A stretch of 64,000 bases of DNA from positions 209,806 to 273,805 of the forward strand of contig CAVPYB010000001.1 in NCBI GenBank assembly GCA_963709875.1, in the 5' to 3' direction. Position numbers and translations under genes: made by a program. The DNA is from an uncultured Chloroflexia bacterium (GTDB taxonomy: Bacteria > Chloroflexota > Anaerolineae > Anaerolineales > UBA4823). How positions within the stretch are numbered: position 1 is the stretch's first letter; each line of letters opens with the position of its first letter. The notes under the pieces were generated by a model. It was given only the letters and a program-made list of their open reading frames with translations, searched no databases and was not told the DNA's origin. Positions 1-64,000 of the stretch are shown here, piece by piece.

Positions 1-2089
1 CGCCCGGGCGGAAGTCTTCCTTTCCGCCTGGAAAGCCGACGATTATCCCGCCATGTACGATCTGCTCTCGGCCGAGAGCCGGGCGGCGCTCAGCCTGGAA
101 GACCTCACCAACCATATGCGCGGCGTGGCGATCGAGGCGGCGCTCGAATCCATCGACTACGAGATCACCTCGGTCGAGGAGAATGAAGCTCAGGCCGCTG
201 CCAGCTACCGGGTGACCTTCCACAGCAACCTGGTGCCCGATTTCTCGGACGAAACCGGCATGACCCTGCTGCTGGAGAACGGCGATTGGCGTGTCAAATG
301 GGAAGACACGCTGGTTATGTCCCCGCTGAGCGGGGAGAACTACCTGAGCATGAACCGGGTCGATTACACCCCGGAACGCGGCGTAATCTACGACAAGGAT
401 GGGAACGTGATGGCGGGCAATTCGGATGTCTATGCCGTAGGTCTGGACATGTTCGCCTTCGATCCGGAGTTCTCGGAGTCGGTCATCAACACTCTGGCGC
501 GGCTGAGCGGCGAGCCGGCGAAGAACGTGGAGGAGCGCATCGAGGCTGCGCTGGCAAACGCCATCCAGTACCTGTCGTTTGGCGAGTATCCTGCCAGCCG
601 GGGGGCGGCGTTCGAGGGCGCATTGAACGGCCTGTCCGGCGCAACCTGGAATGTGTATAACTCGCGCTTCTACTCCGGCTCGCCCTATTTCGGCGCCGCG
701 CCGCATATCCTCGGCTATGTGGGACAAATGGCCCCCGAGCAGGTGGATGAATTCCGCCGCCTGGGCTTCCGCAAAGACGAGCTGATCGGGCAGAGGGGCC
801 TGGAGGAGTGGGCCGAAGAGGCGTTGCTGGGGGCGCGCGGTGGTGCGCTGTACGTGCGGGACGGCAACCACCAGGTGACGCAAACTCTAGCCGAGAACCC
901 AGCGGTGCCCTCCCAGAACATCACCACCACCCTGGACATGGATTTTCAGATCGGCGTGCAGAACGCCCTCAGCGGGTTGCCGGGCGCCGCGGTGGTGCTG
1001 GAGCGGGATACCGGTCGTGTGCTGGCGATGGTCTCCTCGCCGACCTTCAATCCGAACGGCTTCAACCCGGCCAGCATCAACGCTTTCACCGAGCTTTCCG
1101 ATCTGAACAACCCGCTCGATCCGCTCTACAACCGTGCCACCCAGGGGCAGTACCCGCTGGGGTCGGTGTTCAAGATCATCAGCATGGCAGCGGCGCTCGA
1201 AAGCGGCGTCTTCACCCCGGAATCGACCTATGACTGCGGCTATTTCTTCACCGATATCCCCGGCATCCGCAAGCAGGACTGGACTTACGAACACTTCCTG
1301 GAAGATGGAGAGACGCAGCCCAGCGGCCTGCTGAGCCTGCCGCAGGGGCTGATCCGCTCGTGCAACCCGTGGTTCTACCATATTGGCCAGGTGCTGTACG
1401 AGACGAACAGACCCAACGACATCTCCAATATGGCGCGCGCCTTCGGTCTGGGCAGCCCGACCGGCATCCAGGGAGTTGACGAGCTGCCCGGCAACGTGCC
1501 CGATCCGGTCTCTATCGAAGATGCCATCGACCTGGCGACCGGGCAATCACAGCTCCAGGTCACCCCACTGCAGGTGGCTAACTTTGTGGCCGCGGTGGGC
1601 AACGGCGGCACGCTGTACACACCGCAGGTGATCGAGCGCATTGCCCCGACCAACGGTGAGCCATCCTTCACATTCGAACAGCAGGTGCTCGGCACGCTGC
1701 CGCTCACGCCCGAGAACCTGCAGACCATCCAGGATGCCATGTTGGGTGTGACCACCAGCCGCGACCCACGCGGCACGGCGGAGGATGTGTTCCGCGGCCT
1801 GAGCATCCCGGTGCACGGGAAAACCGGCACCGCCCAGACGGGTGTCGAGCCGCACGCCTGGTTCGCCGCTTATACGGACGAAGGCAATGCCAGCCTGCCG
1901 GATATTGCCGTGGCTGTGATCGTGGAGAACGCCGGTGAGGGCTCGGAGTGGGCTGCGCCGATCACCCGGCGCATCATCGAGCTGTACTACCAGGGCCGCC
2001 CCGGCAAGCTGTACCCGTGGGAGGAGAGCTACGGGGTGTGGGCCACCCCCGAGCCGCCGCCCGAGGAAGGTGAGATCCCGGAGCCGTAG
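1..2089 (+). CDS. Penicillin-binding protein 2-type D,D-transpeptidase with NTF2/MecA_N-like N-terminal region; 5' end lies left of the window
   Basis: ORF 53..2089, but the frame stays open back to nt 2 (ARAEVFLSAWKADDYPA-MYDLL), so the M at 53 is internal. Transpeptidase motifs SVFK (SxxK), SCN (SxN) and KTGTA (KTG). Confidence 0.85.
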   Translation, partial: ARAEVFLSAWKADDYPAMYDLLSAESRAALSLEDLTNHMRGVAIEAALESIDYEITSVEENEAQAAASYRVTFHSNLVPDFSDETGMTLLLENGDWRVKWEDTLVMSPLSGENYLSMNRVDYTPERGVIYDKDGNVMAGNSDVYAVGLDMFAFDPEFSESVINTLARLSGEPAKNVEERIEAALANAIQYLSFGEYPASRGAAFEGALNGLSGATWNVYNSRFYSGSPYFGAAPHILGYVGQMAPEQVDEFRRLGFRKDELIGQRGLEEWAEEALLGARGGALYVRDGNHQVTQTLAENPAVPSQNITTTLDMDFQIGVQNALSGLPGAAVVLERDTGRVLAMVSSPTFNPNGFNPASINAFTELSDLNNPLDPLYNRATQGQYPLGSVFKIISMAAALESGVFTPESTYDCGYFFTDIPGIRKQDWTYEHFLEDGETQPSGLLSLPQGLIRSCNPWFYHIGQVLYETNRPNDISNMARAFGLGSPTGIQGVDELPGNVPDPVSIEDAIDLATGQSQLQVTPLQVANFVAAVGNGGTLYTPQVIERIAPTNGEPSFTFEQQVLGTLPLTPENLQTIQDAMLGVTTSRDPRGTAEDVFRGLSIPVHGKTGTAQTGVEPHAWFAAYTDEGNASLPDIAVAVIVENAGEGSEWAAPITRRIIELYYQGRPGKLYPWEESYGVWATPEPPPEEGEIPEP

Positions 2090-2095
2090 TAGTCT

Positions 2096-5000
2096 TCAAT
2101 TTATCTCGGGTTCGCAAAGCGGCTCGACGCGGTAGAGCTCACGCTGCTCGCAGGTCAACTCAGGGATGTAGCGATTGTTCTCTGTCCAGGTGAGCAATTC
2201 GTCTAACGTCGAGTCAATGCGCCACAACTCCACCGTGCCGTCGTGATATCCGACAACAGCGTGACGCCCATCCGGGGTGAAGTGCGGGCTACTTATAAAA
2301 CCACCCTTATAGCGCCGGATTTCCTCGCCTGTCTCTACTTGCCACAGTGAAGTGTTACCGTCTAAGCTGCCACCCAACAGCAATGTATCATCAGGAGAGA
2401 ACTGTATACGCCCGATTCCACCTGCGTGGTTAGCGAAACGACGCAGAATATTCCCTGTCTGTATGTCCCAGAGTATTACTAGAAAATCTGAGCCCCCAGA
2501 TGCAAGCCGCTGACCGTCGTTGCTGAATACAATGTCCATTGCCACCCTGTTATGTCCGACCAGCCGCTGGATTTCTTCGCCGCTTTCCACATCCCACCCG
2601 ATGATAACTCCGCGTGAATGTAAGTCGAAAACCTGACTGGTATGCGAGGTATATATCTGCTCACCATCGGGACTAAATTGGATATCCGTATAGGATTCAA
2701 TAGACCACGGACTGTCCACCCAGTAATCGACGAAGCGTCGAATTTCATCACCCGTCTCTACATCCCAGAGAATCGCCATGGCGCCTTCGACCTGCAGATA
2801 CCGCCGAGCGACCGTCAGGGCTGAACGCTACTGACGTCTACAGCGTAAGGCTGTCCCTCGAAGCGCCGAATTTCCTCCCCCGTCTCCAAATTCCACAGGA
2901 TAACGTGTCCAGATTCAATCTTCTCAGCCGTTGGATAGCCCGCTCCAACCAGCGCCTTTCGCCCATCCGGAGAGAGTGTCACCGCAGTAATCGGTTGATC
3001 ATCTACGAATACGAAACTGCGAATTTCTTCGCCTTTTTCCACATCCCAAAGGGTGACGGAACTATCTGTGGAACCGATCAGCATGGTCTTACCATCAGGG
3101 CTGAGAGCGACCCCCTGACTCGCACCCGGTCCGGTGAACCGGCGAATAAATTGCCCGCTGTTCAGGTCCCACACACGGACGGTCTCGTCAACGCCTGTCG
3201 TGACCACGCGTGACCCATCCGAAGTAATCGCTAGGCTGAGTATGCCGCGGCTGTGTCCGGTATTGGAACGCAAGACCGCACCCGTTTGCGGATCGATGGT
3301 GCGCAGAACACTGAAATCACCTATTAGAACGGTGCCATCTTGCGGATGGAAAGCGGCAGTGAGGACACCTCCATAGGTGTAATTATGCAGCAGCTCACCC
3401 GTCGCAAAGTCCCAAACTGACAGACCGGCTTCGAGTAGCGCGCCAATCACCTTTGTACCATCCGGGCTGAGGGCGATGTAGCGCAGCGCGGCTGAGCTTT
3501 CCCCGGGAAATTCCTCAAATTCTCGGATGACCTGCCCTGTCTGGGCAGCTATCAAGGTTAAGACGCCTTCTCTGCTGGCGATCAGGAGAGCTGATCCATC
3601 GGCGGTGTAGACGATATCTTCAATGTTGGAGCCGCGTTCGAATTGGCGCAGGACCTGTCCTGAAGCGAAGTCCCATATTACCAGGTGGCTGTGCTCTTGC
3701 GCTCCGATGGTCGCAAATTGATCACCCGCAGGGCTGAAGGCAATTTTCTGACGGTTGACGTTGGACTCGATTTTTCGAAGGAGCTGCCCTGTATCTGTAA
3801 ACCAGAGCATGATCAGGTCGTCGGCGGTGGCAGCTGCAATTCGTCCATCCGGACTGAAGGCGACATTTTGCACCCAGGGTGGGTCTGCCTTGGTAGGCAC
3901 TTTCTGCTCCCACATGATCTTACCAGTCGCTAACTCCCAGAGAATGACAAACCCGTCATCTGTTCCGCCCAACAGAAATTTGTCGTCGGGGCTGATGGCT
4001 GTCCAGGTTACCATATCAGTGTTGCCTGTCAGCAAGCGAACGGTACCCGGTGCATAGGCAGCCTCGCTCAACTGCGCTTGTGCTAGAGCAGAGTCCGGGT
4101 TGAGCGCCACAGCCTGCCAGGCGAGTGCGAGCGCGGTGTCGATGTCGTTGTTGGCGAGGGCTGCTTGTGACCCCGCTACCAGAGCAACATTCTGGGCATC
4201 GGCTGCGCTAGAGAGCGCAGCCTGGCGCTGGTTGATGGCAACAAATGTAAGCCCCACGCTCACCAGCGCTGCCAGCAGAAAGACGACCACCAGCGCCTGC
4301 AGTACCTGCCCGGCGCGCTTTTCCAGTTTCGCCTCCCGCACCTGGCGCGCAGAACTCGGCAGCCTGCCGCTCGTCGCGCAGTGCGGCGCTGGCTTGAAGG
4401 TAGTCACGTTCGTCTTGTGTCAGTGCTAATTGAGTGGACTTACTCCAGGTTTCGAACTGTTCCAGCCGTGTCCCGCGCAGGGCGAAGCTGGGATCCTGCT
4501 CCGCCTGGCGCCATTCCTCGGCTGCCCGCGCTAACTGCCTCCGTAGGCGCAGGTCGTCTCGGCTCTCGTCCAACCATGCTCGCAGACGCTGCCATTCGCG
4601 CAGCAGGGCTTCGTGGGCGATCTCGACCGTTGGGCGGCGGCTGTGGGGATCATGGTCGAGCGTCAGCAGGCGGTAGGCGGCATATTCATCTATAAGCTCA
4701 TCCATCAGCTCACCATCCTGGACTACTGCGGTGAGCTCGGAGCGAGCCACCCGCTGCCTGGTGGCGGGGGAAGCGGTGGCGTCATCATCCAACGCTACCA
4801 GGCGCAAGAACATCTGCCGGATCGCCTGCTGCCCTTCGCTCTCCTGCTCGTGGTACAGTTCCTCGGCGCGGCGAGCCAATGCACCGGCAGTACCCCCGAT
4901 GGACTCGTATGCCACATGGGTCAGGGTGCCGTCATCGCGGTCTTCGAACAATTCTGTCAGTGCGTACTGCAGCAGGGGCAGGGCTCCGGGTTGGTAGAGC

Positions 5001-6850
5001 ACATCATCGATGATGGTAGCAGCCAGCCCTGGCTCGTATGCCACCCCTGCTTGCTCTGCAGGTTGTAAGATCGCCCTTTCCAATTCTTCTGCGGTGAGGG
5101 GCAGCACGGTTTCGATGTGATTGCGGATCAATTCACCAAATTTGGGGTAGTGCAGCGGCCGGTCGTAGAAATCTGCCCGCAGGGTGATGACGATGCGCAC
5201 CCTGCTGCGAATGTCGGTCGCTGCGGAAGTGAGGATATCCAGGAAGTGCGCCCGGGAGGCCTCGTCCGCTACCAGCGTGAACAGTTCCTCGAACTGGTCG
5301 ATCACCAACAGCAGCTGGCTGTTATCCCGGGGCAGGATCAGGTCCGCAGCACGCAGCAGCCCGTTGCGGTCCCTATCCAGCTGCTGGCGGATGTTGCCAG
5401 CCTGGTCCGCGGCCACACGCAGCAGCGCCACCTCCAATTCGTCCAGCGGTCGCGCGCCGGGTGTCATTTCCACGATAAACCAGCGCTCCGATCCCTCGAT
5501 GGCACCACCCCAGAGCGCCGGGATCAACCCTGCGCTCACCAGGCTGGATTTACCGCTGCCGCTGGGTCCAACGATAGCCAGGAATCGCCCCACATTGCGA
5601 CCATATTCTTGAGAAGTCTCGAGTGATCCGTTTGCAGCCAGCCTGCCCAGCAGCTTATTCAGGAAGGCTTCGCGGCCGAAGAAGTCGCGGCTGTCGGCTG
5701 TTTCGAAGGCTCTTAACCCTTTATAGGGATTGACCGGTTGCAGCGCCGGGACGCTTATTCCCCTGATGTTTGCATCGTCAATTCCTTCCGAGGCGATATC
5801 CTCCATCAGAAGTTTCAATTCTCTTGCTCGCACGACAGCCTGCTTGCGGCTGCGCACCCCCAGCTTGCTGTAGATCTGGCGGATATGCCACTTCACCGTG
5901 GAAAGCTCTATGTACGAATCCTGTGCGATTTGCCGGTTAGTGTTGCCTTCGACGATCAGACGCAGGATTTCCTGTTCCCGCAGGGTCAATGTTTCCAGTA
6001 TGTCGGCAGCTCGGCCTGCTTCGCTCAACTTAGCAGCCTCCCGGAATGCAGCTGCCATCGCTAATACGTCCGCATAGCGATGCTTTGGATTATTGGCGGT
6101 GGCATGCTGGAGGACATCGTTTATACCATCTCGAACGTGTGGATCGAGTGTTTCGATCAGGGGAATCGGGTCATCGATGTGCTTGTATAAACGCTCGATC
6201 GCGTTCAATCCGGGAAAGGGCTGTGCGCCGGTCAGGGTTTCATACAGGGTGAGGCCCAGAGCGTAGATATCCGTTTGGGGTGTGACCGGCTCACCGCGCG
6301 CCTGCTCCGGAGAGGGTGCGCCGATCAGCTGCTCAGTTGGACGTGAGGCGTTATCCCGTTGGCCTGAACCTATAGCGATCCCAAAATCGGCCAGATAGGC
6401 GTTCCCTTCCTCGTCCAGCAGGATATTGGATGTTTTCAGGTCGCGGTGGATGATGCCATTGGCGTGAGCGGTAGCAAGCGCAGACGCAACCTGGTCAAGC
6501 AGCAGTGCAGCAGCCTCCACTCCAAAAGGCTTCTCTATGAGCGCATCACGCACGCTGCCGCCGCGCAGCCAGCGCATGACCAGGTATGCGCCATCGGGAC
6601 CGCGCCAGTAGTCGTACAGCGGCACGATGTGTAAATGCTCCAGTCGAGCTATTAGTTGTGCTTCTGCTTCAAAGCGGCGGATGAAGTCAGGCTGGTTGGC
6701 GTAACCGGGCAGGATGACCTTGACTGCTACTTCACGCCCCATGGTCGATTGGTACGCACGATAAACCGCGCCGAATCCCCCTGTGCCTATTCGCTCAATT
6801 AATTCATATCCTTTTATCGTTTGTCCAGCGAAGTATCCCATAACAGTCAT
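2096..6850 (-). pseudogene. Giant Ser/Thr kinase - LuxR HTH - STAND P-loop NTPase - TM helix - WD40 propeller protein. As assembled it is split into ORFs 4208..6850, 2815..4407 and 2096..2779.
   Basis: Kinase motifs GTGGFGAVY..VAVK, HRDLKTSN, DFG. GerE/LuxR HTH LTLREQEILRLIVEGNTNRQIA. P-loop GPSGSGKSS and Walker B LLVIDQFEE. TM segment QVLQALVVVFLLAALVSVGLTFVAI. Many WD40 units. The protein sense continues across frames near 4350 (..RDERQAAE | SARQVREAKLEKR..) and twice near 2780-2830 (..VSSV | SPDGRSAVSAG | EGAMAILWDVETG..). Confidence 0.8.
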
Positions 6851-7187
6851 ACCAGGAGAGGTCCAGGGCAGGGAGTGGGGGAAACACTCCGTCCGCTCCC
6901 AGCCAAATCGACTAAATTACATACAGTATATCTGAATTCTTGCCGTTAATAACAAAATCCCTCCCTTTCCCCTCCCCCCTGCTCCACTGAGCCTCTCCTT
7001 TTCCCCGTCTTCCGCAGCGGTGTTATCGATGCTAAGCTGAGACCACGATCGAAGCCACCAGTCCACATTCACGGCGAGACATTCGTAAACGGCTAGACAT
7101 CCGTCAACCTTAAAGCCCCACAAGTGGATAATGGCCTCTCAGATCGGGGATAAACCATATCAACCCATTCAGTGATAGGAGGACAAA

Positions 7188-7658
7188 ATGTTCAAGAACA
7201 GGTTTATCGGTGTAATGGCGGTGCTGGCAGTTGTGGTCCTGCTCGCGGTTGCGTATTCCTTTGTTGGGGTCCTGGCTTCCAACCCGGAAAGCGCGGCTCG
7301 TTCAGACGCGCTTTCCGGCGCCAACCAAGCTGGCATTTATGCCTACAACCAGAGCGAGTGGGCCGACTACCGTGGTGTACCCTCCCGGGTGATCGCGGAA
7401 GGGATGGCGATCTACCAGCAGAGCGAGCGCAGCCCCGCCTCTATTGAGTTAGCAGCCTCCAATGAGGGTGGGATGGCCATCTATCACCAGAGCGAACGCA
7501 GCTCAGCATTAATCAAGTCGACGGTCTCCAATGATGCGGGCATGGCAGTCTACCATCAGAGCGAGCGGCACGGCGCTGCAGCCCTCCCGGCACGGCTGTA
7601 CAATGGCGAACCGTTCAACGCCTACCAGCAGAGCGAATGGCTGGGAGCAGAACGGTAG
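7188..7658 (+). CDS. Hypothetical membrane-anchored/secreted repeat protein (Y-x-QSE-[RW] repeats)
   Basis: AGGAGG lies 5 nt upstream of the ATG. N-terminal hydrophobic segment FIGVMAVLAVVVLLAVAYSFVGVLA. Five copies of Y-x-QSE-[RW] (YNQSEW, YQQSER, YHQSER x2, YQQSEW), three of them inside a ~23-aa tandem unit. I recognise no family. Confidence 0.5.
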   Translation: MFKNRFIGVMAVLAVVVLLAVAYSFVGVLASNPESAARSDALSGANQAGIYAYNQSEWADYRGVPSRVIAEGMAIYQQSERSPASIELAASNEGGMAIYHQSERSSALIKSTVSNDAGMAVYHQSERHGAAALPARLYNGEPFNAYQQSEWLGAER

Positions 7659-7747
7659 ATAATGAAGGTCACTCTATAAGGGCTGGAAATGATGGGGATA
7701 TTTCCAGCCCAAATCTTGTTTCGCAGTGCTGGGTGAGGAGGAATTTA

Positions 7748-9088
7748 CTACTGCTCTTCCTTTTTCTCCTCCCCGGATCCAATCCCCAGCGGCACCCACT
7801 TCTTGGCGTCTTTCAGGCGATGCTGGATGCCGTGCCGGTCGTGCACCTCGTCGAAGCCCTCCGGTTTGATGAACAACTCCTCGCCGTCCAGCAGACCATG
7901 CACGCCGCTCTGCCCTGGCTCGGGGCGCTTCTCGCCCAGGTATTTGGCTGCCATGCTGGGCAGGTAGTCGACCGGCTCCTCGTAGGTGGTGATGTAGCCC
8001 TCGTAGTTGCGAAGCACGACCTTGTGGTCCGACACACTGAGCAGATAGTTTGGCGACACCGGGATCTTGCCGCCGCCGCCGGGCGCGTCGATGATGTACT
8101 GGTGCACGGCGTAGCCGGAGGTGTGGCCGCGCAGGCCTTCCATGATCTCGATGCCCTTGGCGACCGGCGTGCGGAAGTGCCCGGCGCCCTCCACCAGGTC
8201 GCACTGGTATAGGTAGTACGGGCGCACGCGGATGCGCACCAGCTCCTGCACCAGTTGGCGCTGGATGTGCACATTGTCGTTCACGCCTGCCAGCAGCACC
8301 GCCTGGTTGCCCAGCGGGACTCCGGCGCGCGTCAGCCGGTCGCAGGCCTGTGCCAGCTCCAGGCTGATCTCGTTGGGATGGTTGACGTGGATGTTGAGCC
8401 ACAGCGGGTGGTACTTCTGCAGCATGTCGGTCAGTTCGTCGGTGACGCGCATGGGCAGGAAGACCGGCACGCGCGAGCCGATGCGCACGATCTCGATATG
8501 CGGGATCTCGCGCAGACGGCGCAGGATCTCGTCCAGGATCTTGGGCGCCAGCACCAGCGGGTCGCCGCCGGAGAGCAGCACGTCCCGCACCTGGGGCGTG
8601 CGCTTGAGGTACTCGATCTGCAGCTCGAACTCGGCGCGCGAGAAGGTCGCCGAGGGGTCGCCCACGATGCGCGAGCGCGTGCAGTAGCGGCAGTAGGAGG
8701 CGCACTGCGTGGTGACCAGCATCAGCACCCGGTCCGGGTAGCGGTGCACCAGCCCTGGGACGGGCGAGTGGCGGTCCTCCGCCAGCGAGTCCTCCATCAT
8801 GGCGGTGAAGGGCACCATCTCGGCATCGGTGGGCACGACCTGCTTGCGGATCGGGTCGTCCGGGTCGTCCGGGTCGATCAGAGAGATGAAATAGGGGGTG
8901 ATATCCACCCGGAACAGGTCCGACGCCGATAGCGCTGCCCGCTCGCTCTCCGTCAGCGGGAGCACCTTCTCGAACTCTTCGACCGAGTTGATGCGGTTGC
9001 AGAGCTGCCAGCGCCAGCTGTTCCATTTCTCGTCCGGGACCTCAGCATAGACTGGTGCACGTTTGGATGTGAAGGGTCTGAATGTCAT
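7748..9088 (-). CDS. kamA: Lysine 2,3-aminomutase (KamA-family radical SAM enzyme)
   Basis: CASYCRYCTRS (CxxxCxxC radical-SAM cluster) and overall KamA-like sequence (VLLSGGDPL, GNQAVLLAGVND). Start chosen at the ATG at 9088, preceded by AGGAG. The ORF track extends to 9142. Confidence 0.85.
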   Translation of the reverse strand: MTFRPFTSKRAPVYAEVPDEKWNSWRWQLCNRINSVEEFEKVLPLTESERAALSASDLFRVDITPYFISLIDPDDPDDPIRKQVVPTDAEMVPFTAMMEDSLAEDRHSPVPGLVHRYPDRVLMLVTTQCASYCRYCTRSRIVGDPSATFSRAEFELQIEYLKRTPQVRDVLLSGGDPLVLAPKILDEILRRLREIPHIEIVRIGSRVPVFLPMRVTDELTDMLQKYHPLWLNIHVNHPNEISLELAQACDRLTRAGVPLGNQAVLLAGVNDNVHIQRQLVQELVRIRVRPYYLYQCDLVEGAGHFRTPVAKGIEIMEGLRGHTSGYAVHQYIIDAPGGGGKIPVSPNYLLSVSDHKVVLRNYEGYITTYEEPVDYLPSMAAKYLGEKRPEPGQSGVHGLLDGEELFIKPEGFDEVHDRHGIQHRLKDAKKWVPLGIGSGEEKKEEQ

Positions 9089-9242
9089 GGGGATCTCCTG
9101 GGTAACGATAATGTAGGGATTAGGGGATAAGGGATCAGGCAATCAGGGTTTGTGATCTGAGAATAGTGAGTAGAGAGCAGTGATCTGTCTACACGCGGTA
9201 GGCGTCGACCCGCAGGGTCGCTGCCGTCCGCGGTCAGGAATC

Positions 9243-10286
9243 TCACGGGCTGAGCATCACCTCGATGCTGGAGAGATGGATCACATCGCTGAGCGAATTG
9301 GCGCCCTCCGTCACGATGACCAGCACCTTGGTTGGGTCAACGATATTATACGGCACCTCTACGACAAACTCACCATATTTTCCCGGTGCGGGCGCATCCA
9401 CACCTGCCAGGCGCATGCCGACCTCGCGGCCTTCGGCAGTGATCAGACGCACCAGGAGCAGGTTCTCGCCCCCGGGGCGCGCCAGCCCGCTGACGATCAG
9501 GCTGCCGCCCTGGATCAGCGTGCGCCTGGTGGGCTCGCGGATGATGATCGGCGCTAGCACGTCCATCGGCGGGACGATATCCGCCTCGCCCACCGTGAGC
9601 AGGATCAGCGGCACCGAGTTCATCGCTACCGTGCGCCCGAACTCGTCGTCCACGCTGATCTTCAGCCAGGCGGCTTCGGCGGTGGCGGCGATCTCGAAGT
9701 CCAGGTCCAGCGACATCACAGCCCAGGCGCCCACTGGTACGAAGTCCATCACTTTGATATTGCGCACCAGCACGCGCTCGTCCTCGCCGATCAGCTCGAC
9801 GCGCACTTTCCCGCCCGCCCCGGGTTTCAGGTAGGCGTAGATGTGCAGCGGCGAGGTGACCTTGGAGAATGCGCCCAGGTTGCGGATCTCGATGCCGGCG
9901 TTGAGGATCTCCGGCGTTGGCGTGGAGGTCGGCGGCGGGGGCAGTGTGTAAGGCGTGGCGGAGGGTCCCGCAGGGGTGCGGGTGGGCGTCAGCGACGGCT
10001 GCGGGGTGAGGCTGGCGGTAGCCTGCGGGGTAGCCGTGCTCCGCTCAACGAAAGGGTCTTCTGCATCGGTACTGGCAGGGGCTGCGCCTGGCTCCCCGTT
10101 AGCCTGCACGGTCAGTGCAATCGCTGTTTGCAGATATTGGGTGGGGATGGCAGTTGGCAGAGCGGGTCCGACCAGCACGCTGCAGCCGCTCAGCACGAGC
10201 ACAGCAGCCAGCCAAAGCGTCAGCATGGGCCTGAGACCTGCCTTGAAGTGCGAAGGCTTGCTGGAGGGTATTCGTTTGGCGGGCAT
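9243..10286 (-). CDS. Putative lipoprotein with a Pro/Thr-rich linker and C-terminal Ig-like (Gmad2-type) domains
   Basis: Signal peptide plus lipobox LVLSGC, then a P/T/A-rich linker and beta-rich C-terminal repeats. Start taken at the internal M (10286) to avoid overlap with the receiver gene. Function unknown. Confidence 0.5.
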   Translation of the reverse strand: MPAKRIPSSKPSHFKAGLRPMLTLWLAAVLVLSGCSVLVGPALPTAIPTQYLQTAIALTVQANGEPGAAPASTDAEDPFVERSTATPQATASLTPQPSLTPTRTPAGPSATPYTLPPPPTSTPTPEILNAGIEIRNLGAFSKVTSPLHIYAYLKPGAGGKVRVELIGEDERVLVRNIKVMDFVPVGAWAVMSLDLDFEIAATAEAAWLKISVDDEFGRTVAMNSVPLILLTVGEADIVPPMDVLAPIIIREPTRRTLIQGGSLIVSGLARPGGENLLLVRLITAEGREVGMRLAGVDAPAPGKYGEFVVEVPYNIVDPTKVLVIVTEGANSLSDVIHLSSIEVMLSP

Positions 10287-10314
10287 GCGACCAGGGTCCC
10301 TCACACCGCCGCGC

Positions 10315-10680
10315 TCAGGCGGAGGTGTACTTTTGGATCGCATCCAGCAGGGTTTGCAGGCGGACCGGCTTGTTCAGGTAAGCCTGGGCGCCGGCCTGGC
10401 GGGCAAGCTCGCCGGCATCCAGCTCCGGGCTGGCAGACAGCACCAGCAGCGGCGTTTCGGATAGAGACGGAACCTGGCGCAGCTTCTCGATCAGCGCCAG
10501 ACCGCCGATATCCGGCAGGTTCATATCCAGGAAGATGATATCCGGGCTGTCCTTCCCGGCGCAGCTCAGCGCCTCCTGCCCGCTGGATGCCCAGATCGAC
10601 TGGTGACCGAACACTTCGACCGCTTTGCCTAGCGTCTCCAGGGTCATAGGATCGTCATCGATGAATAAAATTCGTGCCAT
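10315..10680 (-). CDS. Single-domain response-regulator receiver (CheY-like)
   Basis: MARILFIDDDP..., phospho-acceptor context IIFLDMNLPD and the conserved receiver layout. No output domain. Confidence 0.85.
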   Translation of the reverse strand: MARILFIDDDPMTLETLGKAVEVFGHQSIWASSGQEALSCAGKDSPDIIFLDMNLPDIGGLALIEKLRQVPSLSETPLLVLSASPELDAGELARQAGAQAYLNKPVRLQTLLDAIQKYTSA

Positions 10681-10803
10681 ACGCTTTCAATGCCTTCGAG
10701 TGGGATATCCAGGCTGGATTCTACCATGCCGGTTGGAAAACAGACCTGTCTCCCTTGAAAGGGGAGACAGGCTGCCGGCTTATCAGACGATGGCCGGACT
10801 GGG

Positions 10804-12306
10804 CTAAAGACCGTAGATATCGCTGTATTTATCCTTCAGATAGCGCATGTACGGGGCGGGGTCGATCTTGGACCCGGTGACCCGCTCGATCAGCTCCTGC
10901 GCTTCGAACTTGGACCCGTGCCGGTGGATCTTCTCGACCAGCCAGCCCAGCAGCGCGGCGAATTCGCCGCGCTCGATCTGCTCAGTAAGGTCGGGGATAT
11001 CTGCGTTGATGCGCTCCCACAGCTGCAAGGAGATCAGGTTGCCCAGGGCGTAGGTGGAGAAATAGCCGAAATAGCCGTCCGACCAGTGTACGTCCTGCAG
11101 AACGCCGTCTTTGTCGTCCGGTGGGGTCAGCCCGAGGTAATCCTGCATGCGGCTGTTCCAGGCTTCCGGCAGGTCTTTGACCTCCAGCGAGCCTTCCATC
11201 AGGGCGATCTCCAGCTCCAGGCGCAGCATGATGTGCAGGTTGTAGGTGGCTTCGTCCGCCTCGACCCGGATCAGGGAGGGCTCGACCTTGTTGATGCCTT
11301 TGTAGAAAGTCATCAGATCGACGTTCCCCAGCTGGCTGGGGAAATATTCCTGCAGGCGCGGGTAGAAATGTCGCCAGAAGGGCAGCGAGCGCCCGACCAG
11401 GTTCTCCCACATGCGTGACTGCGATTCGTGCAGCGCAAGAGACTCCAATACAGCCAGTGGGGAGCGCGACAGAGCGGGATCGACGCCCAGCTCGTAGAAA
11501 GCGTGACCGGCTTCGTGCATGGTGCTGAACAGCGCCGAGCCGACGTAATCCGGCAGGATGCGGGTGGTGATGCGCACGTCGTCGAGGCCCAATTCGGTCG
11601 TGAAGGGATGGGCGGCTTTATCCTGGCGACCGCGATCCCAATCGTAGCCGAACTTGCTGATCACCTCCACCCCAAAGTCCCATTGCTTGCCTTCGTCGTA
11701 TGGCTGGTGCAGGAACGAATCGTCAACCTGAGGCCGGGCGCCGATAGCCTGGATCAGCTCTACCTGCAGTGGGCGCAGGGCGCTGAAGATGGCCTGTACA
11801 TCGGCGGTCTTCATACCCGGCTCGTACTCGTCCAGCAGCGGGTCGTAAATGTGGTCAAAGGGCGCGAAGAGCTGGGCGAAGCGGCGGCGGTTGTCCACGA
11901 TCTTTTCCAGGTAGGGCCGGAATCTGGCAAAGTCGTTCGCCGGGCGCGCCTGCTGCCAGACCGAGAAAGCCTCGGCAGCCAGCTCAGCCAGCTCGGCGAC
12001 CATCTGCGGCGGCACCTTGGTCAGCCGGTCGTACCTGCGGCGGGTGACTTTGATCAGGCACGCGGTATCAGAGTCTGCCGGGAGTTGGGCAGCAGCAGGC
12101 TCCAGGTCATCCAGCAGCCTGCCGACCTCGTCCGAGGTGAATTTAATATGCGCCAGCTTATCGATGGTTGCCATCTGCTGGCCGCGCGCCTCAGCGCCCA
12201 GGGGAGGCATATAAGTCTGCTGGTCCCATCCCAGCAAATAGCCTACGAATTGCAGGTCGGTTACCTCAGCCAGGATAGCTTTCAATTGATCTAGTTTTTC
12301 CTGCAT
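10804..12306 (-). CDS. Carboxypeptidase Taq-type metallopeptidase (family M32)
   Basis: HEAGHAFYE (HExxH), HPF, DVRITT, HESQS, IRVEADE and GVLQDVHWS, all hallmark M32 motifs. Intact 500-aa ORF. Confidence 0.9.
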   Translation of the reverse strand: MQEKLDQLKAILAEVTDLQFVGYLLGWDQQTYMPPLGAEARGQQMATIDKLAHIKFTSDEVGRLLDDLEPAAAQLPADSDTACLIKVTRRRYDRLTKVPPQMVAELAELAAEAFSVWQQARPANDFARFRPYLEKIVDNRRRFAQLFAPFDHIYDPLLDEYEPGMKTADVQAIFSALRPLQVELIQAIGARPQVDDSFLHQPYDEGKQWDFGVEVISKFGYDWDRGRQDKAAHPFTTELGLDDVRITTRILPDYVGSALFSTMHEAGHAFYELGVDPALSRSPLAVLESLALHESQSRMWENLVGRSLPFWRHFYPRLQEYFPSQLGNVDLMTFYKGINKVEPSLIRVEADEATYNLHIMLRLELEIALMEGSLEVKDLPEAWNSRMQDYLGLTPPDDKDGVLQDVHWSDGYFGYFSTYALGNLISLQLWERINADIPDLTEQIERGEFAALLGWLVEKIHRHGSKFEAQELIERVTGSKIDPAPYMRYLKDKYSDIYGL

Positions 12307-12350
12307 TTTGTTTTCTTTCTCCTTTTATTCATTTTTACGAAAGCCTCAAA

Positions 12351-13293
12351 TCATGCAACCCGCCAGCGCAATGGCTCGCCGCGCAGTGCCCTGAGCACTT
12401 CCTCGGCGATGTCCACCGCCGCCCGCTGCTGCGCTTCAACAGTCTGGGCGCTGATATGCGGGGTGGCAATCAGGTACGGGTGCGCCACCAGGGGGGTCAG
12501 CCCGGGCGGCTCCTGGGCGAACACGTCCAGGGCCGCGCCGGCGACCTGCCCTGATTCCAGTGCATCCAATAATGCCGCTTCGTCGATCAAGCCGCCGCGG
12601 GCGGTGCACACCAGCCGCACGCCGGGCTTCATCTGCGCCAGAGTATGGGCGCCGATCATGCCGCGCGTCTCAGGGATGAGCGGGACGTGCAGGCTGATGT
12701 AATCCGAGCGGGTGTACAGCTCCTGCAGGGGTACCGGCTCGGCCTGGCGCTCGCGGATCACGTCGTCCGATAGCAGCGGGTCGTGCCCCAGAACGTCCAT
12801 CCCCAGCGCGGCCGCTCGCTGGGCGAGCGCGGCGCCGATATTGCCCATGCCGATCACGCCCAGCGTCTTGCCGTACAGCTCGCTGCCGAGGAGCGCTTTC
12901 TTCTCCCAGGAGCCGGCTTTCATAGAGGCATCCGCGCGCGGGATGTGGCGCGCCAGCGCCAGCATCAGCGCCAGCGCCTGCTCGGCGACCGCCAGCGTGG
13001 TGGCGGTGGGCGCGTTGACCACGCTTACCCCGCGCTGCCGGGCGGCTTCCAGGTCGATATTGTCCACGCCCACTCCGGCGCGCCCGACCACCTGCAGCCG
13101 CGCGGCAGACTTCAGCAGCTCCGCGGTCACTTTGGTGCGGCTGCGCACGACCAGGGCATCGTACCCGCCGATCACCGCCAGCAGGTCTGCGGGCGACGAT
13201 GCCGGTGGAGTCCTCCACGCGAGCCTGAGGGCGCAGGACCGCCTGCCCTTCTTCGTCCAATCCATCCGTGATTAATACATTCCAATCGCTCAT
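12351..13293 (-). pseudogene. serA: D-3-phosphoglycerate dehydrogenase-like 2-hydroxyacid dehydrogenase, with one frame break near 13210
   Basis: NAD fold GKTLGVIGMGNIG and VGRAGVGVDNID. The N-terminus MSDWNVLITDGLDEEGQAVL..VEDSTGI is in the frame of ORF 12670..13293. The rest (SPADLLAVIGGYDALVVRSRTKV..) is in ORF 12351..13265. Confidence 0.7.
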
Positions 13294-13534
13294 CTGGTTC
13301 GCCTGGCCTGCCGGGCAACTGATTCTACCTCAGAATGGGTATAACCACGAAGAAGTGAAGACACTAAGGAATTCTTATATTAAATGTATGCAAAATACAT
13401 GCAAACCGCCGAAGATAGCTTAATAAGCCGATGTTATAATGTGTAACGATTCTCAATGCGGTGGAGAATTACAGCCTGCAACGATAGTTTAGTCCACCAT
13501 ATATCTATATCATCTCGCAGTAAAGGAGGCAGCT

Positions 13535-14128
13535 ATGAAATTGGGCATCTCTTCTCTGGCGCGATGGGTATTCGTCGCGTCCTTTTTATTGTCCTGGGTA
13601 GGCCTCAGCGGAGCATCGGCTGCCCGCCCTCCTGGAACTGTTTTCGCTGAGGTAGTATCTCTACCTTCAGCGGAGTTGAAAACCGTCCCAACTGCTCCCA
13701 TAAGCCCTTCCCCGCACCCGATCCTGAGCGATATCCGCATCCGCAGGGCGATCGCCCACTGCACGGATAAGGACGCCCTTGTTGCCGCCGCTTTCCCGCA
13801 CCTGACGCCCTTCGAGCGCCAGGATTTGATCATGGACACCTTCGTTCATCACACGAGTTGGGCGTACTCCACGCCGGCGATGACTTATCCCTACAGCACG
13901 ACGCTTGGCACAGCATTGCTGGATGACGCCGGCTGGACCATCCCTACCAGCGGTGACATCCGCATGAAAGGAGGCCAAGAGCTGGCTCTGACGCTGACCA
14001 CCAGCAATTCCAACCTGCGCATAACGATTACGTCTGTGTTCGAGGAGACACAGAGACCACTGAGAATTCTTACGGCTGCTGATGAGAGCGCCGACCTCGG
14101 TCGAAAGCCCACCCTGGCTGCGTCCTAA
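13535..14128 (+). CDS. Signal-peptide protein resembling the middle part of a family-5 solute-binding protein; 3' end replaced by an IS remnant
   Basis: Signal-like N-terminus. IRIRRAIAHCTDKDALV and LLDDAGW..GDIRMKGGQELALTLTT resemble SBP_bac_5 core motifs. Sequence past ~14050 is better explained by the antisense IS5 orfB remnant. Confidence 0.35.
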   Translation: MKLGISSLARWVFVASFLLSWVGLSGASAARPPGTVFAEVVSLPSAELKTVPTAPISPSPHPILSDIRIRRAIAHCTDKDALVAAAFPHLTPFERQDLIMDTFVHHTSWAYSTPAMTYPYSTTLGTALLDDAGWTIPTSGDIRMKGGQELALTLTTSNSNLRITITSVFEETQRPLRILTAADESADLGRKPTLAAS

Positions 14129-14541
14129 GGCTTCAGCTTCGGGGGTGCATTTTTTGCCCCGGCAGCATGCTGATGGGCGCGTACGATGCTCCCATCCACA
14201 AAATGGATTTCCCAGTCCACCTCGCCCAGGAAGTCGCCCTGCGTCTGCAGTTCGGCCAGCACCCGATCCCAAACACCGGCTTCTTTCCAACGGCGGAAGC
14301 GGCTGTAGACGCTGGGCCAGGGGCCATATCGCTCCGGTAAATCCCGCCAAGGCGCACCGGTGCGTAACACCCACAAGATCCCATTCACCATGGTGCGATG
14401 ATCCCCGGCTGGGCGGCCGGTGTGGGGCTTTTGGGGTGGCAAGAGTGGCTTCAGACGTTCCCATTGTTCATTCGATAAGTCGCCTCGGTTCATGGCGACG
14501 CATTATTCCGAACCTTTTATGAGTTTGCAAACACGCCCTAG
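14060..14541 (-). mobile_element. IS5-family (IS427/IS1031-like) remnant: left end plus OrfA only; the DDE part is missing
   Basis: OrfA 14125..14493. A-run slippery site GGCAAAAAATG leads in the -1 frame to ..EALGRSQGGLSTEV, the typical start of IS5 OrfB, which then degenerates. Candidate terminal repeat CTAGGGCGTGTTTGCAAACTC ends near 14541. The inner boundary is uncertain (about 14000-14090). Confidence 0.6.
14125..14493 (-). CDS. IS5-family transposase OrfA (N-terminal HTH part)
   Basis: LSNEQWERLKPLLPPQK..GRPAGDHRTMVNGILWVLRTGAPWRDLPERYGPW.SVYSRFRRW is the canonical IS5/IS427 OrfA sequence. Confidence 0.8.
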   Translation of the reverse strand: MNRGDLSNEQWERLKPLLPPQKPHTGRPAGDHRTMVNGILWVLRTGAPWRDLPERYGPWPSVYSRFRRWKEAGVWDRVLAELQTQGDFLGEVDWEIHFVDGSIVRAHQHAAGAKNAPPKLKP

Positions 14542-14658
14542 TTTATGGGGATGGATAGGGTTTCCATTCGATAGGTTCAGGCAGAAGCGTCGGGGTAGGC
14601 AGAATGCTCTCTGGGTGAAGGACAGGGGTTTATGATCGCAGAGTTTCCAATTAACCGC

Positions 14659-14970
14659 TCAACCGCGAGCATGGGGCTGAATTAACACCTTAACTTCACG
14701 GTCGATGCGTTTACGCAGCTCTTTTTCCGCACGCTCCAGATCGTAGCGCACCTGAAGCCGTAGCCAGACCGCCGCGCTGGTGCCGAAGTAGCGCCCCAGC
14801 CTGAGCGCCGTGTCTACTGTGATGGCGCGCTTGCCGTTGACGATCTGGCTGATACGAATGGGCGTCACGCCGATATCCATTGCCAGCCGATACTGGCTCA
14901 GCCCGAGCGGTTTCATGAAGTCTTCCAGGAGTATCTCGCCCGGGTGAATAGGGGATAGGATTTCATCCAT
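14659..14970 (-). CDS. higA: HigA-family antitoxin (XRE HTH)
   Basis: IHPGEILLEDFMKPLGLSQYRLAMDIGV...ISQIVNGKRAIT is the HigA signature. It lies 11 nt downstream of higB. Confidence 0.9.
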   Translation of the reverse strand: MDEILSPIHPGEILLEDFMKPLGLSQYRLAMDIGVTPIRISQIVNGKRAITVDTALRLGRYFGTSAAVWLRLQVRYDLERAEKELRKRIDREVKVLIQPHARG

Positions 14971-14981
14971 CGGTATACCTC

Positions 14982-15266
14982 TTAGGAATGGTAGTCAACA
15001 ATTACTACGCTTCTTGCCTTACCATCGGAGCACTCGAAACAGATGCGCCATTGATCGTTGATCCGTGTGCTGTACTGTCCGGCTCGATTTCCCGTGAGCT
15101 TCTCAAGGCGGTTTCCAGGAGGAGCCTGCAAGTCCACCAGATCCTCCGCATCATCCAGGTAAAGTAATTTTCGACGGGCAGTACGTTGAATATCCGCTGG
15201 AAGTTTCTTCGGTAGAATGCCTAGAAATACCTTCTCCGTCTCTTTGGATGCGAAGGAGTCAATCAC
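14982..15266 (-). CDS. higB: HigB-family toxin (RelE/ParE superfamily)
   Basis: MIDSFASKETEKVF...RLEKLTGNRAGQYSTRINDQWRICF matches the HigB 'killer protein' pattern. GTG start. Confidence 0.9.
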   Translation of the reverse strand: MIDSFASKETEKVFLGILPKKLPADIQRTARRKLLYLDDAEDLVDLQAPPGNRLEKLTGNRAGQYSTRINDQWRICFECSDGKARSVVIVDYHS

Positions 15267-15272
15267 ATTCGA

Positions 15273-15301
15273 ACAATATCATTGTGCGATAATATTGTCA
15301 A
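15273..15301 (-). promoter_or_regulatory. Putative higBA promoter with an overlapping palindromic operator
   Basis: On the minus strand: TTGACA (15301-15296), a 17-nt spacer, TATTGT (15278-15273). Inverted repeat ACAATAT (15273-79) / ATATTGT (15292-98) spans both hexamers. The GTG start at 15266 is only 6 nt past the -10. Confidence 0.4.
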
Positions 15302-15398
15302 GCGATATGTATCTTGGGGTCAATCATTTAGAAAAACCACTTCACATCTGACAAAACTGAAATCGTTCCGGTACAATTACTCTACCCAAAACCAATCC

Positions 15399-15743
15399 AT
15401 GGAGAATGCCATGCAAACGGAGTACATCATCGTCCTGATCACCGTCCCCTCCCAGGAGGTGGGTGAAGAGATCGCCGCCGCCCTGCTGGGTGGGAAGCTG
15501 GCAGCCTGCGTCAACATCCTTCCTTCCATCACCTCGATCTATGCCTGGAAGGGGGAAGTGCAGAACGACCGGGAAGTCCTACTGGTGGTGAAGACGCGCG
15601 CTGAACTGTTCCACGAGCGGCTGGTCCCGGCGGTGGAAGCCCTGCACCCCTACGAGGTGCCGGAGATCATCGCCCTGCCGGTGGTCATGGGCTCGCAGGG
15701 CTACCTGGATTGGATCGCCGCGGAGACAGAGCCAATAACATAA
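15399..15743 (+). CDS. cutA: CutA divalent-cation tolerance protein
   Basis: YIIVLITVPS...KLAACVNILP.ITSIYAWKGEVQ.D.E.LLVVKT...HPYEVPEIIALP is CutA1-like. Start at 15399 or 15411. Confidence 0.85.
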   Translation: MENAMQTEYIIVLITVPSQEVGEEIAAALLGGKLAACVNILPSITSIYAWKGEVQNDREVLLVVKTRAELFHERLVPAVEALHPYEVPEIIALPVVMGSQGYLDWIAAETEPIT

Positions 15744-15769
15744 CTACATATATCATGGGAGGCTATACT

Positions 15770-16972
15770 ATGCACTACGACTTCGACCGGCGCATCGACC
15801 TGCGCAGCACCGATTGCTCCCGCTGGCGAACCTATGATGAAGATGTGATTCCCCTCTGGGTGGCGGATATGGATTTCGCCTCCCCGCAGCCGGTGATCCG
15901 CGCCCTGCAAGAGCGGGTGGCGTGCGGCGTGTTCGGCTACCCTGAAGGCGCGGGTGGCAAGCCCAGCGAACAGATCGAGCTGCGCCAGATCATCATCGAG
16001 CGGCTGGACCGGCTGTATGGCTGGCAGGTGGAGCCGCAGGAGATCGTATTCGTGCCCGGTGTGGTCACCGGCTTCAATCTGGCCTGCCACGCGGTCGCAG
16101 AGCCGGGCGGGGCGGTGCTGGTGCAGCCGCCGGTGTACCACCCCTTCCTGGAAGCACCGCACAATGCCGGTATGGAGCGCCAGGACGCAGGATTGACCCA
16201 TCTGCCAGATGGTTCCTACGAGGTCGATTACGAAGCGTTCGCGGCGGCTGTCACTGACCGTACACGACTGTTTATATTGTGCAACCCGCACAACCCGGTA
16301 GGCAGGGTTTATCGTCGTGACGAGTTGGCGCGCCTGGCGGAAATCTGTCTGGAGCGTGGGGTGCTGATCTGCTCCGACGAGATCCACTGCGACCTGCTCT
16401 TTAAGGGCAGCCAGCATACCCCCATCGCCTCGCTCGACCCGGAGATCGCCCGCAGCACCATCACCCTGATGGCGCCCAGCAAGACTTTCAACATCCCCGG
16501 CTTGAAGTTCTCCTTCGCCGTCATCCAGAATCCCGAGCTGCGTGAGTTATATCAGAATTCGAGACGCGGTCTGGTAGGCTGGATCAACATCCTGGGCTGG
16601 GTGGCAGCAAAAGCGGCCTACCAGGAGGGGCAGGAGTGGCTGGGCCAGCTCCTGGCTTACCTGCAGGCCAACCGGGATTACCTCTTTGATTATGTGCAGA
16701 GTGAGCTTGCTGGGGTCAGCATGTCGCCGCTGGAGGCCACCTATCTGGCCTGGCTGGACTGCCGCGAGTCACGCGCCTGTGCGGCAGGCAACCCGCAGCA
16801 AATTTTTCTGGATCACGCCCGCGTGGCATTGAGCGATGGGGCGATGTTCGGCAGCGGGGGCGAGGGTTTCGTGCGCCTCAACTTTGGATGCCCGAGATCG
16901 CTGCTGGCTGAGGCGCTCGAGCGCATGAAAATGGCTCTGGAGGATGGGCGCAAACCGGACGGGCAGGTCTGA
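15770..16972 (+). CDS. PLP-dependent C-S lyase / aminotransferase class I/II (MalY/PatB family)
   Basis: MHYDFDRRIDLRSTDCSRW...LWVADMDF and the PLP-lysine motif SKTFNIPGLK. Start at the ATG at 15770. Confidence 0.85.
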   Translation: MHYDFDRRIDLRSTDCSRWRTYDEDVIPLWVADMDFASPQPVIRALQERVACGVFGYPEGAGGKPSEQIELRQIIIERLDRLYGWQVEPQEIVFVPGVVTGFNLACHAVAEPGGAVLVQPPVYHPFLEAPHNAGMERQDAGLTHLPDGSYEVDYEAFAAAVTDRTRLFILCNPHNPVGRVYRRDELARLAEICLERGVLICSDEIHCDLLFKGSQHTPIASLDPEIARSTITLMAPSKTFNIPGLKFSFAVIQNPELRELYQNSRRGLVGWINILGWVAAKAAYQEGQEWLGQLLAYLQANRDYLFDYVQSELAGVSMSPLEATYLAWLDCRESRACAAGNPQQIFLDHARVALSDGAMFGSGGEGFVRLNFGCPRSLLAEALERMKMALEDGRKPDGQV

Positions 16973-17019
16973 GACCAGCCCCTACGCCTAATCCGCAATT
17001 CCTAATTCGCAACTTGCCA

Positions 17020-18245
17020 TCATTCGTACCTCAACGCCTCGACCGGCTCCAGGCTGGCGGCGCGGTTGGCCGGGTACAGCCCGAAGAACAGCCCCACCGC
17101 AGTGGAGAACAGTGTCGCCATCAGGATCGTGTCGATGCCGATGGCGGGGTTGATCTCGGCGTTGTTGGCGGCCGCGATCTGACCGACGACAAATGAGATC
17201 GCCCAGCCCAGGGCGATGCCGATCAGACCCCCGATCAGGCTGAGTACCGACGATTCGGTCAGGAACTGGATCAGGATGTCCATGCGACGCGCGCCAAGCG
17301 CCTTGCGCAGCCCGATCTCGCGCGTGCGCTCGGTCACCGAGACCAGCATGATATTCATGATGCCGATCCCGCCGACCAGCAGCGAGATGGCAGCGATGCC
17401 GCCCAGGAAGATGGTCAGCACGCCAGTGATCGTGCGCGCCGTATCCAGGAAATCCTGCTGGGTGAGGATGGTGAAGTCATCCGCGCCGACCGCCGTGCGG
17501 TGACGAGTGCGCAGGATCTGGGCGATCTCTTCGGATGCCTGGGGAACGGTCTGGGCGCTGACGGCCTGCACCAGCAGCAAGTCGACCCGGTCGCGGGTGG
17601 CGCGCCGCAGCAGGCGTGTCTGGGCGGTGGTCAGAGGGACCATGATCTGATCGTCCTCGTTGGAGAAGCCCGAGCCGCCCTGCGATTCCAGTATCCCAAT
17701 CACGCGGAAGGGCTGGCCTTCGATGCGCACCGTCTCGCCCACCAGCCCCTGCGTGCGCCCGAACAGGCTCTCGGCGACATCCGGACCGAGCAGAACCACG
17801 GATGCCTGTCCCAGGATGTGCTCCTCACGGATGAAATCGCCTTCGGCCATGGTGATATTGCGCACCGGGCCGTAGTCCGGGGTAACACCCGATACTGGGT
17901 GACCTTGGTCTCACCGCCGAAGGTTACCGTGCCGCTGCCCTGCAGCACCGGCGCTACCGCGGCCACGGAAGGCGCCGAGAACGGATCGGCGATGGCGTCT
18001 GCATCTCCCAGGGTGATCGGTTTGGGGTTGCGCACATCCTCCGAGCCGCCGCGGAAGACGAACAGCAGGTTGGTGCCGATGCCCTGGATCGAGCCGGTGA
18101 TGGTGTTCTCCGCGCCGCGGCCGATCGAGATCATGGCAATCACGGCTGCCACGCCGATGACGATCCCCAATATGGTCAGACCGGAGCGCATTTTATTGGT
18201 GGCCAGGCTCTCCAGCGCTTCGATGAACGACTGCCAGAATTTCAT
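17020..18245 (-). pseudogene. MacB/FtsX-type ABC transporter permease, with one frame break near 17885
   Basis: N-terminus MKFWQSFIEALESLATNKMRSGLTILGIVIGVAAV (ORF 17700..18245) continues as ..TKVTQ | VSGVTPDYGPVRNITMAEGDF.. in ORF 17020..17865. C-terminal FtsX 4-TM bundle. Confidence 0.8.
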
Positions 18246-18247
18246 AG

Positions 18248-18946
<699 letters not shown>

Positions 18947-18956
18947 CTATCTAATC

Positions 18957-20516
18957 CTACTGTCCCTGGACGAACGGCGGTGGACCGTTCTGCTCGAAGA
19001 TCAGTGGCGGGTTTAAGCACGATCTGGTCGCCTTCATTTAACTCGCCTTCCATGACCTGGCTCATCTCCTCGGAAGAAGCGCCCAGGCGGATCTCGACCG
19101 GCTCCAGCGTCCCCTCGCGCAGCACGTACACCACCCGCTCGCCCTCCCGGGTGCGCACAGCCCGGTTGGGCACCAGCAGCACATTCTCAAGCTGGTCGAC
19201 GACCATGTTCACCGCGGCGGTCATGCCCGGGCGTACGTCTTCATCGGCATCGGTGAGCTCGACCGTTACGGTGAAGTCGACAGTGCCCTGGGTGGTTGCA
19301 CCGACCGGAGAGACCTCGCTGACCACGCCGCTGTATTCCTTGTTCAGAATGGCGTCGAAGATCAGGCTGACCGGCTGGCCGACCTGGATGCGGTTGATAT
19401 CCACCTCCGACACCTGCACGTCAACCAGCAGCCTGGAAAGGTCATCCAGGCGGAAGGCGAGCGTGCCCGGGGTGACCTGGTCGCCCGGCTTGCTGTTCAC
19501 GTTTGGTAACCTTGCCATCGAAGGGGGCGACGATGCGCGCCAGGTTCAGGGTGGCCTGGGCAGCGGCTACCCGGGCCTCAGCCACAGCGACATCGGCCGG
19601 GTCGGGGCCGTCTTTGAGGCGCTCGTACTCACGCTGCGCGTCGGCGAGCTGGGCTTCCAGCAGGGCGACATCGGCCGGGTTGGCGCCATCTTTGACACGC
19701 TCCCACTCGCGTTGCGCTTCCAGCAGCTGCGCCTGGGCGGTAGCCAGGTTGGCTTCCTGCAGGGCGATGTCGCTGTCGGCGGCGGTGCCTTCCATGCTGT
19801 TCAGCTGCCGTACCGCGAAGTCATACTGCTGCTGGGCTTCTGCCAGCTGGCTGAGCAGCCTGGCGCGCACCAGGTTGTCCTCCGGTTTGTTCTCGTAGGG
19901 TTTGTATTTCTCTTCGGCTTTGTCCAGGCGGTCTTTCGCCAGCGTGACCTGGGCATTGGCTTCATCGATATAGCTCTGGCTGGCTGGGGATTGCGCCCAC
20001 CGCAATGCCCGATCGGCGTTCTCGACCGCTTTTTCGGCGGCGGCAATCGCTTCCTGCGCCTTGGCCTGCAGCAGCTCCGGGTTGCCGGCATCTTCGAGGG
20101 CCTGCTCGGCCTGCTCAACGGCCTGCAGCGCCTGCGCCTGCTGGATTTGTGAGTTGAGCAGGTCGTTGAACGCTTTCTTGGCGCTGACCAGGTCGGCCTG
20201 AGCCAGGATGATCGTCTGCGGCAGGGAGGTCTGCTGGAGTGAAGCCAGCACCTGCTCCGCTGTCACCGGGTCGCCGGACTGCGAGGTTGACCTCTCCCAC
20301 GGTGCCGGAGGTTTGCCATGCCAACAGAGCCGTCTGGTTGGCGCGCACCACTCCGGTTGCCCCGACTGTGGCGGTCAGCTCGCCGCGCCCGGCGGGCTCG
20401 GTTTGGAAGTTTGCGGCAGCGCTCACCTGCCGCTGCTGGCGAATATAGCGGAATCCAAAGAACGCGCCAACCCCCAGGATGACGACGATCGCGATAATAA
20501 TCCATCTTCTTCTCAT
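18957..20516 (-). pseudogene. HlyD/MacA-type periplasmic adaptor (copy 1), broken into >=3 frames
   Basis: Pieces 20115..20543 (TM anchor), 19442..20266 (long coiled coil) and 18910..19518 (beta-barrel/MPD). A further shift at the A-run at 19012-14 restores a typical tail ..[23 protein letters not shown] with its stop at 18957-59. Confidence 0.75.
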
Positions 20517-20646
20517 GAAAATTGCCTCCGATTGACAGTTCAAAACATCTGCACGAGATGTTATTTGCGTAAGTTTTCCGCCTTAGATGCCCGGGCTGCA
20601 CACGCCAGAATCTCGGCTGGTTTAATAAAGTCGCTGCCTTTCAGCT

Positions 20647-22200
20647 TTAATCTCCGCTGGAGGGGTTGAGCAGGATTTGGTCGCCCTGCGCCAACTCACC
20701 GCTCACGACTTCGGAATACGTGTCCGACCTTGAACCCAGGGTCAAGGCGACCGGGATTTCTTTCCCTTCCCGCAGTACATACACCACCCTGGCCCCGTCC
20801 AGCAGCCGCAGAGCGCGGTTGGGGACCAGCAGGGCATCTTCGAGCATGTCGACCACCACTTTGGACGAAGCGGTCATTTCCGGGTGGATGTTTTCATCCG
20901 GGTTGTCGATCTCGATCACAACTTGGAAATTTGGCGTACCCTGGATCACTTCACCCACCTGGGGCACCTCCACAATCCTGCCGGAATATTCTCGTCCTGG
21001 AATGGCGTCGAAAGTCAGGATAACCGTCTGCCCAAGCTTGATTTTGCTGATATCAATTTCCGATACGCTGGCTCCGACGAGCAGTCGAGACAGGTCGTCC
21101 AACCGAAAAGCCTGGTCGCCTTCACCCACCTGGTCTCCGGGTCTGGCATATGCGCTGGTAATGGTAGCGTCGAACGGAGCTTCGATCTGCACCATATCCA
21201 GGGCGGCCTGAGCGGCGGTGGTGCGCGCCTGGGCCGAAGCGATCTCTCCGCTGTCCGGCCCGTCCTTCCAGCGCTCCCATTCGCGCTGCGCATCTGCCAG
21301 CCTGGCTTCCAGCACAGCCAGGTCAGCCGGACTGGTCCCTGCCTGGTCTCGCTCCCAGTCGAGCTGCGCCTGTGCCAGCTGGGCTGAGGCGCGTGCCAGC
21401 TCGGCTTCTGCGACAGCCACGTCACTCGGGTCGGGCGGCTCGACCAGCCGGTTGTAACGGGAGAGCGAATCCTCGTAGGCTCTGCGTTCCTGCAGCTCTT
21501 TCAGCTCCAGCCCTTCCAGGATGCGCTCATACAGCTCCCGGCTTTCGAAGAACATTAATTTGTCTTCGGGTTTGGTCGCGCGGCGGCGCACCCGGTCGAG
21601 CTGCCGGAGGGTGTCGTTATACCTTTTCTCTGCAAGGAGCAGGTTGGCGTTCGCCTGGTCGATGGCAGCCTGGGAGGGCGGTCGGGTGAGGATCTCGAAA
21701 TTGCGCTCGGCCGTGTCAACAGCTACCTGGGCTTCCGCCAGGGCAGTCTGGAGACGGGATATGATCAGCGCCGGGTCGCGGGCATCTTCCAGCGCCTGCC
21801 GGGCCTGCTCTACCGCCTGCCGCGTCTGGGCGCTTTTCACCTGGGAGCTTTGCAGGTCCTCCAGATCGCGCTGCGCGTTGGCCAGGTCGGCCTGTGCCAG
21901 GATGATAGACGGCGGCAGGCTGGATTGTTCCAGGTCCGCCAGCAGTTCGTCGGTTACGACCCTGTCACCCAGGCGCGCATACACGCCACCTACTGTGCCG
22001 CTCGTCTTCCAGCGCAGGATGGCTTGCTGGTTGGAGCGCACCACGCCGGGAGCCTCCACCACGACCATCAAATCGCCGCGCTGTGCGGGTTCGGTCTCGA
22101 CACCGGCGCTGGCGCTGCGCTGCTTCATATAGCTGTCCACCGCAAACCAGCCCAGGAGCAGGACTGCTGCAGCGATGGCAGCAATTACGATCCTTTTCAT
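20647..22200 (-). CDS. HlyD/MacA-type periplasmic adaptor (copy 2, intact)
   Basis: Start at the ATG at 22200 (MKRIVIAAIAAAVLLLGW TM anchor). Extended coiled-coil hairpin and C-terminal barrel domains. Paralogous to copy 1. Confidence 0.8.
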   Translation of the reverse strand: MKRIVIAAIAAAVLLLGWFAVDSYMKQRSASAGVETEPAQRGDLMVVVEAPGVVRSNQQAILRWKTSGTVGGVYARLGDRVVTDELLADLEQSSLPPSIILAQADLANAQRDLEDLQSSQVKSAQTRQAVEQARQALEDARDPALIISRLQTALAEAQVAVDTAERNFEILTRPPSQAAIDQANANLLLAEKRYNDTLRQLDRVRRRATKPEDKLMFFESRELYERILEGLELKELQERRAYEDSLSRYNRLVEPPDPSDVAVAEAELARASAQLAQAQLDWERDQAGTSPADLAVLEARLADAQREWERWKDGPDSGEIASAQARTTAAQAALDMVQIEAPFDATITSAYARPGDQVGEGDQAFRLDDLSRLLVGASVSEIDISKIKLGQTVILTFDAIPGREYSGRIVEVPQVGEVIQGTPNFQVVIEIDNPDENIHPEMTASSKVVVDMLEDALLVPNRALRLLDGARVVYVLREGKEIPVALTLGSRSDTYSEVVSGELAQGDQILLNPSSGD

Positions 22201-22375
22201 TGCGTCCCTTCTGTTGCCAAGTGATGCATACCAACCTTCAATTCTAACCCAGTTGTATAAGAAGGATATTAACGATGCAGTCAGGGCTTTGGGGAGAGGG
22301 GCGGGGTTGTTTGGCGTCAGCCACCAAGGCAGGTTACATTTGTCACAAACCGGTTTTGGAGCAACAGGCGTACTA

Positions 22376-22391
22376 TGTGACAACCATCACA
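22376..22391. promoter_or_regulatory. Perfect CRP/FNR-type palindrome TGTGA-N6-TCACA in a divergent intergenic region
   Basis: TGTGACAACCATCACA lies between the adaptor gene (start 22200, minus) and the gltD-like gene (start 22530, plus). Confidence 0.35.
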
Positions 22392-22529
22392 AAAAATCGT
22401 GACATCTGGGACTGAATATAAACCTGGCTTGTCATTAACATGTTAAGCAGCGAAAGAATCGCAAACCAATATCCGAACAACAGGATTAAGAGAAAATATC
22501 GGCGGTTTGCCAAGGAAAGAGAGGAATAT

Positions 22530-23963
22530 ATGCAAGCGATCCCGAGCGAGTTTTTAGCCATCGACCGCAAAGCACGAGCCAAAGTCCCCCTGACGGAAGT
22601 CGATCTCAGAAATCCACTCGACAGGATTTGTGATTTCGAGGACGTCGTCATCCCTCTGAGTGAAGAGGAAGCCATGCTTGCAGCTGCGCGCTGCATCCAC
22701 TGCCCCGACCCTGCGCCTTGTGTGGAAGCCTGCCCGGTGCATAACGACATCCCCTCGGCGATGTGGCTGATCGAACAAGGGCAGTTCTTGGAAGCAGCCA
22801 ATCTGTACCGCCAGACCAGCTCCATGCCGGAGGTGTGCGGGCGGGTCTGCCCGCACGAACAGCTCTGCCAGGGTTCCTGCGTGCGCAACCACAGCCATGA
22901 GCCGGTGCTGACGGGTGCCTTAGAGGCCTTCGTCACCGATTACGCCCGCTGCCAGGAAGGCGTCAGCATTCCGGTCGGCAAACCGACCGGCAAGCGGGTG
23001 GCGATCGTCGGCGCTGGACCCTCCGGGATTGCCTGCGCCGAGCAGCTGCTGCAGAGCGGGCACCAGGTGACCATTTACGATGCCAAGCCTGCCCCCGGTG
23101 GGCTGCTGGTTTACGGCATCCCCAATTTCAAGCTCCCCAAAGAAGTTGTTTTCGCCCGTTGGAACGACCTGGCGCAGGCAGGTGTGGAATTCGTCCCCAA
23201 CACCTATGTCGGCAAGGACGTCACCATCGAAGCTTTATTCGACCAGGGATTTGAGGCAGTTTACCTTGGAGTAGGCACATTGATTGATGCGCCGATGGAA
23301 GTGCCAGGGGAAGACCTGCCGGGCGTGTACAAAGCCACCGAATTTTTGATCCGGGCAAACGCTGACGCCAGCATCCTGCCGGATGATATGCGCCTGCGCC
23401 CCGAAATCGGCAGCAAGGTGGCGGTCATCGGCGGCGGTGACACCGCCTCGGACTGCCTGCGGACAGCGCTGCGCATGGGTTCTGAAGAGGTGGTCTGCCT
23501 GTATCGCCGGACGGAAAAAGAGATGCCAGGCGGCAAAAAAGACCGGGCCCTAGCGCGTGAGGAAGGCGCTAAGTACCAGTTCCTCACCCAGCCGGTAAAG
23601 TTTATCGCCGGTGAGGATGGGCGTCTGGCGCAGATTGAATGTATCCAGATGGAGCTGGGTGAGCCAGACACCAAAGGGCGCCGCCGACCGGTGCCGATAG
23701 AGGACACGAATTTTATCGTCGAGGCCGATACGGCCATCTTGGCACTGGGATATTGGCCCGATCCGATTATTGGTGATACCACACCCGGGCTCGAGACCCA
23801 TAAATGGGGTTTGATCGTGACCGATCGTAAGACTGGAGCAACCTCACGACCGGGTGTTTATGCAGGCGGCGACGCAGTCACCGGACCCGATCTGGTGGTT
23901 ACAGCCGTAGCGTCCGGGCGCAGAGCTGCCGCCTCGATTGATGCTTATTTGCAGGGAGATTAG
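22530..23963 (+). CDS. GltD-family NAD(P)H-dependent Fe-S flavoprotein (glutamate synthase small-subunit-like)
   Basis: Two Cys clusters (CIHCPDPAPCVEACP; CGRVCPHEQLCQGSC) and dinucleotide folds VAIVGAGPSGIACA and VAVIGGGDTASD. RBS GGAAAGAGAGG precedes the ATG at 22530. Confidence 0.8.
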   Translation: MQAIPSEFLAIDRKARAKVPLTEVDLRNPLDRICDFEDVVIPLSEEEAMLAAARCIHCPDPAPCVEACPVHNDIPSAMWLIEQGQFLEAANLYRQTSSMPEVCGRVCPHEQLCQGSCVRNHSHEPVLTGALEAFVTDYARCQEGVSIPVGKPTGKRVAIVGAGPSGIACAEQLLQSGHQVTIYDAKPAPGGLLVYGIPNFKLPKEVVFARWNDLAQAGVEFVPNTYVGKDVTIEALFDQGFEAVYLGVGTLIDAPMEVPGEDLPGVYKATEFLIRANADASILPDDMRLRPEIGSKVAVIGGGDTASDCLRTALRMGSEEVVCLYRRTEKEMPGGKKDRALAREEGAKYQFLTQPVKFIAGEDGRLAQIECIQMELGEPDTKGRRRPVPIEDTNFIVEADTAILALGYWPDPIIGDTTPGLETHKWGLIVTDRKTGATSRPGVYAGGDAVTGPDLVVTAVASGRRAAASIDAYLQGD

Positions 23964-24052
23964 CAGACCAGCTATCTGGTCGCTGACCCTTGTAGCTCCT
24001 TCCTCCTTTCGCTGCCGTGAGCGATCCTGTTTCCAGGGTCGCTCACTGGCTT

Positions 24053-24484
24053 TCAACTGGTCTGCAGGCTGACAACCTGGATGGAATCGAGCACCACCGG
24101 GGTTTCGACCCGCAGGCTGTTCTGGATCTCGGCCTGATGGTCGGTCACCCGCATCAAGGTGCGGATTTCGTCCTCGCTGGCTGCGGCTACCACCCGGGCG
24201 CGGTAGACCACGTTGCGGGCTGGCACGCCTTCGTCGCCGAACTCCCCTTCGACATCGACCTCTACACTCTCGATTGTGATGCCGCGTTTTGCAGCCTCAC
24301 GGTAGATATCATTGCAGTAGCAGGTGGCTAACGCCAGGAAAAGCAGCTCACCTCCGCTCACGCTGGAACCAAAACCATTTTCCCTGGATGGGATTTCGAC
24401 CCCCTGGACACGGTCGTCCGTTCTTAAGATCACATGATGGCTACCCTGGCTGTTCTGTAACCTCGCTCCAATTTTGATCATCAC
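24053..24484 (-). CDS. OsmC/Ohr-family peroxiredoxin-like protein
   Basis: GGELLFLALATCYCNDIYREA shows the OsmC-type paired Cys context. 143 aa. Confidence 0.75.
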   Translation of the reverse strand: MMIKIGARLQNSQGSHHVILRTDDRVQGVEIPSRENGFGSSVSGGELLFLALATCYCNDIYREAAKRGITIESVEVDVEGEFGDEGVPARNVVYRARVVAAASEDEIRTLMRVTDHQAEIQNSLRVETPVVLDSIQVVSLQTS

Positions 24485-24771
24485 TCACCTCGAAGATAGT
24501 CAAACCCCGGGATAGCTTCATCTTCTCCCGTATCCGCTTAAAGAAATTATATATTGAAAATGCCCTGCGGAAGTTATCAATAGCTTAAGTCGTCGAAGCA
24601 GATAAGTTTGAGAAAGTGATGAGAACATCTAGCCCCTACCACGGGAAATCCCAATGAACCTCTAAACCGGGAAGTCAGAAATGACGGATAAGCGTTATAA
24701 TTAACAGGTTGTGTGCCAACCGGCATACGACTTTGTACGGTGAGATTCTAGTAGAAGGAAACCCGAACTCG

Positions 24772-27255
24772 ATGGAAATGGGAACTATTCAACAGGTTGA
24801 TATCGACGATCAAATGCGCTCCGCATACCTGGATTATGCGATGAGCGTGATCGTCGCCCGGGCGCTTCCGGATGTACGCGACGGCCTTAAGCCGGTTCAC
24901 CGCCGCATCCTGTATGCAATGTACGATATGGGGTTGCGCGCCAATACACCGTTCCGGAAATCTGCGCGTATCGTGGGAGAAGTTTTGGGCAAGTATCATC
25001 CGCATGGTGATGCTGCGGTCTACGATACGATGGCGCGCCTGGCGCAGGATTTCTCCATGCGCTACCTCCTTGTGAATGGACAGGGAAATTTCGGCTCGAT
25101 CGACGGTGATGCTCCTGCGGCGATGCGCTATACCGAGGCCCGGCTGTCACGTCCGGCCGAGGAGCTTCTGTCGGATATCGACAAGGAAACAGTTGAATTT
25201 ACGCCCAACTTCGACGACTCGCTCGAAGAACCTACCGTGCTGCCTGCCCGGCTTCCCAACCTGCTGTTGAACGGTGCTTCCGGGATTGCGGTCGGTATGG
25301 CGACCAATATCCCGCCTCACAACCTGGGCGAGCTGATTGCCGCGCTCACGTTCTTGATCGACAACTATGACCGCGCCAATGAAGTGACGGTTGAGGAGCT
25401 GATCAAATTCGTACCCGGCCCGGACTTTCCCACCGGAGGTGTGATCGTCGGCTCGGAAGGCATCCGCATGGCGTACAGCACCGGGCGCGGCCGGATCGTG
25501 CTGCGCGGGCTGGCGCATATCGAAGAGATGACCGGCAGCCGCTTCCGGATCGTGGTCACCGAGATCCCTTACCAGCTCAATAAATCGTCTCTCATCGAAC
25601 GGATTGCAGAGCTGGCGCGCGAGGGCCGGCTGGATGATATCTCTGATCTGCGCGATGAGTCCGACCGCCGGGGGATGAGCATCATCATCGAGCTCAAACG
25701 AGGGGCGCAGCCTAAGAAGGTCCTCAACCAGCTGTTTAAATACACTCCCTTGCAGTCCACTTTTGGCGTCCAGATGCTTGCGCTGGTAGAGGGCGTGCCG
25801 CGCTTGTTGTCCTTGAAGCGGGCACTGCAGTATTATATCGAACACCGGCGGGAAGTGATCACCCGCCGATCAGAGTACGAACTGCGGAAAGCACGGTCGC
25901 GCGCCCACATCCTGGAAGGGCTGATGATTGCCCTGGCCAATCTGGATGAAGTCATCCGCACCATCCGGCAGTCAGCGGATGCGGAGACAGCTAAACAGCA
26001 GCTGATGGCGCGCTTCAAGCTGAGCGACCTGCAGGCGCAGGCGATCCTGGATATGCAGCTGCGCCGCCTGGCGGCCCTGGAGCGGCAGAAGATCGAAGAC
26101 GAGCAGAGCCAGATCTTGGAGAAAATTGCCGGTCTCGAGGAGTTGCTTGCCAGCCCGAAGAAGATCCTGGATGTGATCCGCTCGGACCTGGAGGAGATGG
26201 TCTCCAGCTATGGTGACGAGCGACGCACCTTCATCGCTTACGACGCCAGCGAGGAGTTCGCCGAAGAGGACCTGGTGGCAGATGAAGCCGTCCTGGTCAG
26301 CATCACACAGCGCGGCTATATCAAACGGGTGATGGCTAAGGCCTACCGGTCGCAGGCGCGCGGCGGGCGTGGCGTACAGGGTCACGCTACCAAGAATGAG
26401 GATGAGGTAGTGATGCTGGTCCCAGCTCGCACGCTGGATACATTGCTGTTCTTTTCCGACCGGGGTAAGGTGTATTCTGAGCGCACCTACCAGATCCCAG
26501 ACGCCGACCGCACCGGGCGCGGGATTCCCGTCGTAAACGTGCTGGCGCTCAACGCGGGCGAGTTGATCACGGCGGTCGTGCCGGTGCCGGATTTCGATGC
26601 TGCAGAATACTGCATGATGGTGACGCGCAAAGGGCGCGCCAAGCGGGTGGAATTATCCGAGTTCTCCTCCGTACGCCCGTCAGGGTTGATTGCTATCTCC
26701 TTAGCCGATCAGGATGAGCTGGGATGGGTGCGGCTGACCCAGGGGGACAGCGAGGTGATCCTGGTCACAGAACAGGGTCAGGCGGTCCGCTTCGCTGAGG
26801 GCGAGGTGCGTTCGATGGGTCGGGTGGCTGCCGGCGTGATCGGCATTCGCTTGAAGAAGGGTGACTTCGTCACCGGTATGGAAGTTGTCGAGCCGGACGC
26901 AGATTTGCTGATCGTGACCACGCGCGGATTTGGGAAACGAACTCCCCTTGGCGAATATCCACTCCGCTCGCGTGCAACGAGCGGAGTGCAGACGATCGAC
27001 AAAAAGGCGATATCTATCGTAGGCAGCATCGCTGCCGCGCGAGTGGTCCAGGATGCTGACGAATTGACCCTGATCTCCGCGGTAGGTGTGGTGCTGCGCA
27101 CAAAAGTGAAGACGATCTCACGCTCGAGCCGCGTCACGCGCGGGGTTGTATTGATGAACTTGCAAGAGGGAGATTCGGTGGCATCTGTGGCACGCACCTC
27201 GGCTGCGGACTTGCGGCGGGTGGGTGCGGCAGAGGATGAGCAACTTGAAAATTGA
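24772..27255 (+). CDS. gyrA: DNA gyrase subunit A
   Basis: [38 protein letters not shown], the active-site region AAMRYTE and C-terminal beta-pinwheel repeats. Start at the ATG at 24772. Confidence 0.95.
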
Positions 27256-27287
27256 GTGGTACGCAGAGAGCGTATATTAAATGCCAG

Positions 27288-27325
27288 CCGCCAGGTGATA
27301 GCGAAACACCTGGCGGTTTGTGTTT
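27288..27325 (+). terminator. Intrinsic terminator after gyrA
   Basis: CCGCCAGGTG-atagcgaaa-CACCTGGCGG (10-bp perfect stem) followed by TTTGTGTTT. Confidence 0.75.
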
Positions 27326-27536
27326 AGATGAAAGGCAGGACGATCTTTTCTGTGACGATCAGGCAGAAGGCGCTTAATACACAGGCAATCACCAGCAGCA
27401 TCAGGGCGATAACAAAGCGCTGGACAGGGGCCATGCCCAGGAATGAGCGCTCTTTGTGTTTGGTCACTGGTGTGCCGCTGTCTTCGAACTCGAAAATCAT
27501 TGAGCTGTCGGAGTCATCCCGAAAATCATCCAGCAT
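27324..27536 (-). CDS. Small hypothetical single-pass membrane protein
   Basis: 70-aa ORF with an acidic N-terminus and one hydrophobic helix (FVIALMLLVIACVLSAFCLIV). No family recognised. Confidence 0.3.
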   Translation of the reverse strand: MLDDFRDDSDSSMIFEFEDSGTPVTKHKERSFLGMAPVQRFVIALMLLVIACVLSAFCLIVTEKIVLPFI

Positions 27537-27622
27537 GTCTGTTCTCCCGGGTTCTGTTCTAAAGGGTGCCGTCTATCCGCTGGCAATCGTTACTGGGGTG
27601 TAAACATCCCAGCGGCTCTTAT

Positions 27623-28489
27623 CTAAGTCTGGACCGCATCCGCATGTCTTAATCGGATCTCTCCGAACTGGATAGGAACGATCTCTCCTGACCGCAGGCG
27701 CAGGCGAAGCGAGCCATCCGGGTTGATGCCGGTCACCTGCCCTTCCTGGATAGGCATGGTATCCTCGCCAGCCGCAGATTCGGTAAGCACAACCACCCAC
27801 TCGCCGCGGAATGCAAGCCGTCCCAGCCAGGCGTGCATGAACTCTTGCGTTGCAATCTGCCCTTTCCAGTGCAAGAAATTTGCCAGCAGACTGTTGAGCA
27901 AAGCCCATCGATCGACCGGGCTTCCGATGACCTCATCCAGGCAGGCAGCGGGGAAGCTGAGCGCATCCGGCAGCGGCACCGATTGAGGAGAAATATTGAT
28001 ACCGATGCCCAGGACAGCGGCGTCCAACTCGCTCCCGGACCACTGTAGCTCCACCAGCACGCCGGCCACTTTGCGGCGGGTGGCGATTACATCGTTGGGC
28101 CACTTGATCTGCGCGGGAAGCATGGGCGGCAGCGCCTTGTTCAGGGTCTCACATACTGCCAGTGCTCCCAGAGCGGTAAGCCGGGAGAGGGCTATGTGGC
28201 TGCTGCCATCCTCTGTTTCAGGTGGTGGACCAGAAACAATCTGTGACGGCAGATATTCCGGTCGCAGCACCAGGCTGAAAGCCAACCCGGCATCCGGCGG
28301 GGTAAACCACTGCCGGTCCAGCCGACCCCGTCCTGCGGTCTGTTCATCGGCTACCACCAGAGAGAGGTCAGGTGCACCGGCAGCAGCCCAGCGTAGCGCT
28401 AGGTCGTTTGTCGAGCTGACTTTGTTGTAGTAGCGCACCGGCCCTAGAGGCAGTTCGGCAAGCAGGTTTTCGAGGCTATGTTGGTCCAT
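27623..28489 (-). CDS. birA: Biotin--[acetyl-CoA-carboxylase] ligase (no N-terminal HTH)
   Basis: GRGRLDRQW motif (GRGRxGRxW), STNDLA, KWPNDV. Start at the ATG at 28489. Confidence 0.85.
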   Translation of the reverse strand: MDQHSLENLLAELPLGPVRYYNKVSSTNDLALRWAAAGAPDLSLVVADEQTAGRGRLDRQWFTPPDAGLAFSLVLRPEYLPSQIVSGPPPETEDGSSHIALSRLTALGALAVCETLNKALPPMLPAQIKWPNDVIATRRKVAGVLVELQWSGSELDAAVLGIGINISPQSVPLPDALSFPAACLDEVIGSPVDRWALLNSLLANFLHWKGQIATQEFMHAWLGRLAFRGEWVVVLTESAAGEDTMPIQEGQVTGINPDGSLRLRLRSGEIVPIQFGEIRLRHADAVQT

Positions 28490-28700
28490 GTGATGGATTT
28501 TACCCCAGAAATCTACTCCTGGACGAATCCTGCCCGGCATGATATACTACCCCCGCTCCCGCCCAAGGCGGGAGAGTTTGTGCCCCCACTGTGGGGGTTA
28601 CCCTATCTCACACGCTTCCCGACCTGAATGGGCGTGCCTGTGGCCGAGGTGCCGGACGGGAGAGAAGGAAGCGGAGGCCTAACGCAAAGGAGAGTGTACA

Positions 28701-29829
<1,129 letters not shown>

Positions 29830-29831
29830 TT

Positions 29832-30448
29832 ATGGCAGCGACAATTGAACAAATTAAAGAGCTCCGCGAAGCGACCGGCGCAGGGATTATGGATTGCCGC
29901 AAAGCCCTGGAGCAGGCAGATGGCGATTTCGATAAGGCGATGGAATATCTGCGCGAAAAAGGGATGGCGACGGCTGCCAAGCGCTCCGACCGGGAAGCCT
30001 CGAGGGCATGCTCGAGCTGTACTCGCACGGCAACGGGCGTGTGGGTGTGATGGTGGAAGTCAACTGCGAGACTGATTTCGTCGCTCGCTCGGAAGCTTTC
30101 CGCACCTTTGCACATGAGATGGCCCTGCAGATCGCCGCCTCGGAGCCCGCCTACGTCAGTCGAAAGCGATATCCCTGAGGACGTTCTGGAGAATGAGCGG
30201 AATCGCGGCTCTGGCGCTCGCCAAGAAGAAGGCAAACCCGATGAAATTGCACGAGCGCATCGTCGAAGGTAAACTGAAAAAGTTCAAGGATGATAGTTGT
30301 CTGCTGCGGCAGATGTACATCCGGGATGATGACGATCACAATCGAGCAGCTGCTGCTGCAGAACATCGCCTCAATTGGCGAGAATATCGTCATCCGGCGC
30401 TTCGTCCGCTGGGAACTGGGCGAGAGTTCGGCTTCACCGGAAGAGTAA
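29832..30448 (+). pseudogene. tsf: Elongation factor Ts, with >=4 frame breaks as assembled
   Basis: The sequence [26 protein letters not shown].. | [33 protein letters not shown].. | DIPEDVLENERN..EGKPDEIA | ERIVEGKLKKFKDDSCLLRQMYIRDDD | MTITIEQLLLQNIASIGENIVIRRFVRWELGE is followed across frames. Confidence 0.85.
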
Positions 30449-30456
30449 AATGGGAG

Positions 30457-30482
30457 GGCCAACCAGACGGTTGGCCTTTTTA
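30457..30482 (+). terminator. Intrinsic terminator after tsf
   Basis: GGCCAACC-agac-GGTTGGCC followed by TTTTTATT. Confidence 0.8.
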
Positions 30483-30522
30483 TTGCACTCCATCCTAAAT
30501 GATGTAAAAAAGGAGCCATTGA

Positions 30523-31247
<725 letters not shown>

Positions 31248-31317
31248 AAAACCCCCTTTTCTAGTCCTGCATTTTCGAGTATCCTATATAGGAAGGAATA
31301 ATCCACGGAGGCCAGCG

Positions 31318-31876
31318 ATGCTGAAAGATGTATACAAAGAAGCGGAAGCCCGGATGAAAGGCGCTATCCAGGCGCTGGAAGAGGATCTAGCCGGCATCCG
31401 CACCGGCCGCGCCAGCCCGGCGCTGGTCGAGCGCATGCAGGTGGAGTATTATGGCGTGCCACCCCGCTGATCCAGCTGGCCAGCATCAGCGTCCCGGAAC
31501 CGCGCTCTCTGCTGATCCGGCCTTTTGATGCCTCCTCGCTGAAAGCGATCGAGCGGGCGATCCTGGCATCGGACCTGGGTCTGACTCCCAATAACGATGG
31601 CAAGTCCATCCGCCTGAACCTGCCCCCGCTGACCGAGGAACGCCGCCGGGATCTGGTCAAAGTTGGTGCACAACCGGGTGGAAGAAGCACGCGTGGCGGT
31701 CCGCAATGTGCGCCGCGATAGCATCCGGGATTTGCGCGAATTCGAGCAGGAAAAGATGATCTCCGAAGATGATCTGAAACGCGGCGAAGAAGAGCTGCAG
31801 AAGATTACCGACCAGATACATCGAAGAGATCAACGCGATTGGCGAGCGCAAGGAAAAGGAAATCCTGGAAGTCTGA
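31318..31876 (+). pseudogene. frr: Ribosome recycling factor, with >=3 frame breaks as assembled
   Basis: The sequence [46 protein letters not shown] | [34 protein letters not shown] | [27 protein letters not shown] | YIEEINAIGERKEKEILEV is followed across frames. Confidence 0.85.
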
Positions 31877-31892
31877 GAATTCTGCACGTGGT

Positions 31893-32669
31893 ATGATTAT
31901 GGATTCTGAACGCACAGCAGGATTTGCCCGGATAAGGTCCCAACCCATGTTGCCATCATTATGGATGGCAACGGTCGCTGGGCGCTGTCGCGGGGGCTGC
32001 CGCGCCTGGCCGGTCACCGCGCCGGCACGGAGAACCTGCGCCGTGTGATCGAGGCCTGCATTGAGTTTGGCATCTCCTACCTGACGATTTACGCCTTTTC
32101 GACCGAGAACTGGGGGCGACCGCAGGAAGAAGTGCAGGGCTTGATGCGCATCTTGGAGGATGTGATCGACCGGGAGCTGCAAGAACTGCACGACCAGGGT
32201 GTGCAGCTGCGCCATATCGGCCGCCTGGACCGCCTGAACCCAGTCCTGCGCAGCAAAGTGCATCCATGCGGTTGAGATACACCAAGGATAATACTCGTCT
32301 GGTGCTCAATGTGGCTTTCAATTATGGCGGGCGGGACGAGATCGTGTGCGCCATCCAGCATATGATCGAAGATGGCGTCCAGCCTGAGGAGGTGACCGAC
32401 GAGATGGTGAACCAGCTACCTGTTCACCGCCGGAGTGCCCGACCCGGACCTGATCATCCGCACCTCCGGCGAGCTGCGCGGCAGCAATTTCCTGATCTGG
32501 CAGGGTGCGTACTCGGAGTGGTATTTCACCCCAACTTATTGGCCTGATTTCGACCAGCGAGGAGCTGCTCAAGGCGGTCCAGGAATTCACCCACCGCGAG
32601 CGGCGTTACGGAGGCGTGCCGGTCGAACGAGGCTACCAGCGGGCATGCTGGGTAAGCGCGTCCTGGTAG
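31893..32669 (+). pseudogene. uppS: Undecaprenyl-diphosphate synthase, with >=4 frame breaks as assembled
   Basis: ..[29 protein letters not shown].. | ..NVAFNYGGRDEIV.. | [29 protein letters not shown].. | ..[11 protein letters not shown]. The first break is at the T-run at 31923-25. The end coordinate is approximate. Confidence 0.8.
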
Positions 32670-33465
32670 CAGCTGATCCTGCTTCCGATTGGGCTGGTGC
32701 TGATCTGGCTTGGGGGTCTGGCATACGCAGTGATGGTGCTTTGATCCTGGGGCTGGCAGCCTGGGAATATGTAGGCCTTTTCCGCGCCGGCGGGCTGCAG
32801 CCCGCCGGTATTTTGGTCGTGTTGGGCACGCTGGGGTTAGCGGCAGGCAGGGCTTACTCGGGATTCGACAGCGCGCCCTGGATGATCAGCCTGGTGGTGC
32901 TGCTCAGCATGACCTACCATCTGGTGGCCTACGAGCGCGGCCGCGATCAGGCTGGCACGGATTTCGGCATCACCCTCGCTGGAGTCCTCTATATCGGCTG
33001 GATCGGGAGCTACCTGATCTCGCTGCGCGAGCTGCCGGAGGGAGTGTGGTGGGTGCTGTTAGCGCTGCCCGCCGTCTGGCTGGCCGATTCAGGCGCTTAT
33101 TTCATCGGACGCGCCTTCGGTCGCCGTAAGCTCAGCCCGCGCCTCAGCCCCAAGAAGACCTGGGAAGGCTATCTGGGCGGTGTGCTGGTGGGCGTTCTTG
33201 GCAGCGCGCTTGCTGGCGTATCTTTGGTCGTTCTGGACGGGTCCGGGTTCGCATATCACCCCGCTCAACGGAGCTTTGATGGGGCTGGTGCTGAGCATCA
33301 TCACCCCGCTGGGTGACCTGGGGGAGAGCATGATCAAGCGCCAGGTAGGGATGAAAGATTCCGGGAACTCTGCTCCCGGGGCACGGCGGCGTTTTCGACC
33401 GCATCAACTCCTGGCTGTGGGCCGGGGTGATCGGTTATTACCTGGCATTGTGGCTGTTTATTTGA
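32645..33465 (+). pseudogene. cdsA: Phosphatidate cytidylyltransferase, with >=4 frame breaks as assembled
   Basis: The sequence [10 protein letters not shown] | [13 protein letters not shown].. | ..[32 protein letters not shown].. | ..[24 protein letters not shown] | LLPGHGGVFDRINS is followed across frames. Confidence 0.8.
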
Positions 33466-33535
33466 GTCCGCTCTGATTGACATCGATACCGTCTCATGGT
33501 ATCATCCCGGCACAATTCGATAGCCCTGAACGGCG

Positions 33536-33658
<123 letters not shown>

Positions 33659-33681
33659 GGTTCCTGAAGCCTGTCTTTATG

Positions 33682-33712
33682 CCCTTTCTGCATGCCGGAG
33701 AGGGTATTTTTT
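33682..33712 (+). terminator. Riboswitch expression-platform terminator
   Basis: CCCTTTC-tgcatgccg-GAGAGGG followed by TATTTTTT. The 3' strand of P1 (GAGAGGG, 33654-60) can alternatively pair with CCCTTTC as an antiterminator. Confidence 0.75.
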
Positions 33713-33726
33713 ATCATGGAGGAAAT

Positions 33727-34956
33727 ATGAGTACTACGTTTATGAGTTCGCCCAGCCTGCTGTTCACGTCCGAATCGGTGACGGAAGGGCATCCGGATAA
33801 GATTTGCGACCAGATCAGCGATGCTGTGCTGGACGCTTGTCTGGAGCAAGACCCCGCTTCCCGGGTGGCCTGCGAAACAGCCACCAAGACCGGATTTGTG
33901 ATGTTGCTGGGAGAGATCACTACTCGTGCCAGCATCAACTATGATGAGCTGGTGCGCCAGGTAGTCAACGAGATCGGCTACGACAGCAGCGAGAAAGGTC
34001 TGGATGGCAGCAGCTGCGGTGTCCTGGTGGCGATCGCCCGCCAGTCCGGCGATATTGCCCTGGGAGTTGATAAGGCGCTGGAAGCCAAGACCGGCGAGAT
34101 GAGCGAGGCGGAGGTCGAGTCGATCGGCGCCGGTGACCAGGGGATGATGTTCGGTTATGCCTGCAATGAGACACCCAGCCTGATGCCCATGCCGATTTAC
34201 CTGGCGCATAAGCTGGCTTTGCGGCTGACCGAAGTGCGCAAGGATGGCACGCTGCCGTGGCTGCGCCCGGATGGTAAGACGCAGGTCACTGTGGAGTACA
34301 GCTACGGGCGTCCGATGCGGGTCGCTACGGTGCTGATCAGCACCCAGCACGCTCCGGAGATCAGCCAGGAAGAGATCCGCGCTGCGCTGATCGAGCACGT
34401 CATCGATCCGGTAGTACCGGCTGAGCTGCTGGACGGCAGCCCGAAGATCTATGTCAACCCGACCGGGCGCTTCGTGATCGGCGGACCGCAGGGAGATTCG
34501 GGGCTGACCGGGCGCAAGATTATCGTCGACACCTACGGAGGCATGGGCCGTCATGGCGGCGGCTGTTTCAGCGGCAAAGACCCGACGAAAGTGGACCGCT
34601 CGGCGGCTTACGCAGCCCGCTGGGCAGCCAAGAACGTGGTCGCTGCCGGGCTGGCGGAGCGCTGCGAGATCCAGGTTGCTTACGCCATCGGCGTCGCGCA
34701 CCCGCTGAGCGTCAATGTGGAGACTTTTGGTACAGGCAGCATCCCGGATGAGCAGATCGCTGCGCTGGTGCTGGAGCACTTCGACCTGCGCCCGGGGGCC
34801 ATCATCCGAGACCTGGACCTGCGCCGCCCGATCTACCGCCAGGTGGCAGCCTACGGGCACTTCGGCCGCGAGGACCTGGACCTGCCCTGGGAGCGCACCG
34901 ACAAAGCAGAACTGCTGCGAGAGGCAGCCCGGAGCAGCGCCACGGTGGGTGTCTAG
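33727..34956 (+). CDS. metK: S-adenosylmethionine synthetase
   Basis: [56 protein letters not shown] precedes the ATG at 33727. Confidence 0.95.
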
Positions 34957-34994
34957 CTTTACACCGGCACTCGTATTTACCCAAATGCAAAAAT

Positions 34995-35021
34995 CAGGCG
35001 GCTAAGACCGCCTGTTTTTTT
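34995..35021 (+). terminator. Intrinsic terminator after metK
   Basis: CAGGCGG-ctaaga-CCGCCTG followed by TTTTTTT. Confidence 0.85.
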
Positions 35022-35057
35022 GCATCAGTACAGGATAAAGAGCTTTATTACCAAGGA

Positions 35058-35159
35058 GATGTCATTCCGAGACACGCACTTTGTGGCGAGGAATCCCTGC
35101 ATCGACCACCCTCAGATTGGCTATACAGGGATTTCTCGTCGCTTCTCGAAATGACATCT
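35058..35159. repeat. Imperfect ~100-bp palindromic element (MITE/REP-like) between convergent metK and cbiO
   Basis: Left arm AGATGTCATTCCGAGA..GCGAGGAATCCCTG (35058-35099) pairs with right arm CAGGGATTTCTCGTCGC..TCTCGAAATGACATCT (35126-35159). Confidence 0.6.
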
Positions 35160-35209
35160 TAATAGAGAACGGTTGTTTATCCTGCTTACAAGGAGTAACA
35201 ACTTCTCCA

Positions 35210-35920
35210 TCAAGGTCTCTCCAGCCCATGCGCTTCCAGCAGGGCTGCATCGTTCATCAAGTCCAGAGTCGGCCCATCCGCCACGATGCGCCCTTCGTCC
35301 ATGATCACCATGCGCGGGAAGAGCTCGCGCACCATCAGCATATCGTGGGAGGATACCAGCATGGTCAGCGGCAGCTCATCCAATAGATTGATCAGTGAGC
35401 GCCTGGCGCGCGGGTCCATGCCGGCGGTCGGCTCATCCAGCACCAGCACCTCCGGCTGCATCGACAGCACCGTAGCAATCGAGATGCGTTTCTTCTCGCC
35501 CACGCTCAGGTGGTGCGATACCCGGTCGGTGTAGTTCCCCATGCGCACCGCTTTCAGGGCTTCGTTTACCCGCAGCTGGACTTCATCAGGCGGCAGACCC
35601 TGGTACAGCGGTCCGAAGGCGACGTCTTCATAGACCGTGGGAGAGAAAAGCTGGTCGTCCGGGTTTTGGAACACCAGCCCGACCATCGCCCGGATGCGGC
35701 CCAGGTGTTTCTGGTTCACATCCAGACCGCATACCTGCACGCATCCTTCACCGAGAAAAATGCCGTTCAAATGCAGGATGAGGGTGGATTTCCCGGCCCC
35801 ATTCGGGCCGACCAGGGCGACCTTTTCGCAGGGCTCGATGCTTAACGAGACTTCCTCGAGCGCTCGGTGACCGTCCGGATAAGCGAAGGTCAAGTTGTTG
35901 ATCTCAATCGAGTGGTGCAT
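35210..35920 (-). CDS. cbiO: ECF-type cobalt/nickel transporter ATPase
   Basis: Walker A GPNGAGKST, signature LSVGEKKR, Walker B VLVLDEPT. It is the last gene of the cbiM-Q-O operon. Confidence 0.85.
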   Translation of the reverse strand: MHHSIEINNLTFAYPDGHRALEEVSLSIEPCEKVALVGPNGAGKSTLILHLNGIFLGEGCVQVCGLDVNQKHLGRIRAMVGLVFQNPDDQLFSPTVYEDVAFGPLYQGLPPDEVQLRVNEALKAVRMGNYTDRVSHHLSVGEKKRISIATVLSMQPEVLVLDEPTAGMDPRARRSLINLLDELPLTMLVSSHDMLMVRELFPRMVIMDEGRIVADGPTLDLMNDAALLEAHGLERP

Positions 35921-35937
35921 ATCGTCTATCTTACCTT

Positions 35938-36738
35938 TTAGAGCAGGAGCGACAGCAGCAGCAGGAGCAGCAGTAATACCAGGCTGACAGCCAGGGTCGT
36001 GATCTGAGAGCCTGTCAGCTTTGGCTGGGGCAGGGAGCGTATCTCCCCGTCGTAGCCGCGTGACAGCATCGCCATGTAGATGCGATCACTGCGTTCGAAG
36101 GCGCGTAGGAAAAGGTTGCCTGCCATGCCTCCGGTAACTCGCGCCCGCCAGGTCAGGCTGCCTCCGGACCTCGCACCTGGCGCGTCAGTCGCGCCGCTGC
36201 GGGCGGCGCGAGCGCGGTTCAGGCGCAGGGCTTCATCCGCCAGGATGAACAGATAGCGCCACATCAGGCTGAAGATTGAGACCAGCAGGCGGGGGATGTG
36301 GATAGCGCGCATGGCTGTCAACAGATCGGGAAAGGGAGTGCTGGCTGCCAGGACAATCGCAGCCTGCACGGATATCCACGATTTGAGAGCGATGCTGGCG
36401 AAGCGCTCCACTCCTGCGGCGGAGATGGATATCGTCCACTGCCCAACGGAGATCTCTGCCAGGCTCGGCCCGGGAGCGGTGAAGATGATCGGGAATGCCG
36501 CCAGCACGAAAGGAAATGCCAGCAGCGCCCGCTTCCATACATAGCCAAGGCCTAAGTCTGAGAGCAGGATGGCAGAGATGACGATCGCCAGCAGGAGAAT
36601 GTACACCGGCCAGGCTCCGGCAGGCACCAGGGCGGTGGTGAAGATGAACGCCAATGCCATCACCAGCTTGACGCGAGGGTCGAGCTGGTGGATCAGGCTA
36701 TGGCGCGGCCGGTAAGGGTCCAGGAAATGGACGTGCAT
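35938..36738 (-). CDS. cbiQ: ECF transporter transmembrane (T) component CbiQ
   Basis: Polytopic membrane protein starting MHVHFLDPYRPRHSLIHQLDPRVKL. CbiQ-like ARAARS loop motif. Start at the ATG at 36738, 8 nt after the cbiM stop. Confidence 0.8.
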   Translation of the reverse strand: MHVHFLDPYRPRHSLIHQLDPRVKLVMALAFIFTTALVPAGAWPVYILLLAIVISAILLSDLGLGYVWKRALLAFPFVLAAFPIIFTAPGPSLAEISVGQWTISISAAGVERFASIALKSWISVQAAIVLAASTPFPDLLTAMRAIHIPRLLVSIFSLMWRYLFILADEALRLNRARAARSGATDAPGARSGGSLTWRARVTGGMAGNLFLRAFERSDRIYMAMLSRGYDGEIRSLPQPKLTGSQITTLAVSLVLLLLLLLLSLLL

Positions 36739-36745
36739 GATCCGC

Positions 36746-37678
36746 TTACGAGGTAACTGATCGATCAGATCGAGACCGGGCGATGAAGAAGGCGATCCCA
36801 AAAACGATCAATGTGCCCAGGATGCCGGCGATAATGGTAGCCAGGGCTTCGTTGGAGATGCCCGGCAGCATGTAATCCGGGAAGATCTCGTAGAGAGAGC
36901 CCTGTGACATATCCAGGAAGCCCTGCTGCTCGGCTACCCATTCCAGGCCATCCGGATTGGCGGAGGCCAGCGGGGCACTGATTGCCAGTGCCAGGGCGAT
37001 GAGCATTCCGGTGATCCACACCAGGCTGCCTTTAACTGCTTTGGCTTTCCCTGCCTCGAGGAAATCCGGACGGATGGCGTAAACGAAAGACAACGCTCCG
37101 ACCGTAATCAGCCCTTCCCCAATGCCGATCAGCGCATGCACTCCTGCCATGGCCGGTATTGCCAGGTTGGCCGGGGAGGTACGCGATATCGCCAGCTGCA
37201 GAGCGACAGCCAGAGCGGTGATCTCAATCGAGAGCCATGCTGCAGTAAAGCCGCCTGCAAAGATTCCCCAGTGCTGCCCGCGCGCCAGCCGCCTCAGCGT
37301 CTCGTAGGCCATAAACGATACTGCCACTCCGATGACCCCCATGTTGAAGATGTTGGCGCCTAACACGAGCAAGCCTCCGTCTTGGAAGATCAATGCCTGC
37401 ACGCCGACCACCGTCGTCATCACCAGCACAGCAGCCCAGGGACCCAGCAGGATGGTCGCCAGGGCCGCGCCCATCAGGTGCCCGGATGTGCCACCGATTA
37501 CAGTGAAGTTGAGCATCTGCCCGGCGAAGATGGCTGCAGCCAGTACGCCCATCAGCGGTACTTTGCGCTCGTCCAGGTCCGCGCTGACACGCCGCAGGGC
37601 GTAGGCGATGACCACGATACTGGCTCCCCACATCAGGATTGAGACAGCTACCGATAAGAAGCCATCCGGGATGTGCAT
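36746..37678 (-). CDS. cbiM: CbiM/NikM substrate-capture subunit fused to a CbiN/NikN-like PDGLE domain
   Basis: The metal-binding N-terminus MHIPDGFLS sets the start at 37678. The C-terminal extension contains NPDGLEWVAE (PDGLE motif) plus one more TM helix. Confidence 0.8.
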   Translation of the reverse strand: MHIPDGFLSVAVSILMWGASIVVIAYALRRVSADLDERKVPLMGVLAAAIFAGQMLNFTVIGGTSGHLMGAALATILLGPWAAVLVMTTVVGVQALIFQDGGLLVLGANIFNMGVIGVAVSFMAYETLRRLARGQHWGIFAGGFTAAWLSIEITALAVALQLAISRTSPANLAIPAMAGVHALIGIGEGLITVGALSFVYAIRPDFLEAGKAKAVKGSLVWITGMLIALALAISAPLASANPDGLEWVAEQQGFLDMSQGSLYEIFPDYMLPGISNEALATIIAGILGTLIVFGIAFFIARSRSDRSVTS

Positions 37679-37715
37679 GGGTTCAGGGGAATAGAGCATT
37701 CCTGCACTCTCCTCT

Positions 37716-38153
37716 TTATTGCGTCTTTATTTCAGATTGGCAGTCGGCGCACAGGCCGATGATAGACAGGTGTTCCAGGTCGGCCAGGAAGCGGTAGTCC
37801 GATCTTAGCGTTTCGTCGAGCGGGTCCAGGAGATGGTGCTTGGCGTTGAGGACCTCACCGCAACGCTTGCAGACCAGGTGGATGTGCTCGCCGTGTTCGA
37901 ACGTGGTGTAGACCACACACCCGTCCCAAAGGTCGGCGCGGCTTGCCAGCCCATTGGCGACCAGCAAGTCCAGCGTGCGGTAGACTGTGGCGATATTGAT
38001 TGCCCGGGCGCGGGAATGCACCTGGGCGAATATTTCTTCGGCGGATACATGCCCATCGGCATGCGCAAGAGTTTCGATGATCATCTCGCGCTGGGGGGTC
38101 ATGCGGTAGCCGCGCTGGCGGAGGGTGTCAAGGAGTGTGTGGCAGTGTGTCAT
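37716..38153 (-). CDS. Fur-family metalloregulator, first gene of the cbiMN-Q-O operon
   Basis: RMTPQREMIIE..., ATVYRTLDLL, HIHLVCKRCGEV and C-terminal CADC (CxxC pairs) are typical of Fur/Zur/Nur proteins. Confidence 0.85.
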   Translation of the reverse strand: MTHCHTLLDTLRQRGYRMTPQREMIIETLAHADGHVSAEEIFAQVHSRARAINIATVYRTLDLLVANGLASRADLWDGCVVYTTFEHGEHIHLVCKRCGEVLNAKHHLLDPLDETLRSDYRFLADLEHLSIIGLCADCQSEIKTQ

Positions 38154-38167
38154 TGCGACTTGTCTCT

Positions 38168-38186
38168 ATTGCAATTATTTGCAATA
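38168..38186 (-). promoter_or_regulatory. Candidate Fur-box-like operator just downstream of a TATAAT -10
   Basis: ATTGCAAT-tat-TTGCAAT. ATTGCAAT is self-complementary. On the minus strand it directly follows TATAAT (38196-38191) and precedes the fur ATG at 38153. Confidence 0.4.
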
Positions 38187-38229
38187 AGAATTATACCAAA
38201 TGTATCGATATTTAGGTTAACGTTTGGTA

Positions 38230-38264
38230 ATTAAAACAGCACGGGGTGGATTTATGTCCACCCC
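38230..38264 (-). terminator. Intrinsic terminator after trxA
   Basis: Minus strand GGGGTGGA-cataaa-TCCACCCC followed by GTGCTGTTTTAATT. Confidence 0.75.
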
Positions 38265-38289
38265 GAGAAACTGATCTGCGATGAGGGAG

Positions 38290-38616
38290 CTACTGCAAGT
38301 GCGGGTTGAATTTGGCAGCGATCTTGTCTTTCGGCTGGTAGCCGGAAAGTCGCTGGCTAGGCTGACCGTTTACGAACAGCATCAGCGTGGGCACGCCCAT
38401 CACCTGGTACTGCATGGCGATCTCGGGATTGGTGTCGACATCCAGCTTGACGATCTTCACCTTCCCGGTCCAGTCCTGGGCCAGCTGCTTTACAACCGGG
38501 TCGAGCATTTTGCACGGTCCGCACCACACAGCGGTGAAATCCACGATCACCGGCTGAGTTGATTCCAGGACTTCGCTTTGAAAGGCCTCTGCTTCGATGT
38601 GGGTAACTTCGGACAT
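38290..38616 (-). CDS. trxA: Thioredoxin
   Basis: Active site WCGPCK. About 108 aa from the ATG at 38616. Confidence 0.9.
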   Translation of the reverse strand: MSEVTHIEAEAFQSEVLESTQPVIVDFTAVWCGPCKMLDPVVKQLAQDWTGKVKIVKLDVDTNPEIAMQYQVMGVPTLMLFVNGQPSQRLSGYQPKDKIAAKFNPHLQ

Positions 38617-38860
38617 TGATCCTCCAGAATGATATTGTCGATGATAGCCGGTCACCCCCAGGGCGGGTCAGTCTGATTTGGTGGACTCCAGACAGCTAAA
38701 AATTGTTGATGGGTATGACCGCAGAGATAGTACCGAGTTCGCACCCAAATGTCAAGGCTGGGGGGTACACCTTCTCATGGAATTATTAACTCATGGTACT
38801 CAGAACAGGGAGGAATTGACTATTAACCCGCTTACTGCGTAACGTCTATGATTAAGAACC

Positions 38861-40099
38861 AGGGCAAACGCATCTTAATTCTCCATCTGAGTGAAACCGA
38901 CCAGGACCTTGAGCAGGTAATCGTGGTTCCATCCTGCCAACAGGCGTTTGCCCTTGATGCCACGCTGGCAGGTTATCTCCTGCTTGAGCAAGTTCAGGGC
39001 GATATGTCGCAGCAGGGCGAAGTTCTCCGGTCCATGATCTTTGCGCACTCGGCAGCGGTCTTCGTCGAAGGCAAGATCCAGCGTCCAGTGCAGCTCATTC
39101 TCCGAGCGCACGGCCCCCAGGAGGCGTTTGGCTCCGGTGATACTGGCGATATGATAGCGGTCTTGGCTACTTTTCTCTTCACCGATCCAGCGCTGAGAGC
39201 GAATGCGGGACACGGTGGTCAAGTTCTTCCAGTTAGCAAAGCCGCGCAAGTAGCGCAAGACTTCAGGGTCGGAAATCGTCCAGCATTCGCGGATCTCGAT
39301 ACGCCCATGATCCTTGTTGACCGTCTTCTCATAGTCGAAGGCATAGGCTTGGTACTGGCTGTCTTCCAGATCGGCAAATACATGTTCGACATCTTCGTAG
39401 AGGTTGCCCTGGTTTTCCTTCAAGGAGAGCACATACTCCGCTTCTCGCTCGATAATCTTTTCGGCAATCTCGGTTTGACAGCCCATCGCATCGATGGTCA
39501 CAATGCAGCCCGCAACTTCCAAAACGTCTAAAAGCTGGGGAATGGCCGTGATCTCGTTCGACTTCTCGTCCACTTTGACCTGGCCCAGCACCAGGCGGTT
39601 GGCGCTGGCCCAGGCACTGACCATGTCGATGGCCATTTTGCCAATCCCTTTGTCATGCGAACGCCGCAGCACTTTGCCATCGATCGCAATCACCTGCCCG
39701 CCAATCACCTCAGCTACCGCATTCATCCAGCGCAGAAAACAGGTTTGGAACTGCTCCGGGTCCAGGCGGGCAAACACCCGGGTGAAGGTGTCATGCGAAG
39801 GGATGCCGTTGGGCACCTCCAGAAACGTCTGGAACCAGCCGATCCGGGCTTTGCCGAACTCTTCGACATCTTCCCAGTTGTCGGCTCCGGCAATCACCGC
39901 ACAGATGGCAATCACCAGAATATCCAGCAGCTTGTGCAACTTGGTGCGATCGATGCGCGGATCAGTCAAGTTGCCAAAATGGCTTTCGAGCGTTGGCAGA
40001 ATTTCGTCTTCCATGTCTTTTTCTCCCAGGTAGTATGACCTGGTATGATTAGCCAGGAAGATCGTTCTTGTCTAGATAAATTTAGATGCGTTCACCCTA
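38861..40099 (-). mobile_element. ISAs1-family insertion sequence with an 11-bp target-site duplication
   Basis: Inverted repeats AGGGCAAACGCATCTTAATT (38861-80) and AATTTAGATGCGTTCACCCT (40079-98). The direct repeat GATTAAGAACC flanks the element at 38850-60 and 40100-10. Confidence 0.85.
38875..40014 (-). CDS. ISAs1-family (H-repeat-associated) transposase, intact
   Basis: HFGNLTDPRIDRTKLHKLLDILVIAICAVIAGADNWEDVEEFG.., IAIDGK.LRRSHD, VTIDAMGCQ, HWTLDLAFDEDRCRVRKDHGPENFALLRHIALNLL. Confidence 0.9.
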   Translation of the reverse strand: MEDEILPTLESHFGNLTDPRIDRTKLHKLLDILVIAICAVIAGADNWEDVEEFGKARIGWFQTFLEVPNGIPSHDTFTRVFARLDPEQFQTCFLRWMNAVAEVIGGQVIAIDGKVLRRSHDKGIGKMAIDMVSAWASANRLVLGQVKVDEKSNEITAIPQLLDVLEVAGCIVTIDAMGCQTEIAEKIIEREAEYVLSLKENQGNLYEDVEHVFADLEDSQYQAYAFDYEKTVNKDHGRIEIRECWTISDPEVLRYLRGFANWKNLTTVSRIRSQRWIGEEKSSQDRYHIASITGAKRLLGAVRSENELHWTLDLAFDEDRCRVRKDHGPENFALLRHIALNLLKQEITCQRGIKGKRLLAGWNHDYLLKVLVGFTQMEN

Positions 40100-40118
40100 G
40101 ATTAAGAACCGCGCGGCG

Positions 40119-40147
40119 TTGACGGTAAGTGTCAGGCGTGATAGAAT
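40119..40147 (+). promoter_or_regulatory. Sigma-70-type promoter of tRNA-Lys
   Basis: TTGACG (40119-24), a 17-nt spacer, TAGAAT (40142-47), 30 nt upstream of the mature tRNA 5' end. Confidence 0.6.
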
Positions 40148-40177
40148 GCACAGCGCCTGAACAAGTTCAGAGCAACC

Positions 40178-40249
40178 GGGCGCGTAGCTCAATGGTAGAG
40201 CAGTGGCCTTTTAAGCCATTGGTTGCAGGTTCGAGCCCTGCCGCGCTCA
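40178..40249 (+). tRNA. tRNA-Lys (anticodon UUU)
   Basis: Manual cloverleaf: acceptor GGGCGCG/CGCGCTC, D arm GCTC-AATGGTA-GAGC, anticodon arm GTGGC-CTTTTAA-GCCAT, variable loop TGGTT, T arm GCAGG-TTCGAGC-CCTGC, discriminator A. No encoded CCA. Confidence 0.95.
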
Positions 40250-40252
40250 CTG

Positions 40253-40279
40253 ACCCCCATACCTGGGGGTTATTTATTT
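40253..40279 (+). terminator. Terminator hairpin directly after tRNA-Lys
   Basis: ACCCCCA-tacc-TGGGGGT followed by TATTTATTT. Confidence 0.6.
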
Positions 40280-40400
40280 CGACATCCCGTATATGGCGGC
40301 TCTTGCTTGGGAATCTTCGAGTTTATCAATTAAAACCATGGTTTTGGCCCAGGAAAATTATTCTTTATCCAATGTGCTTGACCAGCGGAACTTATCGCTT

Positions 40401-40430
40401 GTCAACATCAGTCAACATCAGTCAACGCCA
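40401..40430. repeat. 10-bp tandem iteron-like repeat
   Basis: GTCAACATCA GTCAACATCA GTCAACGCCA (then AGCAAC), 150 nt downstream of the tRNA. Confidence 0.8.
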
Positions 40431-40691
40431 AGCAACAGATCAAGAAAGCACACCCATTAGGATAAACTCCGTCCGTGGTTCCGGACAAGATGAGTATTGA
40501 TCTGAAAGAGCACGATATCCTTTGCATTTACCCTGACTTGTAAGAGTATGTAGGTCCGACGAAGCAGTGTGGATACTGTTGCAGGGCGATTAATGAGTCA
40601 GCTTGATTTGTATATGTTTCTAATAACTGAGGTTTCTGTATTGTTCGATTCTCGCACAATCCACTGAACATAAGATTCCAGTAGCAGCAAA

Positions 40692-40724
40692 CATGACACA
40701 TCCTTGAATTCGGGATGTGTCATG
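40692..40724 (-). terminator. 12-bp perfect hairpin downstream of the small minus-strand ORF
   Basis: CATGACACATCC-ttgaattcg-GGATGTGTCATG. On the minus strand it is followed by TTTGCTGCT, a weak U-tract. Confidence 0.4.
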
Positions 40725-40746
40725 GACCAAAAATATATCAGCAAAT

Positions 40747-40953
40747 TCACGCAGGATCACGATCGGTCATCTTACCTCCAGCTTCCTGGGTTTGTTGATC
40801 AAGAAATTGCATCAACGCTTTCATATCTGCAAACCCATTTCTTTTGCCGGTATGAGGATCCTCAAGAGAAGCCCGCCAGATCCCATCGCCGTTCTGCTTT
40901 ACAAGCCACAAACGTAGTAGATAGGAGAGATAGCGATGTTTGCCCGGCTTCAT
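40747..40953 (-). CDS. Small conserved hypothetical protein (RLW...WRASLEDPHTG..GFA motif)
   Basis: MKPGKHRYLSYLLRLWLVKQNGDGIWRASLEDPHTGKRNGFADMKALMQFLDQQ. I recognise the motif as a recurrent small ORF type but cannot name a family. Start moved to the M at 40953. Confidence 0.45.
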   Translation of the reverse strand: MKPGKHRYLSYLLRLWLVKQNGDGIWRASLEDPHTGKRNGFADMKALMQFLDQQTQEAGGKMTDRDPA

Positions 40954-40969
40954 CAGCCACCTCACAACC

Positions 40970-41737
40970 TCAAGGGTTATATTTTCCAATACCAGCCAGG
41001 ACGTTTACGCGATCTTCACAAAGATCGGTGCCAATAACTTGCATGCGGAGTGAAATTGGTTTGTTGTTTTCAGTTGTCACATAAGCCTCATAGGTTGAGG
41101 TTTGGCCACTGCACCCAGCATCAAATGTTACCTTTCCTGCATCAAAGTTGTAAGTGCCAGAGTCTATCTGCCCAATGTTTTTCGACCCAGAAATGACCCG
41201 GTAGGCTCCATCTGCATCGAATTCAATCTTCAACCCCCCTTGTGGGTACCACCAAGTACCGACGATGTCATTAATCGTATTGGCGAGTGACTTTATTGGT
41301 GTGGGAAGTGGTGGAGGAAATTTCGCTAAAGAATCTGGAGCTGTAGTGAAGGTATAGGCCTGGATTTTTCCATTTTTAATCGTGGCGACCCACTCTCCTT
41401 CGATGAAGTCTACACCCATTGCTTGCAATCCTTCATCGGTATATGTAGAAATACAGGTCATGGTATCGCTCACAAATTTACAGTCCCTTAAAGATCCTGA
41501 ACCTATTCCAGAAGCAATTATCTCGTACCAGCTGCGAATTTCAGAGTGACCATTGTAAACACCGTCTCCTTCGGCAGGAGGGATAATGGTTACCTCCGCA
41601 TCTTCTGCCAGGTAAGAGAGTGCTGCATTAATTTCGCCTTTGTTCAAGGCTTCCTGCCAAGAATTGACCAAATCCTGGGTTGAAGGGCTGCATGCTGCAA
41701 TCAGGATGACAAAAAATATAAGTAACGTTATTTGTTT
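40970..41737 (-). CDS. Lipoprotein with an NTF2/SnoaL-like domain
   Basis: MKQITLLIFFVILIAAC (signal plus lipobox). The N-terminal ~110 aa resemble the SnoaL/NTF2 fold pattern. Function unknown. Confidence 0.5.
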   Translation of the reverse strand, partial: KQITLLIFFVILIAACSPSTQDLVNSWQEALNKGEINAALSYLAEDAEVTIIPPAEGDGVYNGHSEIRSWYEIIASGIGSGSLRDCKFVSDTMTCISTYTDEGLQAMGVDFIEGEWVATIKNGKIQAYTFTTAPDSLAKFPPPLPTPIKSLANTINDIVGTWWYPQGGLKIEFDADGAYRVISGSKNIGQIDSGTYNFDAGKVTFDAGCSGQTSTYEAYVTTENNKPISLRMQVIGTDLCEDRVNVLAGIGKYNP

Positions 41738-41870
41738 CATGGGATCCTCCAATCTGAAAGTCTAATTTTTTGACGCATTTTCGCCCTTATAATAACAATT
41801 AGCTGTTGGGAAAACGTGGGGTAAATACAACCTCTGATATTAATATGAATTACGTAGTTGGAAGGATGAT

Positions 41871-41916
41871 GGGGATGTTTGGGCGGACGTCGCCCGCCCG
41901 AACATCCCTGATTTTT
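41871..41916 (+). terminator. Strong orphan plus-strand intrinsic terminator upstream of the STAND gene
   Basis: 16-bp stem GGGGATGTTTGGGCGG / CCGCCCGAACATCCCT with two G-U pairs and a 7-nt loop, followed by GATTTTTCC. No plus-strand gene lies upstream of it. Confidence 0.6.
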
Positions 41917-42042
41917 CCTTAAACTGCGTAAGTCCTAATTAATTGAATTCGTTTATTAAATTGGTGAAACAAATATCTGGAGGTGCAGAAGTATCCCTGT
42001 ATAATTAACTCCAGGTCCACGTTTCTCACTTTTGAGGCGCAC

Positions 42043-45000
42043 ATGAAAACCTTAATAATTTCTGTGCTTGGGTCTCTACAAGTTGTTACAACAACGCCGA
42101 TCCAGAACAAGTTTGAGTCGAACAAAGTACGCGCCCTCCTGGCATATCTTGTTATCGAAATGGACCGGCCGCATCATCGCGAGGTGCTGGCCGATATGCT
42201 CTGGCCTGAAAGCTCGACTTTGACAGGACTGGCGAATCTTCGATACGCCCTGGCGGACCTCCGCAAAGTTATCGGAGATCATGATGCGAATCCCCCCTAC
42301 CTCTTGGTCAGCCGCGGAAATCTGCAATTTAACTCCTCGAGTAATTTTGAACTAGACGCCTCTCAATTTGCTAATTTTCTAAATACGAAAGATATTGAGA
42401 AACTCAAGCAAGGCATTGCGCTCTATCAGGGTGATTTCCTTAGCGGATTTCCTTCCATAGAGAGCAATATGTTCGAAGAGTGGCTCCTGCTCAAGCGCGA
42501 ACATTTCAAAGAGCTAGCCATCGAAGCCTTGCGCCTCATTGCTGACTATCACGAACATCGCGGAGAATACCAGCAAGCAATGCCATTTACCCGCTACCAG
42601 ACGGAGCTTGAACCCTGGCTCGAGGAAGCCTACCAGCAGTTGATGCGCTTACTCGCATTGGACGGTCAACGAAGTGCCGCGCTTGCCCAATACGAGATCT
42701 GCCGCCGTTCACTGATTTCTGAATTAGATGTTGAGCCAAGCGATGAAACGATCCAACTATACGAATCAATACGTGACGGGACTTTTAAAAAAGTTCCTCA
42801 CCTACTAAAACGAGAGCCTCCCGCGCCTGGCGAGCCGCCCTTCAAGGGACTTCAATATTTTGATGAGTCAGATGCAGATATATTCTTCGGTCGTGAAGCA
42901 TTGATTTCCCATTTGGTGGGACAGATTCAGTATCGGGAAAAATCAAGACGGGTGCGGTTTTTGGCAATCATTGGGGCATCAGGTAGCGGCAAATCATCAA
43001 TAATTAGAGCCGGATTGATTCCAGCCTTGAAACGAGACAGCAGGCCCCGCCTTGTTCAAATTATCACTCCAACAGAATACCCTCTTGATTCATTATCTTC
43101 CTGCGACATAGACAGCCCAACAGCAAAAGGACGACTTTTCTTCATTGTGGATCAATTCGAGGAGCTGTTTACTCTATGTCAGAATGAAAGTGAGCGCAGG
43201 TTTTTCATCGATAAATTGCTTAATGCCGCTGAAGAAGGATTGGCTTTTGTAGTCATCGCCCTTCGAGCAGACTTTTATGCAGCATGCGAACCTTATGAAA
43301 ACCTTCGCAGGATCCTGAGCCAGAACCAGGAATACATCGGTCCAATGAAGGCCAGCGAGCTAAGCCGGGCGATTGAAGAACCGCCCCGTGTTTATGGATG
43401 GCTGTTCGAACCGGGTCTGGCGGATTTACTGCTCCGCGACATTGGAGCAGATGGTGATCGCTCTCCAGAACCTGGTGCGCTCCCATTGCTGTCTCACGCG
43501 CTGTTGGAAACCTGGCATCGACGAAGTGGGCGAATGCTTACCCTGGCTGGCTACGCGGAATCAGGTAGTATCCATGGAGCCATCGCGAAAACCGCTGAAT
43601 TTGTATATGCCCAGCTATCAGAAAGCGAACAGTTCATCGCCCGCAATATCTTCCTGCGCCTCACAGAATTAGGAAAAGGAATGCAAGAAACTCGTCGCCG
43701 GGTTTTATTAAGCGAAATTATCCCGGCATCCAAATCAACATCGACCCAGGGTAAATCAATTGAAATCGTTTTGAAAATGCTTTCAGACGCGCGGCTTGTC
43801 ACCACAACAGAGGTGACCGCCGAGGTAGCACATGAAGCCTTGATCCGAGAGTGGGCCAGGCTTCACGAATGGCTGTCAGAGAATCGGGAATGGCTGCAAT
43901 TGCATCGTCATATCACAGAGTCAGCACAGGAATGGGAGTCGCAAGGGTATGATCCAGGTTTAGTCTATCGAGGTACTCGACTGGTACAGGCTCTGGAGTG
44001 GGCTAAAGCTCATTTGGAGGATTTGAATTTATTGGAGCGAGAATTTTTAGAAACCTCCAAATCTATAGAAGAAAAAGCAGCGGCTGAACGGGAGGAGCAA
44101 CGACAACGCGAATTGGAAGCTGCGCGCAAGTTAGCTGAATCTGAAAGAGAGCGTGCGGAAGGACAAACGCGAGCAGCCAGGCAGTTACGCCAGCGCGCCT
44201 TTTATTTAGCAAGTTTACTGTTTCTCTCACTGATCTTGGTCATCACTGCTTTTGTACAGCGTAATACTGCCAACAGACAGGCCCATCTGGCCTCAGCGCG
44301 TGAATTAGCCCTCGCATCAATCAATAATTTAGATAAGGACGCAGAACTCAGCATCCTTCTGGCATTAGAGGCAGTTTCGGAATCCAGATTAGCACGCGTA
44401 CCGGTTCCTTACCAGGTGCAAGATGCACTTCATAAAGCAATCCAAAATTCTAGGATCCATTACACCCTAGCAAAGCATAGTGGTGCTGTTGTAGCAGTAA
44501 CATACAGCCCCGATGGAAAGTTGTTGGCAACAGCCGGCAGTGATAAAAAAGTAATTCTTTGGGAAGCTGCAACGGGAAAAGAGCTGATGACTTTATATGG
44601 TCACAGCCAAGGATTGGAGGATATCGCATTTAGCCCGGACGGCAGGTATTTAGCGACAGCCAGCGATGACAAATCAGTCAAGCTGTGGAATCCTTTAAAT
44701 GGGCAAGAGTTGCGTTCGTTCACCGGCTTTACAGATGTCATTTGGAAAATCTCCTTTAGTGCAGATAGTAATTTCCTGGCAACCGGTGGCAACGAGACTG
44801 CCATCGTATGGGATATAAATACCGGACAATCAATTCTGATTTTAGAAGCGCAACACGCTCCTATCGCTTTTAGCCCCCTTGGGAAGTACCTTGCAACTTC
44901 TGGGGATGATGGCACAACAAAGTTATGGGATACAGATTCGTGGGAGGAATATCTTTCTCTTCCCTATGCCGCGAATGCGCTTGCCTTCAGTCCAGATGAG

Positions 45001-46344
45001 GAACGCCTTGTAACAGCAATGGAAGAGTTTAAAGTCTGGGATGTTCTAACCGGCGAGGAACTGATGACCCCGGCAGAATTTAAAGCTGTCGTCATAGGCA
45101 TCGAGTTTAATCCGGATGGAAGTCAGTTGGCGGCGGGAAGCCAGGATGGGACAGTGGGCATATGGGATTCGCAGACTGGAAAACGTTTGTTTATTCTGGC
45201 AGGTCATGCTGGTGCGGTCAATGATGTATCATTCAACCCAGCATGTACCGCTCCTCCAGTAGCTGCATTCGAATGGTGTGGAGGTTGGCTTGCCACGGCC
45301 AGCCGTGATGGAACGGCAAAAGTTTGGGATGTCTCTCCGGCTGGTAGTCGTGAGCTAGCTACGCTGCCGGGATTTTCTGGGTATCTCTTTAGTGAAACAC
45401 AACTATCTACCAATAAATTTATCAGCCAAAATGAGGTAGAAGTCAAAACATGGGATATATCGCTGGATGGAGCGAGCCGGTGGATTTCAAACAGCCTAAT
45501 CAGCCATCCGGCACCAATAATTCTTGGGAATAGCAGTATAGATGGATCGTTTATCGTTACCGTGGATATAGATAACACTGTGGAAGTCTGGAATGCAAAG
45601 GCGAGTAAAGAGGTGGCTTCTTTTCTGATAGATCAGAGCTCGCCATTGGCTGGTGTCGCCGTAAATTCTACAGGAACGCAAGCAACGACAGTAGGAAACG
45701 ACGGGATAGCAAAGGTATGGGACGCTACTACAGGGCGCGAATTGTTGAATTTGACAGGATTTGCTGGCGACATTGTTGGCGTTGCCTTCAGTCACGATGG
45801 AAAGCTAATTGCCATAAGTAAGTATGATGGTCCTGTCAAAGTATGGGAAATCGCAACTGGAAAGGAGGTATTAACCCTAATTGGCCACACACTGCCTGTC
45901 TATGTGATTTCTTTTAGTCCAGATGGTCAGCGAATTGCTACCGCCGGTATGGATCAGACCGCCAGAATATGGGATGTTCAAAGTGGGAACAATCTGTTCA
46001 AGCTAGAAGGACATACAGCTTCAGTCATCGCCTTGGCATTCAATACAGATGGATCTCTTCTGGTTACTGGCAGTCACGATGGAACAGCGAGAATATGGGA
46101 CATTTCGAATGGACCACAGGGAGGTGAGGAGTTACTCACTTTAATAGGGCATGATGGTTACATTGATTTCGTTTCATTCACCCCTGGGGGAAAACGTTTC
46201 GCTACAGGAAGTTTACAAGATGGAACGATACGCCTTTATCTTCTGGACATCATGGAAGTGGCTGAATTGGCACAAGCGCGACTTACCCGCTCACTGGCTC
46301 TAAAGGAGTGTCAGAAGTACCTGCATCTGGCAACTTGTCGCTAA
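42043..46344 (+). CDS. SARP (OmpR-type wHTH + BTAD) - STAND P-loop NTPase - TM helix - WD40 propeller protein, 1433 aa, intact
   Basis: N-terminus VLGSLQV...NKVRALLAYLVIE..HREVLADMLWP + BTAD (IALYQGDFL..EAYQQLMRLLALDGQRSAALAQYEICRRSL). PFKGLQYFDESDADIFFGRE. Walker A GASGSGKSS and Walker B FFIVDQFEE. Coiled coil, then TM AFYLASLLFLSLILVITAFVQ. Many WD40 units (GHSQGLEDIAFSPDGRYLATASDDKSVKLWN etc.). Confidence 0.85.
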   Translation: MKTLIISVLGSLQVVTTTPIQNKFESNKVRALLAYLVIEMDRPHHREVLADMLWPESSTLTGLANLRYALADLRKVIGDHDANPPYLLVSRGNLQFNSSSNFELDASQFANFLNTKDIEKLKQGIALYQGDFLSGFPSIESNMFEEWLLLKREHFKELAIEALRLIADYHEHRGEYQQAMPFTRYQTELEPWLEEAYQQLMRLLALDGQRSAALAQYEICRRSLISELDVEPSDETIQLYESIRDGTFKKVPHLLKREPPAPGEPPFKGLQYFDESDADIFFGREALISHLVGQIQYREKSRRVRFLAIIGASGSGKSSIIRAGLIPALKRDSRPRLVQIITPTEYPLDSLSSCDIDSPTAKGRLFFIVDQFEELFTLCQNESERRFFIDKLLNAAEEGLAFVVIALRADFYAACEPYENLRRILSQNQEYIGPMKASELSRAIEEPPRVYGWLFEPGLADLLLRDIGADGDRSPEPGALPLLSHALLETWHRRSGRMLTLAGYAESGSIHGAIAKTAEFVYAQLSESEQFIARNIFLRLTELGKGMQETRRRVLLSEIIPASKSTSTQGKSIEIVLKMLSDARLVTTTEVTAEVAHEALIREWARLHEWLSENREWLQLHRHITESAQEWESQGYDPGLVYRGTRLVQALEWAKAHLEDLNLLEREFLETSKSIEEKAAAEREEQRQRELEAARKLAESERERAEGQTRAARQLRQRAFYLASLLFLSLILVITAFVQRNTANRQAHLASARELALASINNLDKDAELSILLALEAVSESRLARVPVPYQVQDALHKAIQNSRIHYTLAKHSGAVVAVTYSPDGKLLATAGSDKKVILWEAATGKELMTLYGHSQGLEDIAFSPDGRYLATASDDKSVKLWNPLNGQELRSFTGFTDVIWKISFSADSNFLATGGNETAIVWDINTGQSILILEAQHAPIAFSPLGKYLATSGDDGTTKLWDTDSWEEYLSLPYAANALAFSPDEERLVTAMEEFKVWDVLTGEELMTPAEFKAVVIGIEFNPDGSQLAAGSQDGTVGIWDSQTGKRLFILAGHAGAVNDVSFNPACTAPPVAAFEWCGGWLATASRDGTAKVWDVSPAGSRELATLPGFSGYLFSETQLSTNKFISQNEVEVKTWDISLDGASRWISNSLISHPAPIILGNSSIDGSFIVTVDIDNTVEVWNAKASKEVASFLIDQSSPLAGVAVNSTGTQATTVGNDGIAKVWDATTGRELLNLTGFAGDIVGVAFSHDGKLIAISKYDGPVKVWEIATGKEVLTLIGHTLPVYVISFSPDGQRIATAGMDQTARIWDVQSGNNLFKLEGHTASVIALAFNTDGSLLVTGSHDGTARIWDISNGPQGGEELLTLIGHDGYIDFVSFTPGGKRFATGSLQDGTIRLYLLDIMEVAELAQARLTRSLALKECQKYLHLATCR

Positions 46345-46502
46345 CGAAATCAATCGCCATATTGGTGATGAATCGGGGAGCAGACATAAAAGGTAATCAT
46401 CAAAACTTCACAGCTGAACCCCCGGACTTTGAAAAAATATTTCAAAAGTAGCTTCGACCACAATTTAAGTCAATGTACTTCCTGTCAAGTAGTACAATTC
46501 TT

Positions 46503-46800
46503 CTAAAATGATGATCTTTCTCTAAGTCATTGTGAAGCGAATCCATTGGTACTTCCACGTTGACAGACCTTTACTAAAAATATCCAAGAGACTTATTTCT
46601 CCATTCGTCCAATGGACTGGGGCAATTCTGCCAGGCTCTTGGTTGGATGAAGCGGTTACAGGGATCTCGTCCTTTTAAGCCATTGGTTGCAGGTTCGAGC
46701 CCTGCCGCGCTCACTCAATCTCCACTTTGACCCCGAAACGGGGCGTAAAACGAGTGATTTCTCCCACTAAGACCTGCCAGTTGGCGGGTTTTTGTGTTTA
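46503..46800 (+). repeat. ~300-bp duplicated module, copy A, containing the tRNA-Lys 3' 45-mer (46671-46715)
   Basis: It aligns with 52683-52990 on both sides of the exact 45-mer. It contains TAAAAT, nested helices (CCAAGAG/CTCTTGG) and a terminator CCTGCCA-gt-TGGCGGG-TTTTTGTGTTT. Confidence 0.9.
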
Positions 46801-46908
46801 ACTTCTGGGTGAAAATAAATTACCAGAGTAAGTTGCAAATAACGTATCTCTTGTTTGGCGGTTAGAATTAATTTATTAAGAACATATCACTCTTTTTGTC
46901 TGGTAATG

Positions 46909-46936
46909 CACAACAATAAGGTGTATAATTGTTGTG
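46909..46936 (+). promoter_or_regulatory. Promoter -10 plus palindromic operator of the RHH/MazF pair
   Basis: Inverted repeat CACAACAAT (46909-17) / ATTGTTGTG (46928-36) embraces TATAAT (46924-29). Confidence 0.5.
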
Positions 46937-46973
46937 TAGTTCAGGCATGCGGGCAAAAGGAGGCGATCCAAGT

Positions 46974-47207
46974 ATGCACCGTACTCAAATCTTACTCGAA
47001 CAAGAACAGCACAAAGCTCTCACAGCCATAGCCCAGCGCGAGAATCGCAGCCTGTCCGATGTGGTCAGGGAGATGTTGCGGAAGCAGCTTGAAGAACGTA
47101 AAAAAATGGAGCTGACCGCAGCCGCGAGGGCATTACTGCCTGATTACCAGGGCGATTCTGAATTGACCGCTTTCAACGCGCTCGATGCAGAGGATTTCCA
47201 TGCGTAA
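46974..47207 (+). CDS. Ribbon-helix-helix (CopG/MazE-like) antitoxin
   Basis: MHRTQILLEQEQHKALTAIAQRENRSLSDVVREMLRK shows the RHH pattern. RBS AAAGGAGG. The stop overlaps the toxin start (ATGCGTAA). Confidence 0.8.
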   Translation: MHRTQILLEQEQHKALTAIAQRENRSLSDVVREMLRKQLEERKKMELTAAARALLPDYQGDSELTAFNALDAEDFHA

Positions 47208-47538
47208 AGGCGAAGTGTGGCTCATAAATCTTGATCCAACCATTGGAGCAGAGATCCAAAAAACGCGCCCGGCGATCATCGTCAATGAAGACGCTATTGG
47301 CATTTTACCGCTGCGAGTCATCGTCCCGTTGACGGACTGGAAAGAGCACTACCAGATCGCCCCGTGGATGGTGCGGATCGATCCGAACACGTCGAACGGC
47401 TTGAGCAAACCTACCGCCGCAGATGCATTTCAAATCCGCTCGGTGTCCCAGGTCAGGTTTATCAACCGCCTGGGTCGAATTTCTAGTGAACAGCTTTTGG
47501 AAATCTTGAAAGCCATTCAAACCGTCATTGGCACTTGA
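47200..47538 (+). CDS. mazF: MazF/PemK-family toxin endoribonuclease
   Basis: MRKGEVWLINLDPTIGAEIQKTRPAIIVN..LSKPTAADAFQIRSVS matches the PemK/MazF pattern. Confidence 0.85.
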   Translation: MRKGEVWLINLDPTIGAEIQKTRPAIIVNEDAIGILPLRVIVPLTDWKEHYQIAPWMVRIDPNTSNGLSKPTAADAFQIRSVSQVRFINRLGRISSEQLLEILKAIQTVIGT

Positions 47539-47661
47539 TTGCGCAGAAAAATCCTGTTTCTTCCCCGCTTATCGGGCCGGTTATTCAAAGCGTTGTCCAG
47601 GTGAATTTGATGAGACATGATTATTAAGGTGCGTGGCGATATACCAGTGCGAGATATTTCT

Positions 47662-49620
47662 CATAACTCGACGTTCGCTCATTTTTTAGCACAAAAACCA
47701 AATTTCTGGTATGCTCGCCAGCATGGAGAAAATCGAAGTTGGCGAGGTACAGGTTGAAAGACTGGATGATATACCTGTCATCTTTGGACATTTACACAAG
47801 ATTCACATACAAGGGGTCATTGATCGAGAGATCGAAACCCACGGCAACTGGGAAGGGCTGAGCCCTGGATGGCTGATCACGATCTGGCTGGTCCACATTC
47901 TCTCGGAACACAACCACAACATGGATCGGGTGCAGGAATGGGTAGCCAAGCGGTTACAGGTCTTGCGAGCATTGACGGGGCAAGTCCTGACAGAGCTGGA
48001 CTTTACCGACGACCGGCTGGCATTGTGCTTGCGGAAGCTGAGCCAGAGTGAAACCTGGCAATAGATCGAAGCTCAACTCGGCGTGCATCTGGTGCGGGTG
48101 TACCGGCTAGGAGCAAAGCCGACCGTGCGGCTGGACGCCACCACGGGGACGGTAAACCACGACCCGGATAAACACACCCTTTTCCAAGTTGGTAAGGCCA
48201 AGAATGGGCAGTATGAGACCCAATACAAGCTGATGCTGGCCAGCCTGGATCCCCTGGGGCTGCCCTTGGCGGTGGACGTTGTTTCCGGGGAGCGTGCCGA
48301 TGATCCGCTCTATCTGCCTTGTTACCAGCGGGTGAAGCAGGTGCTCTTTGAAAACGGTGTCCTGGTGGTGGGCGACAGCAAGATGAGTGCCTTCTTTACT
48401 CGAGCAGCCCTTGCCGCTGGCGAGGATTTCTACCTAACGCCGCTGGCCCATCTCAAGGATGAGCCCGGGCTGCTGGAAGCGCTGCTGACGCCCTGGATGG
48501 AGCGGGAAGATGAAATGGAATGCATTTTCCTGCCTGAAGATGGCCCTAATCCGGACCCGACGCTGGCCATTGGGCATGGTTTTGAGGTCAACAGAAACCA
48601 AGAAGTCGATGTGGATGGTCAGGGTGCGGCCTGGACGGAGCGGCTTCTGGTGGTACGTTCTCACCAATATGAGAAGACCATCAAGAAAGGGCTGCATCAT
48701 CGCTTGGAGAAAGCGGAGCAAGCGCTGAAAGGCTTGACCCCAGCTCGAAGCCGTGGCAAGCGTCAAATCGAAGATGAAGCCAGCCTGCTGGCAGCCATCC
48801 AGCGGATCGAAGAGAAGTACCGAGTGGCAGGGCTTTTCGAGTATCACTATGAGCAAGAGGTTTCTGAGCAGCAGGTGCGAGCCTACGGTGATCAGCCTGC
48901 TCGCACAGAACGCCAGGTGCGCTTTCAATTGACGGTCGAACGCAATCCGGAAGCCATCGCAGCCGCTGAATTCAACGCCGGATGGCGTATCTACCCACCA
49001 ACGCACCCGCTGAACAGCTGCCCTTGGACCAGGCTGTGCTAGCCTACCGGGACCAGTACATCGAGGAGAACTTCTTCCGCCGTTTGCAGGGCAAGATCCT
49101 ATCTATCACCCCAGTCTATGTGCAGCGTGATGACCATGCCAAAGACTTGTTTCATCTGCTGACCCTGGCCGCAAGACTGCTGGCCCTGGGCGATCATCTG
49201 GCCAAAGCAAATCTGGTCCAAGCGCAAGCCGAACTGGCGGGGATCTATCCCGGCAACCCAATGCGCAGTACTGCCACGCCAACCACGGAGCGCATGCTGG
49301 CCGCTTTCGATAACATCAACCCGACCGTCATACCGGTTGCGGGTCAACTGCACTATCAGATCACACCCCTCACAGCCGTGCAGCTGCGTATCCTGGAACT
49401 CTGGGAGCTGCCCGATACCCTGTACACGCAATTTTGCGCATAAAAACCCAGACAGTAGTGCGTCAGTTCCTTGTATGTGATTGTTAATGTCCCGTTTTTC
49501 AACCTTTTCGTGGGTATTTGCTGGCCTGGACGATGGATTTCAAACTCAGATTGTTTCGTCCATTTCTGCTAACGCCCGAATCCGTTTTTTCGCTTTCAAA
49601 ATCAGCGAACGTTCAGTATG
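47662..49620 (+). mobile_element. IS1634-like (IS4 superfamily) insertion sequence with a decayed transposase
   Basis: Imperfect ~29-bp terminal inverted repeats: CATAACTCGACGTTCGCTCATTTTTTAGC (47662-) versus the reverse complement of GCTTTCAAAATCAGCGAACGTTCAGTATG (-49620). No clear target duplication seen. Confidence 0.6.
47711..49443 (+). pseudogene. IS1634-family transposase with one in-frame TAG (48062-64) and one frame break (~48990)
   Basis: ORFs 47711..48064 and 48083..49042 are in the same frame, separated only by TAG (..SETWQ*IEAQLG..). The C-terminal part (..YLPTNAPAEQLPLDQAVLAYRDQY..) is in ORF 48982..49443. Confidence 0.8.
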
Positions 49621-49633
49621 AAGGATCGAAGCG

Positions 49634-50326
49634 ATGGATTACCAGGAATTCATTAATCTGTGGCTTGAAGCATTGGGGCAGGCGCGTTTCCCCAGTCTTC
49701 ACCTCCTGCGTCCCAGTGAAACCATCGATATCCGTTCCATGGATCGCACCTATAAGAACTATCTTCGGTGGCCGGAGACGCCTGAAACCAAGACTTTCCA
49801 TGTGACCGCTGAAATCTCATGGGTATGGGACTCCCTGCTTTCGGCTCGCTTTGCGACCACCGAAGAAGATATGCTGATGCAAATCTATGGTGATTTCGGC
49901 ATCTATGAGGATACTGAACCTCCCTGGTTGCGGATCGACATGGCCTTACATGCTACAATCTCGCTCGATAAACGTTTCCCTTTACCATTATTAGAAATTT
50001 GGCAGCGCTGGGAAAGAAATGTGAGCTTAGAGTTGGAGCCCTTCTTACCGGGCGGGAACTATAGTGAAGATAGTGACCAGGATACGCTTGGCTGGCATGG
50101 AAATCCGGAAGCAGTAATCACTTTTGATGCTCAAGGTCAAACGTTCTTACAGGCAGTAACTCTGAGGTCGTGGCAGGGAATCAATCTGCCGCGGCAATGG
50201 GATGATCCAGATAAAGCAGACCCTGATCTAGGTGAACAACTTTACCAATTCGCTACAAATATCAAGCAAGCGTTAGGAACCTGGCAAAATAGTCTTGTAC
50301 ACTTGCTTGAAGGTCATGAACCATGA
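49634..50326 (+). CDS. Hypothetical protein (230 aa), first gene of a three-gene operon
   Basis: Intact ORF. Its stop overlaps the next start (ATGA at 50323-26). No family recognised. Confidence 0.5.
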   Translation: MDYQEFINLWLEALGQARFPSLHLLRPSETIDIRSMDRTYKNYLRWPETPETKTFHVTAEISWVWDSLLSARFATTEEDMLMQIYGDFGIYEDTEPPWLRIDMALHATISLDKRFPLPLLEIWQRWERNVSLELEPFLPGGNYSEDSDQDTLGWHGNPEAVITFDAQGQTFLQAVTLRSWQGINLPRQWDDPDKADPDLGEQLYQFATNIKQALGTWQNSLVHLLEGHEP

Positions 50327-51215
50327 AAACGAACGTTGAACGCGTCCTGGATTATTTATGCTCGGTGAGCCCAAATGGTGCTACCAACGCGGAAATACGT
50401 GTGGCAACGGGCATTCAGCCGCACCAGCAAGTTTACATGATCACCAGTAGTCTCGTTCAGATGCGATTCGGGATCCGTTTTCTCACCTGGACAGATTATG
50501 GAATATTATGTTTCCCTTCAGGAGTCTCACAATGCCTCGCAGACCCGAAACCCTGGAACTTGTGCTTATTGCGGTGAGATGATTACCAAGCGCGGTGTAG
50601 TTAAACACATAGATAAATGTCCTAAAAGACAGGGAGCTCTTTCTGCTGCAGAAGCCAGCAGCCGGCCGGTGGAAACGCTCTGGCATTTACGCGTTCAAGA
50701 TGCTTACGATAAGGATTTTTGGCTCGACCTGGAAATGGTCGGCTCAGTATCACTCGATAAGCTCGATAAATACCTGCGCGCCATCTGGTTGGAATGTTTG
50801 CGGTCACCTGAGCAAGTTCACGATTGGCGGGTGGGGTGGCTTGGATATAGGTAAAGCGCGTAAAGCCAATGCGATATTTGAACCTGGACTGGTTCTGCGC
50901 CATCTGTATGACTTTGGCACCACGTCCGAGACCGATATCAAAGTGGTTGGATTCCGGGAAGGAAAAGCGACCACGAAACATCCAATTGCCTTGCCGGCGC
51001 GCAATCGGATGCCAGAATTTGTCTGCCAGGAATGCGGTCCGCCGGCGCAATGGCTGTGTATCGAATGTGTTTACGAAGAGGAAAATAGCGGCTATCTTTG
51101 TGACGATCACATGGAAGAACACCCGCACGAGAATTATGGCGAACCGATGCCCTTGGTCAACTCTCCACGCACCGGGATGTGCGGTTATGATGGCCCAGCC
51201 GAGCCGCCGTATTAA
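50323..51215 (+). pseudogene. wHTH + Zn-ribbon + MM3350/PRiA4_ORF3-like domain + C-terminal Cys/His cluster protein, with two homopolymer frame breaks
   Basis: N-terminus ERVLDYLCSVSPNGATNAEIRVATGI (wHTH). CAYCGE..KHIDKC. LWHLRVQ..FWLDLEM..LDKLDKYLRAIWLEC|CGHLSKF..HLYDFGTTSETDIKVVG (PRiA4_ORF3-like). CQECG..CIEC..CDDH..H. Breaks at the T-runs at 50479-82 and 50797-99. Confidence 0.65.
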
Positions 51216-51232
51216 CAGGGTGTCCAACAACC

Positions 51233-51778
51233 ATGCTACCGGCCCAGCCACAATTCCCTCTCGATGATTCGACCTGGATCATCTCCGACACTCATTTCTT
51301 CCACCAGAACATCGGCCGATACTGTGATCGTCCGGATGGCTGGCAGGAGATGATCATCGACAACTGGAACCGCCTAATTCAACCCGAAGAGATTGTCTTC
51401 CACGTCGGAGACCTGGCGCTTGGCAGGAGGAAAAATATCGAAGGCTTAGCACCTCTGCTCAACGGCCGGCTCTACCTTATGCGGGGCAACCATGATCAGC
51501 GCAGCAATGGTTTCTATCAGCACCTGGGGATTACCCTGGTATCAGATCCATATCGAATGGATCACCCCTCGGGGTTGAACCTGATCTTTTCGCACCGCCC
51601 TATCGTCCCCCTGGAACTGGGCTTGCTCAACCTGCACGGTCACATCCACAACAATCTAGCTCCCGAGCTGGGAGCACAATACGTCAACCTGTGTGTCGAA
51701 GTTCGAGACTATCGCCCCTGGCGGTTGGAGGAGATTCTAGCTCCTTATCAGCCGTCTACTGAACCCCATTTTGAATAG
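51233..51778 (+). CDS. Small calcineurin-like metallophosphoesterase
   Basis: Motifs ISDTHFFH, HVGDLALG, RGNHD, SHRP, HGHIHN. Confidence 0.8.
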   Translation: MLPAQPQFPLDDSTWIISDTHFFHQNIGRYCDRPDGWQEMIIDNWNRLIQPEEIVFHVGDLALGRRKNIEGLAPLLNGRLYLMRGNHDQRSNGFYQHLGITLVSDPYRMDHPSGLNLIFSHRPIVPLELGLLNLHGHIHNNLAPELGAQYVNLCVEVRDYRPWRLEEILAPYQPSTEPHFE

Positions 51779-51856
51779 CCGGCATTCAGGGCTTAATTTA
51801 TCGCTTCGGTAATGCTGCTGGTGTACTCCAGTAAGCCGTTATAAATCGACGCACTA

Positions 51857-51895
51857 ATTGTGTACACAATAATCATTGTTTACTTTCTGTGCACA
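51857..51895 (+). promoter_or_regulatory. Palindromic operator candidates upstream of phd/PIN
   Basis: ATTGTGTACACAAT (perfect 14-bp palindrome, 51857-70) and TGTGCACA (51888-95), followed by TATACT (51901-06) and RBS GGAGGTG. Confidence 0.45.
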
Positions 51896-51933
51896 TTATG
51901 CTATACTGGTTCTGTTTAGAATGGAGGTGCAGT

Positions 51934-52230
51934 ATGACTATAGTTATTGGTGCGCGTGAGGCTCGCCGGCGGTTTGCTGATTTGCTTGGGCGGGTCGGCT
52001 ACGGCGGAGAGGTTGCCATCGTTGAGCGGTCGGGCAAACCCATGGTGGCGCTCATCCCCGTAGAAGTTTATGAACAGTTGGTGGCTGAGCGTGAGGCGCG
52101 TTTCCAGGTGCTGGATCGCATCCGCGGCAAGCTGCCGGAGATCCCAGAAGAAGAAGTTGAGACCGATATCAGCCAGGCTATTGATGTTGTGAGGAAGTCA
52201 GCGTCTAAAGAACGGGCAGAGTCTGATTAG
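51934..52230 (+). CDS. Phd/YefM-family antitoxin
   Basis: MTIVIGAREARRRFADLLGRVGYGGEVAIVERSGKPMVALIPVEVYEQL shows the Phd/YefM pattern. Confidence 0.8.
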   Translation: MTIVIGAREARRRFADLLGRVGYGGEVAIVERSGKPMVALIPVEVYEQLVAEREARFQVLDRIRGKLPEIPEEEVETDISQAIDVVRKSASKERAESD

Positions 52231-52235
52231 CCACC

Positions 52236-52664
52236 ATGCTGCGCATCGTGATCGACACGAATGTGATTGTCAGCGGCATCTTGAGCCGTAAAGGAACGCC
52301 GGCTGAACTATTAAATGCCTGGCGTGAGCGGCGGTTTTTGTTGCTCAGCTCCTCTGCTATCGTTGCCGAAGTACGGGCCGTCATGCAATATCCGCGCATC
52401 CATAAAAAATATCATCTCAGCGATGATGATATTGAACAGACGATTACACTCTTGGAACATGACTCGCTGTTGGTAGCAGGAGACGCCGATGTCACCGGAA
52501 GTGTCCCGGATGATCCAAAGGATGAGATGTTTCTGGCTTGCGCTTTGGACGGGCAGGCGGATGCAATCGTGAGCGGTGACCATCACCTGCTAGATCTAGG
52601 TGTCTTTCGGGATATCCCGATTATCAATGCTCGTCAATTTCTGGACCAACTGAAGCAAGAGTGA
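52236..52664 (+). CDS. PIN-domain toxin (VapC-like)
   Basis: MLRIVIDTNVIVSG..., DDPKDEMFLACAL, AIVSGDHHLL carry the PIN acidic residues. Starts 6 nt after the antitoxin. Confidence 0.8.
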   Translation: MLRIVIDTNVIVSGILSRKGTPAELLNAWRERRFLLLSSSAIVAEVRAVMQYPRIHKKYHLSDDDIEQTITLLEHDSLLVAGDADVTGSVPDDPKDEMFLACALDGQADAIVSGDHHLLDLGVFRDIPIINARQFLDQLKQE

Positions 52665-52682
52665 CCTTGCGTCGCCATGTGG

Positions 52683-52990
52683 TAGAATGAACTCAATCGC
52701 TGTCTTTCGCTGAGTCATTGTGAAGCAAATCCATTGGTTGCTTCCGCGTTGACAGACCTTTACTAAAAATATCCAAGAGACTTATTTCTCCATTCGTCCA
52801 ATGGACTGGGGCGATTCTGCCAGGCTCTTGGTTGGATGAAGCGGTTACAGGGATCTCGTCCTTTTAAGCCATTGGTTGCAGGTTCGAGCCCTGCCGCGCT
52901 CACTCTATTTCCACTTTTGCCCCTAAAAGGGCGTAAAACGAGTGATTTCTCCCACTAAGACCTGCCAGATGGCGGGTTTTTGTGTTTAAT
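52683..52990 (+). repeat. ~300-bp duplicated module, copy B, containing the tRNA-Lys 3' 45-mer (52860-52904)
   Basis: See copy A. TGGTAGAAT at 52681-88. Terminator CCTGCCA-ga-TGGCGGG-TTTTTGTGTTT. Confidence 0.9.
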
Positions 52991-53215
52991 CCCCCACTAT
53001 TACCGTTTTTCGGGTATGCCAGAAAATCGGGTTCAGAATTTATTGCCAATGTTCGCGTTTTTGTTCGAGCCAGTCAACAAGGGTTAACGGTACACCAAAA
53101 GCCTTGTCAAGGATATTCGATGATGATCGGACGGCACTATCGTCCTTGGAAAGGCTCTGGGGAACTGTACCAGAAGGGACTGCTCGGTATGCCTCAAGTA
53201 ATCCCAATGTTTAAC

Positions 53216-55386
53216 TTAGCTGAACTTCAGGGGCAGACGGCGAAAGCGCTGACCCGTGGCAGCAAAAACCGCATTCGCCACAGCAGCTGGAATGGGACCA
53301 ATCGGCGGTTCACCCATACCCGAAGGCGTTGAGCGGCTGTTGAGCACCAGGACATCGATATCCGGAGCGTCGGCATTACGCAGCAGCGGATATTCATTGA
53401 AGTTGCTCGCCTTGAATGCACCGTCTTCGATCAGCACCACCTCCAGCAACGTGGAGCTCAAGCCCATCGTGATCGCGCCCTCCGTCTGGGCTTTGACGCT
53501 GTCTGGATTGATAGCCATGCCAGGGTCAGCAACGGCGGTCACTTTGTGAATACGAATCTGACCATTCTCAACGGAGACTTCAGCAATTTCGACGATTATT
53601 GTACCAACATCGTAGCTCATCGCCAGCCCTTGCGCGTGACCAGCTGGCAGGGCTGCTCCCCAGTTTGCCTTTCGGCAGCCGTTTGCAGGGCATTGCGAAT
53701 TCTCTGCCCCTTTTCATTATCCGGCAGATGGCGCAGCCGGAACTCCAGTGGGTCCAGACTTGCGGCTGCAGCCAGCTCATCGATGAAACTCTCCACTGCA
53801 AAGGTATTGGCCATCAGACCCAACCCGCGCCACCAGCCAGTCGAGACCGGTAATTTCACCAGCCAGGCTGTGGTTTGGATATTCTGCACCCCATAATTGA
53901 TGGTAGCCCCGCGATAGGAGCCAAAATCGGCGCCCAGCAACCTGCCAACAGCACTGGGCAGGAAGGCAAAGGCGACCTCCCCGCTGGCTGCCTGGTGCTC
54001 TAGCGCCAGCATATTCCCATCTTCAGCCAGGCTGGCACGCAGGATATGATGCGTGGGTGGACGTACAAAACCGCTGCGGAAATCTTCTGGGCGGTTCATC
54101 GCCACCTGCACCGGTCTACCCGCAGCCTGCGATAGGCGAGCCGCCTCCACCGCGGCCCGCTCGTCGATCTTGCGCCCGAACCCACCTCCCAGGTAAACGG
54201 GATGGATGACAACCTCTTCTTCTTTTCGCCCAATGGCATCCGCAACCGCACCGCGCAACCGGTTAGCTGCCTGTGTCGAAGCCCAGACTTCCACCTTTTC
54301 TGTCCGCACATCAGCAACGGCTGCCAGAGGCTCTAAATAGGCGTGGTATGCCATCGGGGTGCGGTATTCAGCTTCGACCAACGTGCCACGTGCCAGCGCC
54401 TGATCCAGGTTGCCTTCTTTCTGGATCACCACGCCCTGACCTTTGCCTACCGTGACCATGGCCTCAATTTCCTGCTGCTGCCATAACCTGCCAGCGTCCC
54501 ATTCCAGCTGCATCTGAGACAGCGCAGTATAAGCCTGCTCGCGCAACTCGGCCACCACCCCGGCAAAATCGTCATCTGCCACAACCTGCACCACCCCGGG
54601 TTGACTTTCGGCCTGACCCGGAGCAGCCCTCCTCAACTTGCCATCGATGGTCTCGGGGCGAGCGACAGCACCATACAACATTCCCGGCACACGCACATCG
54701 AATCCATAAACCGCCTGACCGGTGATCTTTGCAGGTAAATCTACGCGCGGCAGCGGCTGACCGATGGTACGATACTGGCTGGGTGGCTTGAGCGCGGGCG
54801 GGGATTCGGGTATCTCCCATTCACCTGCTGATATAAACAGGTCGCCATATGTACGCTGCTGGCTGGGATCTGATTTCAAACTGAAAACGCCGTTTTCCAG
54901 GTTAAGATTTTCGGGTTGGGTATTTAACTGCAAGGCGGCCTCGGCGCGCAGCAGCTCTCGCAGCGTGGCTGCCACTTCCAGCAAAGGAACATACAAACCA
55001 GAAATCGTGTTGCTGGCTGATGTGGCAACCGGGTCTGCCAGCCGGTCTGTCGCTGCATGGTGCACCCGGATCTGCTCCAGGTCAATTTCAAGCTCCTCCG
55101 CTGCAATCTGAGCCAGACCGGTGTGCACACCCTGGCCCATCTCGGATTTCGGCAGGTAGAGATTGACCGTGTTATCTGGCAGGATTTCAAACCAGGCATC
55201 CGGAGGGGCATCAAGATTTGAAGGAGGGCCGCCCGACTCTTCCAGAAATTCTGCCAGCCTCAGGCGTAATGGCGGCGTGCCCAGCCTTACCCCGACGTAA
55301 AGCCCGGCAGCACCCACGCCAAGCATAATCAGGAAATTACGCCGGCTCAGACGCCTTCGTTTTTGGGGGGTAATCTGTTCGCTCAT
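53216..55386 (-). pseudogene. Molybdopterin-binding subunit of an IorB/aldehyde-oxidase-type oxidoreductase (Tat signal), with one homopolymer frame break
   Basis: Start MSEQITPQKRRRLSRRNFLIMLGVGAAG (twin-arginine). ORF 53617..55575 continues in ORF 53216..53620. Restoring one A in the run at 53670-72 gives ..AAEKANWGAALPAGHAQGLAMSYDVG.. Confidence 0.75.
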
Positions 55387-55874
55387 GCTCTCTCGCTCCC
55401 CGAAAGCGTCGCCAGTTCTGCTGCGCGAGCCACAGCCTTGCGGATGCGGTAATAGGTCCCGCATCGGCAATAAACGTTGTTCATAGCCTGAAGGATATCC
55501 TCCGCATCTGGGTTGGGGTTCTGTTCCAATAAGGCTGCGGCAGTCATCATCTGTCCAGACATGCACCATGAGCACTGCGGCACCTGCTCATCCAGGAAGG
55601 CCTGCTGTACCGGGTGCAGCACAGGTTTCCCGTTGGCATCTGCTTCCGCCAGTCCCTCGATCGTGCGCACTTCTTTGCCATTAGCGGCGGATAACAAGGT
55701 GATGCATGCGCGTGTTGGAGTGTTATCCAGATGCACTGTGCACGAGCCGCACATGCCAATCCCACAGCCGAATTTGGTGCCGGTTAAGCCAAGCTCATCC
55801 CGCAGCACCCACAACAATATCCTGTCATACTCATCAGCAACCTGATAGGCTTGATTATTTACCATTAATTTCAT
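55383..55874 (-). CDS. [2Fe-2S]-binding small subunit (IorA/CoxS-like)
   Basis: FGCGIGMCGSCTV and QCSWCMSGQ..CRCGTY (two 2Fe-2S motifs). ATGA overlap with the large subunit. Confidence 0.85.
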   Translation of the reverse strand: MKLMVNNQAYQVADEYDRILLWVLRDELGLTGTKFGCGIGMCGSCTVHLDNTPTRACITLLSAANGKEVRTIEGLAEADANGKPVLHPVQQAFLDEQVPQCSWCMSGQMMTAAALLEQNPNPDAEDILQAMNNVYCRCGTYYRIRKAVARAAELATLSGSERA

Positions 55875-56044
55875 ATCTTCCTCTCAATAATATTGATTTC
55901 TCGCGTGGTCAGGCACAGCGGGAGCATGCCTTCTTCTAACTTGATTTCAGGATCAAAACATGAAGAATCTTCTGAGAGTGCAGCTAAACCCAAAGCATAT
56001 ATTTGGCGATGCCCAGAACTTGCCAGTCGACTTCGCGTTCTATT

Positions 56045-57298
56045 TCATATTGCACTCAAAACCAGACATGCATTTTGCCCACCCAATCCAAAACTATTCG
56101 ATAACGCAATCTGGATATTTGCCAGGCGAGACGTATTGGGAACATAGTCTAGATCACAATCCGGATCGGGCGTTTGATAATTAATTGTCGGATGCACAAC
56201 ACCATCTTTAATTGCCATCACACAGGCGATCGCCTCCAGTGAACCCGATGCTCCCATACTGTGACCAATCATACTTTTCGTAGAGTTGATTGGGATTTTA
56301 TACGCCCCTTGGCCAAAGACTTGTTTGATGGCTTTCGTTTCCGTTAAATCGTTAAGCTTCGTCCCCGTGCCGTGGGCGTTGATGTAATCTACCTGATCGG
56401 GATTGATCATCGCATCCTGTAGTGCCCAGCGCATGGCTTTTTGCGCACCAAGACCTTCCGCATCCGGCGCGGCGATGTGTGTAGCATCCGAAGATGCCGC
56501 ATGCCCCAAGACTTCGGCGTAGATACGTCCATCTCGTGCTTGCGCATGGGCTAGTGATTCTAATACCAGCACACCCGCTCCCTCACTCAGTACAAACCCC
56601 TCACGGTTTGCGTCGAATGGGCGACTGGCTTTCTCCGGAGCTGCCTGGTTATTTCTGGCAACCACTGTCATTGCATCAAATGCGGCCAAGACTTCTTTAC
56701 GGATCATGCAGTCAACGCCGCCGGCAATGACCATGTCAACCTTGCCGTTGCGAATTAAATCCAGTCCAACACCAATAGCCTGCGTACCACTGGCGCAAGC
56801 TGTGGATATCGTGGTTAAAGGTCCTGTCGCACTCATTTCGAGACTTATATAATAGCCTGGCATATTTGGCAGCCCATTGATCAACGCTGTGGGGAATGGT
56901 TTGCGCCCACGAAATGTGAAATCATAAGCTGTATCTACCAACATAGCGAATCCGGCATTAACTGTGCCAATTATCACTCCGACCCTATCGCCATCCTTTG
57001 CCACATCTTCTTGTTGCAGTCCAGCGTCCTCAAGCGCCATTTGAGCTGCTATGAGTGCAAATTGAGAGGCTCTGGCCATACGTCTAGCAGCCTTGGGGTT
57101 AAGATAAGTGCGTGCATCGAAATCGACCTCCCCGGCAATCTTAACCTCCAGTTCCGCTGGATCAAACTGGGTAATTCCTCGAATTCCGGACTCGCCGGCC
57201 TTCAAAGCCTCCCAGAAGGAATCCAATGTTCCCAAAGGTGTGAGCGCTCCCATCCCGGTGACTACTACGCGTGGTTGACCCTTCTGTGTTGTTTCCAT
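56045..57298 (-). CDS. fabF: Beta-ketoacyl-ACP synthase II
   Basis: Active-site TACASG, HGTGT, GHSMGASG. 417 aa, intact. Confidence 0.9.
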   Translation of the reverse strand: METTQKGQPRVVVTGMGALTPLGTLDSFWEALKAGESGIRGITQFDPAELEVKIAGEVDFDARTYLNPKAARRMARASQFALIAAQMALEDAGLQQEDVAKDGDRVGVIIGTVNAGFAMLVDTAYDFTFRGRKPFPTALINGLPNMPGYYISLEMSATGPLTTISTACASGTQAIGVGLDLIRNGKVDMVIAGGVDCMIRKEVLAAFDAMTVVARNNQAAPEKASRPFDANREGFVLSEGAGVLVLESLAHAQARDGRIYAEVLGHAASSDATHIAAPDAEGLGAQKAMRWALQDAMINPDQVDYINAHGTGTKLNDLTETKAIKQVFGQGAYKIPINSTKSMIGHSMGASGSLEAIACVMAIKDGVVHPTINYQTPDPDCDLDYVPNTSRLANIQIALSNSFGLGGQNACLVLSAI

Positions 57299-57423
57299 AT
57301 CACACCTACTATCTATCTAGAATCGGGTATAAGTACAGTATTCAATTGTGTTCTCTGGCGTAGTGTTGATGCAAGCAACTTCACTGGCAATAGAATACTC
57401 CCATTAAAGTTCAAATTTCAAAT

Positions 57424-60009
57424 TCATTCATAATGGATGGCTTCCAAGATGCGGATGCCGACGGCTCGTCTTGCAGGAAATATCGCTGCCAATTGGGAAA
57501 CCACTAATGAAATGATTACCCCAGCAAGAATCGCGATAAATGGCAGTACATAGGTTACTTTATAGCCTGACATAGCTGTCATAGCCGAGAGAAAGATACG
57601 CGTTAGAAGTATGCCAAATACCAGACCCAAAAGACCACCAATCAGGCCCATCAGTCCAGCCTCAGCCAGAATCATAGTCAGCACCTGGCCGCGTGTCAAA
57701 CCTATGCTACGCAACATGCCAATTTCTTGAGTTCGCTCGATAACATTCATCGTAAGTGTGTTCACAACGCCCATTCCTGCTACTAGCAGAGCAATCAACG
57801 CTAACACATCGAATAAACTGTAAGATTGGCGCAATAAAAGCATTGCCCGCCCAATCAGCAGTTGGTTTGATGCAACTGAAAGGTTATGCCGATTTGCCAG
57901 CGTATTCTCAATACGTGTTTGGATTTCAGATAACGGAACATTAGGCTCTACCTTTACCAAAATGATATTGGCATCTCCTATATTAAAATATCCCCGCATA
58001 TCCAACCAATTCCCTTGAATAACCAGACCTTGGTTGAAGAAATCGACCACAACCGCGGCAACCTCAAATGCACGTGGTCCTTTTCTGGTACGTAATGTTA
58101 TTGTATCCCCTTGATTCAACCCGTATTTTTCAGACAAAACGCTGGATATATATACAGCCTCACCATCCGCTAACCGCTGCAAGGGTATTTTTAGATCTTG
58201 CTGACTGTCAGAAAAAACAAAAGAAGTCACGTTCAAATAGGAAGAAAGATCAACAGCCATAAATGTCAACTCCTCGATACTTCCATCTGGTCTTTCCCAC
58301 TTAACTGGAAAATATCGAATTGGAGTGGCTTCTTGAACGCCAGTAATTGATTTAATATGGCGCCAGACAACATCTTCCATCGGCATCGCTGAGCTTACGA
58401 CCAAGTCTCCCCCGATATACGCATCAATCCAATTTTCAAGGTCAAAGCGAAACGAATCGGTCATGCCGCGAGTTATTAAAATCATGGCAACACCGATCAT
58501 CAAAGCTGCAACAGTCAGTGTGGTGCGCAGCTTTGAGCGCTGAATATTTCGACCACCTAACTGACCGCTACTACCATAAATCAGGGCGAGAAATGGACGG
58601 ACTAATCGTTCCCAAATACTTACCGCTATGGGAATGGTCAATGTGGCTCCAAGGAACAATGAAGAAACTGTAATGGTACCCAATCGAAACTGCACATCGT
58701 TTGGAAATGGATTCAGGATCAGAATATATGTAGAGAGCAGAAGTAATAATATTCCAAATAACCAGCCAAACCGGAGAAGCCAACTATCGCGTCGGGTACC
58801 CCGTACCCTTAGAGCCTCCAATGGCGAGATCCTCCCTGCCTGCCAGGCTGGTATTAGGGCGGCAATTAAGGTCACACTCGCTCCCAATAGAATGCTTGCA
58901 CCAATAATCTCGGGCGGGGTCTGTAGATTGCCCATACTTTCTTCAAGCACAGAACCCAACAAGTTGGTCAATCCCTGTGCCAAAAGGTAACCAAAGCCGA
59001 CACCCAAGATCGATCCTATCGATCCAAGTATTATTGCTTCGAGTAACACCTGGCGGGTGATCTGCCCACGTGTCATTCCAACGGTTCGTAAAAACCCCAA
59101 CTCACGAGTCCGTTCTACAACAGTCATCGAAAAGGCATTGTAGATCAAAAACATACCGACAAAGAGTGCCATACCGCTTAAGAAATTTAAGCCGATCTGA
59201 TAACCAAATAACATCTGGTTGACTCTTTCCCCCTGAGATGCCGGCGATACAATTGAATATTCATCGCCTAAGCGACTCTGTAAATCTGCCTTAACCCGCT
59301 CTATACTCTCCTGATCCCCACCCTCGGAAATGGTAACGATATCGATTTGGTCAAATTCGTTCGAGCGATCTGATAAATATTGCAGCGTCTTGATTGGAAC
59401 AACTCCGAAAGCACCATTATTAATCTGACCTGGTCCATCCTTAGCGATAAGACCAATCACATCCAGTTTTTCAACACCTGAGGGGGTCAAAATTGCGACT
59501 CTGTCTCCAACTTCAATGTCATTTTCTAGGGCAAAACTTTCTACCAGGACAATATCGTACGCATCTATCTCAGGGGAGAGAAAGTCTCCTCCGACCAGCG
59601 TGTAATCTCGCACTTGATTGTCAACCTCGGGGTCAATTCCAAAAAGAAGCAGCCCACTGACGTTCAATCCCAATAAACCGAGTTCAATTTCGGAGTTCTC
59701 GACTTTGGTCGCTAGATCCGTGCGCATCTGAACTGAAGGAACAGCGTGGGCGACGCCAGGTGCAGACGATACTTGTTGCAATTCGCGATCTGTTAGACTT
59801 ATGCGGCTTGTGTCACTGGAAGTGATTACAAGGTCAGATTTGCCAGATGTAGTATCAAACAGACGGCTGATGGATTCCAATGAAGTCCTGTTTGTAACTT
59901 GTATAGCAAAAAAAGCCCCCACACCCAGAACAATGCCAAAAATGCTCAATAAGACGCGTATTGGACGGGTGCGCAATGATCGCAAGGTCAGCAGACGCGC
60001 CAGTGACAT
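57424..60009 (-). CDS. ABC transporter permease with two FtsX (MacB-type) modules
   Basis: 861 aa with two 4-TM FtsX bundles and large extracytoplasmic loops. ATGA overlap with the upstream ATPase. Confidence 0.8.
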   Translation of the reverse strand: MSLARLLTLRSLRTRPIRVLLSIFGIVLGVGAFFAIQVTNRTSLESISRLFDTTSGKSDLVITSSDTSRISLTDRELQQVSSAPGVAHAVPSVQMRTDLATKVENSEIELGLLGLNVSGLLLFGIDPEVDNQVRDYTLVGGDFLSPEIDAYDIVLVESFALENDIEVGDRVAILTPSGVEKLDVIGLIAKDGPGQINNGAFGVVPIKTLQYLSDRSNEFDQIDIVTISEGGDQESIERVKADLQSRLGDEYSIVSPASQGERVNQMLFGYQIGLNFLSGMALFVGMFLIYNAFSMTVVERTRELGFLRTVGMTRGQITRQVLLEAIILGSIGSILGVGFGYLLAQGLTNLLGSVLEESMGNLQTPPEIIGASILLGASVTLIAALIPAWQAGRISPLEALRVRGTRRDSWLLRFGWLFGILLLLLSTYILILNPFPNDVQFRLGTITVSSLFLGATLTIPIAVSIWERLVRPFLALIYGSSGQLGGRNIQRSKLRTTLTVAALMIGVAMILITRGMTDSFRFDLENWIDAYIGGDLVVSSAMPMEDVVWRHIKSITGVQEATPIRYFPVKWERPDGSIEELTFMAVDLSSYLNVTSFVFSDSQQDLKIPLQRLADGEAVYISSVLSEKYGLNQGDTITLRTRKGPRAFEVAAVVVDFFNQGLVIQGNWLDMRGYFNIGDANIILVKVEPNVPLSEIQTRIENTLANRHNLSVASNQLLIGRAMLLLRQSYSLFDVLALIALLVAGMGVVNTLTMNVIERTQEIGMLRSIGLTRGQVLTMILAEAGLMGLIGGLLGLVFGILLTRIFLSAMTAMSGYKVTYVLPFIAILAGVIISLVVSQLAAIFPARRAVGIRILEAIHYE

Positions 60010-60767
60010 TACTGCCCTTCCAACTCCAGGTTCTCCAGGGCATCAATCACTACTTTTAAGCGTTCGGAAACTGATGACTCCGCACCCAGGTGAATTTCAT
60101 GGGTAATCTTGCCGTCACTTAGGAAAACAATCCGATCGGAGTAGATTGCAGCTCTCGGATCGTGAGTGACGGCTACAATGGCTTGGTTGAGTTGTTCACA
60201 AGAGCGCCGCAGTAATTCCATAATCGCCTTGCCAGTCTTTGAATCAAGATTCCCCGTTGGCTCATCGGCAAGTACAATAGCAGGTTCGGTCACGAGGGCG
60301 CGAGCCAGTGCCACTCGCTGTTGCTCGCCTCCGGAAAGCTGATCAGGTTTGTGGTGGCGGCGATCGGTCAGCCCAACTAAATCTAATAGTTCATCGATGC
60401 GCTCCTGGTAGACGCGTTTCTTTTTCCCATCGATAATCAAAGGTAATGCAATGTTTTCTTCCGCAGTCAAAGTGGGAAGGAGGTTGAAAAACTGAAATAC
60501 AAAACCGACATTATGACGCCTGATCAAAGTAACCTTATTATCACTCAATCCAGAAAGTTGCTGATCAGCAAGGGTCACTTCACCTTTTGATGGTTGGTCT
60601 AAACCCCCAAGCAAGTGCAGGAGAGTCGATTTGCCACTCCCTGAAGGCCCCATAATTGCGACAAATTCCCCCTCTTCAACCGTGAAATTCACACCATCCA
60701 GTGCGTTAACACGATGCCCCCCGATCTCGTAGTACTTGCGTAGGCTATTTGACTTTAGAACAGTCAT
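60009..60767 (-). CDS. ABC transporter ATP-binding protein
   Basis: [25 protein letters not shown]. Confidence 0.9.
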
Positions 60768-60842
60768 CCTGAATTATCCATTTCATGGACCACGTTGCTT
60801 GTTTCCCAGCCTTTACCCAAGAATATCATCTATACGATCCTA

Positions 60843-61613
60843 CTAGGACTTTGCTTTGTCCCTTCGAAATAGTTCATTGATCTTATCAGTTAAATTCTGA
60901 AGCGTATTCATGTCATATCGTACGCTGCCATCTTCTTGAATCACTTCCAAAGAACGGACGTCTCGTAATGCTTCAAGCTTCCCCTCTTTTTCCAGGCGAA
61001 CATACTGTTTAATTTCAGGGATCATGCTGAACCAGTATATGAAATTCATCAGGATCGCATAAACTACCAGAATCCAATCCCGGGTTGTCAATATGATCCA
61101 GGGAATCATCAGCACGATGCCGCCACCGGTGATAATGAGCATATTCCGTTTAGGATATCCGATTATAAAACCGAGGATATTGGTAACGATGGTGCCTAAC
61201 CAGTCCAGCACAATGAAGCTCCCGATAATGGACGACAAACCGCGCCCCCCTTTGAACCTGTTAAAGATGGGCCAGTTATGCCCGATCACAGCCATGAACG
61301 AAGCAATTAAGTAATACGGCTGATCAGGCTGCCAGAGCTTGAATGCCAACATTGGAATGGCTGCCTTGAGCATATCCAAAAGGGCCACCAAGCCGCCATA
61401 CTTGCCGCCATACTGCAAACGAACCGTGGTGGCACTCACCACATCCGATTCAAGAAAATCATTTTCGTAACCAGGGAGGCTAACTTTTATTTTTCCAATT
61501 TTACGGTCAGGATCAGCCAGATGGGCTACAATCCTGGCGTAAGAGACCGAACCCGATAGATAGCCAACTAAAGTAGCAAACCCGAAGATCAGAGGATCCA
61601 TTGCATTAGCCAT
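60843..61613 (-). CDS. PlsY-like glycerol-3-phosphate acyltransferase-family membrane protein with a C-terminal soluble extension
   Basis: GYLSGSVSYARIV.. and GHNWPIFNRFKGGRG (PlsY signature GHxxP..FKGG.G). The extra ~80-aa tail is not typical of PlsY. The start (61613 or 61601) is uncertain. Confidence 0.55.
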   Translation of the reverse strand: MANAMDPLIFGFATLVGYLSGSVSYARIVAHLADPDRKIGKIKVSLPGYENDFLESDVVSATTVRLQYGGKYGGLVALLDMLKAAIPMLAFKLWQPDQPYYLIASFMAVIGHNWPIFNRFKGGRGLSSIIGSFIVLDWLGTIVTNILGFIIGYPKRNMLIITGGGIVLMIPWIILTTRDWILVVYAILMNFIYWFSMIPEIKQYVRLEKEGKLEALRDVRSLEVIQEDGSVRYDMNTLQNLTDKINELFRRDKAKS

Positions 61614-62847
61614 CCTTTCCAAAATTGCCCATCTGCTGGTCAATCTTTTCTTTGATAGCCTGGATGACGATTGGGTCATCGTTCCAGGCACCAAGGTTTA
61701 TTAAAGGATATCCATCTGGAACGTTTGCTTCATGAACAAGGGCAGGAATATCGTACTGGCTGTGGATTGCATCTGCGCTGATCGCTGCAGCAAAGTAAAG
61801 CATCTTCTCCACCCCATTTTTTAAAAACTCTTCTATCTTGTCGGCAGGCTTAGGTTCTTTGAATGACATCCATGCCATACTCATATTTTTCTCCAGATAC
61901 CCATTATCAGCCAATAATTGAAGGACGTGCTCCCGGAAGCCAATCTCCTGCTCTGTCTCGGTGGGCCATTCCGCGTCCCACTCATCCGGTTGTCCATGCC
62001 CAACCAGAAGCACCCCTACCTTACTTTTATCAGTCTCACCAATATTGGCATCCACCCGGGCTAAAAACATACTTAGTAGAGTGGTTGAATCATACATGGG
62101 TCCAGTAAACAACACTGGCACACCATATTCCTTCTCGATGTTCAACCCCTTAATTAAATTCTCTCCCTCTGCAGTGTGGTTTGAAATCGTCAGAAATATC
62201 TCACTGACCACGATCCTGCTGGCCCCGTCATTCAATGCTTCAATCGCTGCGGCATCAGGTCTGGGATTATCATCTAAAAAGCTGATATAAAATTTTGTTG
62301 TGCTGTCCCCTTCTGCCCGATATGCCTCTTCAAGGCTCTGGATCATCTGAAGATGCATCTGCCGATGATTGCTTTTACCGACTTCTAGGTATTTATTTCG
62401 TAACTGGTAAATGAAGATTGGCTTTGCGACCAGCGGTACAAAAGGGATTTCCTGCTCTTCAAACTCATTAAACTGATTGATCCAGCCAATAGGATCATAC
62501 GTTTCAGGTTCTCCATGTGTGAAGTATACGACTGCAGTATGTCCGAGTCCCGGATCATCTTTTTTACGAGTGATTTCAGGAACGGGTCTTATATCATCCC
62601 GATTAAGAAACACCTTTGTCATGCTGACATACCCAATTGCAAAGAATAGCAGTGAAAAAGCGATGCCGATCAACAATTGTCTTCCTTTAAAACCCATCGC
62701 CAAAACCACCGCAAGCAGAAACAGCACCAGGCATGCTGCTGCCAGGTAAAGACTCATTGTAAGTGGGTGAACTGTAAAATATTGAACCAGCAACACGCCC
62801 AACAAAGAGGATAATCCTATGGGGATAAAGTAAATCAGATATCTCAT
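61606..62847 (-). CDS. Membrane-anchored ferrochelatase/class-II-chelatase-like protein (divergent)
   Basis: Three N-terminal TM helices. The soluble part follows the ferrochelatase layout (VVYFTHGEPETYDP.., RNKYLEVG, ..IVVSEIFLTISNHT, LLVGHGQP, ..ISADAIHSQYDI), but the motifs are divergent. Confidence 0.4.
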   Translation of the reverse strand: MRYLIYFIPIGLSSLLGVLLVQYFTVHPLTMSLYLAAACLVLFLLAVVLAMGFKGRQLLIGIAFSLLFFAIGYVSMTKVFLNRDDIRPVPEITRKKDDPGLGHTAVVYFTHGEPETYDPIGWINQFNEFEEQEIPFVPLVAKPIFIYQLRNKYLEVGKSNHRQMHLQMIQSLEEAYRAEGDSTTKFYISFLDDNPRPDAAAIEALNDGASRIVVSEIFLTISNHTAEGENLIKGLNIEKEYGVPVLFTGPMYDSTTLLSMFLARVDANIGETDKSKVGVLLVGHGQPDEWDAEWPTETEQEIGFREHVLQLLADNGYLEKNMSMAWMSFKEPKPADKIEEFLKNGVEKMLYFAAAISADAIHSQYDIPALVHEANVPDGYPLINLGAWNDDPIVIQAIKEKIDQQMGNFGKDG

Positions 62848-62905
62848 AACGCACTCCTATAGATACTGTGTGTAGACAAATTGCGTGCTCTGATATTGTA
62901 TTGCA

Positions 62906-64000
62906 TCATCCCACTTCTGTCTCATGAATGAATATGTCACCGAGGAACCCATCCACTGTAACTTTCGTATTATCAACCATATTACAAGCGTTGACAACAG
63001 AAACCACAGCTGGGATGTTGTATTCGCGCGCAATAATCGAGCTGTGGGAAAGTATGCCACCCGACTCGGCAATGATAGCCCCAGCTTTGCTGAATAATGG
63101 TGTCCATCCCACATCCGAATATGGTATTACGATGACATCTCCTTCCCTAACTTTGTTGAAATCTTGTAAACCACGCACAACTCGGATAGGGCCAGTATAA
63201 ATCCCTCGCGATGTTGGCGTTCCATGCATTGTTTCCGCTGTGACGGACACAAATGCAGGTGGTTGATCTCCATAGATAACCTCCGGGAGCTCAATATCCC
63301 GGTATTCCCGCATCTCAAGTCTCCGTTGGGTAACTTTCCCTACGATTTCATCCTTAAATAATTCCCCAGCAACTATTTGACGAATTTCATCTTCATACAA
63401 GTAAAAAATATCTTCGCGATCTATCAGCAGGTCTGCGCGCACAAAATGATCACCTAAGGCCAGGTAATAGTTCCTGAACATCCCATAACCAAAGGTATAC
63501 ACCGAACTAACCCACTCGCGGTAATACCGATACTTTCGCGCCCGCTGGTAGAAAAGCTCCAAAAACCAACGTCTTAGACCTCGTACAGGCAGGTCTTCAA
63601 AACCCAACTTTTCTGATTTTTTACTTTCGCTAGTTTGGTAGGACGTGATAAGAGCTAAAATTAAGTCTGGGTCTTCTCGCCATGGGGGGACAGAAAAATC
63701 ATTACCACTGTCACTAAGGTGACCAAACTGGTCGATCATTTGGCTGACTTGGGCTTGAAACGCACTGATACCAGACAGTACCTGAAACGACTCGTAATCA
63801 CTATTCTGGATTGATTCTTGGAGCGCTGGATCAAGCATGCTAAATTCCTTACTAAGATGTCCCAATTTGGCATCTGGGGCGTAAACACTTAAGGATGTTA
63901 AATCCCTAGTGAGATCGAACTGCTCGAAATCGATATCAAACTTTTTCAATTGGTTCCGTAAGGCTCCGTTGTAAGCATACATCAGAAGGGGTACGACAAT
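62906..64000 (-). CDS. PEP-utilising enzyme family protein (PpsA/phosphotransferase-like); 5' end beyond the window
   Basis: C-terminal mobile domain GTPTSRGIYTGPIRVV...ESGGILSHSSIIAREYNIPAVV (phospho-His motif). The frame is open to the window edge. Confidence 0.7.
   Translation of the reverse strand: MVVPLLMYAYNGALRNQLKKFDIDFEQFDLTRDLTSLSVYAPDAKLGHLSKEFSMLDPALQESIQNSDYESFQVLSGISAFQAQVSQMIDQFGHLSDSGNDFSVPPWREDPDLILALITSYQTSESKKSEKLGFEDLPVRGLRRWFLELFYQRARKYRYYREWVSSVYTFGYGMFRNYYLALGDHFVRADLLIDREDIFYLYEDEIRQIVAGELFKDEIVGKVTQRRLEMREYRDIELPEVIYGDQPPAFVSVTAETMHGTPTSRGIYTGPIRVVRGLQDFNKVREGDVIVIPYSDVGWTPLFSKAGAIIAESGGILSHSSIIAREYNIPAVVSVVNACNMVDNTKVTVDGFLGDIFIHETEVG

Follow-up and report, generated by a model that had tools for sequence, protein, structure and literature searches.

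The window analysed here, a stretch of 64,000 nucleotides, comes from an uncultured Chloroflexota genome (Anaerolineae-like). ARAGORN and Rfam recognised only one intact tRNA-Lys(UUU) gene in it. A 45-mer reaching from the anticodon stem/loop of this gene to 2 nt past its discriminator base is present on the forward strand in exactly three exact copies (Table 1; chance expectation 0), and no further match was found in the window with up to three mismatches allowed. The copies lie in direct orientation, 6464 and 6189 bp apart. The direct repeat corresponds to the 3' part of the tRNA, which would restore the gene upon insertion; the tRNA gene itself is intact. The first-pass annotation had described these three exact copies and the single intact gene, and exact matching, ARAGORN and Rfam confirmed both. 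It had limited the repeats to 45 nt, but around copies 2 and 3 the repeated sequence extends to about 287 nt, with about 95% identity (46515-46801 vs 52703-52989; longest exact stretch 92 nt). This unit consists of a right arm 'P' (156-190 nt), the 45-mer, hereafter called core, and an 85-nt left arm 'X'. The bracketed DNA was also correctly described as AT-richer, with a G+C content of 43-52% over 40-53 kb, an IS remnant at 48-49 kb excepted, vs 55-65% left of the tRNA gene. Directly upstream of the tRNA-Lys promoter, outside the array, an ISAs1-type insertion sequence with terminal inverted repeats of 20 nt was identified. It is missing from the syntenic relative L002, where the alignment jumps from 38789 to 40104.

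Table 1 Features of the tRNA-Lys(UUU) region (positions in the window; relatives are designated by L numbers)
Position	Strand	Feature	Basis
38861-40098	-	ISAs1-type insertion sequence, transposase 38875-40014	Pfam DDE_Tnp_1_assoc and DDE_Tnp_1
40178-40250	+	tRNA-Lys(UUU), intact	ARAGORN; Rfam tRNA 74.6 bits; exact 45-mer
40207-40251	+	Core copy 1: tRNA 3' 44 nt and 1-2 flanking nt; left att junction of the array	Exact 45-mer
40252-40430	+	Left arm of module A	Sequence; same arm type in L018, L026
40970-41752	-	260-aa ORF, weak SnoaL-like match	Pfam
41983-46344	+	BTAD-nSTAND1-WD40 NTPase, 1453 aa	Pfam
46480-46670	+	Right arm P of module A	95.5% identity with the P arm of module B; alignment including 6 more copies of other assemblies
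46671-46715	+	Core copy 2, A/B junction	Exact 45-mer; block of ~99% identity with L026 ends here on the right
46716-46801	+	Truncated left arm X of module B: hairpin and intrinsic-terminator-like stem (46769-46792)	93% identical to X behind copy 3; terminator scan
46929-47207	+	RHH antitoxin	Pfam
47185-47538	+	MazF toxin	Pfam
47711-49443	+	Broken DUF4277/DDE transposase	Pfam
49634-51267	+	ORFs without annotation	Pfam
51233-51778	+	Metallophosphoesterase	Pfam
51889-52230	+	Phd	Pfam
52236-52664	+	PIN	Pfam
52668-52859	+	Right arm P of module B	Conserved next to core copies in other assemblies
52860-52904	+	Core copy 3	Exact 45-mer
52905-53088	+	Stump of third element (C): X arm (terminator 52957-52980) and integrase leader to second GTCAAC-like repeat (53073-53088)	75-80% nt identity to tRNA-X-leader of L002, L012, L013
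53089-53220	.	Non-att junction, ~127 nt, up to iorB-like stop codon	Similarity break of relatives
53216-55575	-	iorB-like molybdenum hydroxylase gene	Three relatives 82-94% nt identical over iorB

The order of the array is tRNA, module A (40252-46715), module B (46716-52904), stump C (52905-53088) and the joint to iorB. The left arm of module A comprises a terminator-like hairpin (gacccccatacctggggg and a T-run), a AATTATTCTTTATCCAATGTGCTTG box and three GTCAAC direct repeats (40401-40426). Box and repeats match the integrase leaders of five relatives (L002, L012, L013, L014, L015), but are not continued by an integrase gene; the integrase-less left arms keep the leader, not the gene. In module B, whose X arm falls outside the identity block of module A with L026, the left arm has neither GTCAAC leader nor integrase. 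The P arm of module A carries an inverted GTTGAC (46559-46564) and CCATTGG/CCAATGG motifs, that of module B an inverted GTTGAC (52748-52753) and an extended -10-like TGTGGTAGAAT at 52678-52688. The cargo between the arms was accessory, as had been stated before: by Pfam it includes a BTAD-nSTAND1-WD40 protein, RHH/MazF and Phd/PIN pairs, a transposase and further ORFs.

The two tandem modules of the first-pass annotation were found again, but its array end at 52904 was not, because copy 3 is followed by a third, truncated left arm. Similarity of this stump to L002, L012 and L013 ends at about 53088, about 35 nt short of the position of the integrase start codon in these relatives. In three relatives the similarity stops exactly at 53218-53221 and different genes follow, and no further att-like sequence was detected right of the non-att junction. 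The right end of the array is, judged by its sequence, a deletion or rearrangement joint and not attR. For the stump decay is favoured. With the left arm of B and element C cut short and no att site at the right end, part of the array is decaying.

No tyrosine recombinase was found by Pfam on the main ORFs between 36.7 and 64 kb. Likewise, Pfam recognised no integrase, excisionase or transfer genes among the main ORFs of 40-53 kb, where a small unrecognised excisionase could remain. Searches of the six-frame translation of the whole window with the integrase of the relatives (tblastn) and a family HMM yielded nothing better than E = 0.2. The earlier statement that neither a recombinase ORF nor a remnant is present was upheld by all three methods. 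In contrast, the recombinase is present in relatives. At the orthologous MetK-Cbi-Fur-Trx-tRNA-Lys locus, the X arm and a leader with three GTCAAC repeats lie directly before the gene of a 338-aa Xer-like tyrosine recombinase. For L002, whose left flank is syntenic with the window (86-87% nt identity), the order is tRNA-Lys, X, GTCAAC leader and a PF00589 tyrosine recombinase; L012, L013 and L015 show the same arrangement at the orthologous locus. Together with L014, five relatives possess a tyrosine recombinase beside the tRNA-proximal att site. The integrase-bearing segments of L002 and L013 are 92% identical (nt), against 72-74% for the host flanks, so this integrase family moves between hosts. 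An arm-binding domain was not recognisable in the Xer-like integrase. That the long arms and the GTCAAC repeats serve as recombinase sites is conjectural for this reason; alternatively, they could be operators of the integrase promoter. In L015 only, the integrase is followed by a gene resembling primases and another with faint resemblance to small terminases. Cargo at the tRNA-Lys locus of relatives included AbiE, Wadjet JetA/B, Fic and HepT/MNT.

Furthermore, the arms were compared across assemblies. The 156-nt arm beside the downstream 45-mers is conserved over at least six unrelated cargo sets. The P arm is at least 85-97% conserved beside a core copy in L007, L016, L017/L019, L018, L020, L021, L022 and L026, and the cargo next to it is unrelated in several of these. 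In L022, the sole case with a host flank available, the P arm of module B is 94% identical vs 69.5% for the host flank. The junctions of L017, L019 and L022 retain the first 16 nt of the core only.

Module A is a discrete unit. Over 40252-46715 the identity with L026 is uniformly about 99% and falls to 62-80% right outside both core copies; both proteins of the module are 98% identical. The order differs: L026 has a B-like module and then A, the window A and then B. The B-like DNA next to A is only 84-88% identical between the two. The left-junction core of L026 deviates at positions 27-36 and at the first base past the core, which would be explained by a crossover close to the 3' end or by subsequent drift. 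For module B the right end was found in at least four other assemblies with differing neighbours: metallophosphoesterase, Phd and PIN are 88-93% identical (nt) in L018, L020, L021 and L026, and L022 has Phd-PIN alone at a similar level (87.6%; 77.5% over 50532-51877). Thus, variable configurations among relatives do exist, with A at another array position in L026 and the right end of B beside different neighbours. A clean empty site for the genus of the window genome was not found among the relatives compared.

These comparisons make it probable that site-specific integrative modules form a tandem array at tRNA-Lys(UUU) here. The shuffled order of A, its breaks at the cores and the recurring right end of B argue for tandem accretion of integrase-less modules resembling cis-mobilizable elements (CIMEs). 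The proposal of att-bounded modules that arose by integration into tRNA-Lys is strengthened by the integrase of the relatives, the conserved P arm, module A in L026 and the right end of B. In the suggested plan, a module would consist of a left arm, cargo, the P arm and 45 bp copied from the 3' part of the tRNA. The left arm would begin with a terminator hairpin or X, followed by the leader with three GTCAAC repeats; in intact members of the family the gene of the 338-aa recombinase would start directly behind this leader. The recombinase is the candidate for strand exchange within the 45-bp identity block between the anticodon loop, where the block starts, and the position just past the tRNA 3' end. 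A circle with P, core and left arm could therefore enter the tRNA gene or any resident core copy, its own tRNA 3' half would rebuild the gene, and repeated insertion would result in accretion. Without a recombinase of their own, A, B and C would be movable only by the enzyme of a sibling element (in trans) or by co-excision with a neighbouring module (in cis). Because its left arm is truncated, module B probably leaves only as part of an A-B composite, and C is presumably a dead stump.

The first-pass annotation had left mobilisation in trans and fossils side by side. For module A, with complete arms, about 99% identity in L026 and another position there, a recent move is favoured; decay applies to the third stump. 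That all modules are pure fossils, i.e. islands that once carried an integrase, lost it and are now fixed and immobile in the chromosome, appears unlikely. The window without integrase, the left arm of B cut directly behind X, the third element cut ahead of its integrase and fused to iorB, and the broken transposase within B would agree with it. However, A is about 99% identical in L026 beside B-like DNA of 84-88%, and its different array position there involves breaks exactly at the cores. In addition, five integrase-less left arms (A and C of the window, L018, L020, L022) have their ends in the interval from -35 to +7 relative to the integrase start. Within an integrase gene of about 1 kb these ends are non-random, a pattern that fits selection for retention of the arm.

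It is also conceivable, though we regard it as decidedly improbable, that integrase-less modules are not decay products but the normal 'cassette' form of an Anaerolineae tRNA-Lys capture system. A Xer-like recombinase acting in trans would then shuffle multi-gene defence and toxin-antitoxin modules between genomes and array positions, and the P arm would be an accessory sequence or part of a transcript of about 290 nt. Such a transcript would start at the conserved extended -10 promoter, span the P arm and the tRNA 3' half and stop at the X terminator; it might control recombination or expression. If so, a defined modular boundary, not random deletion, would explain why left arms repeatedly break off no more than 40 nt from the integrase start codon.

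Homologous recombination, e.g. after transformation, with the arms as portable homology and no dedicated site-specific recombinase, is very improbable. P, core and X amount to 200-290 bp with 85-97% identity between genomes, and RecA could loop out module B by its flanking 287-nt direct repeats, but on the tRNA side A has only the 45-bp core in common with the L026 context, its identity breaks exactly at the core on both sides, and relatives carry a dedicated recombinase gene in physical linkage with the arms. The P-core-X repeat does break assemblies, as seen from contigs of L003, L006 and L021 that end at the tRNA-Lys locus and from many integrase and PIN toxin homologues on very short contigs. 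Even so, an artificial joining of contigs from different strains or genomes at this repeat is hardly credible: the 92-nt exact stretch of copies 2 and 3, the origin from an uncultured-organism assembly and the 1-nt homopolymer indel splitting iorB speak for it, but the flanks of the two copies differ by about 5% and the module contents are unlike, so that neither a collapsed nor a duplicated copy is indicated, and the junction types A-P-core-X and B-P-core-next-arm are present in independent assemblies, although the A-to-B junction of the window itself is without confirmation from one.

Some related systems differ in essential points. Islands and prophages with a tyrosine recombinase that use the anticodon-loop sublocation of tRNA genes form a class in the classification attributed to Williams (2002). 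As in such islands, the identity block here begins at the anticodon loop and reaches slightly beyond the 3' end of the tRNA, and the element would therefore bring a replacement 3' half. The integrase gene, which normally adjoins the tRNA in these islands, is missing beside it in the window. IMEX elements at dif are integrase-less, build up tandem arrays at a single chromosomal site and use Xer recombinases encoded elsewhere, namely the host XerC/D. Tandem accumulation without integrase and a Xer-type recombinase from elsewhere would be common to both, but the site is here a tRNA gene and the enzyme a Xer-like one of sibling mobile elements. Integrons were rejected: the window has no integrase, the units are multi-gene, about 6 kb long, with arms of 150-200 nt and no attC hairpins, and the enzyme of the relatives is far below the cut-offs for integron integrases. 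Phage satellites (PICI/P4-like) were rejected as well, with no integrase, primase or packaging-hijack genes in the modules of the window. The 45-mer, the P arm and the integrase were not present in the viral collection.

The published definition of CIMEs and their accretion fits the arrangement (PMC5704250). Exact 45-mers bound A and B with the conserved arms inside, comparable to the direct repeats of the target 3' end at CIMEs of the ICESt1/ICESt3 family and at tRNA-Lys elements of Streptococcus agalactiae (PMC5704250). CIMEs likewise carry no integrase or transfer genes, are arranged in tandem beside related elements at a single tRNA gene and depend in their mobility on the recombinase of a related element (PMC5704250), as the modules of the window presumably do. 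The window differs from these examples by its uncultured Chloroflexota host, the long conserved arms (156-190 nt) and the Xer-like recombinase in relatives. Relaxase or conjugation genes did not turn up in any of the relatives retrieved, which leaves an ICE or IME origin of the modules conjectural. Within the same phylum, Dehalococcoides has tandem islands downstream of the single-copy small-RNA gene ssrA with direct repeats of its 3' end between them; 15 of 31 lack an integration module, and CIMEs were suggested for these by the authors (PMC3146451). There, the target is tmRNA with a 20-bp repeat, the recombinase is the serine recombinase DsiB and the cargo consists of reductive dehalogenases (PMC3146451), vs tRNA-Lys with a 45-bp repeat, a tyrosine (Xer-like) recombinase of the relatives and toxin-antitoxin pairs with a STAND NTPase.

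Structures of this kind are known, and the array, new for this lineage, is a well-documented but ordinary case of 'hitch-hiking' genomic islands; the current view of how such islands work is unchanged by it. It adds a sequence-level example of tRNA-gene island accretion from uncultured Chloroflexota, with defined arms and a candidate recombinase family, and comparative evidence for the recent move of an integrase-less 6.5-kb module carrying a STAND NTPase. The arm sequences could account for assembly breaks at the tRNA-Lys locus. As the locus is, in this clade, a hot spot of defence-type and toxin-antitoxin cargo, the arm sequences could provide markers for such cargo in metagenomes.

The 45-mer CCTTTTAAGCCATTGGTTGCAGGTTCGAGCCCTGCCGCGCTCACT, which forms the 3' part of tRNA-Lys(UUU) and is called core here, was found in three plus-strand copies, exactly where the first-pass annotation had placed them. 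No further match with up to three mismatches is present in the window, and none is expected by chance. Only copy 1 lies within an intact tRNA gene, as had been stated, and the promoter of this gene (TTGACG...TGATAGAAT) is intact. The copies are exact, but the description as 45-mers was too narrow for copies 2 and 3, which lie within a repeat of ~287 nt (~95% identity) consisting of a right arm upstream of the core (P), the core and a left arm downstream of it (X). The bracketed DNA is AT-richer, as had been noticed: its G+C content is 43-52% between 40 and 53 kb, against 55-65% on the left side of the tRNA. Core copy 1 is followed by a different hairpin and, ~100 nt on, by the box AATTATTCTTTATCCAATGTGCTTG and three direct GTCAAC repeats, the leader. 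One further GTCAAC is found inverted in P. The repeats may be protein-binding sites; given a Xer-like enzyme, they could equally be operators of an integrase promoter. Apart from the tRNA and a spurious miRNA-like hairpin, Rfam (E <= 1, 38-54 kb) detected nothing. Upstream of the tRNA-Lys promoter, ~20 nt from its -35, an ISAs1-type IS is inserted, which encodes a 379-aa DDE transposase and is bounded by 20-nt terminal inverted repeats; the syntenic locus L002 of a relative lacks this IS.

Coordinates of the features in the window and in the loci of relatives (L numbers)
Feature	Position	Description
IS	38861-40098	ISAs1-type
tRNA-Lys(UUU)	40178-40250	intact gene
Core	40207-40251; 46671-46715; 52860-52904	the 45-mer, copies 1-3
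Repeat around copies 2 and 3	46515-46801; 52703-52989	P, core and X
P		156 nt upstream of core; weaker similarity to ~190 nt
X		85 nt downstream of core; hairpin, then terminator-like stem and T-run
Module A	40252-46715	left arm 40252-40430, cargo, P 46480-46670, core 2
Module A cargo		260-aa ORF; 1453-aa BTAD-nSTAND1-WD40 protein
Intergenic hairpin	41850-41930	~80 nt, between two module A genes
Module B	46716-52904	X 46716-46801 (leader and integrase missing), cargo, P 52668-52859, core 3
Module B cargo		RHH/MazF; DUF4277+DDE transposase broken into three ORFs; several ORFs without family match; metallophosphoesterase; Phd/PIN
Extended -10-like motif	52678-52688	TGnTAnAAT, distal end of P
Module C stump	52905-53088	X and leader
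iorB-like gene	53216-55575	652-aa and 134-aa ORFs
P-arm loci		L007 (second contig of the L002 MAG); L016-L019 (four metagenome contigs); L020, L021, L022, L026
16-nt core breakpoint	L017 4901-4953; L019; L022 10549-10721	two different contexts
Degenerate tRNA 3' halves	L022 4230-4290, 10722-10790; L020 9105-9170	second copies
Hot-spot cargo	L022 11147-20429; L026 4325-5775; L013 6796-7586	tRNA-Lys locus of relatives

Two tandem modules had been proposed. Modules A and B were confirmed, and a third one is left as a stump (C), which ends ~35 nt short of the expected integrase ATG. The cargo listed before (a STAND-WD40 giant, two toxin-antitoxin pairs, an IS and a three-gene operon) is correct for A and B. 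PADLOC and NCBIfam yielded nothing useful for the unannotated cargo, and for the STAND protein marginal 'mads' matches only. Proteins identical to Fur, PIN and MazF of the window were not found in the collection used, which therefore lacks the source genome or has its genes called in another way. The reported lack of a recombinase was borne out, as neither a homologue nor a remnant of an integrase was detected in the window. The intergenic hairpin of module A, matched spuriously to mir-365 in Rfam, is 74% similar to L002 2538-2618, at an unrelated position there, and may be a small dispersed palindromic repeat.

A putative cognate recombinase was identified in relatives. Scanning one genome per species for the tRNA 3' 43-mer gave 11 stretches, all from Chloroflexota/Anaerolineales-type MAGs. 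In L002, whose left flank (Cbi transporter, Fur) shows 86-87% nucleotide identity with the window, X, a leader and the gene of a PF00589 tyrosine recombinase come next after the tRNA-Lys, in this order; the leader (~100 nt) shares its box and its three GTCAAC repeats with the left arm of module A. For the recombinase more than 390 homologues were found, the complete ones having ~338 aa. It is Xer-like with XerD as best solved relative, stays below all Xer cut-offs of NCBIfam and lacks a separate arm-binding domain. The contigs of three homologues (L012, L013, L015) show the same order of tRNA-Lys, X, leader and integrase at a MetK-(CbiO/Q/M-Fur)-Trx-tRNA-Lys locus orthologous to 33.7-40.2 kb of the window. 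The element segments of L002 and L013 are 92% identical at the nucleotide level and the host flanks 72-74%; thus, the integrase-bearing element is itself horizontally mobile. An attR was not found in three of these loci: downstream of the tRNA, ~11 kb (L012, L015) or 5.6 kb (L013) of sequence contain no further copy of its 3' half. An ancestral empty site was not recovered either. In four more distant relatives (L001, L008, L009, L011) a simple terminator follows the tRNA. That X is a mere native tRNA trailer was rejected: in four relatives it separates the tRNA from the integrase, and its divergence is independent of that of module A. Further left in the window (29515-29730), a GAAGAAGAG-rich tandem repeat with a period of 39 nt encodes an acidic Glu/Asp-rich stretch; it is located between stretches matching the L012 genes for ribosomal protein S2 and EF-Ts.

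The P arm was found beside a core copy in eight other loci. Its ~135 nt from AATCCATTGG to the core are almost invariant among eight aligned copies, and the cargo left of it is unrelated (WD40 protein, DUF4143 ATPase, 'Sensor' protein or PIN toxin). As to a possible structured RNA in P, the fold z-score is -3.0, but this value includes the T-arm and the terminators. With RNAalifold (8 copies) no covariation of the P arm was observed, since the pairs are invariant. When the window copy is aligned with seven other P arms, most of the copies have an extended -10-like motif at the distal end of P, even where the surrounding sequence differs. This motif faces the core and the terminator of X, and a predicted transcript would comprise ~290 nt.

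Exchange of modules between genomes became visible by comparison with the 745-kb contig L026. It carries metallophosphoesterase, Phd, PIN, P and core, followed by the complete module A. Positions 40252-46715 of the window are 96-99.6% identical to L026 in every 250-nt bin, and the bins just outside the two cores ~80% and 62%. The limits of module A are therefore the core copies; X after core 2 diverges between window and L026 and thus belongs to B, not to A. The B-like DNA of L026 shows 84-88% identity. The same two integrase-less modules thus stand in opposite order: A precedes B in the window, and B precedes A in L026. The near-identity of module A at different array positions shows a recent movement of this module. 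In L018, the right end of module B (89.5% identity) is followed by a core and a left arm of the A type, whose cargo is different and contains no integrase. The orthologous locus L022 (host flank 69.5% identical) contains a B-like module without integrase and with Fic as first gene; identity is 77.5% over 50532-51877, 87.6% over Phd-PIN and 94% over the P arm.

We propose that strand exchange by a Xer-like recombinase would take place within the 45-bp identity block. A circular element (P-core-left arm) would insert into the tRNA or into any core copy already present, the 3' part which the element brings along would regenerate the tRNA, and repeated integrations would build the array by accretion. 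An integrase-less module with intact arms could be excised and re-inserted when a sibling element provides the enzyme; alternatively, two outer att sites would be used, and neighbouring modules would travel together. The near-identity of module A fits both routes. Five integrase-less left arms (window A and C, L018, L020, L022) all have their ends within -35 to +7 relative to the integrase start; this would be expected under selection for a functional arm rather than under random decay.

The identity block starts at the anticodon loop. In L017/L019 and L022, the core next to P breaks off after its first 16 nt (CCTTTTAAGCCATTGG), and unrelated sequence comes next. This breakpoint could mark the crossover region or secondary-site events; block start and breakpoint both point to a possible crossover at the anticodon loop. 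The left-junction core of L026 differs at positions 27-36 and in the first base after the core, which would fit a 3'-proximal crossover or later drift. L022 and L020 also contain degenerate second copies of the tRNA 3' half, in which 15-16 nt are inserted into the T-loop. In front of each copy stands CCAATGGCC(A)G, an inverted copy of GCCATTGG of the core, and the copies are placed between a terminator hairpin and X/leader. They may go back to older integrations or represent a variant type of att.

The source seems to be the assembly of an uncultured organism. A chimeric join via the 92-nt exact repeat is conceivable in principle, and the A-B junction is known from this assembly alone. Neither the 45-mer nor the P arm nor the integrase has a match in the viral collection, and nothing supports a phage origin. 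Simple tandem duplication was rejected, because A and B have no common cargo.

On the right, ~127 nt of unassigned sequence separate the C stump from the stop codon of an iorB-like molybdenum hydroxylase gene. In three relatives of this gene (82-94% nucleotide identity) similarity stops exactly at 53218-53221, with other genes beyond. Hence, on the right the array ends in a deletion or rearrangement joint and not in an attR. An array adjoining iorB was not found in these relatives, nor an att-like sequence further right in the window, nor synteny of the right flank (53-64 kb) with any fetched tRNA-Lys locus. Compared with L025 (94% identical), the iorB-like gene is split by a 1-nt deletion in an A-run near 53673 (homologues have 723 aa); it is either a pseudogene or the result of a homopolymer sequencing error. 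Such errors, at which the A-run indel hints, might also explain the 'broken' transposase. A second block of low G+C content (43-50%, 56000-64000) encodes a FabF-like KAS, a MacB-type ABC permease with its ATPase, and PlsY-like, ferrochelatase/CbiX-like and PEP-utilising-domain proteins. Att-like repeats were not found there; the block may be a further acquired region continuing past the window.

The array fits the published definition of cis-mobilizable elements and tandem accretion (PMC5704250). The tandem ssrA islands of Dehalococcoides, with no integration module in 15 of 31 (PMC3146451), are a close parallel. From both precedents the array differs in host lineage, target gene, recombinase type and cargo. 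The recombinase is a Xer-like tyrosine enzyme in the relatives studied here and a serine enzyme in Dehalococcoides (PMC3146451). The array is not an integron, and its modules show no features of satellite phages. The first-pass reading as att-bounded, integrase-less modules was essentially right, and the phenomenon itself is well known; the comparative data add a candidate family of cognate recombinases, the structure of the arms and evidence that modules have been mobile recently. At the same hot spot, relatives carry a BTAD-AAA-TPR protein, AbiEi/AbiEii, Wadjet JetA/JetB, Fic and HepT/nucleotidyltransferase pairs. The tRNA-Lys locus of this clade behaves as an island for defence and toxin-antitoxin genes.

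What the first reader, a model, noticed from the sequence alone, without database searches (positions are those of the whole stretch)
42043..46344. Island-borne 1433-aa SARP/BTAD - STAND NTPase - transmembrane - WD40 protein
An AfsR-like DNA-binding output (OmpR-type wHTH + BTAD) is fused to a P-loop STAND module (GASGSGKSS; FFIVDQFEE). After the STAND module come a coiled coil, one clear TM helix (AFYLASLLFLSLILVITAFVQ) and a large WD40 array. A TM helix between the NTPase and the repeat sensor would place the propeller outside the cytoplasm. Classical cytosolic STAND/NLR-like sensors do not have this arrangement. The gene is the main cargo of att-bounded module 1 and has a much lower GC than the core. 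It could be a transmembrane signalling STAND that directly switches transcription, or a conflict/defence-type sensor.
Basis: partly seen in the sequence, partly recalled or inferred. Interest (0 to 1): 0.65.

Follow-up and report, generated by a model that had tools for sequence, protein, structure and literature searches.

The report
Transmembrane STAND regulator with target operon
A 6.5-kb mobile module carries a membrane-spanning, ATP-switch transcription activator whose sensor propellers are predicted to lie outside the cell, together with the small operon it most likely turns on. The design is common in Chloroflexota, Actinomycetota and Cyanobacteria but has not been studied.

Summary
Window 42043-46344 (+) encodes a 1433-aa protein with an OmpR-type wHTH and BTAD (a SARP module), an nSTAND1 NTPase, a charged helix, one strongly hydrophobic helix, and two seven-bladed WD40 propellers.

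The arrangement is not peculiar to this gene. In 78 of 85 nSTAND1 relatives from three phyla, a hydrophobic helix lies between the NTPase and the WD40 array. The basic residues sit on the NTPase side.

One encodes a lipoprotein (40970-41740). The other encodes a 68-aa protein of a large unannotated family, here called RLW (40750-40953).

Between the regulator and this operon lie two 11-nt-spaced direct repeats, 9 nt upstream of an extended -10. This is the published SARP promoter layout. The same layout recurs in 36 of 39 dereplicated SARP/RLW loci.

The best reading is a transmembrane, AfsR-like STAND switch that activates its neighbouring operon. The design crosses AfsR/afsS with ToxR/CadC. 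No support was found for a defence role.

The three genes and the box fill an island bounded by 45-nt tRNA-Lys repeats. A 98%-identical copy sits in a different context elsewhere. I rate it a new variant of a known kind.

The parts
40178..40250 (+). tRNA-Lys (anticodon UUU), the integration site
   Evidence: Found by ARAGORN and by Rfam RF00005 at 74.6 bits.
40207..40251 (+). Left 45-nt att repeat, formed by the 3' part of the tRNA
   Evidence: Exact copies lie at 46671-46715 and 52860-52904, with 0 expected in shuffles.
40747..40953 (-). RLW small protein gene (68 aa; MKPGKHRYLSYLLRLW...WRASLEDPHTG...), second gene of the target operon
   Evidence: The ORF is. Homologues lie next to the regulator in L001, L002, L004, L005, L008 and L087. 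The family has 6372 cluster representatives, with no Pfam, NCBIfam or PADLOC model. In 45 of 57 cases a divergent SARP gene lies within 3 kb. The AF2 model is beta-beta-beta-alpha at pLDDT 82, with no significant PDB fold match.
40970..41740 (-). Lipoprotein gene (256 aa; signal and lipobox MKQITLLIFFVILIAAC), first gene of the target operon. The N-half is weakly SnoaL/NTF2-like. The C-half is a ~110-aa domain shared with neighbours of homologues.
   Evidence: Translation is. SnoaL_2 scores E 1e-3, below the Pfam cut-off. The L001 orthologue is 66% identical and sits in the same position. The C-domain is shared with lipoproteins in L002, L003 and L005. In 11 of 13 nSTAND1-type loci a secreted protein gene occupies this position.
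41789..41794 (-). -10 hexamer TATTAT, preceded by TGT (extended -10), reading towards the lipoprotein/RLW operon
   Evidence: The sequence is. A TAnnnT hexamer lies exactly 9 nt after the 3' repeat in 19 of 32 loci.
41804..41825 (-). Putative SARP box: two 11-nt direct repeats, TTTACCCCACG and TTTTCCCAACA
   Evidence: Conserved in the intergenic alignment with L001-L003. An exact GTGGGG-N5-GTGGGG occurs in only 4 of the 86 loci held at that point, each just upstream of an orthologous regulator. In dereplicated SARP/RLW intergenic regions, offset 11 gives 190 self-matches against a shuffle mean of 15.
41870..41910 (+). Terminator-like hairpin (17-bp stem plus T-run) within a ~180-nt leader insertion upstream of the regulator gene
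   Evidence: Found. The insertion is seen relative to L001 and L003. Its function was not tested.
42043..42792 (+). SARP module (aa 1-250): OmpR-type wHTH plus BTAD
   Evidence: Pfam BTAD at aa 118-244. Matches to AfsR and EmbR among solved structures. NCBIfam AfsR model at aa 4-319, far below its cut-off.
42838..43956 (+). nSTAND1 NTPase module (aa 266-638), with Walker A GASGSGKSS and Walker B VDQFEE
   Evidence: PF20703 at E 3.6e-113, covering the whole profile. The motifs are invariant in alignment A1.
44026..44196 (+). Charged E/R/Q-rich helix (about aa 662-718) ending in the basic flank RQLRQR
   Evidence: The sequence is. In the AF2 model it is continuous with the TM helix.
44197..44259 (+). 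Predicted transmembrane helix (aa 719-739)
   Evidence: KD19 is 2.56. A helix at the equivalent position occurs in 78 of 85 relatives. K+R averages 5.54 before it and 2.14 after it.
44260..44448 (+). Juxtamembrane helical linker (aa 740-802), containing the conserved ...ELSILLALEAV... motif
   Evidence: AF2 helices span 685-761, 767-783 and 790-802. The motif appears in the A5 consensus.
44449..45330 (+). WD40 propeller 1 (blades 1-7, aa ~803-1096), predicted to be extracytoplasmic
   Evidence: Blade parsing, the AF2 model, and Foldseek matches to 2ymu and to the Apaf-1 tandem propellers.
45331..46242 (+). WD40 propeller 2 (blades 8-14, aa ~1097-1400)
46243..46344 (+). C-terminal helical tail (aa 1401-1433) and stop codon
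   Evidence: AF2 helices span aa 1403-1413 and 1420-1427.
46671..46715 (+). Right 45-nt att repeat closing module 1. It lies inside a 288-nt repeat (46515-46801) that recurs at 52703-52989.
   Evidence: The whole of 40207-46821 recurs at 98.4% identity in L087, in a different context.

Best explanation
The gene encodes a single-pass membrane protein with its N-terminus in the cytoplasm. The SARP DNA-binding module and the nSTAND1 NTPase are cytoplasmic. They connect through one long helix (aa 685-761, including the membrane span) to two seven-bladed WD40 propellers outside the cytoplasmic membrane.

Proposed sequence of events:
1. An extracytoplasmic cue binds or releases the propellers.
2. 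This relieves autoinhibition of the STAND module, which exchanges nucleotide and self-associates in the plane of the membrane.
3. Two SARP modules come side by side on the two 11-nt direct repeats at 41804-41825.
4. They recruit RNA polymerase to the -35-less, extended -10 promoter of the divergent operon.
5. The operon encodes a secreted lipoprotein and the 68-aa RLW protein.

The module works like AfsR activating afsS. The difference is that the sensor is placed across the membrane, as in ToxR/CadC-type one-component receptors.

The regulator, its box and its target operon form a self-contained 6.5-kb cargo. It is bounded by 45-nt repeats of tRNA-Lys and has no integrase of its own.

Shown here: the domain content, the intact NTPase motifs, the hydrophobic helix and its charge bias, the two propellers, the conserved gene pairing, the direct repeats and their fixed distance to a -10, and the island boundaries.

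Inferred: actual membrane insertion, DNA binding to the box, signal flow from outside to the NTPase, oligomerisation, and what the cue and the RLW protein do.
For: Architecture: Pfam, PDB sequence matches and AF2. Walker A/B and other NTPase motifs are invariant among relatives.

Topology:
- KD19 is 2.56.
- 78 of 85 nSTAND1 relatives with a long C-terminus have a KD19 >= 2.0 helix within 160 aa of the NTPase end.
- K+R in the 15 aa before the helix averages 5.54, against 2.14 after it. The count is greater before the helix in 75 cases and never smaller.
- The helix keeps its position when the N-terminus is XRE-HTH, kinase or cyclase instead of SARP.
- Predicted periplasmic WD40 domains after a single span are documented for Planctomycetota Ser/Thr kinases (PMC11032199).

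Target promoter:
- The minus strand reads CCCCACG-N4-CCCAACA, then 9 nt, then TGT-TATTAT, then GGAGGA and the lipoprotein ATG.
- The box is the best conserved stretch of the intergenic alignment.
- An exact GTGGGG-N5-GTGGGG occurs only upstream of orthologous regulators (4 of 86 loci).
- In 39 dereplicated SARP/RLW intergenic regions, 7-mer self-matches number 190 at offset 11 and 58 at offset 22. Other offsets give about 6-42, shuffles average 15 (maximum 37), and coding controls give 7.
- 36 of 39 loci carry such repeats, with clade-specific sequences.
- The distance from the 3' repeat to a TAnnnT hexamer is exactly 9 nt in 19 of 32 loci.
- Published SARP promoters have direct repeats 11 or 22 bp apart, with the 3' repeat 8 bp from the -10. 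AfsR SARP domains bind them as a side-by-side dimer (PMC10936776).

Partnership:
- RLW genes have a divergent SARP gene within 3 kb in 45 of 57 testable loci.
- In nSTAND1-type loci a secreted or lipoprotein gene lies between the two in 11 of 13 cases.

Module: 40207-46821 recurs at 98.4% identity in L087 with different flanks. The protein there is identical at 1410 of 1433 residues.
Against: - No dedicated topology predictor and no experiment was available. Membrane insertion rests on hydrophobicity, charge bias and conservation.
- The window's upstream repeat has two mismatches to the consensus heptamer (CCCAACA against CCCCACG). The single window match to the degenerate pattern is not significant on its own (0.42 expected). 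The case rests on cross-locus conservation.
- Many compared loci are related, so the counts are not independent events, although the repeat sequences differ between clades.
- A ~180-nt insertion with a strong terminator-like hairpin lies in the regulator's leader. Its effect on expression is unknown.
- AfsR's oligomeric state and DNA binding were reported not to change with ATP (PMC10936776). The oligomerisation step is therefore not established even for the best-studied relative.
- A DNA-binding domain tethered behind a ~470-aa NTPase and helix at the membrane must still reach the chromosome. ToxR/CadC show this is possible, but they lack such a spacer.
- No ligand is known.
Confidence: 0.6

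Rival explanations
1. Same membrane-tethered regulator, but activation works by regulated proteolysis. The extracytoplasmic signal triggers cleavage near or within the membrane span. A soluble SARP-nSTAND1 fragment is released and then acts like cytosolic AfsR.
For: The architecture, the box and the partner genes fit this reading equally well. A long exposed helix flanks the span. One orthologous operon (L008) encodes a secreted HExxH-motif protein in place of the lipoprotein. Release would solve the problem of reaching DNA from the membrane.
Against: No site-2-protease-type gene is conserved in the neighbourhoods examined. No cleavage motif was identified. ToxR/CadC-type activators work while still tethered (PMC5430869).
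Confidence: 0.15
2. A conflict/defence NLR-like sensor. The propellers detect an invader or a non-self cue, and the module triggers a protective or suicidal response. The lipoprotein and RLW proteins would be the effectors.
For: nSTAND1 was defined in predicted counter-invader systems (PMC8195603). The gene rides on a tRNA-borne island next to toxin-antitoxin genes. The L087 copy lies near AbiE and PIN/Phd genes. A PHROG family (phrog_923) matches the NTPase region at E 3e-55.
Against: PADLOC gives only weak P-loop-level matches for the regulator (best E 1.7e-4 over 27 residues), and nothing for the two partners. The N-terminal output is a transcription activator, not a nuclease, TIR, caspase or pore. 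Homologue neighbourhoods lack recurrent defence genes and instead share a fixed promoter and target. An extracytoplasmic sensor would not meet intracellular phage proteins.
Confidence: 0.08
3. The propellers are not a ligand sensor but an anchor or partner-binding platform. The co-encoded lipoprotein would be the real sensor or a ToxS-like co-regulator. It would bind the propellers outside the membrane, so the operon forms a feedback loop.
For: Secreted or lipoprotein genes accompany the TM-type regulators in 11 of 13 loci, against 6 of 18 for other SARP types. The lipoprotein and the propellers are predicted to share a compartment. ToxR needs the periplasmic partner ToxS (PMC7496328 abstract).
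Against: The secreted protein varies between orthologous loci: SnoaL-plus-C-domain lipoproteins, unrelated secreted proteins of ~150 aa, and an HExxH protein. This fits a target better than an obligate partner. The loci counted are phylogenetically related. No interaction test was possible.
Confidence: 0.1
4. The hydrophobic helix is not a membrane span. The protein would be a cytosolic AfsR-like regulator with WD40 in place of TPR, and the helix would be buried in an oligomer.
For: The closest WD40 structures (Nostoc 2ymu, Apaf-1) come from proteins treated as cytosolic. Published STAND surveys describe sensing 'inside cells' (PMC13581612). No topology predictor was run.
Against: KD19 is 2.56 over 19 residues with no charged residue in 21. 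A basic cluster lies on the N-side only, in 75 of 78 relatives. In the AF2 model the segment lies within a single long helix (aa 685-761) ahead of the propellers. The co-encoded partner carries an export signal.
Confidence: 0.07

Closest known systems
AfsR / afsS of Streptomyces coelicolor (a 'large' SARP: SARP-NOD-TPR)
   Same: N-terminal wHTH plus BTAD, followed by a STAND-type NTPase and a C-terminal repeat domain. The N-terminus aligns to AfsR structures 8hvr, 8k60 and 8jke. The target promoter has two 11-nt direct repeats overlapping the -35 region at a fixed short distance from the -10. The main target is a neighbouring gene for a very small protein (PMC10936776).
   Different: The NTPase belongs to the nSTAND1 clade. 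The NCBIfam AfsR model scores 37.7 bits against a cut-off of 1430. The sensor is a double WD40 propeller, not TPR. A membrane span separates the NTPase from the sensor. RLW gave no hit in Pfam, NCBIfam, PADLOC or PHROGs; it was not compared with AfsS directly. The organism is probably a Chloroflexota member, not an actinomycete.
ToxR-like receptors (ToxR, CadC): membrane-bound one-component transcription activators
   Same: A cytoplasmic N-terminal OmpR-type wHTH, a single membrane span and an extracytoplasmic C-terminal sensor, all in one polypeptide that activates transcription directly (PMC5430869 and PMC7496328).
   Different: Between the DNA-binding domain and the membrane this protein has a BTAD, a ~370-aa P-loop STAND NTPase and a ~55-aa charged helix. 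The sensor is a 600-aa tandem propeller. No sequence relationship beyond the wHTH fold class was tested.
nSTAND1 NTPases of predicted bacterial conflict systems (Kaur et al. 2021)
   Same: The same NTPase family: PF20703 at E 3.6e-113 over the full profile. The plan is N-terminal output, NTPase, then C-terminal repeat sensor.
   Different: Those systems were described with death-like adaptors or enzymatic effectors (PMC8195603). Here the output is a transcription activator with a recognisable target promoter. The papers read do not mention a membrane span between the NTPase and the sensor.
Apaf-1 (AP-ATPase plus tandem WD40 propellers)
   Same: A STAND NTPase followed by two WD40 propellers. 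Foldseek E is 1e-37 to full-length Apaf-1.
   Different: Apaf-1 is cytosolic, has 7+8 blades (my own knowledge), a CARD output and no membrane span.
Single-pass Ser/Thr kinases with periplasmic WD40/TPR domains (Planctomycetota)
   Same: A cytoplasmic nucleotide-using output, one span, and WD40 repeats predicted to be outside (PMC11032199). The window's own second paralogue even carries a kinase domain.
   Different: Those kinases have no STAND NTPase and no DNA-binding output.

Membership tests
SARP family transcription activators | N-terminal OmpR-type winged helix-turn-helix followed by a BTAD domain | tested here: met
   BTAD PF03704 scores 84.4 bits against a cut-off of 22.1. Residues 27-243 align to AfsR and residues 3-89 to the EmbR wHTH.
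SARP family transcription activators | Target promoters with direct repeats spaced 11 or 22 bp apart, the 3' repeat about 8 bp from the -10 (PMC10936776) | tested here: met
   Two 11-nt repeats lie at 41804-41825, 9 nt from TATTAT. The 11-nt periodicity and the 9-nt spacing recur across loci. Actual binding was not tested.
SARP family transcription activators | Sequence-specific binding and RNAP recruitment by a SARP dimer | not testable with these tools
   Needs EMSA or footprinting and in vitro transcription.
AfsR equivalog (NCBIfam NF053617) | Full-length match above the curated cut-off (SARP-NB-ARC-TPR) | tested here: not met
   37.7 bits against a cut-off of 1430, and only over residues 4-319. 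The protein works like AfsR but is not an AfsR orthologue.
nSTAND1 clade of STAND NTPases (PF20703) | Full-length match to the family profile above the gathering score | tested here: met
   379.5 bits against 27.1, covering profile positions 1-378 of 379.
nSTAND1 clade of STAND NTPases (PF20703) | Intact Walker A and Walker B motifs | tested here: met
   GASGSGKSS and VDQFEE are invariant in A1. NTP binding and hydrolysis were not tested.
STAND signalling NTPases in general | N-terminal output, central NTPase, then C-terminal repeat sensor. Ligand-dependent nucleotide switch and oligomerisation. | tested here: inconclusive
   The domain order is met. The switch and the oligomerisation cannot be tested in silico.
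ToxR-like membrane-bound one-component activators | Cytoplasmic N-terminal wHTH, single TM helix, extracytoplasmic C-terminal sensor | tested here: inconclusive
   The order of parts is met, and the topology is supported by hydrophobicity and charge bias. No experimental topology exists. The inserted BTAD and NTPase have no counterpart in ToxR/CadC, so this is an analogy, not a family assignment.
Known anti-phage defence systems (PADLOC-DB 2.0) | Significant match of any component to a defence-system model | tested here: not met
   The regulator gives only mad3, mad8 and AbiLi matches with E between 1.7e-4 and 9.3e-3, the best over 27 residues. RLW and the lipoprotein give none.
tRNA-integrated genomic island | Direct repeats derived from the tRNA 3' end that bound the element | tested here: met
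   Exact 45-nt repeats lie at 40207, 46671 and 52860. The same unit sits in another context in L087.
tRNA-integrated genomic island | An element-encoded integrase | tested here: not met
   Pfam scans of 14 longer ORFs between 38.8 and 55.6 kb found no integrase or recombinase. The ORFs between 40252 and 40746 are all shorter than 60 aa and were not scanned. The module would need an integrase supplied in trans.

The most novel reading that the evidence does not exclude
The nSTAND1 clade as a whole would be a widespread, unrecognised class of transmembrane NLR-like one-component receptors. An extracytoplasmic WD40 (or other) sensor would drive a cytoplasmic STAND switch across a single helix. 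Outputs would be swappable: SARP, XRE or LuxR HTH, kinase, cyclase. In Chloroflexota, the SARP versions would act through a dedicated, very large family of small proteins (RLW; 6372 cluster representatives, no annotation). RLW would be the standard first target of SARP-STAND regulators, a functional counterpart of AfsS.
Probability: 0.4. Interest if true: 0.8.

Novelty: new variant of a known kind. Interest (0 to 1): 0.6.

Why it matters
STAND/NLR proteins are described as sensors of events inside the cell. If the predicted topology is right, a large bacterial clade places the repeat sensor outside the membrane and keeps the ATP switch inside. That combines the logic of a Toll-like receptor with that of an NLR in one chain.

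This copy is well suited to experiments. The sensor, the switch, the DNA-binding output, the predicted operator and the target operon all lie within 6.5 kb, and the unit has moved between genomes as a block. It could be cloned whole with a reporter. That would let one ask how a signal crosses a single helix to a STAND NTPase.

The analysis also assigns a first genomic context to a large family of unannotated small proteins (RLW). It extends the SARP promoter grammar, known from actinomycete antibiotic regulators, to Chloroflexota.

Tried and rejected
- Exact-sequence look-up of the 1433-aa protein found nothing, so the source genome is not in that collection. The taxon (probably Chloroflexota, Anaerolineae-like) is inferred only from the taxonomy of homologues.
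- PADLOC, PHROGs and NCBIfam scans of the three proteins gave no functional assignment beyond the domains.
- A Foldseek search of the RLW model against the PDB gave no match better than E 0.5. PUR-repeat, Cren7 and CarD-N resemblances were not significant and I do not rely on them.
- Literature searches found no description of this architecture or of a span between a STAND NTPase and its sensor. Searches covered nSTAND1, BTAD+WD40+STAND, STAND NTPase+transmembrane helix+WD40, and SARP+WD40+transmembrane+Chloroflexi. The library lacks most subscription papers.
- I considered whether the basic flank is a twin-arginine export signal. RR occurs before the helix in 61 of 78 relatives, but the window protein has RQLRQR and only 24 of 78 fit RR-x-hydrophobic-hydrophobic. 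The result is inconclusive and I dropped the idea.
- I looked for an integrase in both att-bounded modules and found none.
- I considered the conserved plus-strand TATAAT next to the box as the regulated promoter. Its distance to the repeats varies between orthologues (about 6 to 20 nt). The minus-strand -10 keeps a fixed 9-nt distance. The minus-strand operon is therefore taken as the target.
- The longer GTG start at 41983 was rejected because homologues align from the ATG at 42043.

Full report
**1. The observation**

The ORF list shows one long frame at 41983-46344 on the plus strand. The ATG at 42043 gives 1433 aa. Homologues align from exactly this methionine (MxxLSISxLG...), so it is the likely start.

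Pfam assigns the following:
- aa 118-244 to BTAD (84 bits);
- aa 266-638 to nSTAND1, PF20703 (379.5 bits, whole profile);
- aa ~800-1400 to WD40 repeats and many propeller families.

The first 89 residues align to the wHTH of EmbR. Residues 27-243 align to the SARP module of AfsR structures.

The segment at aa 719-739 is by far the most hydrophobic in the protein. Its Kyte-Doolittle 19-residue mean is 2.56, and the next best segment scores 1.28.

An AlphaFold2 model of aa 684-1433, built on 46 aligned sequences, has mean pLDDT 91. It shows:
- one continuous helix from aa 685 to 761, comprising the charged helix, the hydrophobic segment and a juxtamembrane stretch;
- two short helices;
- 56 strands, that is 14 blades.

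Blade parsing and Foldseek matches to tandem seven-bladed propellers and to Apaf-1 agree on two seven-bladed propellers.

**2. The membrane span is a family trait**

A search with the N-terminal 800 aa found 7039 proteins at E <= 1e-10 among the 8000 candidates scored. Those that carry an organism name come mostly from Chloroflexota/Anaerolineae metagenome bins. Several sources already name them 'BTAD domain-containing putative transcriptional regulator' or 'WD40 repeat protein/DNA-binding SARP family transcriptional activator'.

In nearly all full-length hits the most hydrophobic 19-mer lies at the same place, after a basic xLRRRA flank. This holds even when the N-terminal domain is an XRE HTH, a kinase or an adenylate cyclase.

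A scan of species-representative genomes found more than 580 loci. They come from Chloroflexota, Actinomycetota (Streptomyces, Amycolatopsis, Lentzea), Cyanobacteria (Nostoc, Calothrix) and a few other groups.

With my own profiles on the ORFs of the 87 sequences then held (86 loci and the window), I found the following:
- 78 of 85 nSTAND1 proteins with at least 150 aa after the NTPase have a KD19 >= 2.0 helix within 160 aa of the NTPase end. Most of them have WD40 after the helix.
- The 15 residues before the helix carry 5.54 K+R on average, against 2.14 after it.
- The count is higher before the helix in 75 of 78 cases and never lower.

This is the positive-inside pattern expected if the NTPase side is cytoplasmic, which it must be in order to use ATP and reach DNA.

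Predicted periplasmic WD40 domains after a single span have been reported for Planctomycetota Ser/Thr kinases (PMC11032199). No dedicated topology predictor was available, so insertion remains a strong inference and is not a demonstration.

**3. Two partner genes and a conserved operator**

Upstream and divergent from the regulator lie two genes that no library names.

The first, at 40970-41740 (-), encodes a 256-aa lipoprotein (MKQITLLIFFVILIAAC...). It has a weak SnoaL/NTF2-like N-half and a ~110-aa C-domain.

The second follows 16 nt later, behind its own Shine-Dalgarno sequence (read from the sequence). It lies at 40750-40953 (-) and encodes a 68-aa protein, here called RLW. Its core motif is RYxSYLLRLWQ...WRASLEDPHTGERxGF...L..FL, followed by an acidic tail.

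The closest homologues of the regulator have the same neighbours:
- L001 has a 66%-identical lipoprotein plus RLW.
- L002 and L003 have lipoproteins that share the C-domain.
- L002, L004, L005 and L008 also carry RLW.
- L005 has a lipoprotein with the same C-domain motif by inspection.
- L006 has a SnoaL lipoprotein.

In L008 the secreted protein is unrelated and carries an HExxH motif, but RLW is still present.

A profile search shows that RLW is a large family: 6372 cluster representatives at E <= 1e-3 and 2739 at <= 1e-10. All named members are 'hypothetical'.

A metagenome scan with the RLW alignment tested the gene linkage. Of 57 RLW genes with at least 900 nt of upstream sequence, 45 have a divergent SARP gene within 3 kb. 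My profile missed at least one further case, the L088 BTAD-AAA-TPR protein. Thirteen of these regulators are of the nSTAND1 type. Others are SARPs of about 600-1250 aa without nSTAND1. RLW is therefore a general partner of SARP regulators in these organisms.

**4. The promoter**

The intergenic alignment of the window with L001-L003 has one outstanding conserved block, GTGGGGAAAACGTGGGG. The exact pattern GTGGGG-N5-GTGGGG occurs in only 4 of the 86 loci then held, each time just upstream of an orthologous regulator. The window copy has one mismatch to this pattern.

Read on the minus strand, the window sequence runs as follows:
- TTTACCCCACG and TTTTCCCAACA, two 11-nt direct repeats;
- GCTAATTGT, a 9-nt spacer whose last three bases form an extended -10 TGn;
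- TATTAT;
- about 35 nt further on, GGAGGA and the lipoprotein ATG.

I then asked without prior assumptions whether SARP/RLW intergenic regions contain periodic repeats. In 49 regions, 7-mer self-matches (at most 1 mismatch) number 230 at offset 11, 70 at offset 22 and 31 at offset 33. Other offsets give 6-44.

After dereplication to 39 regions, the count at offset 11 is 190. Shuffles give a mean of 15 (sd 5.9, maximum 37), and coding DNA of the same loci gives 7. Of the 39 regions, 36 carry such repeats.

The repeat sequences differ between clades (CCCCACG, CCTTGCG, CCTCACG, CCTTACG, TCTACG and others). This argues against simple shared ancestry of the DNA.

The distance from the CG that ends the 3' repeat to a TAnnnT hexamer is exactly 9 nt in 19 of 32 loci. 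Several of the remaining loci have a third repeat that my anchor missed.

This is the published SARP promoter grammar. The repeats are 11 or 22 bp apart and the 3' repeat lies 8 bp from the -10. In AfsR the box overlaps the -35, and SARP protomers bind side by side, one per repeat (PMC10936776). The repeats are oriented towards the lipoprotein/RLW operon. That operon is therefore the predicted direct target.

**5. The island**

The 3' 44 nt of tRNA-Lys(UUU) plus one base recur exactly at 46671 and at 52860. Module 1 (40252-46715) contains only RLW, the lipoprotein, the box and the regulator. Module 2 carries an RHH/MazF pair, a DUF4277/DDE transposase pair and a metallophosphoesterase.

Neither module encodes an integrase. 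Copies 2 and 3 of the repeat lie within a 288-nt repeat.

A 745-kb metagenome contig (L087) holds window 40207-46821 at 98.4% identity, and its regulator is identical at 1410 of 1433 residues. On the tRNA-proximal side it is joined to a module-2-like end instead of the tRNA. It lies near PIN/Phd, AbiE and IS66 genes.

The three-gene unit therefore behaves as a discrete, transferable block. Low GC is real for the island, but the 56-64 kb part of the window shares it.

**6. Mechanism**

I judge the most likely mechanism to be a one-component transmembrane switch. An extracytoplasmic cue acts on the propellers. The 77-residue helix transmits the change. The nSTAND1 module changes nucleotide state and self-associates. 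Paired SARP modules then occupy the two repeats and activate the -35-less promoter.

The anatomy, the operator and the linkage are shown. Signal flow, oligomerisation, the cue and the role of RLW are inferred.

The variants I cannot exclude are release by proteolysis and a ToxS-like role for the lipoprotein. The defence reading has little support (neighbourhoods). The cytosolic reading conflicts.

**7. Comparison with what is known**

The protein works like AfsR/afsS but is not an AfsR orthologue. It resembles ToxR/CadC in topology only. It is a bona fide nSTAND1 member, a clade named in work on predicted conflict systems (PMC8195603).

Neither that paper, nor its 2020 predecessor, nor a 2026 survey of prokaryotic STANDs (PMC13581612) mentions a membrane span between NTPase and sensor in the passages I searched. 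The architecture is catalogued in sequence databases but, as far as the searchable literature shows, it has not been described or studied.

I rate it a new variant of a known kind. Interest is moderate to high, because the module is compact, mobile and directly testable.

Noticed in passing
window 2815-6850 (-): A second nSTAND1 paralogue lies in the higher-GC part of the window. ORF 4208-6850 encodes a protein kinase (aa 15-258), a LuxR/GerE HTH (287-342) and nSTAND1 (375-787). After a frame change within the charged-helix region, ORF 2815-4407 begins with a hydrophobic helix VVVFLLAALVSVGLTFVAI (KD 2.84) followed by WD40. It has the same transmembrane plan with a different output. It is either a pseudogene or contains a sequencing frameshift.
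   Followed up: partly
window 40750-40953 (-), and loci L087-L168: The RLW small-protein family has 6372 cluster representatives and no Pfam, NCBIfam, PADLOC or PHROG model. Its predicted fold is beta-beta-beta-alpha. It is tightly linked to divergent SARP genes of several architectures. Some members have 2-4 tandem copies, and one 3802-aa protein (P0241) matches in 34 stretches.
   Followed up: partly
window 41870-41910 (+): A 17-bp-stem, GC-rich hairpin with a T-run lies inside a ~180-nt insertion in the regulator's leader. The insertion is absent from the L001 and L003 orthologues. It could terminate or attenuate transcription entering the regulator gene, or it could be a small inserted element.
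   Followed up: no
window 46515-46801 and 52703-52989: A 288-nt direct repeat (94.8% identical) contains att copies 2 and 3. The tRNA-Lys locus holds two tandem integrase-less modules. In L087 the module order differs, which suggests a recombination hot spot served by an integrase in trans.
   Followed up: partly
window 46929-47538 (+), 47711-49042 (+), 38875-40014 (-): An RHH antitoxin and a MazF/PemK toxin pair lie directly after module 1. A DUF4277 plus DDE transposase pair lies in module 2. A DDE_Tnp_1 transposase lies just upstream of the tRNA.
   Followed up: no
window 33536-33658 (+): A SAM riboswitch (RF00162, 85 bits) lies in front of the S-adenosylmethionine synthetase gene at 33640-34956.
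   Followed up: no
L088 5133-8219; L106, L117, L124, L135, L152, L164: RLW genes also sit divergently next to large SARP proteins without nSTAND1 (for example BTAD-AAA_16/22-TPR, 894 aa). These pairs have the same 11-nt repeat promoters, often with no secreted-protein gene in between.
   Followed up: partly
window 42043-46344, aa 363-679: phrog_923, a phage/prophage protein family of unknown function, matches the NTPase region at E 3.2e-55. nSTAND1-like NTPases therefore also occur on phage genomes.
   Followed up: no
L001 8859-13162; L004, L005, L006 gene ends: Several homologues from long-read metagenome assemblies are split into two or three ORFs, at the NTPase in L001 and within the WD40 array in L004-L006. 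The cause may be assembly frameshifts or real decay in the repeat region.
   Followed up: no

Follow-up and report, generated by a model that had tools for sequence, protein, structure and literature searches.

Two-armed modules at a Chloroflexia tRNA-Lys gene as probable attP-like junctions between stacked integrative islands without an integrase of their own

We analysed a 64-kb stretch of DNA from an uncultured Chloroflexia bacterium (referred to below as the window), in which two modules of about 290 bp lie downstream of an intact tRNA-Lys(UUU) gene. It is highly probable that these modules are complete attP-like P-O-P' junctions between integrative islands, which have been stacked at the 3' end of the tRNA gene. 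In such a junction P would be the conserved right end of an island (about 190 bp, with one inverted GTTGAC), O a 45-bp copy of the tRNA sequence from the anticodon loop to the 3' end, and P' the left end of the next island. The latter would open with a terminator, by which the rebuilt tRNA gene is completed; full-length P' arms, whether of type A or of type B, would have three GTCAAC repeats in tandem at a distance of 150-200 nt from O. Comparison with related loci shows two types of arm, an unoccupied junction and a polymorphic order of the islands, and we infer that a lambda-type tyrosine integrase works through the core and the arm-type sites. The duplication of the modules would be the outcome of a known mechanism (tandem site-specific integration at a tRNA gene) in a new family of elements, unusual only in that the islands lack an integrase of their own.

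Results

Structure of the repeats

The tRNA-Lys(UUU) gene (40178-40250, + strand; ARAGORN; Rfam tRNA, 74.6 bits) is the sole tRNA gene in the window and represents the chromosomal anchor (B-O) of the array. It is preceded by a promoter, TGaTAGAAT, whose -10 hexamer lies at 40142-40147. A repeat search of the window identified three exact copies of the 3' part of this gene, each of 45 nt and on the + strand: O copy 1 within the gene itself (40207-40251), O copy 2 (46671-46715) and O copy 3 (52860-52904). The identity block extends from the last base of the 5' strand of the anticodon stem to the 3' end of the tRNA plus 1 nt, and the intact gene is located on one side of the island, with a repeat of its 3' part on the other.

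An earlier note on this DNA, made without database searches, had claimed that copies 2 and 3 share much more than the 45-nt core, and both the repeat search and BLAST revealed direct repeats comprising the two arms (46515-46801 and 52703-52989, modules of approximately 290-300 bp). The longer direct repeats are restricted to these two copies: 46552-46742/52741-52931 (96%), 46732-46801/52920-52989 (93%) and 46515-46550/52703-52738 (92%). In the BLAST alignment the left arms (46515-46670 and 52703-52859; 156-157 nt) are 95.5% identical, the right arms (46718-46801 and 52907-52989; 84 nt) 91.7% and the core 100%, which is close to the differences counted by hand in the note (about 5 on the left and 8 on the right). 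As it also reported, the flanks of the intact tRNA gene align with neither copy. The right boundary of the module is sharp, with homology ending after GTTTAA (46801 and 52989), and the left one is gradual, since similarity fades at approximately 46485 and 52675.

The arms can be assigned to the ends of successive islands. The intact tRNA gene is followed by a P' arm of type A (40252-40460, +), the left end of island E1, which contains a terminator hairpin (40254-40269) with a T run, CCAATGT (40369-40375) and tandem GTCAAC repeats at 40401, 40411 and 40421; the same arm occurs after P-O in the L002/L010 contig (99% identity), L007 and L008 (L numbers denote the loci retrieved for comparison). 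The P arm of E1 (46485-46670, +), defined by alignments of 10-12 copies, forms the left arm of module copy 2; it contains a -10 box, TACAAT (46493-46498), a conserved block starting at 46526, CCATTGG at 46543, an inverted GTTGAC (46559-46564) and CCAATGG at 46609. O copy 2 is followed by a proximal P' arm of type B (46716-46801, +), which is both the right arm of copy 2 and the left end of island E2, with a small hairpin (46731-46743), a terminator (46769-46792) with a T run, and the terminal GTTTAA (46796-46801). This is a short variant without the distal GTCAAC repeats, which runs on into an RHH-MazF gene pair exactly as in L014-L016.

The P arm of E2 (52675-52859, +), defined from the alignments of copies, is the left arm of module copy 3, with an extended -10 box, TGGTAGAAT (52680-52688), the conserved block from 52714 and GTTGAC at 52748-52753. 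To the right of O copy 3 lies a type B P' arm (52905-53092, +) of a third, otherwise lost island (the E3 remnant), recognized from its collinearity with L017 4287-4490 and from pattern statistics. Its proximal part (52905-52989) is the right arm of copy 3, including a terminator at 52957-52980, and is followed by TCCCCCACT..., CCAATGT at 53046, GTCAAC at 53073 and a decayed GTTAAC at 53083.

Several smaller features had been described in the earlier note. Several of the positions are off by one; for example, the helix CCAAGAG/CTCTTGG is present, at 46584-46590/46636-46642, and is uninformative, since it is invariant. The intrinsic terminator was located in both copies, and the small hairpin of the right arm covaries not only between the two copies, as had been noticed, but also across seven homologues (three pairs). 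The TAAAAT taken for the -10 box of copy 2 has to be replaced by TACAAT (46493-46498), the positional homologue of TAGAAT in copy 3. Alignments revealed that the hairpins GAAGC-N13-GCTTC and TCCATT-cgtcc-AATGGA are not retained in homologues, and that CTGG-N10-CCAG shows uncompensated variation in its 3' strand. The motifs named as recombinase arm sites were mostly wrong: the left ATTTCTCCA is not retained in homologues, and the two occurrences of ATTTCTCC(C)A are not conserved together. The repeats that do track the arms are the three GTCAAC in P' and the single inverted GTTGAC in P. In addition, CCATTGG/CCAATGG is conserved, with two copies in P and one in O.

Islands and their surroundings

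Island E1 (40252-46670, +) is 98.5% identical to L002 1341-7936. It encodes a 260-aa ORF (40970-41752, - strand) and a 1453-aa BTAD-nSTAND1-WD40 protein (41983-46344; Pfam), which is followed by the P arm. The body of E2 (46802-52682, +; Pfam, PHROGs) contains RHH-MazF genes (46929-47538), fragments of DUF4277 and DDE transposase genes (47711-49042), unknown ORFs, a metallophosphoesterase gene (51233-51778) and a Phd-PIN pair (51889-52664). The order metallophosphoesterase-Phd-PIN-P is a right end conserved in L010, L011 and L018, and L017 keeps PIN-P.

To the left of the tRNA gene (up to 40177) we found chromosomal genes (SAM riboswitch-MetK, CbiO/Q/M, Fur and thioredoxin), and the segment MetK-CbiO/Q/M-Fur-Trx is syntenic with L013 and L017. 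The GC content is 0.59-0.61 in this chromosomal region versus 0.45-0.55 in E1 and E2 (0.45-0.49 in E1), which suggests a foreign origin of the islands.

Some further features of the surroundings deserve mention. The SAM riboswitch (33536-33658, +; Rfam, 85 bits) precedes the S-adenosylmethionine synthetase gene, as it does in L013. An IS4-type transposase gene (DDE_Tnp_1 plus DDE_Tnp_1_assoc; 38875-40014, -) is located between the thioredoxin gene and tRNA-Lys, and is absent from this site in L013 and L017. To the right of the array (53216-55874, -), the genes of a molybdopterin-dependent dehydrogenase appear split or rearranged: a 134-aa piece corresponds to the end of MoCoBD_2 and a 652-aa ORF has an unusual domain order. 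Possibly they suffered damage during the loss of the third island. Between 56000 and 64000 the GC content again decreases to 0.44-0.48, compared with 0.59-0.61 to the left of the tRNA gene, and the variable, possibly foreign region may therefore reach the end of the window. A hairpin, AAAGTGCAAATAA-N-TTTATTTGCACTTT, is conserved between the type B arm and the first island gene (Fic or RHH-MazF) in three homologues (L014:14540-14575; L003:~3440-3475, -; L017:4843-4878), with a decayed remnant at 46926-46945 after copy 2 of the window.

Homologous modules and the two types of P' arm

The earlier note had recommended the collection of homologous loci, and 13 further copies of the module were found in Chloroflexia genomes and metagenomes. 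Scanning with exact patterns (one genome per species) identified two Chloroflexia/Chloroflexota assemblies (L002 and L003) and the metagenome scan six further stretches (L004-L009); other contigs were reached through homologues of the PIN toxin (L010, which is more of the L002 contig, L011, L013, L014-16, L017 and L018). Plasmid and phage collections gave generic tRNA matches only, and three other patterns had no matches in viral contigs. A 26-nt segment of the P arm (46594-46619) is exactly matched in L001 (10368-10393), within an ORF of a 171-kb IMG/VR phage contig with unrelated flanks; this match is unlikely to be due to chance and has no evident meaning.

P adjoins the tRNA-Lys-type O in 13 places besides the window, among unrelated neighbours: two in the L002/L010 contig and one each in L003, L004, L005/L009, L006, L007, L008, L011, L012, L014-16, L017 and L018. 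In L004, L011 and L014 the sequence of O matches that of the host's tRNA. The sequences following O fall into two classes. Type A, defined by the terminator hairpin, CCAATGT and three tandem GTCAAC at +150 to +175, is found after the intact tRNA gene of the window and after P-O in L010, L007 and L008. Type B, the right arm of copies 2 and 3, recurs in L010, L003, L006, L014-16, L017 and L018.

L017 shares its chromosomal left flank with the window, and the tRNA-Lys genes of the two are identical. The type B arm of L017 passes through TCCCCCACT... and TTATTTCCAATGG to reach three tandem GTCAAC repeats, all of them intact, and is located within a 6.4-kb repeat-bounded island that ends in PIN-P. 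Up to 53092, the sequence to the right of copy 3 can be aligned collinearly with the L017 arm; it retains one GTCAAC and the decayed GTTAAC. In the window, the pattern GTCAAC-N4-GTCAAC occurs only at 40401-40426 and 53073-53088 (3 hits versus 0.15 expected; no shuffle reached 3). Across 268 kb of fetched DNA, tandem GTCAAC is confined to P' arms, with the exception of one GTCAAA pair in L014, which looks like a chance occurrence. The inverted GTTGAC, present once in P, is invariant in all of the 12 aligned copies. The element-side arms are therefore conserved and carry repeated sequences that may be regarded as putative arm-type sites.

P itself evolves slowly, at a rate as low as that of the first and second codon positions of the neighbouring PIN gene: identity between copies is 92-95% for P, versus 81-88% for the third positions of these codons, which points to constraint acting on P.

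Two observations concern the PIN genes and the tRNA sequence apart from P. A 1.07-kb mini-island of L013 (9357-10500), comprising Phd-PIN only, lies between an intact tRNA-Lys gene and a partial repeat of O, without a P arm and with the same left-flank synteny as the window; it seems that the association of Phd-PIN with tRNA-Lys is broader than that of the P arm. At the locus of another PIN homologue (P0060) we found a stand-alone Phd-PIN pair without an att site. A degenerate 3' part of tRNA-Lys recurs in L017 (4220-4286 and 10722-10790), L011 (9108-9170) and L013 (9466-9545); it contains a near-palindrome (CCAATGGCCAGCCATYTGG), and its T loop is interrupted by a hairpin. The L017 island is bounded by two such degenerate copies of O as direct repeats, an arrangement for which a single crossover, when attempted as an explanation, does not account.

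An unoccupied junction and the order of the islands

In the L002/L010 contig E1 is followed by a single module. At the diagnostic sites up to 46539, the left flank and P of this module (the second of L010) agree with copy 2, and the four P-arm sites beyond this position are changes peculiar to copy 2, which are silent on the crossover. Its right arm is mostly copy 3-like and has the same continuation, TCCCCYACT, as copy 3. To judge from these alignments, the module is an unoccupied E2 site, in which the left flank of copy 2 is joined to a copy 3-like right arm. An E2-type island is located to the left of E1 in this contig instead. The order of islands is thus polymorphic: the relative lacks E2 at the E1/E3 junction and carries an E2-type island beyond the opposite end of E1, and the breaks occur at the repeats.

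The array may have been formed as follows. An ancestral array, tRNA-P'A-E1-P-O-P'B-(E3), would have been entered by circular E2, whose attP (P-O-P'B) would have recombined at O with the E1/E3 junction, leaving P(E1)-O-P'B(E2) as copy 2 and P(E2)-O-P'B(E3) as copy 3. Since the L002/L010 contig holds the unoccupied junction, E2 (46802-52682) would have entered a pre-existing P-O-P' by Campbell-type recombination; both arms would be shared by copies 2 and 3 because P-O-P'B was integrated into P-O-P'B, which gives two complete modules. In the L002 lineage, another E2-type island would separately have been inserted at the tRNA-proximal site. Since the P'B of E2 lacks the distal GTCAAC repeats, E2 may have lost its mobility. 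The attR of the array (P-O-B') is absent from the window.

Absence of an integrase gene

Searches with Pfam, PHROGs and phmmer/hmmsearch (using seven tyrosine recombinases) detected no integrase in E1 or E2, in the other parts of the window that were examined, or in any of the module-flanked islands. No cognate integrase gene was found beside an att site, no member of the family in the 14 contexts examined bears one, and no related integrase-bearing element with which the att sites could be shared was identified in the examined parts of the 64-kb window or in the fetched loci. The islands are att-flanked and contain neither integrase nor transfer genes (E1 has three genes; E2 consists of toxin-antitoxin pairs, IS debris and unknown ORFs), which is the constitution of cis-mobilizable elements. 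Since no island encodes an integrase, the latter would have to act in trans, and the islands are most likely non-autonomous elements moved by a hypothetical recombinase supplied in this way.

The integrases of L005 and L019 were considered as candidates for the enzyme of this family and rejected: they adjoin a core of the tRNA-Met type, and tandem GTCAAC was not found in those loci. The loci themselves contain a parallel module built on the 3' half of tRNA-Met(CAU), starting in the anticodon loop (L019:10505-10700, also L020; L005:4970-5160). It consists, in order, of an extended -10 box, an unrelated arm of about 110-125 nt, the tRNA-Met 3' half and a terminator, directly followed by tyrosine integrase genes. 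The -10 box and approximately 35 nt of leader in L019 are homologous to L003 and L007. In L005 an O of the tRNA-Lys type is cut after GCCATTGG, and the tRNA-Met module takes the place of its distal part.

Alternative explanations

The earlier note had left two readings side by side, a complete P-O-P' region duplicated by Campbell-type insertion and a transcript of about 280 nt ending in a tRNA-like 3' domain. The former is borne out by the 13 other sites, unrelated in their flanks, at which P adjoins O, the unoccupied junction in a relative, and the right flank of copy 3, which is a decayed P' arm collinear with L017. The latter would make the module a non-coding RNA gene of about 290 nt, or an RNA gene as well as an att site, with a promoter at the left edge of P, a leader joined to the tRNA-Lys 3' half, and a function of its own (e.g. 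in recombination or in the control of Phd-PIN), and we consider it unlikely. An extended -10 box (TGGTAnAAT or TGCTACAAT) is indeed present in all 10 full-length aligned copies, approximately 35-45 nt upstream of the conserved block and in variable surroundings; it also occurs in L011, L017 and L018, and is absent only from the truncated L014-16 copy. With the terminator that follows O in every case, it delimits a unit at the level of the consensus. The slow evolution of P, the minimum free energy z-scores of the two copies in a folding test (-1.97 and -2.92) and the parallel in L019, where the same -10 box and a similar leader precede a tRNA-Met 3' half, also speak for a transcript. However, the z-scores cover the T arm and the terminator, Rfam (with gathering scores and with E values up to 10) returned only a weak partial tRNA match, and P offers no acceptor-stem partner for the tRNA half. 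In RNAalifold analysis of 12 copies the covariation term was +0.9, and substantial compensatory changes were confined to the T arm copied from the host tRNA. Two of the hairpins of the earlier note are not kept and a third varies on one strand only. The helices of P, which is almost invariant, are neither confirmed nor refuted by such comparisons. Compensatory change within the module is thus limited to the short trailer hairpin of the right arm, whose covariation, like the kept stem of the terminator, is expected of a rebuilt tRNA trailer. Transcription of P is possible, and a structured RNA is not supported. A more specific proposal is rather improbable: that P, in every island of this integrase-less family, is the template of a promoter-driven RNA of about 290 nt (leader plus tRNA 3' half), to which a sister family with a tRNA-Met half would have a counterpart. 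Such an RNA could help to mobilize the islands in trans or to control this process, or its target could be the neighbouring PIN toxin, possibly a tRNA nuclease.

Two other histories of the duplication are both very unlikely. E2 might have entered by general homologous recombination over the shared segment of about 290 bp, with a circle or a related strain's DNA as the source of this segment; the duplication would then be a by-product. Such a length is sufficient for a RecA-dependent crossover, an integrase is absent, and the diagnostic sites place the switch only between 46540 and 46730; yet the att junction occupied by E2-type islands varies from genome to genome, P being invariably at their right end and P' at their left, and the incoming DNA would still need a joined P-O-P'B, itself a product of site-specific excision. 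The type B arm might, instead, be the native chromosomal trailer of tRNA-Lys (B'), in which case copy 2 would be the true attR, RHH-MazF an old neighbour of the tRNA gene, and copy 3 the result of a later rearrangement, e.g. via the IS remnants of E2. This would agree with the transposase fragments within E2, with L014-L016, where type B and RHH-MazF are contiguous and followed by chromosomal-looking Znu/Fur genes, and with L013, where the terminator of the intact tRNA gene resembles that of type B. But in L017 the type B arm lies inside an island and runs into three arm-type repeats, the flank of copy 3 keeps the same distal arm, and a history of this kind needs more steps than a single integration.

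Tandem P-O-P' junctions are preferred even though some observations count against them, among these the missing integrase gene, the incomplete P'B arm of E2 and the lack of an attR in the window. The resemblance of the type B terminator to the one directly after tRNA-Lys in L013 leaves room for a chromosomal origin of the arm. The near-invariance of P over more than 100 contiguous bases, together with the conserved -10 box, exceeds what is expected of patchy protein binding. Finally, L017 is irregular, with its degenerate O boundaries and T-loop hairpin.

Two further candidates were rejected. A coding function of the left arm is not plausible: its frame of about 46 codons, closed by the TAA in the anticodon loop, lacks a start codon and gave no hit in Pfam, and compensating indels are present in L006. 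A homing guide of a CRISPR-associated transposon (type V-K) does not fit either: there are no Cas12k or Tns genes, the 45-nt match ends exactly at the 3' end of the tRNA, the 10-bp arm-type tandems do not resemble Tn7-like ends, and the host belongs to the Chloroflexia.

Discussion

If the junction model is correct, a puzzling two-armed duplication is explained by ordinary site-specific accretion, and the islands constitute a previously undescribed family specific for tRNA-Lys in Chloroflexia. Their cargo is connected with defence and toxin-antitoxin functions (the STAND-WD40 protein, AbiE, Fic, MazF and PIN), and the P arm may serve as a precise marker for the identification of such islands in metagenomes. 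Naming the mover, and the constraint which acts on P, could reveal a helper-satellite relationship in a phylum whose mobile elements have been little studied.

The modules can be compared with the attP of lambda-type phages, in which the core O lies between P and P' arms with arm-type integrase sites. Common features are a core dyad around a 7-nt loop (here GTGGC-CTTTTAA-GCCAT in the tRNA), long asymmetric arms, and three tandem repeats of about 10 bp in P' (xAGTCAACx, close to the lambda CAGTCACTAT) opposite an inverted copy in P. The likeness of the arms is one of sequence. Unlike in lambda, the integrase and excision factor are putative, and P has two additional core-like CCATTGG motifs as well as a promoter-like box reading towards the core.

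The anticodon loop is reportedly one of the sublocations within tRNA genes at which integration occurs, as Williams is said to have described in Nucleic Acids Research in 2002. The islands agree with this sublocation in that the identity block runs from the anticodon stem-loop to the 3' end of the tRNA and the element supplies a replacement 3' half and a terminator; nothing essential differs. Tandem arrays which include integrase-less members are reportedly also formed by the ICESt1/CIME elements of Streptococcus thermophilus.

The closest parallel within the phylum is provided by the tandem ssrA islands of Dehalococcoides (Chloroflexota), 15 of which are without an integration module and have been suggested by the authors to be possibly cis-mobilizable (PMC3146451). 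The two systems differ in the target (the anticodon loop of tRNA-Lys versus the T loop of ssrA) and in the length of the identity block (45 bp versus 20 bp) (PMC3146451). They also differ in the probable enzyme: the lambda-like tandem arm-type repeats described here point to a tyrosine integrase, whereas the Dehalococcoides islands use a CcrB-like serine recombinase (PMC3146451). Moreover, unlike in arrays of the Dehalococcoides type, no integrase-bearing member was found among our 14 contexts. In other respects the likeness is considerable. In both cases several islands are arranged in tandem downstream of a single small-RNA gene in a host from the phylum Chloroflexota, a direct repeat of the 3' end of this gene bounds each island, and some or all of the islands are without an integration module; the number and order of islands vary between related genomes, and the element side is marked by additional conservation beside the repeats (PMC3146451).

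Follow-up and report, generated by a model that had tools for sequence, protein, structure and literature searches.

Genomic and defence islands integrated at tRNA genes are the closest described setting for the region analysed here, which lies within the window (the whole 64-kb stretch of DNA under study). The array in the window resembles such islands in comprising an intact tRNA-Lys, tandem att repeats, toxin-antitoxin (TA) pairs, an insertion sequence (IS) and decaying cargo, and its relatives carry a tyrosine integrase and the defence genes SoFic, HNH, AbiE and PDC-S62-like. It departs from them in that the integrases of its relatives find no match in module 2 of the array, and in the unusual length of its boundary repeat (~290 nt).

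Described systems also offer points of comparison for the cargo genes. The E. coli SoFic protein is reported to have a 47-aa downstream antitoxin, AS1 (PMC12249575); the SoFic-type gene of the related islands likewise has a gene, g1, immediately 3', whereas a Fic match is absent from the window. Type II TA and nuclease/immunity pairs resemble the g1-nuclease pair of the relatives in their overlapping genes, with a putative effector in second position, in their co-divergence, and in the frequent loss of the effector with retention of the upstream partner. The pair differs from type II TA pairs in that g1 (230 aa) carries neither a DNA-binding nor a known antitoxin domain, the DNA-binding winged helix-turn-helix (wHTH) being part of the nuclease itself; moreover g1 often stands alone, the nuclease also accompanies other upstream genes, and in the window the effector has been lost. 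Endonucleases in which a wHTH is fused to a PD-(D/E)xK domain share with the intact relatives' nuclease a winged helix, a disordered linker and a C-terminal core with E...D...DxK, but the intact relatives have no Pfam or PDB sequence match and the window preserves just 42 wHTH codons. Finally, PRiA4_ORF3/MM3350 domains (PF07929) and phosphoesterases of the aq_1665 (PDB 1xm7)/phrog_547 type are approached by the two remaining genes of the region.

The preliminary description had proposed that positions 49634-51778 hold a three-gene operon encoding an unrecognised 230-aa protein, a wHTH + Zn-ribbon + MM3350-like protein and a small metallophosphoesterase (MPE). Comparison with related loci indicates that the region is very probably leftover cargo of a tRNA-Lys-integrated Anaerolineales island after deletions and an IS insertion, and that its genes did not evolve together as an operon.

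Island setting and related loci

The island array is integrated at tRNA-Lys(UUU) (40178-40250, + strand, located with ARAGORN), the 3' 45 nt of which recur with 100% identity at 46671-46715 and 52860-52904. Each copy is enclosed by a longer direct repeat on the + strand (46515-46801 on the left, ~290 nt, direct-repeat families D1-D4; 52703-52989 on the right), and the two repeats are 92-100% identical. The module they bound was correctly described as an island with TA pairs: an RHH antitoxin (46929-47207; PF13467/PF01402) and a MazF/PemK toxin (47185-47538; PF02452, E = 3.9e-24), both on the + strand, lie on one side of the trio, and a Phd/YefM antitoxin and PIN toxin (51889-52664, + strand; PF02604, PF13470) form the right end of the island, where they are collinear with the related locus L001 at 86%. 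Between the MazF pair and the trio lies an IS transposase (DUF4277 + DDE_Tnp_1; Pfam E = 2e-7 and 4e-4) broken into three ORFs (47711-49443, + strand).

The survey of relatives covered ~120 loci from genomes and metagenomes (labelled L001 and so on). The intact island has the order integrase, 242-aa gene, SoFic-type Fic, g1, wHTH-nuclease, variable slot, Zn-finger/PRiA4_ORF3-like gene, metallophosphoesterase and TA pair, with HNH/ScoMcrA-like, AddAB, DUF5131 or DUF559 genes filling the variable slot. In the window the IS transposase sits where related islands have the integrase, the 242-aa gene and SoFic, and DNA homology to these islands begins no earlier than 49615. Integrases and Fic proteins of the relatives gave zero matches as phmmer queries across the window. 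A 260-aa ORF of module 1 (40970-41752, - strand), considered as a possible integrase, is without a PDB relative. The module appears to be an eroded island remnant without an integrase, in which the MazEF pair and the IS would have taken the place of the integrase, the 242-aa gene and SoFic on the left. An adjacent molybdopterin-enzyme gene also shows an apparently real internal loss (MoCoBD_2 positions ~1-200 absent).

Composition of the middle gene

The three reading frames do lie close together: the ATGA overlap at 50323 is present (ATG 50323-50325, TGA 50324-50326), and 17 nt (51216-51232) separate the stop preceding the third gene from its ATG at 51233. The middle gene, however, is not a single gene. 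It consists of two unrelated pieces (50323-50448 and 50532-51215), the first of which is a remnant, on the + strand, of a wHTH + PD-(D/E)xK-like nuclease gene of ~206 aa, comprising codons 1-42 (HMM positions 1-47 of 208, E = 1.8e-20). DNA homology ends at 50448 with respect both to loci bearing an intact copy (L004, L020, L029, L114) and to further relatives (L030, L031, L032); beyond that point the remnant ORF continues in unrelated sequence as far as 50577. The window copy retains no more than a portion of the wHTH and lacks the catalytic core with its E/D/(D/E)xK residues, and the family-invariant W13 is replaced by C. The 83 nt of the deletion junction (50449-50531) have no counterpart in the related loci (blastn and blastn-short against all fetched loci), and a search for their origin in all loci and in the window found none. 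The deletion would have extended from nuclease codon 42 to just 5' of the PRiA4_ORF3-like gene, removing the catalytic domain and the variable slot. Since nuclease homology stops at 50448 and the PRiA4_ORF3-like gene is a separate gene, the tight coupling of the three genes appears to be a product of deletion and not an operon design.

The complete form of the nuclease is seen in relatives, where a gene of 206-211 aa directly follows g1, overlapping it or separated by 0-9 nt (L006, L007, L009, L020, L029, L045, L046, L049, L050, L052, L072, L083, L114, L115). Its structural model shows a wHTH and an alpha-beta-beta-beta-alpha-beta core, in which E92, D131 and E153 are invariant and D120 and K133 nearly so. 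The N-terminal winged helix matches ArsR, MarR and AspA in Foldseek (probability 1.0) and is followed by a disordered linker, while the catalytic domain has one weak Foldseek match (YaeQ 3c0u, E = 4e-3). Sequence and profile searches of the PDB were empty, as was the search of Pfam, and the intact protein has no match in PADLOC at E <= 0.01; IMG/VR yielded 2 distant matches. The motifs, the topology and the single Foldseek match make a weak, model-based case for assigning the intact relatives to the PD-(D/E)xK nucleases. The family numbers 795 clusters, and its members also follow other upstream genes, namely MgsA/RarA (L021-23) and a HEAT-repeat protein (L109-113). The HEAT-repeat protein of L109 (237 aa) was tested as a distant g1 relative and is not one.

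The genuine three-gene system of the preliminary description must be weighed against these observations; in it the unknown protein and the phosphoesterase would act with a wHTH-Zn-ribbon-MM3350 protein, as regulator or effector, in maintenance or anti-phage defence, and the frameshifts would be only superficial damage. The genes are contiguous on one strand, with the start/stop overlap and short gap given above, a convincing terminator between them was not found (a promoter/terminator scan gave 8 promoter-like sites against 3.2 ± 2.2 expected, none compelling), and L001 and L114, the nearest of the related islands, carry all three families. Yet contiguous trios of this gene order are absent from the ~120 related loci; the wHTH segment belongs to the 206-aa nuclease gene and has lost an invariant residue; frame correction of the middle gene would not restore a wHTH-Zn-MM3350 protein; and an N-terminal wHTH is absent from every PRiA4_ORF3-like homologue examined (0 of the 120 closest family members). 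g1 is mostly found without PRiA4_ORF3-like or MPE genes, and where these lie near g1 it is only within a clade at least 88% identical. The order Fic-g1-nuclease...PRiA4_ORF3-like-MPE is kept in L001, L020, L072 and L114 with differing inserts, so that 1.3-6.8 kb of differing cargo lies between g1 and the PRiA4_ORF3-like and/or MPE genes. What recurs are two independent pairs, g1 + wHTH-nuclease and PRiA4_ORF3-like gene + small metallophosphoesterase. The sequence comparisons largely refute the three-gene reading, which we consider highly improbable. None of g1, the frame-corrected middle protein and the MPE had a PADLOC-DB 2.0 match at E <= 1; genes neighbouring them in related loci do match its models (SoFic, HNH and PDC-S62). 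The suggestion of mobile or defence cargo holds for an island or defence context in general, g1 relatives adjoining SoFic, a PDC-S62-like SWIM protein and HNH, but not for the proposed three-gene system.

The PRiA4_ORF3-like and phosphoesterase genes

The second piece of the middle gene encodes a Zn-finger + PRiA4_ORF3-like + Zn-ribbon protein (50532-51215, + strand, delimited by alignment to L001, L024 and L072 DNA), which is free-standing and 227 aa long in relatives (L001, L024, L025-28, L072, L120-124). The family comprises 3417 clusters in total, with 75-92% identity over the best 120; these 120 closest members are of 226-240 aa and conserve the N-terminus MPRRPENPGTCAYCGE. The weak match to PF07929 covers the centre of the 227-aa protein (residues ~62-161) and takes in the CCGHLS-type motif region; the matching domain differs from the described one in having a C2HC-type zinc finger on one side and a zinc ribbon, at the C-terminus, on the other. 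All matches fall below the gathering score of 26.6 bits, the frame-corrected protein of the window reaching 14.7 bits (E = 0.026) and its intact L001 counterpart 16.1 bits (E = 0.009), and a sub-threshold match is found in 29 of 30 relatives (best E = 1.8e-4). The similarity behind the earlier MM3350/PRiA4_ORF3-like assignment is therefore recurrent but below threshold, and the sequences indicate a divergent relative of PF07929 and not a demonstrated member. Sequence and profile searches against PDB chains found no homologous solved structure, the intact protein has no PADLOC match at E <= 0.01, and IMG/VR contains 2 distant matches. A literature search on PRiA4_ORF3/MM3350 function turned up only plant-transformation papers and genome reports.

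In the window the gene starts at ATG 50532 and is read in three frames owing to two 1-nt homopolymer indels, one shortening the A-run at 50548-50550 and the other adding a T at 50797-50799, so that HMM positions 4-90 and 88-227 lie in two different frames. The frame-corrected ORF is full length (227 aa), stop-free and has a dN/dS of 0.14 against L001, equal to that between intact copies. The frameshifts may be very recent or assembly errors. That they and the breaks in the IS transposase are homopolymer assembly errors, the PRiA4_ORF3-like and phosphoesterase pair being fully functional, is quite possible, if not the reading we prefer: both indels are within homopolymer runs, the corrected ORF is full length with the dN/dS of intact copies, the adjoining transposase is likewise broken into three ORFs, and related contigs look like long-read assemblies by their record names. 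On the other side, a 4.36-kb ORF (41983-46344), g1, the MPE gene and both TA pairs are unshifted, and errors are thus not frequent; the nuclease-truncating deletion is not a homopolymer artefact, and the loss within the molybdopterin-enzyme gene is apparently real. Should the frameshifts be assembly errors, the PRiA4_ORF3-like gene would be functional here and the locus less eroded than stated. Under the preferred reading of an eroded island, the intact reading frames left would be g1 and the phosphoesterase only, derived from different modules.

The third gene encodes an intact 181-aa metallophosphoesterase (51233-51778, + strand), and its description as a small calcineurin-like phosphoesterase is borne out by a PF00149 score of 28.4 bits (cutoff 21.5) and by all five motifs, read from the translation (D19-T-H21, G59-D60, G85-N-H-D88, H121, G136-H-I-H139). 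It matches aq_1665 (E = 1.6e-10) and phrog_547 'phosphoesterase' (E = 5e-39), the only PHROG match among the trio products. It differs from aq_1665-type phosphoesterases in that its subgroup is a recurrent gene near the island right end: MPE genes lie at or near that end in the window, L001 and L020 and are also present in L025-28 and L114. They usually, not always, come after a PRiA4_ORF3-like gene, being directly 3' of it in the window, L025-28 and L114. The MPE and its upstream PRiA4_ORF3-like partner recur towards the right end of islands of this family.

g1 and its candidate partners

The first gene, g1, is an intact member of an unannotated family (49634-50326, + strand, 230 aa). The ORF is real, with homologues in 89 clusters in one search and 436 representative clusters in another, so far only in Chloroflexota, and with a dN/dS of 0.14-0.39 against relatives. 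It was rightly called unrecognised: scans of Pfam, NCBIfam, PADLOC and PHROG and sequence and profile searches of the PDB gave no match, no family recurred when 58 distant homologues were scanned with Pfam, and g1 is absent from IMG/VR viral contigs. Its AF2 model (pLDDT 82, pTM 0.79) returned only noise from Foldseek against PDB and BFVD (best E >= 1e-3, TM ~0.2). An NTase-like assignment prompted by a "GDFG...LRxD" motif was rejected, the catalytic DxD being missing and Foldseek giving no NTase match.

Three features connect g1 with the nuclease. First, the genes overlap or nearly abut in two deep clades. Secondly, their identities co-vary (r = 0.96 over 10 intact pairs), g1 diverging faster than the nuclease (42-48% vs 66-72% identity between clades). 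Finally, the loci that pair an intact g1 with the nuclease comprise 19 (~14 independent events) in which the nuclease is reduced to a remnant or frameshifted and 14 in which it is intact, whereas g1 is damaged beside the nuclease in 1 locus only (Fisher p = 1e-4 to 1e-6, an asymmetry biased by the retrieval of the loci through g1). That the nuclease is decayed about as often as intact beside intact g1 suggests a toxin/immunity relationship, for which the indirect evidence consists of gene order, co-divergence and asymmetric decay. The two genes would form a translationally coupled module, the nuclease serving as a harmful effector under the restraint or control of g1 (an antitoxin, immunity protein or regulator); g1 in the window would then be an orphan after loss of its partner. 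Tentatively, the pair could be an undescribed two-gene toxin/immunity or anti-phage module, found so far in Chloroflexota only and SoFic-linked in one clade, with g1 a new fold controlling the nuclease and the window copy an orphan immunity gene.

The nuclease or its remnant is, however, absent from 59 of the ~91 g1 loci, and g1 therefore does not need the nuclease. It may, with about the same tentative standing, be a stand-alone accessory gene of variable regions (single-gene defence, anti-defence or a regulator) whose neighbours reflect shared insertion hot spots. The neighbours of nuclease-less copies, searched for a conserved partner, are heterogeneous (TPR/STAND NTPases, integrases, MNT nucleotidyltransferases, Fic, SEC-C proteins), and g1 in the window is still under purifying selection despite the loss of both candidate partners. 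Against a purely stand-alone gene, the start/stop overlap and the co-divergence with the nuclease, together with a PDC-S62-like SWIM protein directly 5' of g1 in 8 loci (gap 18-150 nt), point to functional coupling and not to chance adjacency.

The second candidate partner is the upstream Fic, which in the related islands matches SoFic in PADLOC (E = 1.5e-120). Throughout the window clade SoFic lies 30-80 nt upstream of g1 at every locus with upstream DNA (L001, L004, L020, L029, L030, L031, L032, L043, L114, L115), and Fic is also close in L002, L015 and L033. With AS1 as precedent for a downstream SoFic antitoxin, g1 could be an antitoxin or regulator of SoFic instead of a nuclease partner, orphaned in the window by SoFic loss. 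This is unlikely given that AS1 is 47 aa against the 230 aa of g1, that ~78 of the 91 g1 loci have no Fic nearby, that the entire 'MNYQEF' clade consists of g1 + nuclease with no upstream Fic, and that the gene after a related SoFic-type Fic in L025-28 encodes a 381-aa protein and is not g1.

The "orphan operon", plausible as it was, is corrected to a probable deletion junction within a decaying island, so that a frame-corrected clone of the trio would represent an arrangement absent from all of the ~120 related loci. The comparison records a recurrent Anaerolineae island family, whose backbone is fixed and whose variable slot gathers DNA-targeting and defence genes. It also brings to light an abundant, very conserved Zn-finger/PRiA4_ORF3-like protein and two unannotated families, g1 and the wHTH-nuclease, whose pattern is that of genes inherited together. 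Within the region only g1, an uncharacterised protein that normally precedes a DNA-binding nuclease, merits further work. If g1 and the nuclease do form a toxin/immunity or defence module, they would add a system from a phylum almost unexplored for defence.

Layout of the locus

Gene 1 (g1), a 230-aa ORF at 49634-50326 (+), is followed by a second ORF whose ATG at 50323 (+) overlaps the g1 stop codon (ATGA), by a middle stretch (50498-51215, +) that is readable only with two frame switches, and by a 181-aa phosphoesterase ORF (51233-51778, +) that starts 17 nt past the stop at 51213-51215. An RHH/MazF pair (46929-47538) and a Phd/PIN pair (51889-52664) lie on either side, while three identical 45-nt copies of the tRNA-Lys 3' end are found at 40207-40251 (within the intact tRNA), 46671-46715 and 52860-52904. 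The preliminary description was correct for these ORFs and flanks, including the ATGA overlap and both pairs, but the single middle gene that it proposed consists of two unrelated pieces. Nor does its three-gene system hold. Among about 120 related loci, taken from genomes, metagenomes and contigs encoding specific homologues and annotated with HMMs built from the three families, g1, the PRiA4_ORF3-like gene and the phosphoesterase gene are contiguous nowhere but in the window, and two separate pairs recur: g1 with a wHTH-nuclease gene (pair A), and the PRiA4_ORF3-like gene with the metallophosphoesterase gene (pair B). The window locus is a juxtaposition made by deletion, in which only g1 and the phosphoesterase gene are intact, as members of different modules.

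The parent island and its erosion

Five loci closely related to the window (L001, L020, L029, L032 and L114; g1 86-96% identical) have one architecture in common. First come two opposite-strand genes, one for a tyrosine integrase and one of 242 aa, followed by a Fic_N/Fic protein, g1 and the nuclease, then by a variable slot, and then by the PRiA4_ORF3-like gene, the phosphoesterase and a TA pair. Cargo of the slot includes an HNH/ScoMcrA-like gene (L020), AddAB (L114), a 149-aa gene with DUF5131 (L001) and, in the further locus L072, a DUF559 endonuclease. The island Fic protein is a strong match to PADLOC SoFic (E = 1.5e-120) and the HNH gene matches PADLOC HNH, while in 8 other loci a 584-aa SWIM protein directly upstream of g1 matches the candidate system PDC-S62 (E = 7.5e-18). 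The earlier idea that the genes are cargo of an island or serve defence finds support.

The window retains only parts of this backbone, because homology to the related islands starts just 18 nt upstream of g1 (49615/49616), an IS transposase in three ORFs and a MazEF pair lie to the left of 49615, and phmmer queries with the integrases and Fic proteins of those islands have no match across the 64-kb window. Here the left third of the backbone is replaced, most of the nuclease gene is deleted together with the variable slot, and frameshifts disrupt the PRiA4_ORF3-like gene.

The boundary repeats (46515-46801 and 52703-52989) of module 2, the part of the array that holds g1 to the phosphoesterase, are about 290 nt long and comprise more than the 45-nt tRNA 3' end: they also have ~156 nt before the tRNA fragment and ~85 nt after it in common at 92-100% identity, whereas the intact tRNA copy (40207-40251) has just the 45 nt in common with them. 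This suggests two related tandem islands with an attP carrying a long stretch of tRNA-flank homology. Module 1 is almost wholly one 1453-aa ORF (41983-46344, +), which resembles a STAND-like architecture (BTAD/SARP N-terminus, P-loop NTPase, coiled coil and WD40 repeats), has only weak P-loop matches in PADLOC (mad3 and mad8, E about 1e-4) and could be a candidate Avs-like sensor. Three ORFs in a row (117, 319 and 153 aa) make up the transposase (DUF4277 and DDE_Tnp_1, 47711-49443, +), implying that its frame has shifted twice. Counted together with the pair of indels in the PRiA4_ORF3-like gene, there are four frame breaks in 3.5 kb, and the neighbouring 4.4-kb ORF has none. Just outside the island a molybdopterin-dependent oxidoreductase gene (53216-55575, -) is split into ORFs of 652 and 134 aa. 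Its second MoCoBD_2 domain covers only profile positions 200-283, suggesting the loss of an internal segment and not just a shift of frame, so that gene decay or assembly problems extend beyond the island. Proteins of 381 and 197 aa, without match in Pfam, PADLOC or PHROG, accompany the island family and adjoin the PRiA4_ORF3-like gene or g1 in several loci (L025 3964-5719; L024 9581-11336; L124 4390-4983; L098 2-1497; L079 263-1432; L059 4412-5521).

The PRiA4_ORF3-like gene and the phosphoesterase

The L001 contig, whose g1 is 94% identical, encodes an intact free-standing 227-aa protein (MPRRPENPGTCAYWGE...CCGHLSKF...PAEPPY) with 89% DNA identity to window positions 50532-51217. In a four-way DNA alignment the window is one A short in an A4 run (AAA at 50548-50550) and has one extra T (TTT at 50797-50799, where relatives have TGCTGC). 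Undoing both indels restores an ORF of 227 aa without a stop, and its dN/dS against L001 (0.14) is the same as among intact copies, so the damage either arose very recently or comes from the assembly. The protein has an N-terminal C2HC-type zinc finger, a central part with consistent but sub-threshold similarity to PF07929 (seen in 29 of 30 relatives; the best E is 1.8e-4, and every match lies below the 26.6-bit cutoff) and a C-terminal zinc ribbon. The winged helix assigned to it in the preliminary description belongs to another gene: the 120 closest family members (226-240 aa) have the N-terminus of the L001 protein, and none has a winged helix. The family is large (3417 clusters), is under strong constraint (dN/dS 0.05-0.19) and occurs in islands and ordinary chromosomal neighbourhoods alike.

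The 181-aa product is a true metallophosphoesterase: its PF00149 match exceeds the threshold, 5 of 5 motifs are present, the nearest solved structure is aq_1665 (1xm7, E = 1.6e-10), and the protein falls in the phage family phrog_547 "phosphoesterase" (E = 5e-39). The two genes of pair B are adjacent in the window, in L025-28 (gap of 25 nt) and in L114, which has other sequence in place of the 5' third of its PRiA4_ORF3-like gene; two additional genes separate them in L001, and L024, L072 and L120-124 have the PRiA4_ORF3-like gene without the phosphoesterase. The L114 chimera (15448-16272, 274 aa), directly upstream of the phosphoesterase, joins residues ~70-227 of the PRiA4_ORF3-like protein to an N-terminal ~100 residues that by eye look like the beginning of a type I restriction HsdR/Mrr-like protein, and is another sign of the variable slot rearranging into flanking genes.

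Gene 1 and the truncated gene for a probable wHTH-nuclease

The winged-helix segment at 50323 is a piece of another gene, unrelated to that for the 227-aa protein. An ORF overlapping or directly after g1 encodes a 206-211-aa protein in 13 loci (L006, L007, L009, L020, L029, L045, L046, L050, L052, L072, L083, L114 and L115). The window matches it as far as 50448 (codon 42), with W13, invariant in the family, changed to C, and the following 83 nt have no match in any locus fetched. The family comprises 795 clusters named in every source only as "hypothetical protein"; its members have no Pfam domain and no sequence match in Pfam or PDB. An AlphaFold2 model of an intact relative (pLDDT 82) has a winged helix at the N-terminus (residues 1-63) and an alpha-beta-beta-beta-alpha-beta domain at the C-terminus, joined by a disordered linker. 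Residues E92, D131, K147 and E153 are invariant, and D120 and K133, both in the motif FDLVSPDGxIVGDAKY, are nearly so, a pattern that fits a putative PD-(D/E)xK nuclease. With Foldseek the winged-helix part finds many winged-helix regulators (probability 1.0), and the C-terminal part finds YaeQ (3c0u), a member of the PD-(D/E)xK superfamily, as its sole match (E = 4e-3). The gene truncated in the window thus probably encodes, in relatives, a wHTH-fused nuclease of putative PD-(D/E)xK fold.

Nuclease remnants lie beside g1 in the window (50323-50448), L002 (4686-4897), L003 (8686-8784), L044, L048, L057 and L086. Independent truncations mostly retain the first 27-56 codons, the best-conserved wHTH part, with breakpoints at HMM positions 19, 27, 34, 36, 36, 45, 47, 47 and 56 and farther out at 96, 106 and 179; L003 and L035-37 have one remnant in common, with g1 proteins only ~88-90% identical. 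Retention of the start may be due to chance, or selection may act on a short wHTH peptide or on signals that g1 needs. The nuclease is also the second gene of overlapping pairs behind the recombination ATPase MgsA/RarA (L021-L023 6001-6627, chromosomal context) and behind a 237-aa HEAT-repeat protein (L109-L113 5001-5639, where 235-aa and 167-aa genes follow); the picture is of a conserved putative effector with interchangeable upstream partners.

Gene 1 has no match in Pfam, NCBIfam, PADLOC or PHROGs, and no family recurred when 58 distant homologues were scanned against Pfam. Clustered at 90% identity, the g1 family has 89 clusters, and at 50% it has 436 representative clusters; among the matches listed, full-length members are single-domain proteins of about 220-260 aa with conserved motifs WDALLSARFATTEEDMLMQ, PPWLRxD and LPRQWDDP. 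All 16 genome matches are from Chloroflexota, mostly Anaerolineae, and one metagenomic homologue (P0056) is labelled Candidatus Tectomicrobia.

In intact islands g1 and the nuclease may act as a coupled pair, the nuclease being a potentially harmful effector that g1 would restrain or regulate; start/stop overlap, co-divergence and asymmetric decay lead us to infer this. Protein identities of the two correlate at r = 0.96 (10 intact pairs), with faster divergence in g1 between two clades (42-48% versus 66-72% for the nuclease). Across about 91 g1 loci having downstream DNA the nuclease is intact in 12 (14 once L114 and L115 are added), frameshifted in 2, cut by a contig end in 1, a remnant in 17 and absent in 59. 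Loci with a decayed nuclease gene number 19, from about 14 independent events, and those with an intact one 14, whereas g1 is damaged beside the nuclease only once (Fisher p 1e-4 to 1e-6, a comparison biased by retrieval of the loci through g1). Against coupling, most g1 homologues lack the nuclease, which pairs with MgsA or the HEAT-repeat protein too. An alternative is that g1 counteracts the upstream SoFic, in keeping with AS1, the reported 47-aa downstream antitoxin of E. coli SoFic (PMC12249575). A second is that g1 acts alone, as favored by the purifying selection that g1 is still under in the window, where nuclease and SoFic are both gone. What the window itself records is ordinary, a genomic island being eroded. 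The gene families behind the locus are uncharacterised, and the g1-nuclease pair is, from sequence, a reasonable candidate for a module of toxin/immunity or defence that would be new.
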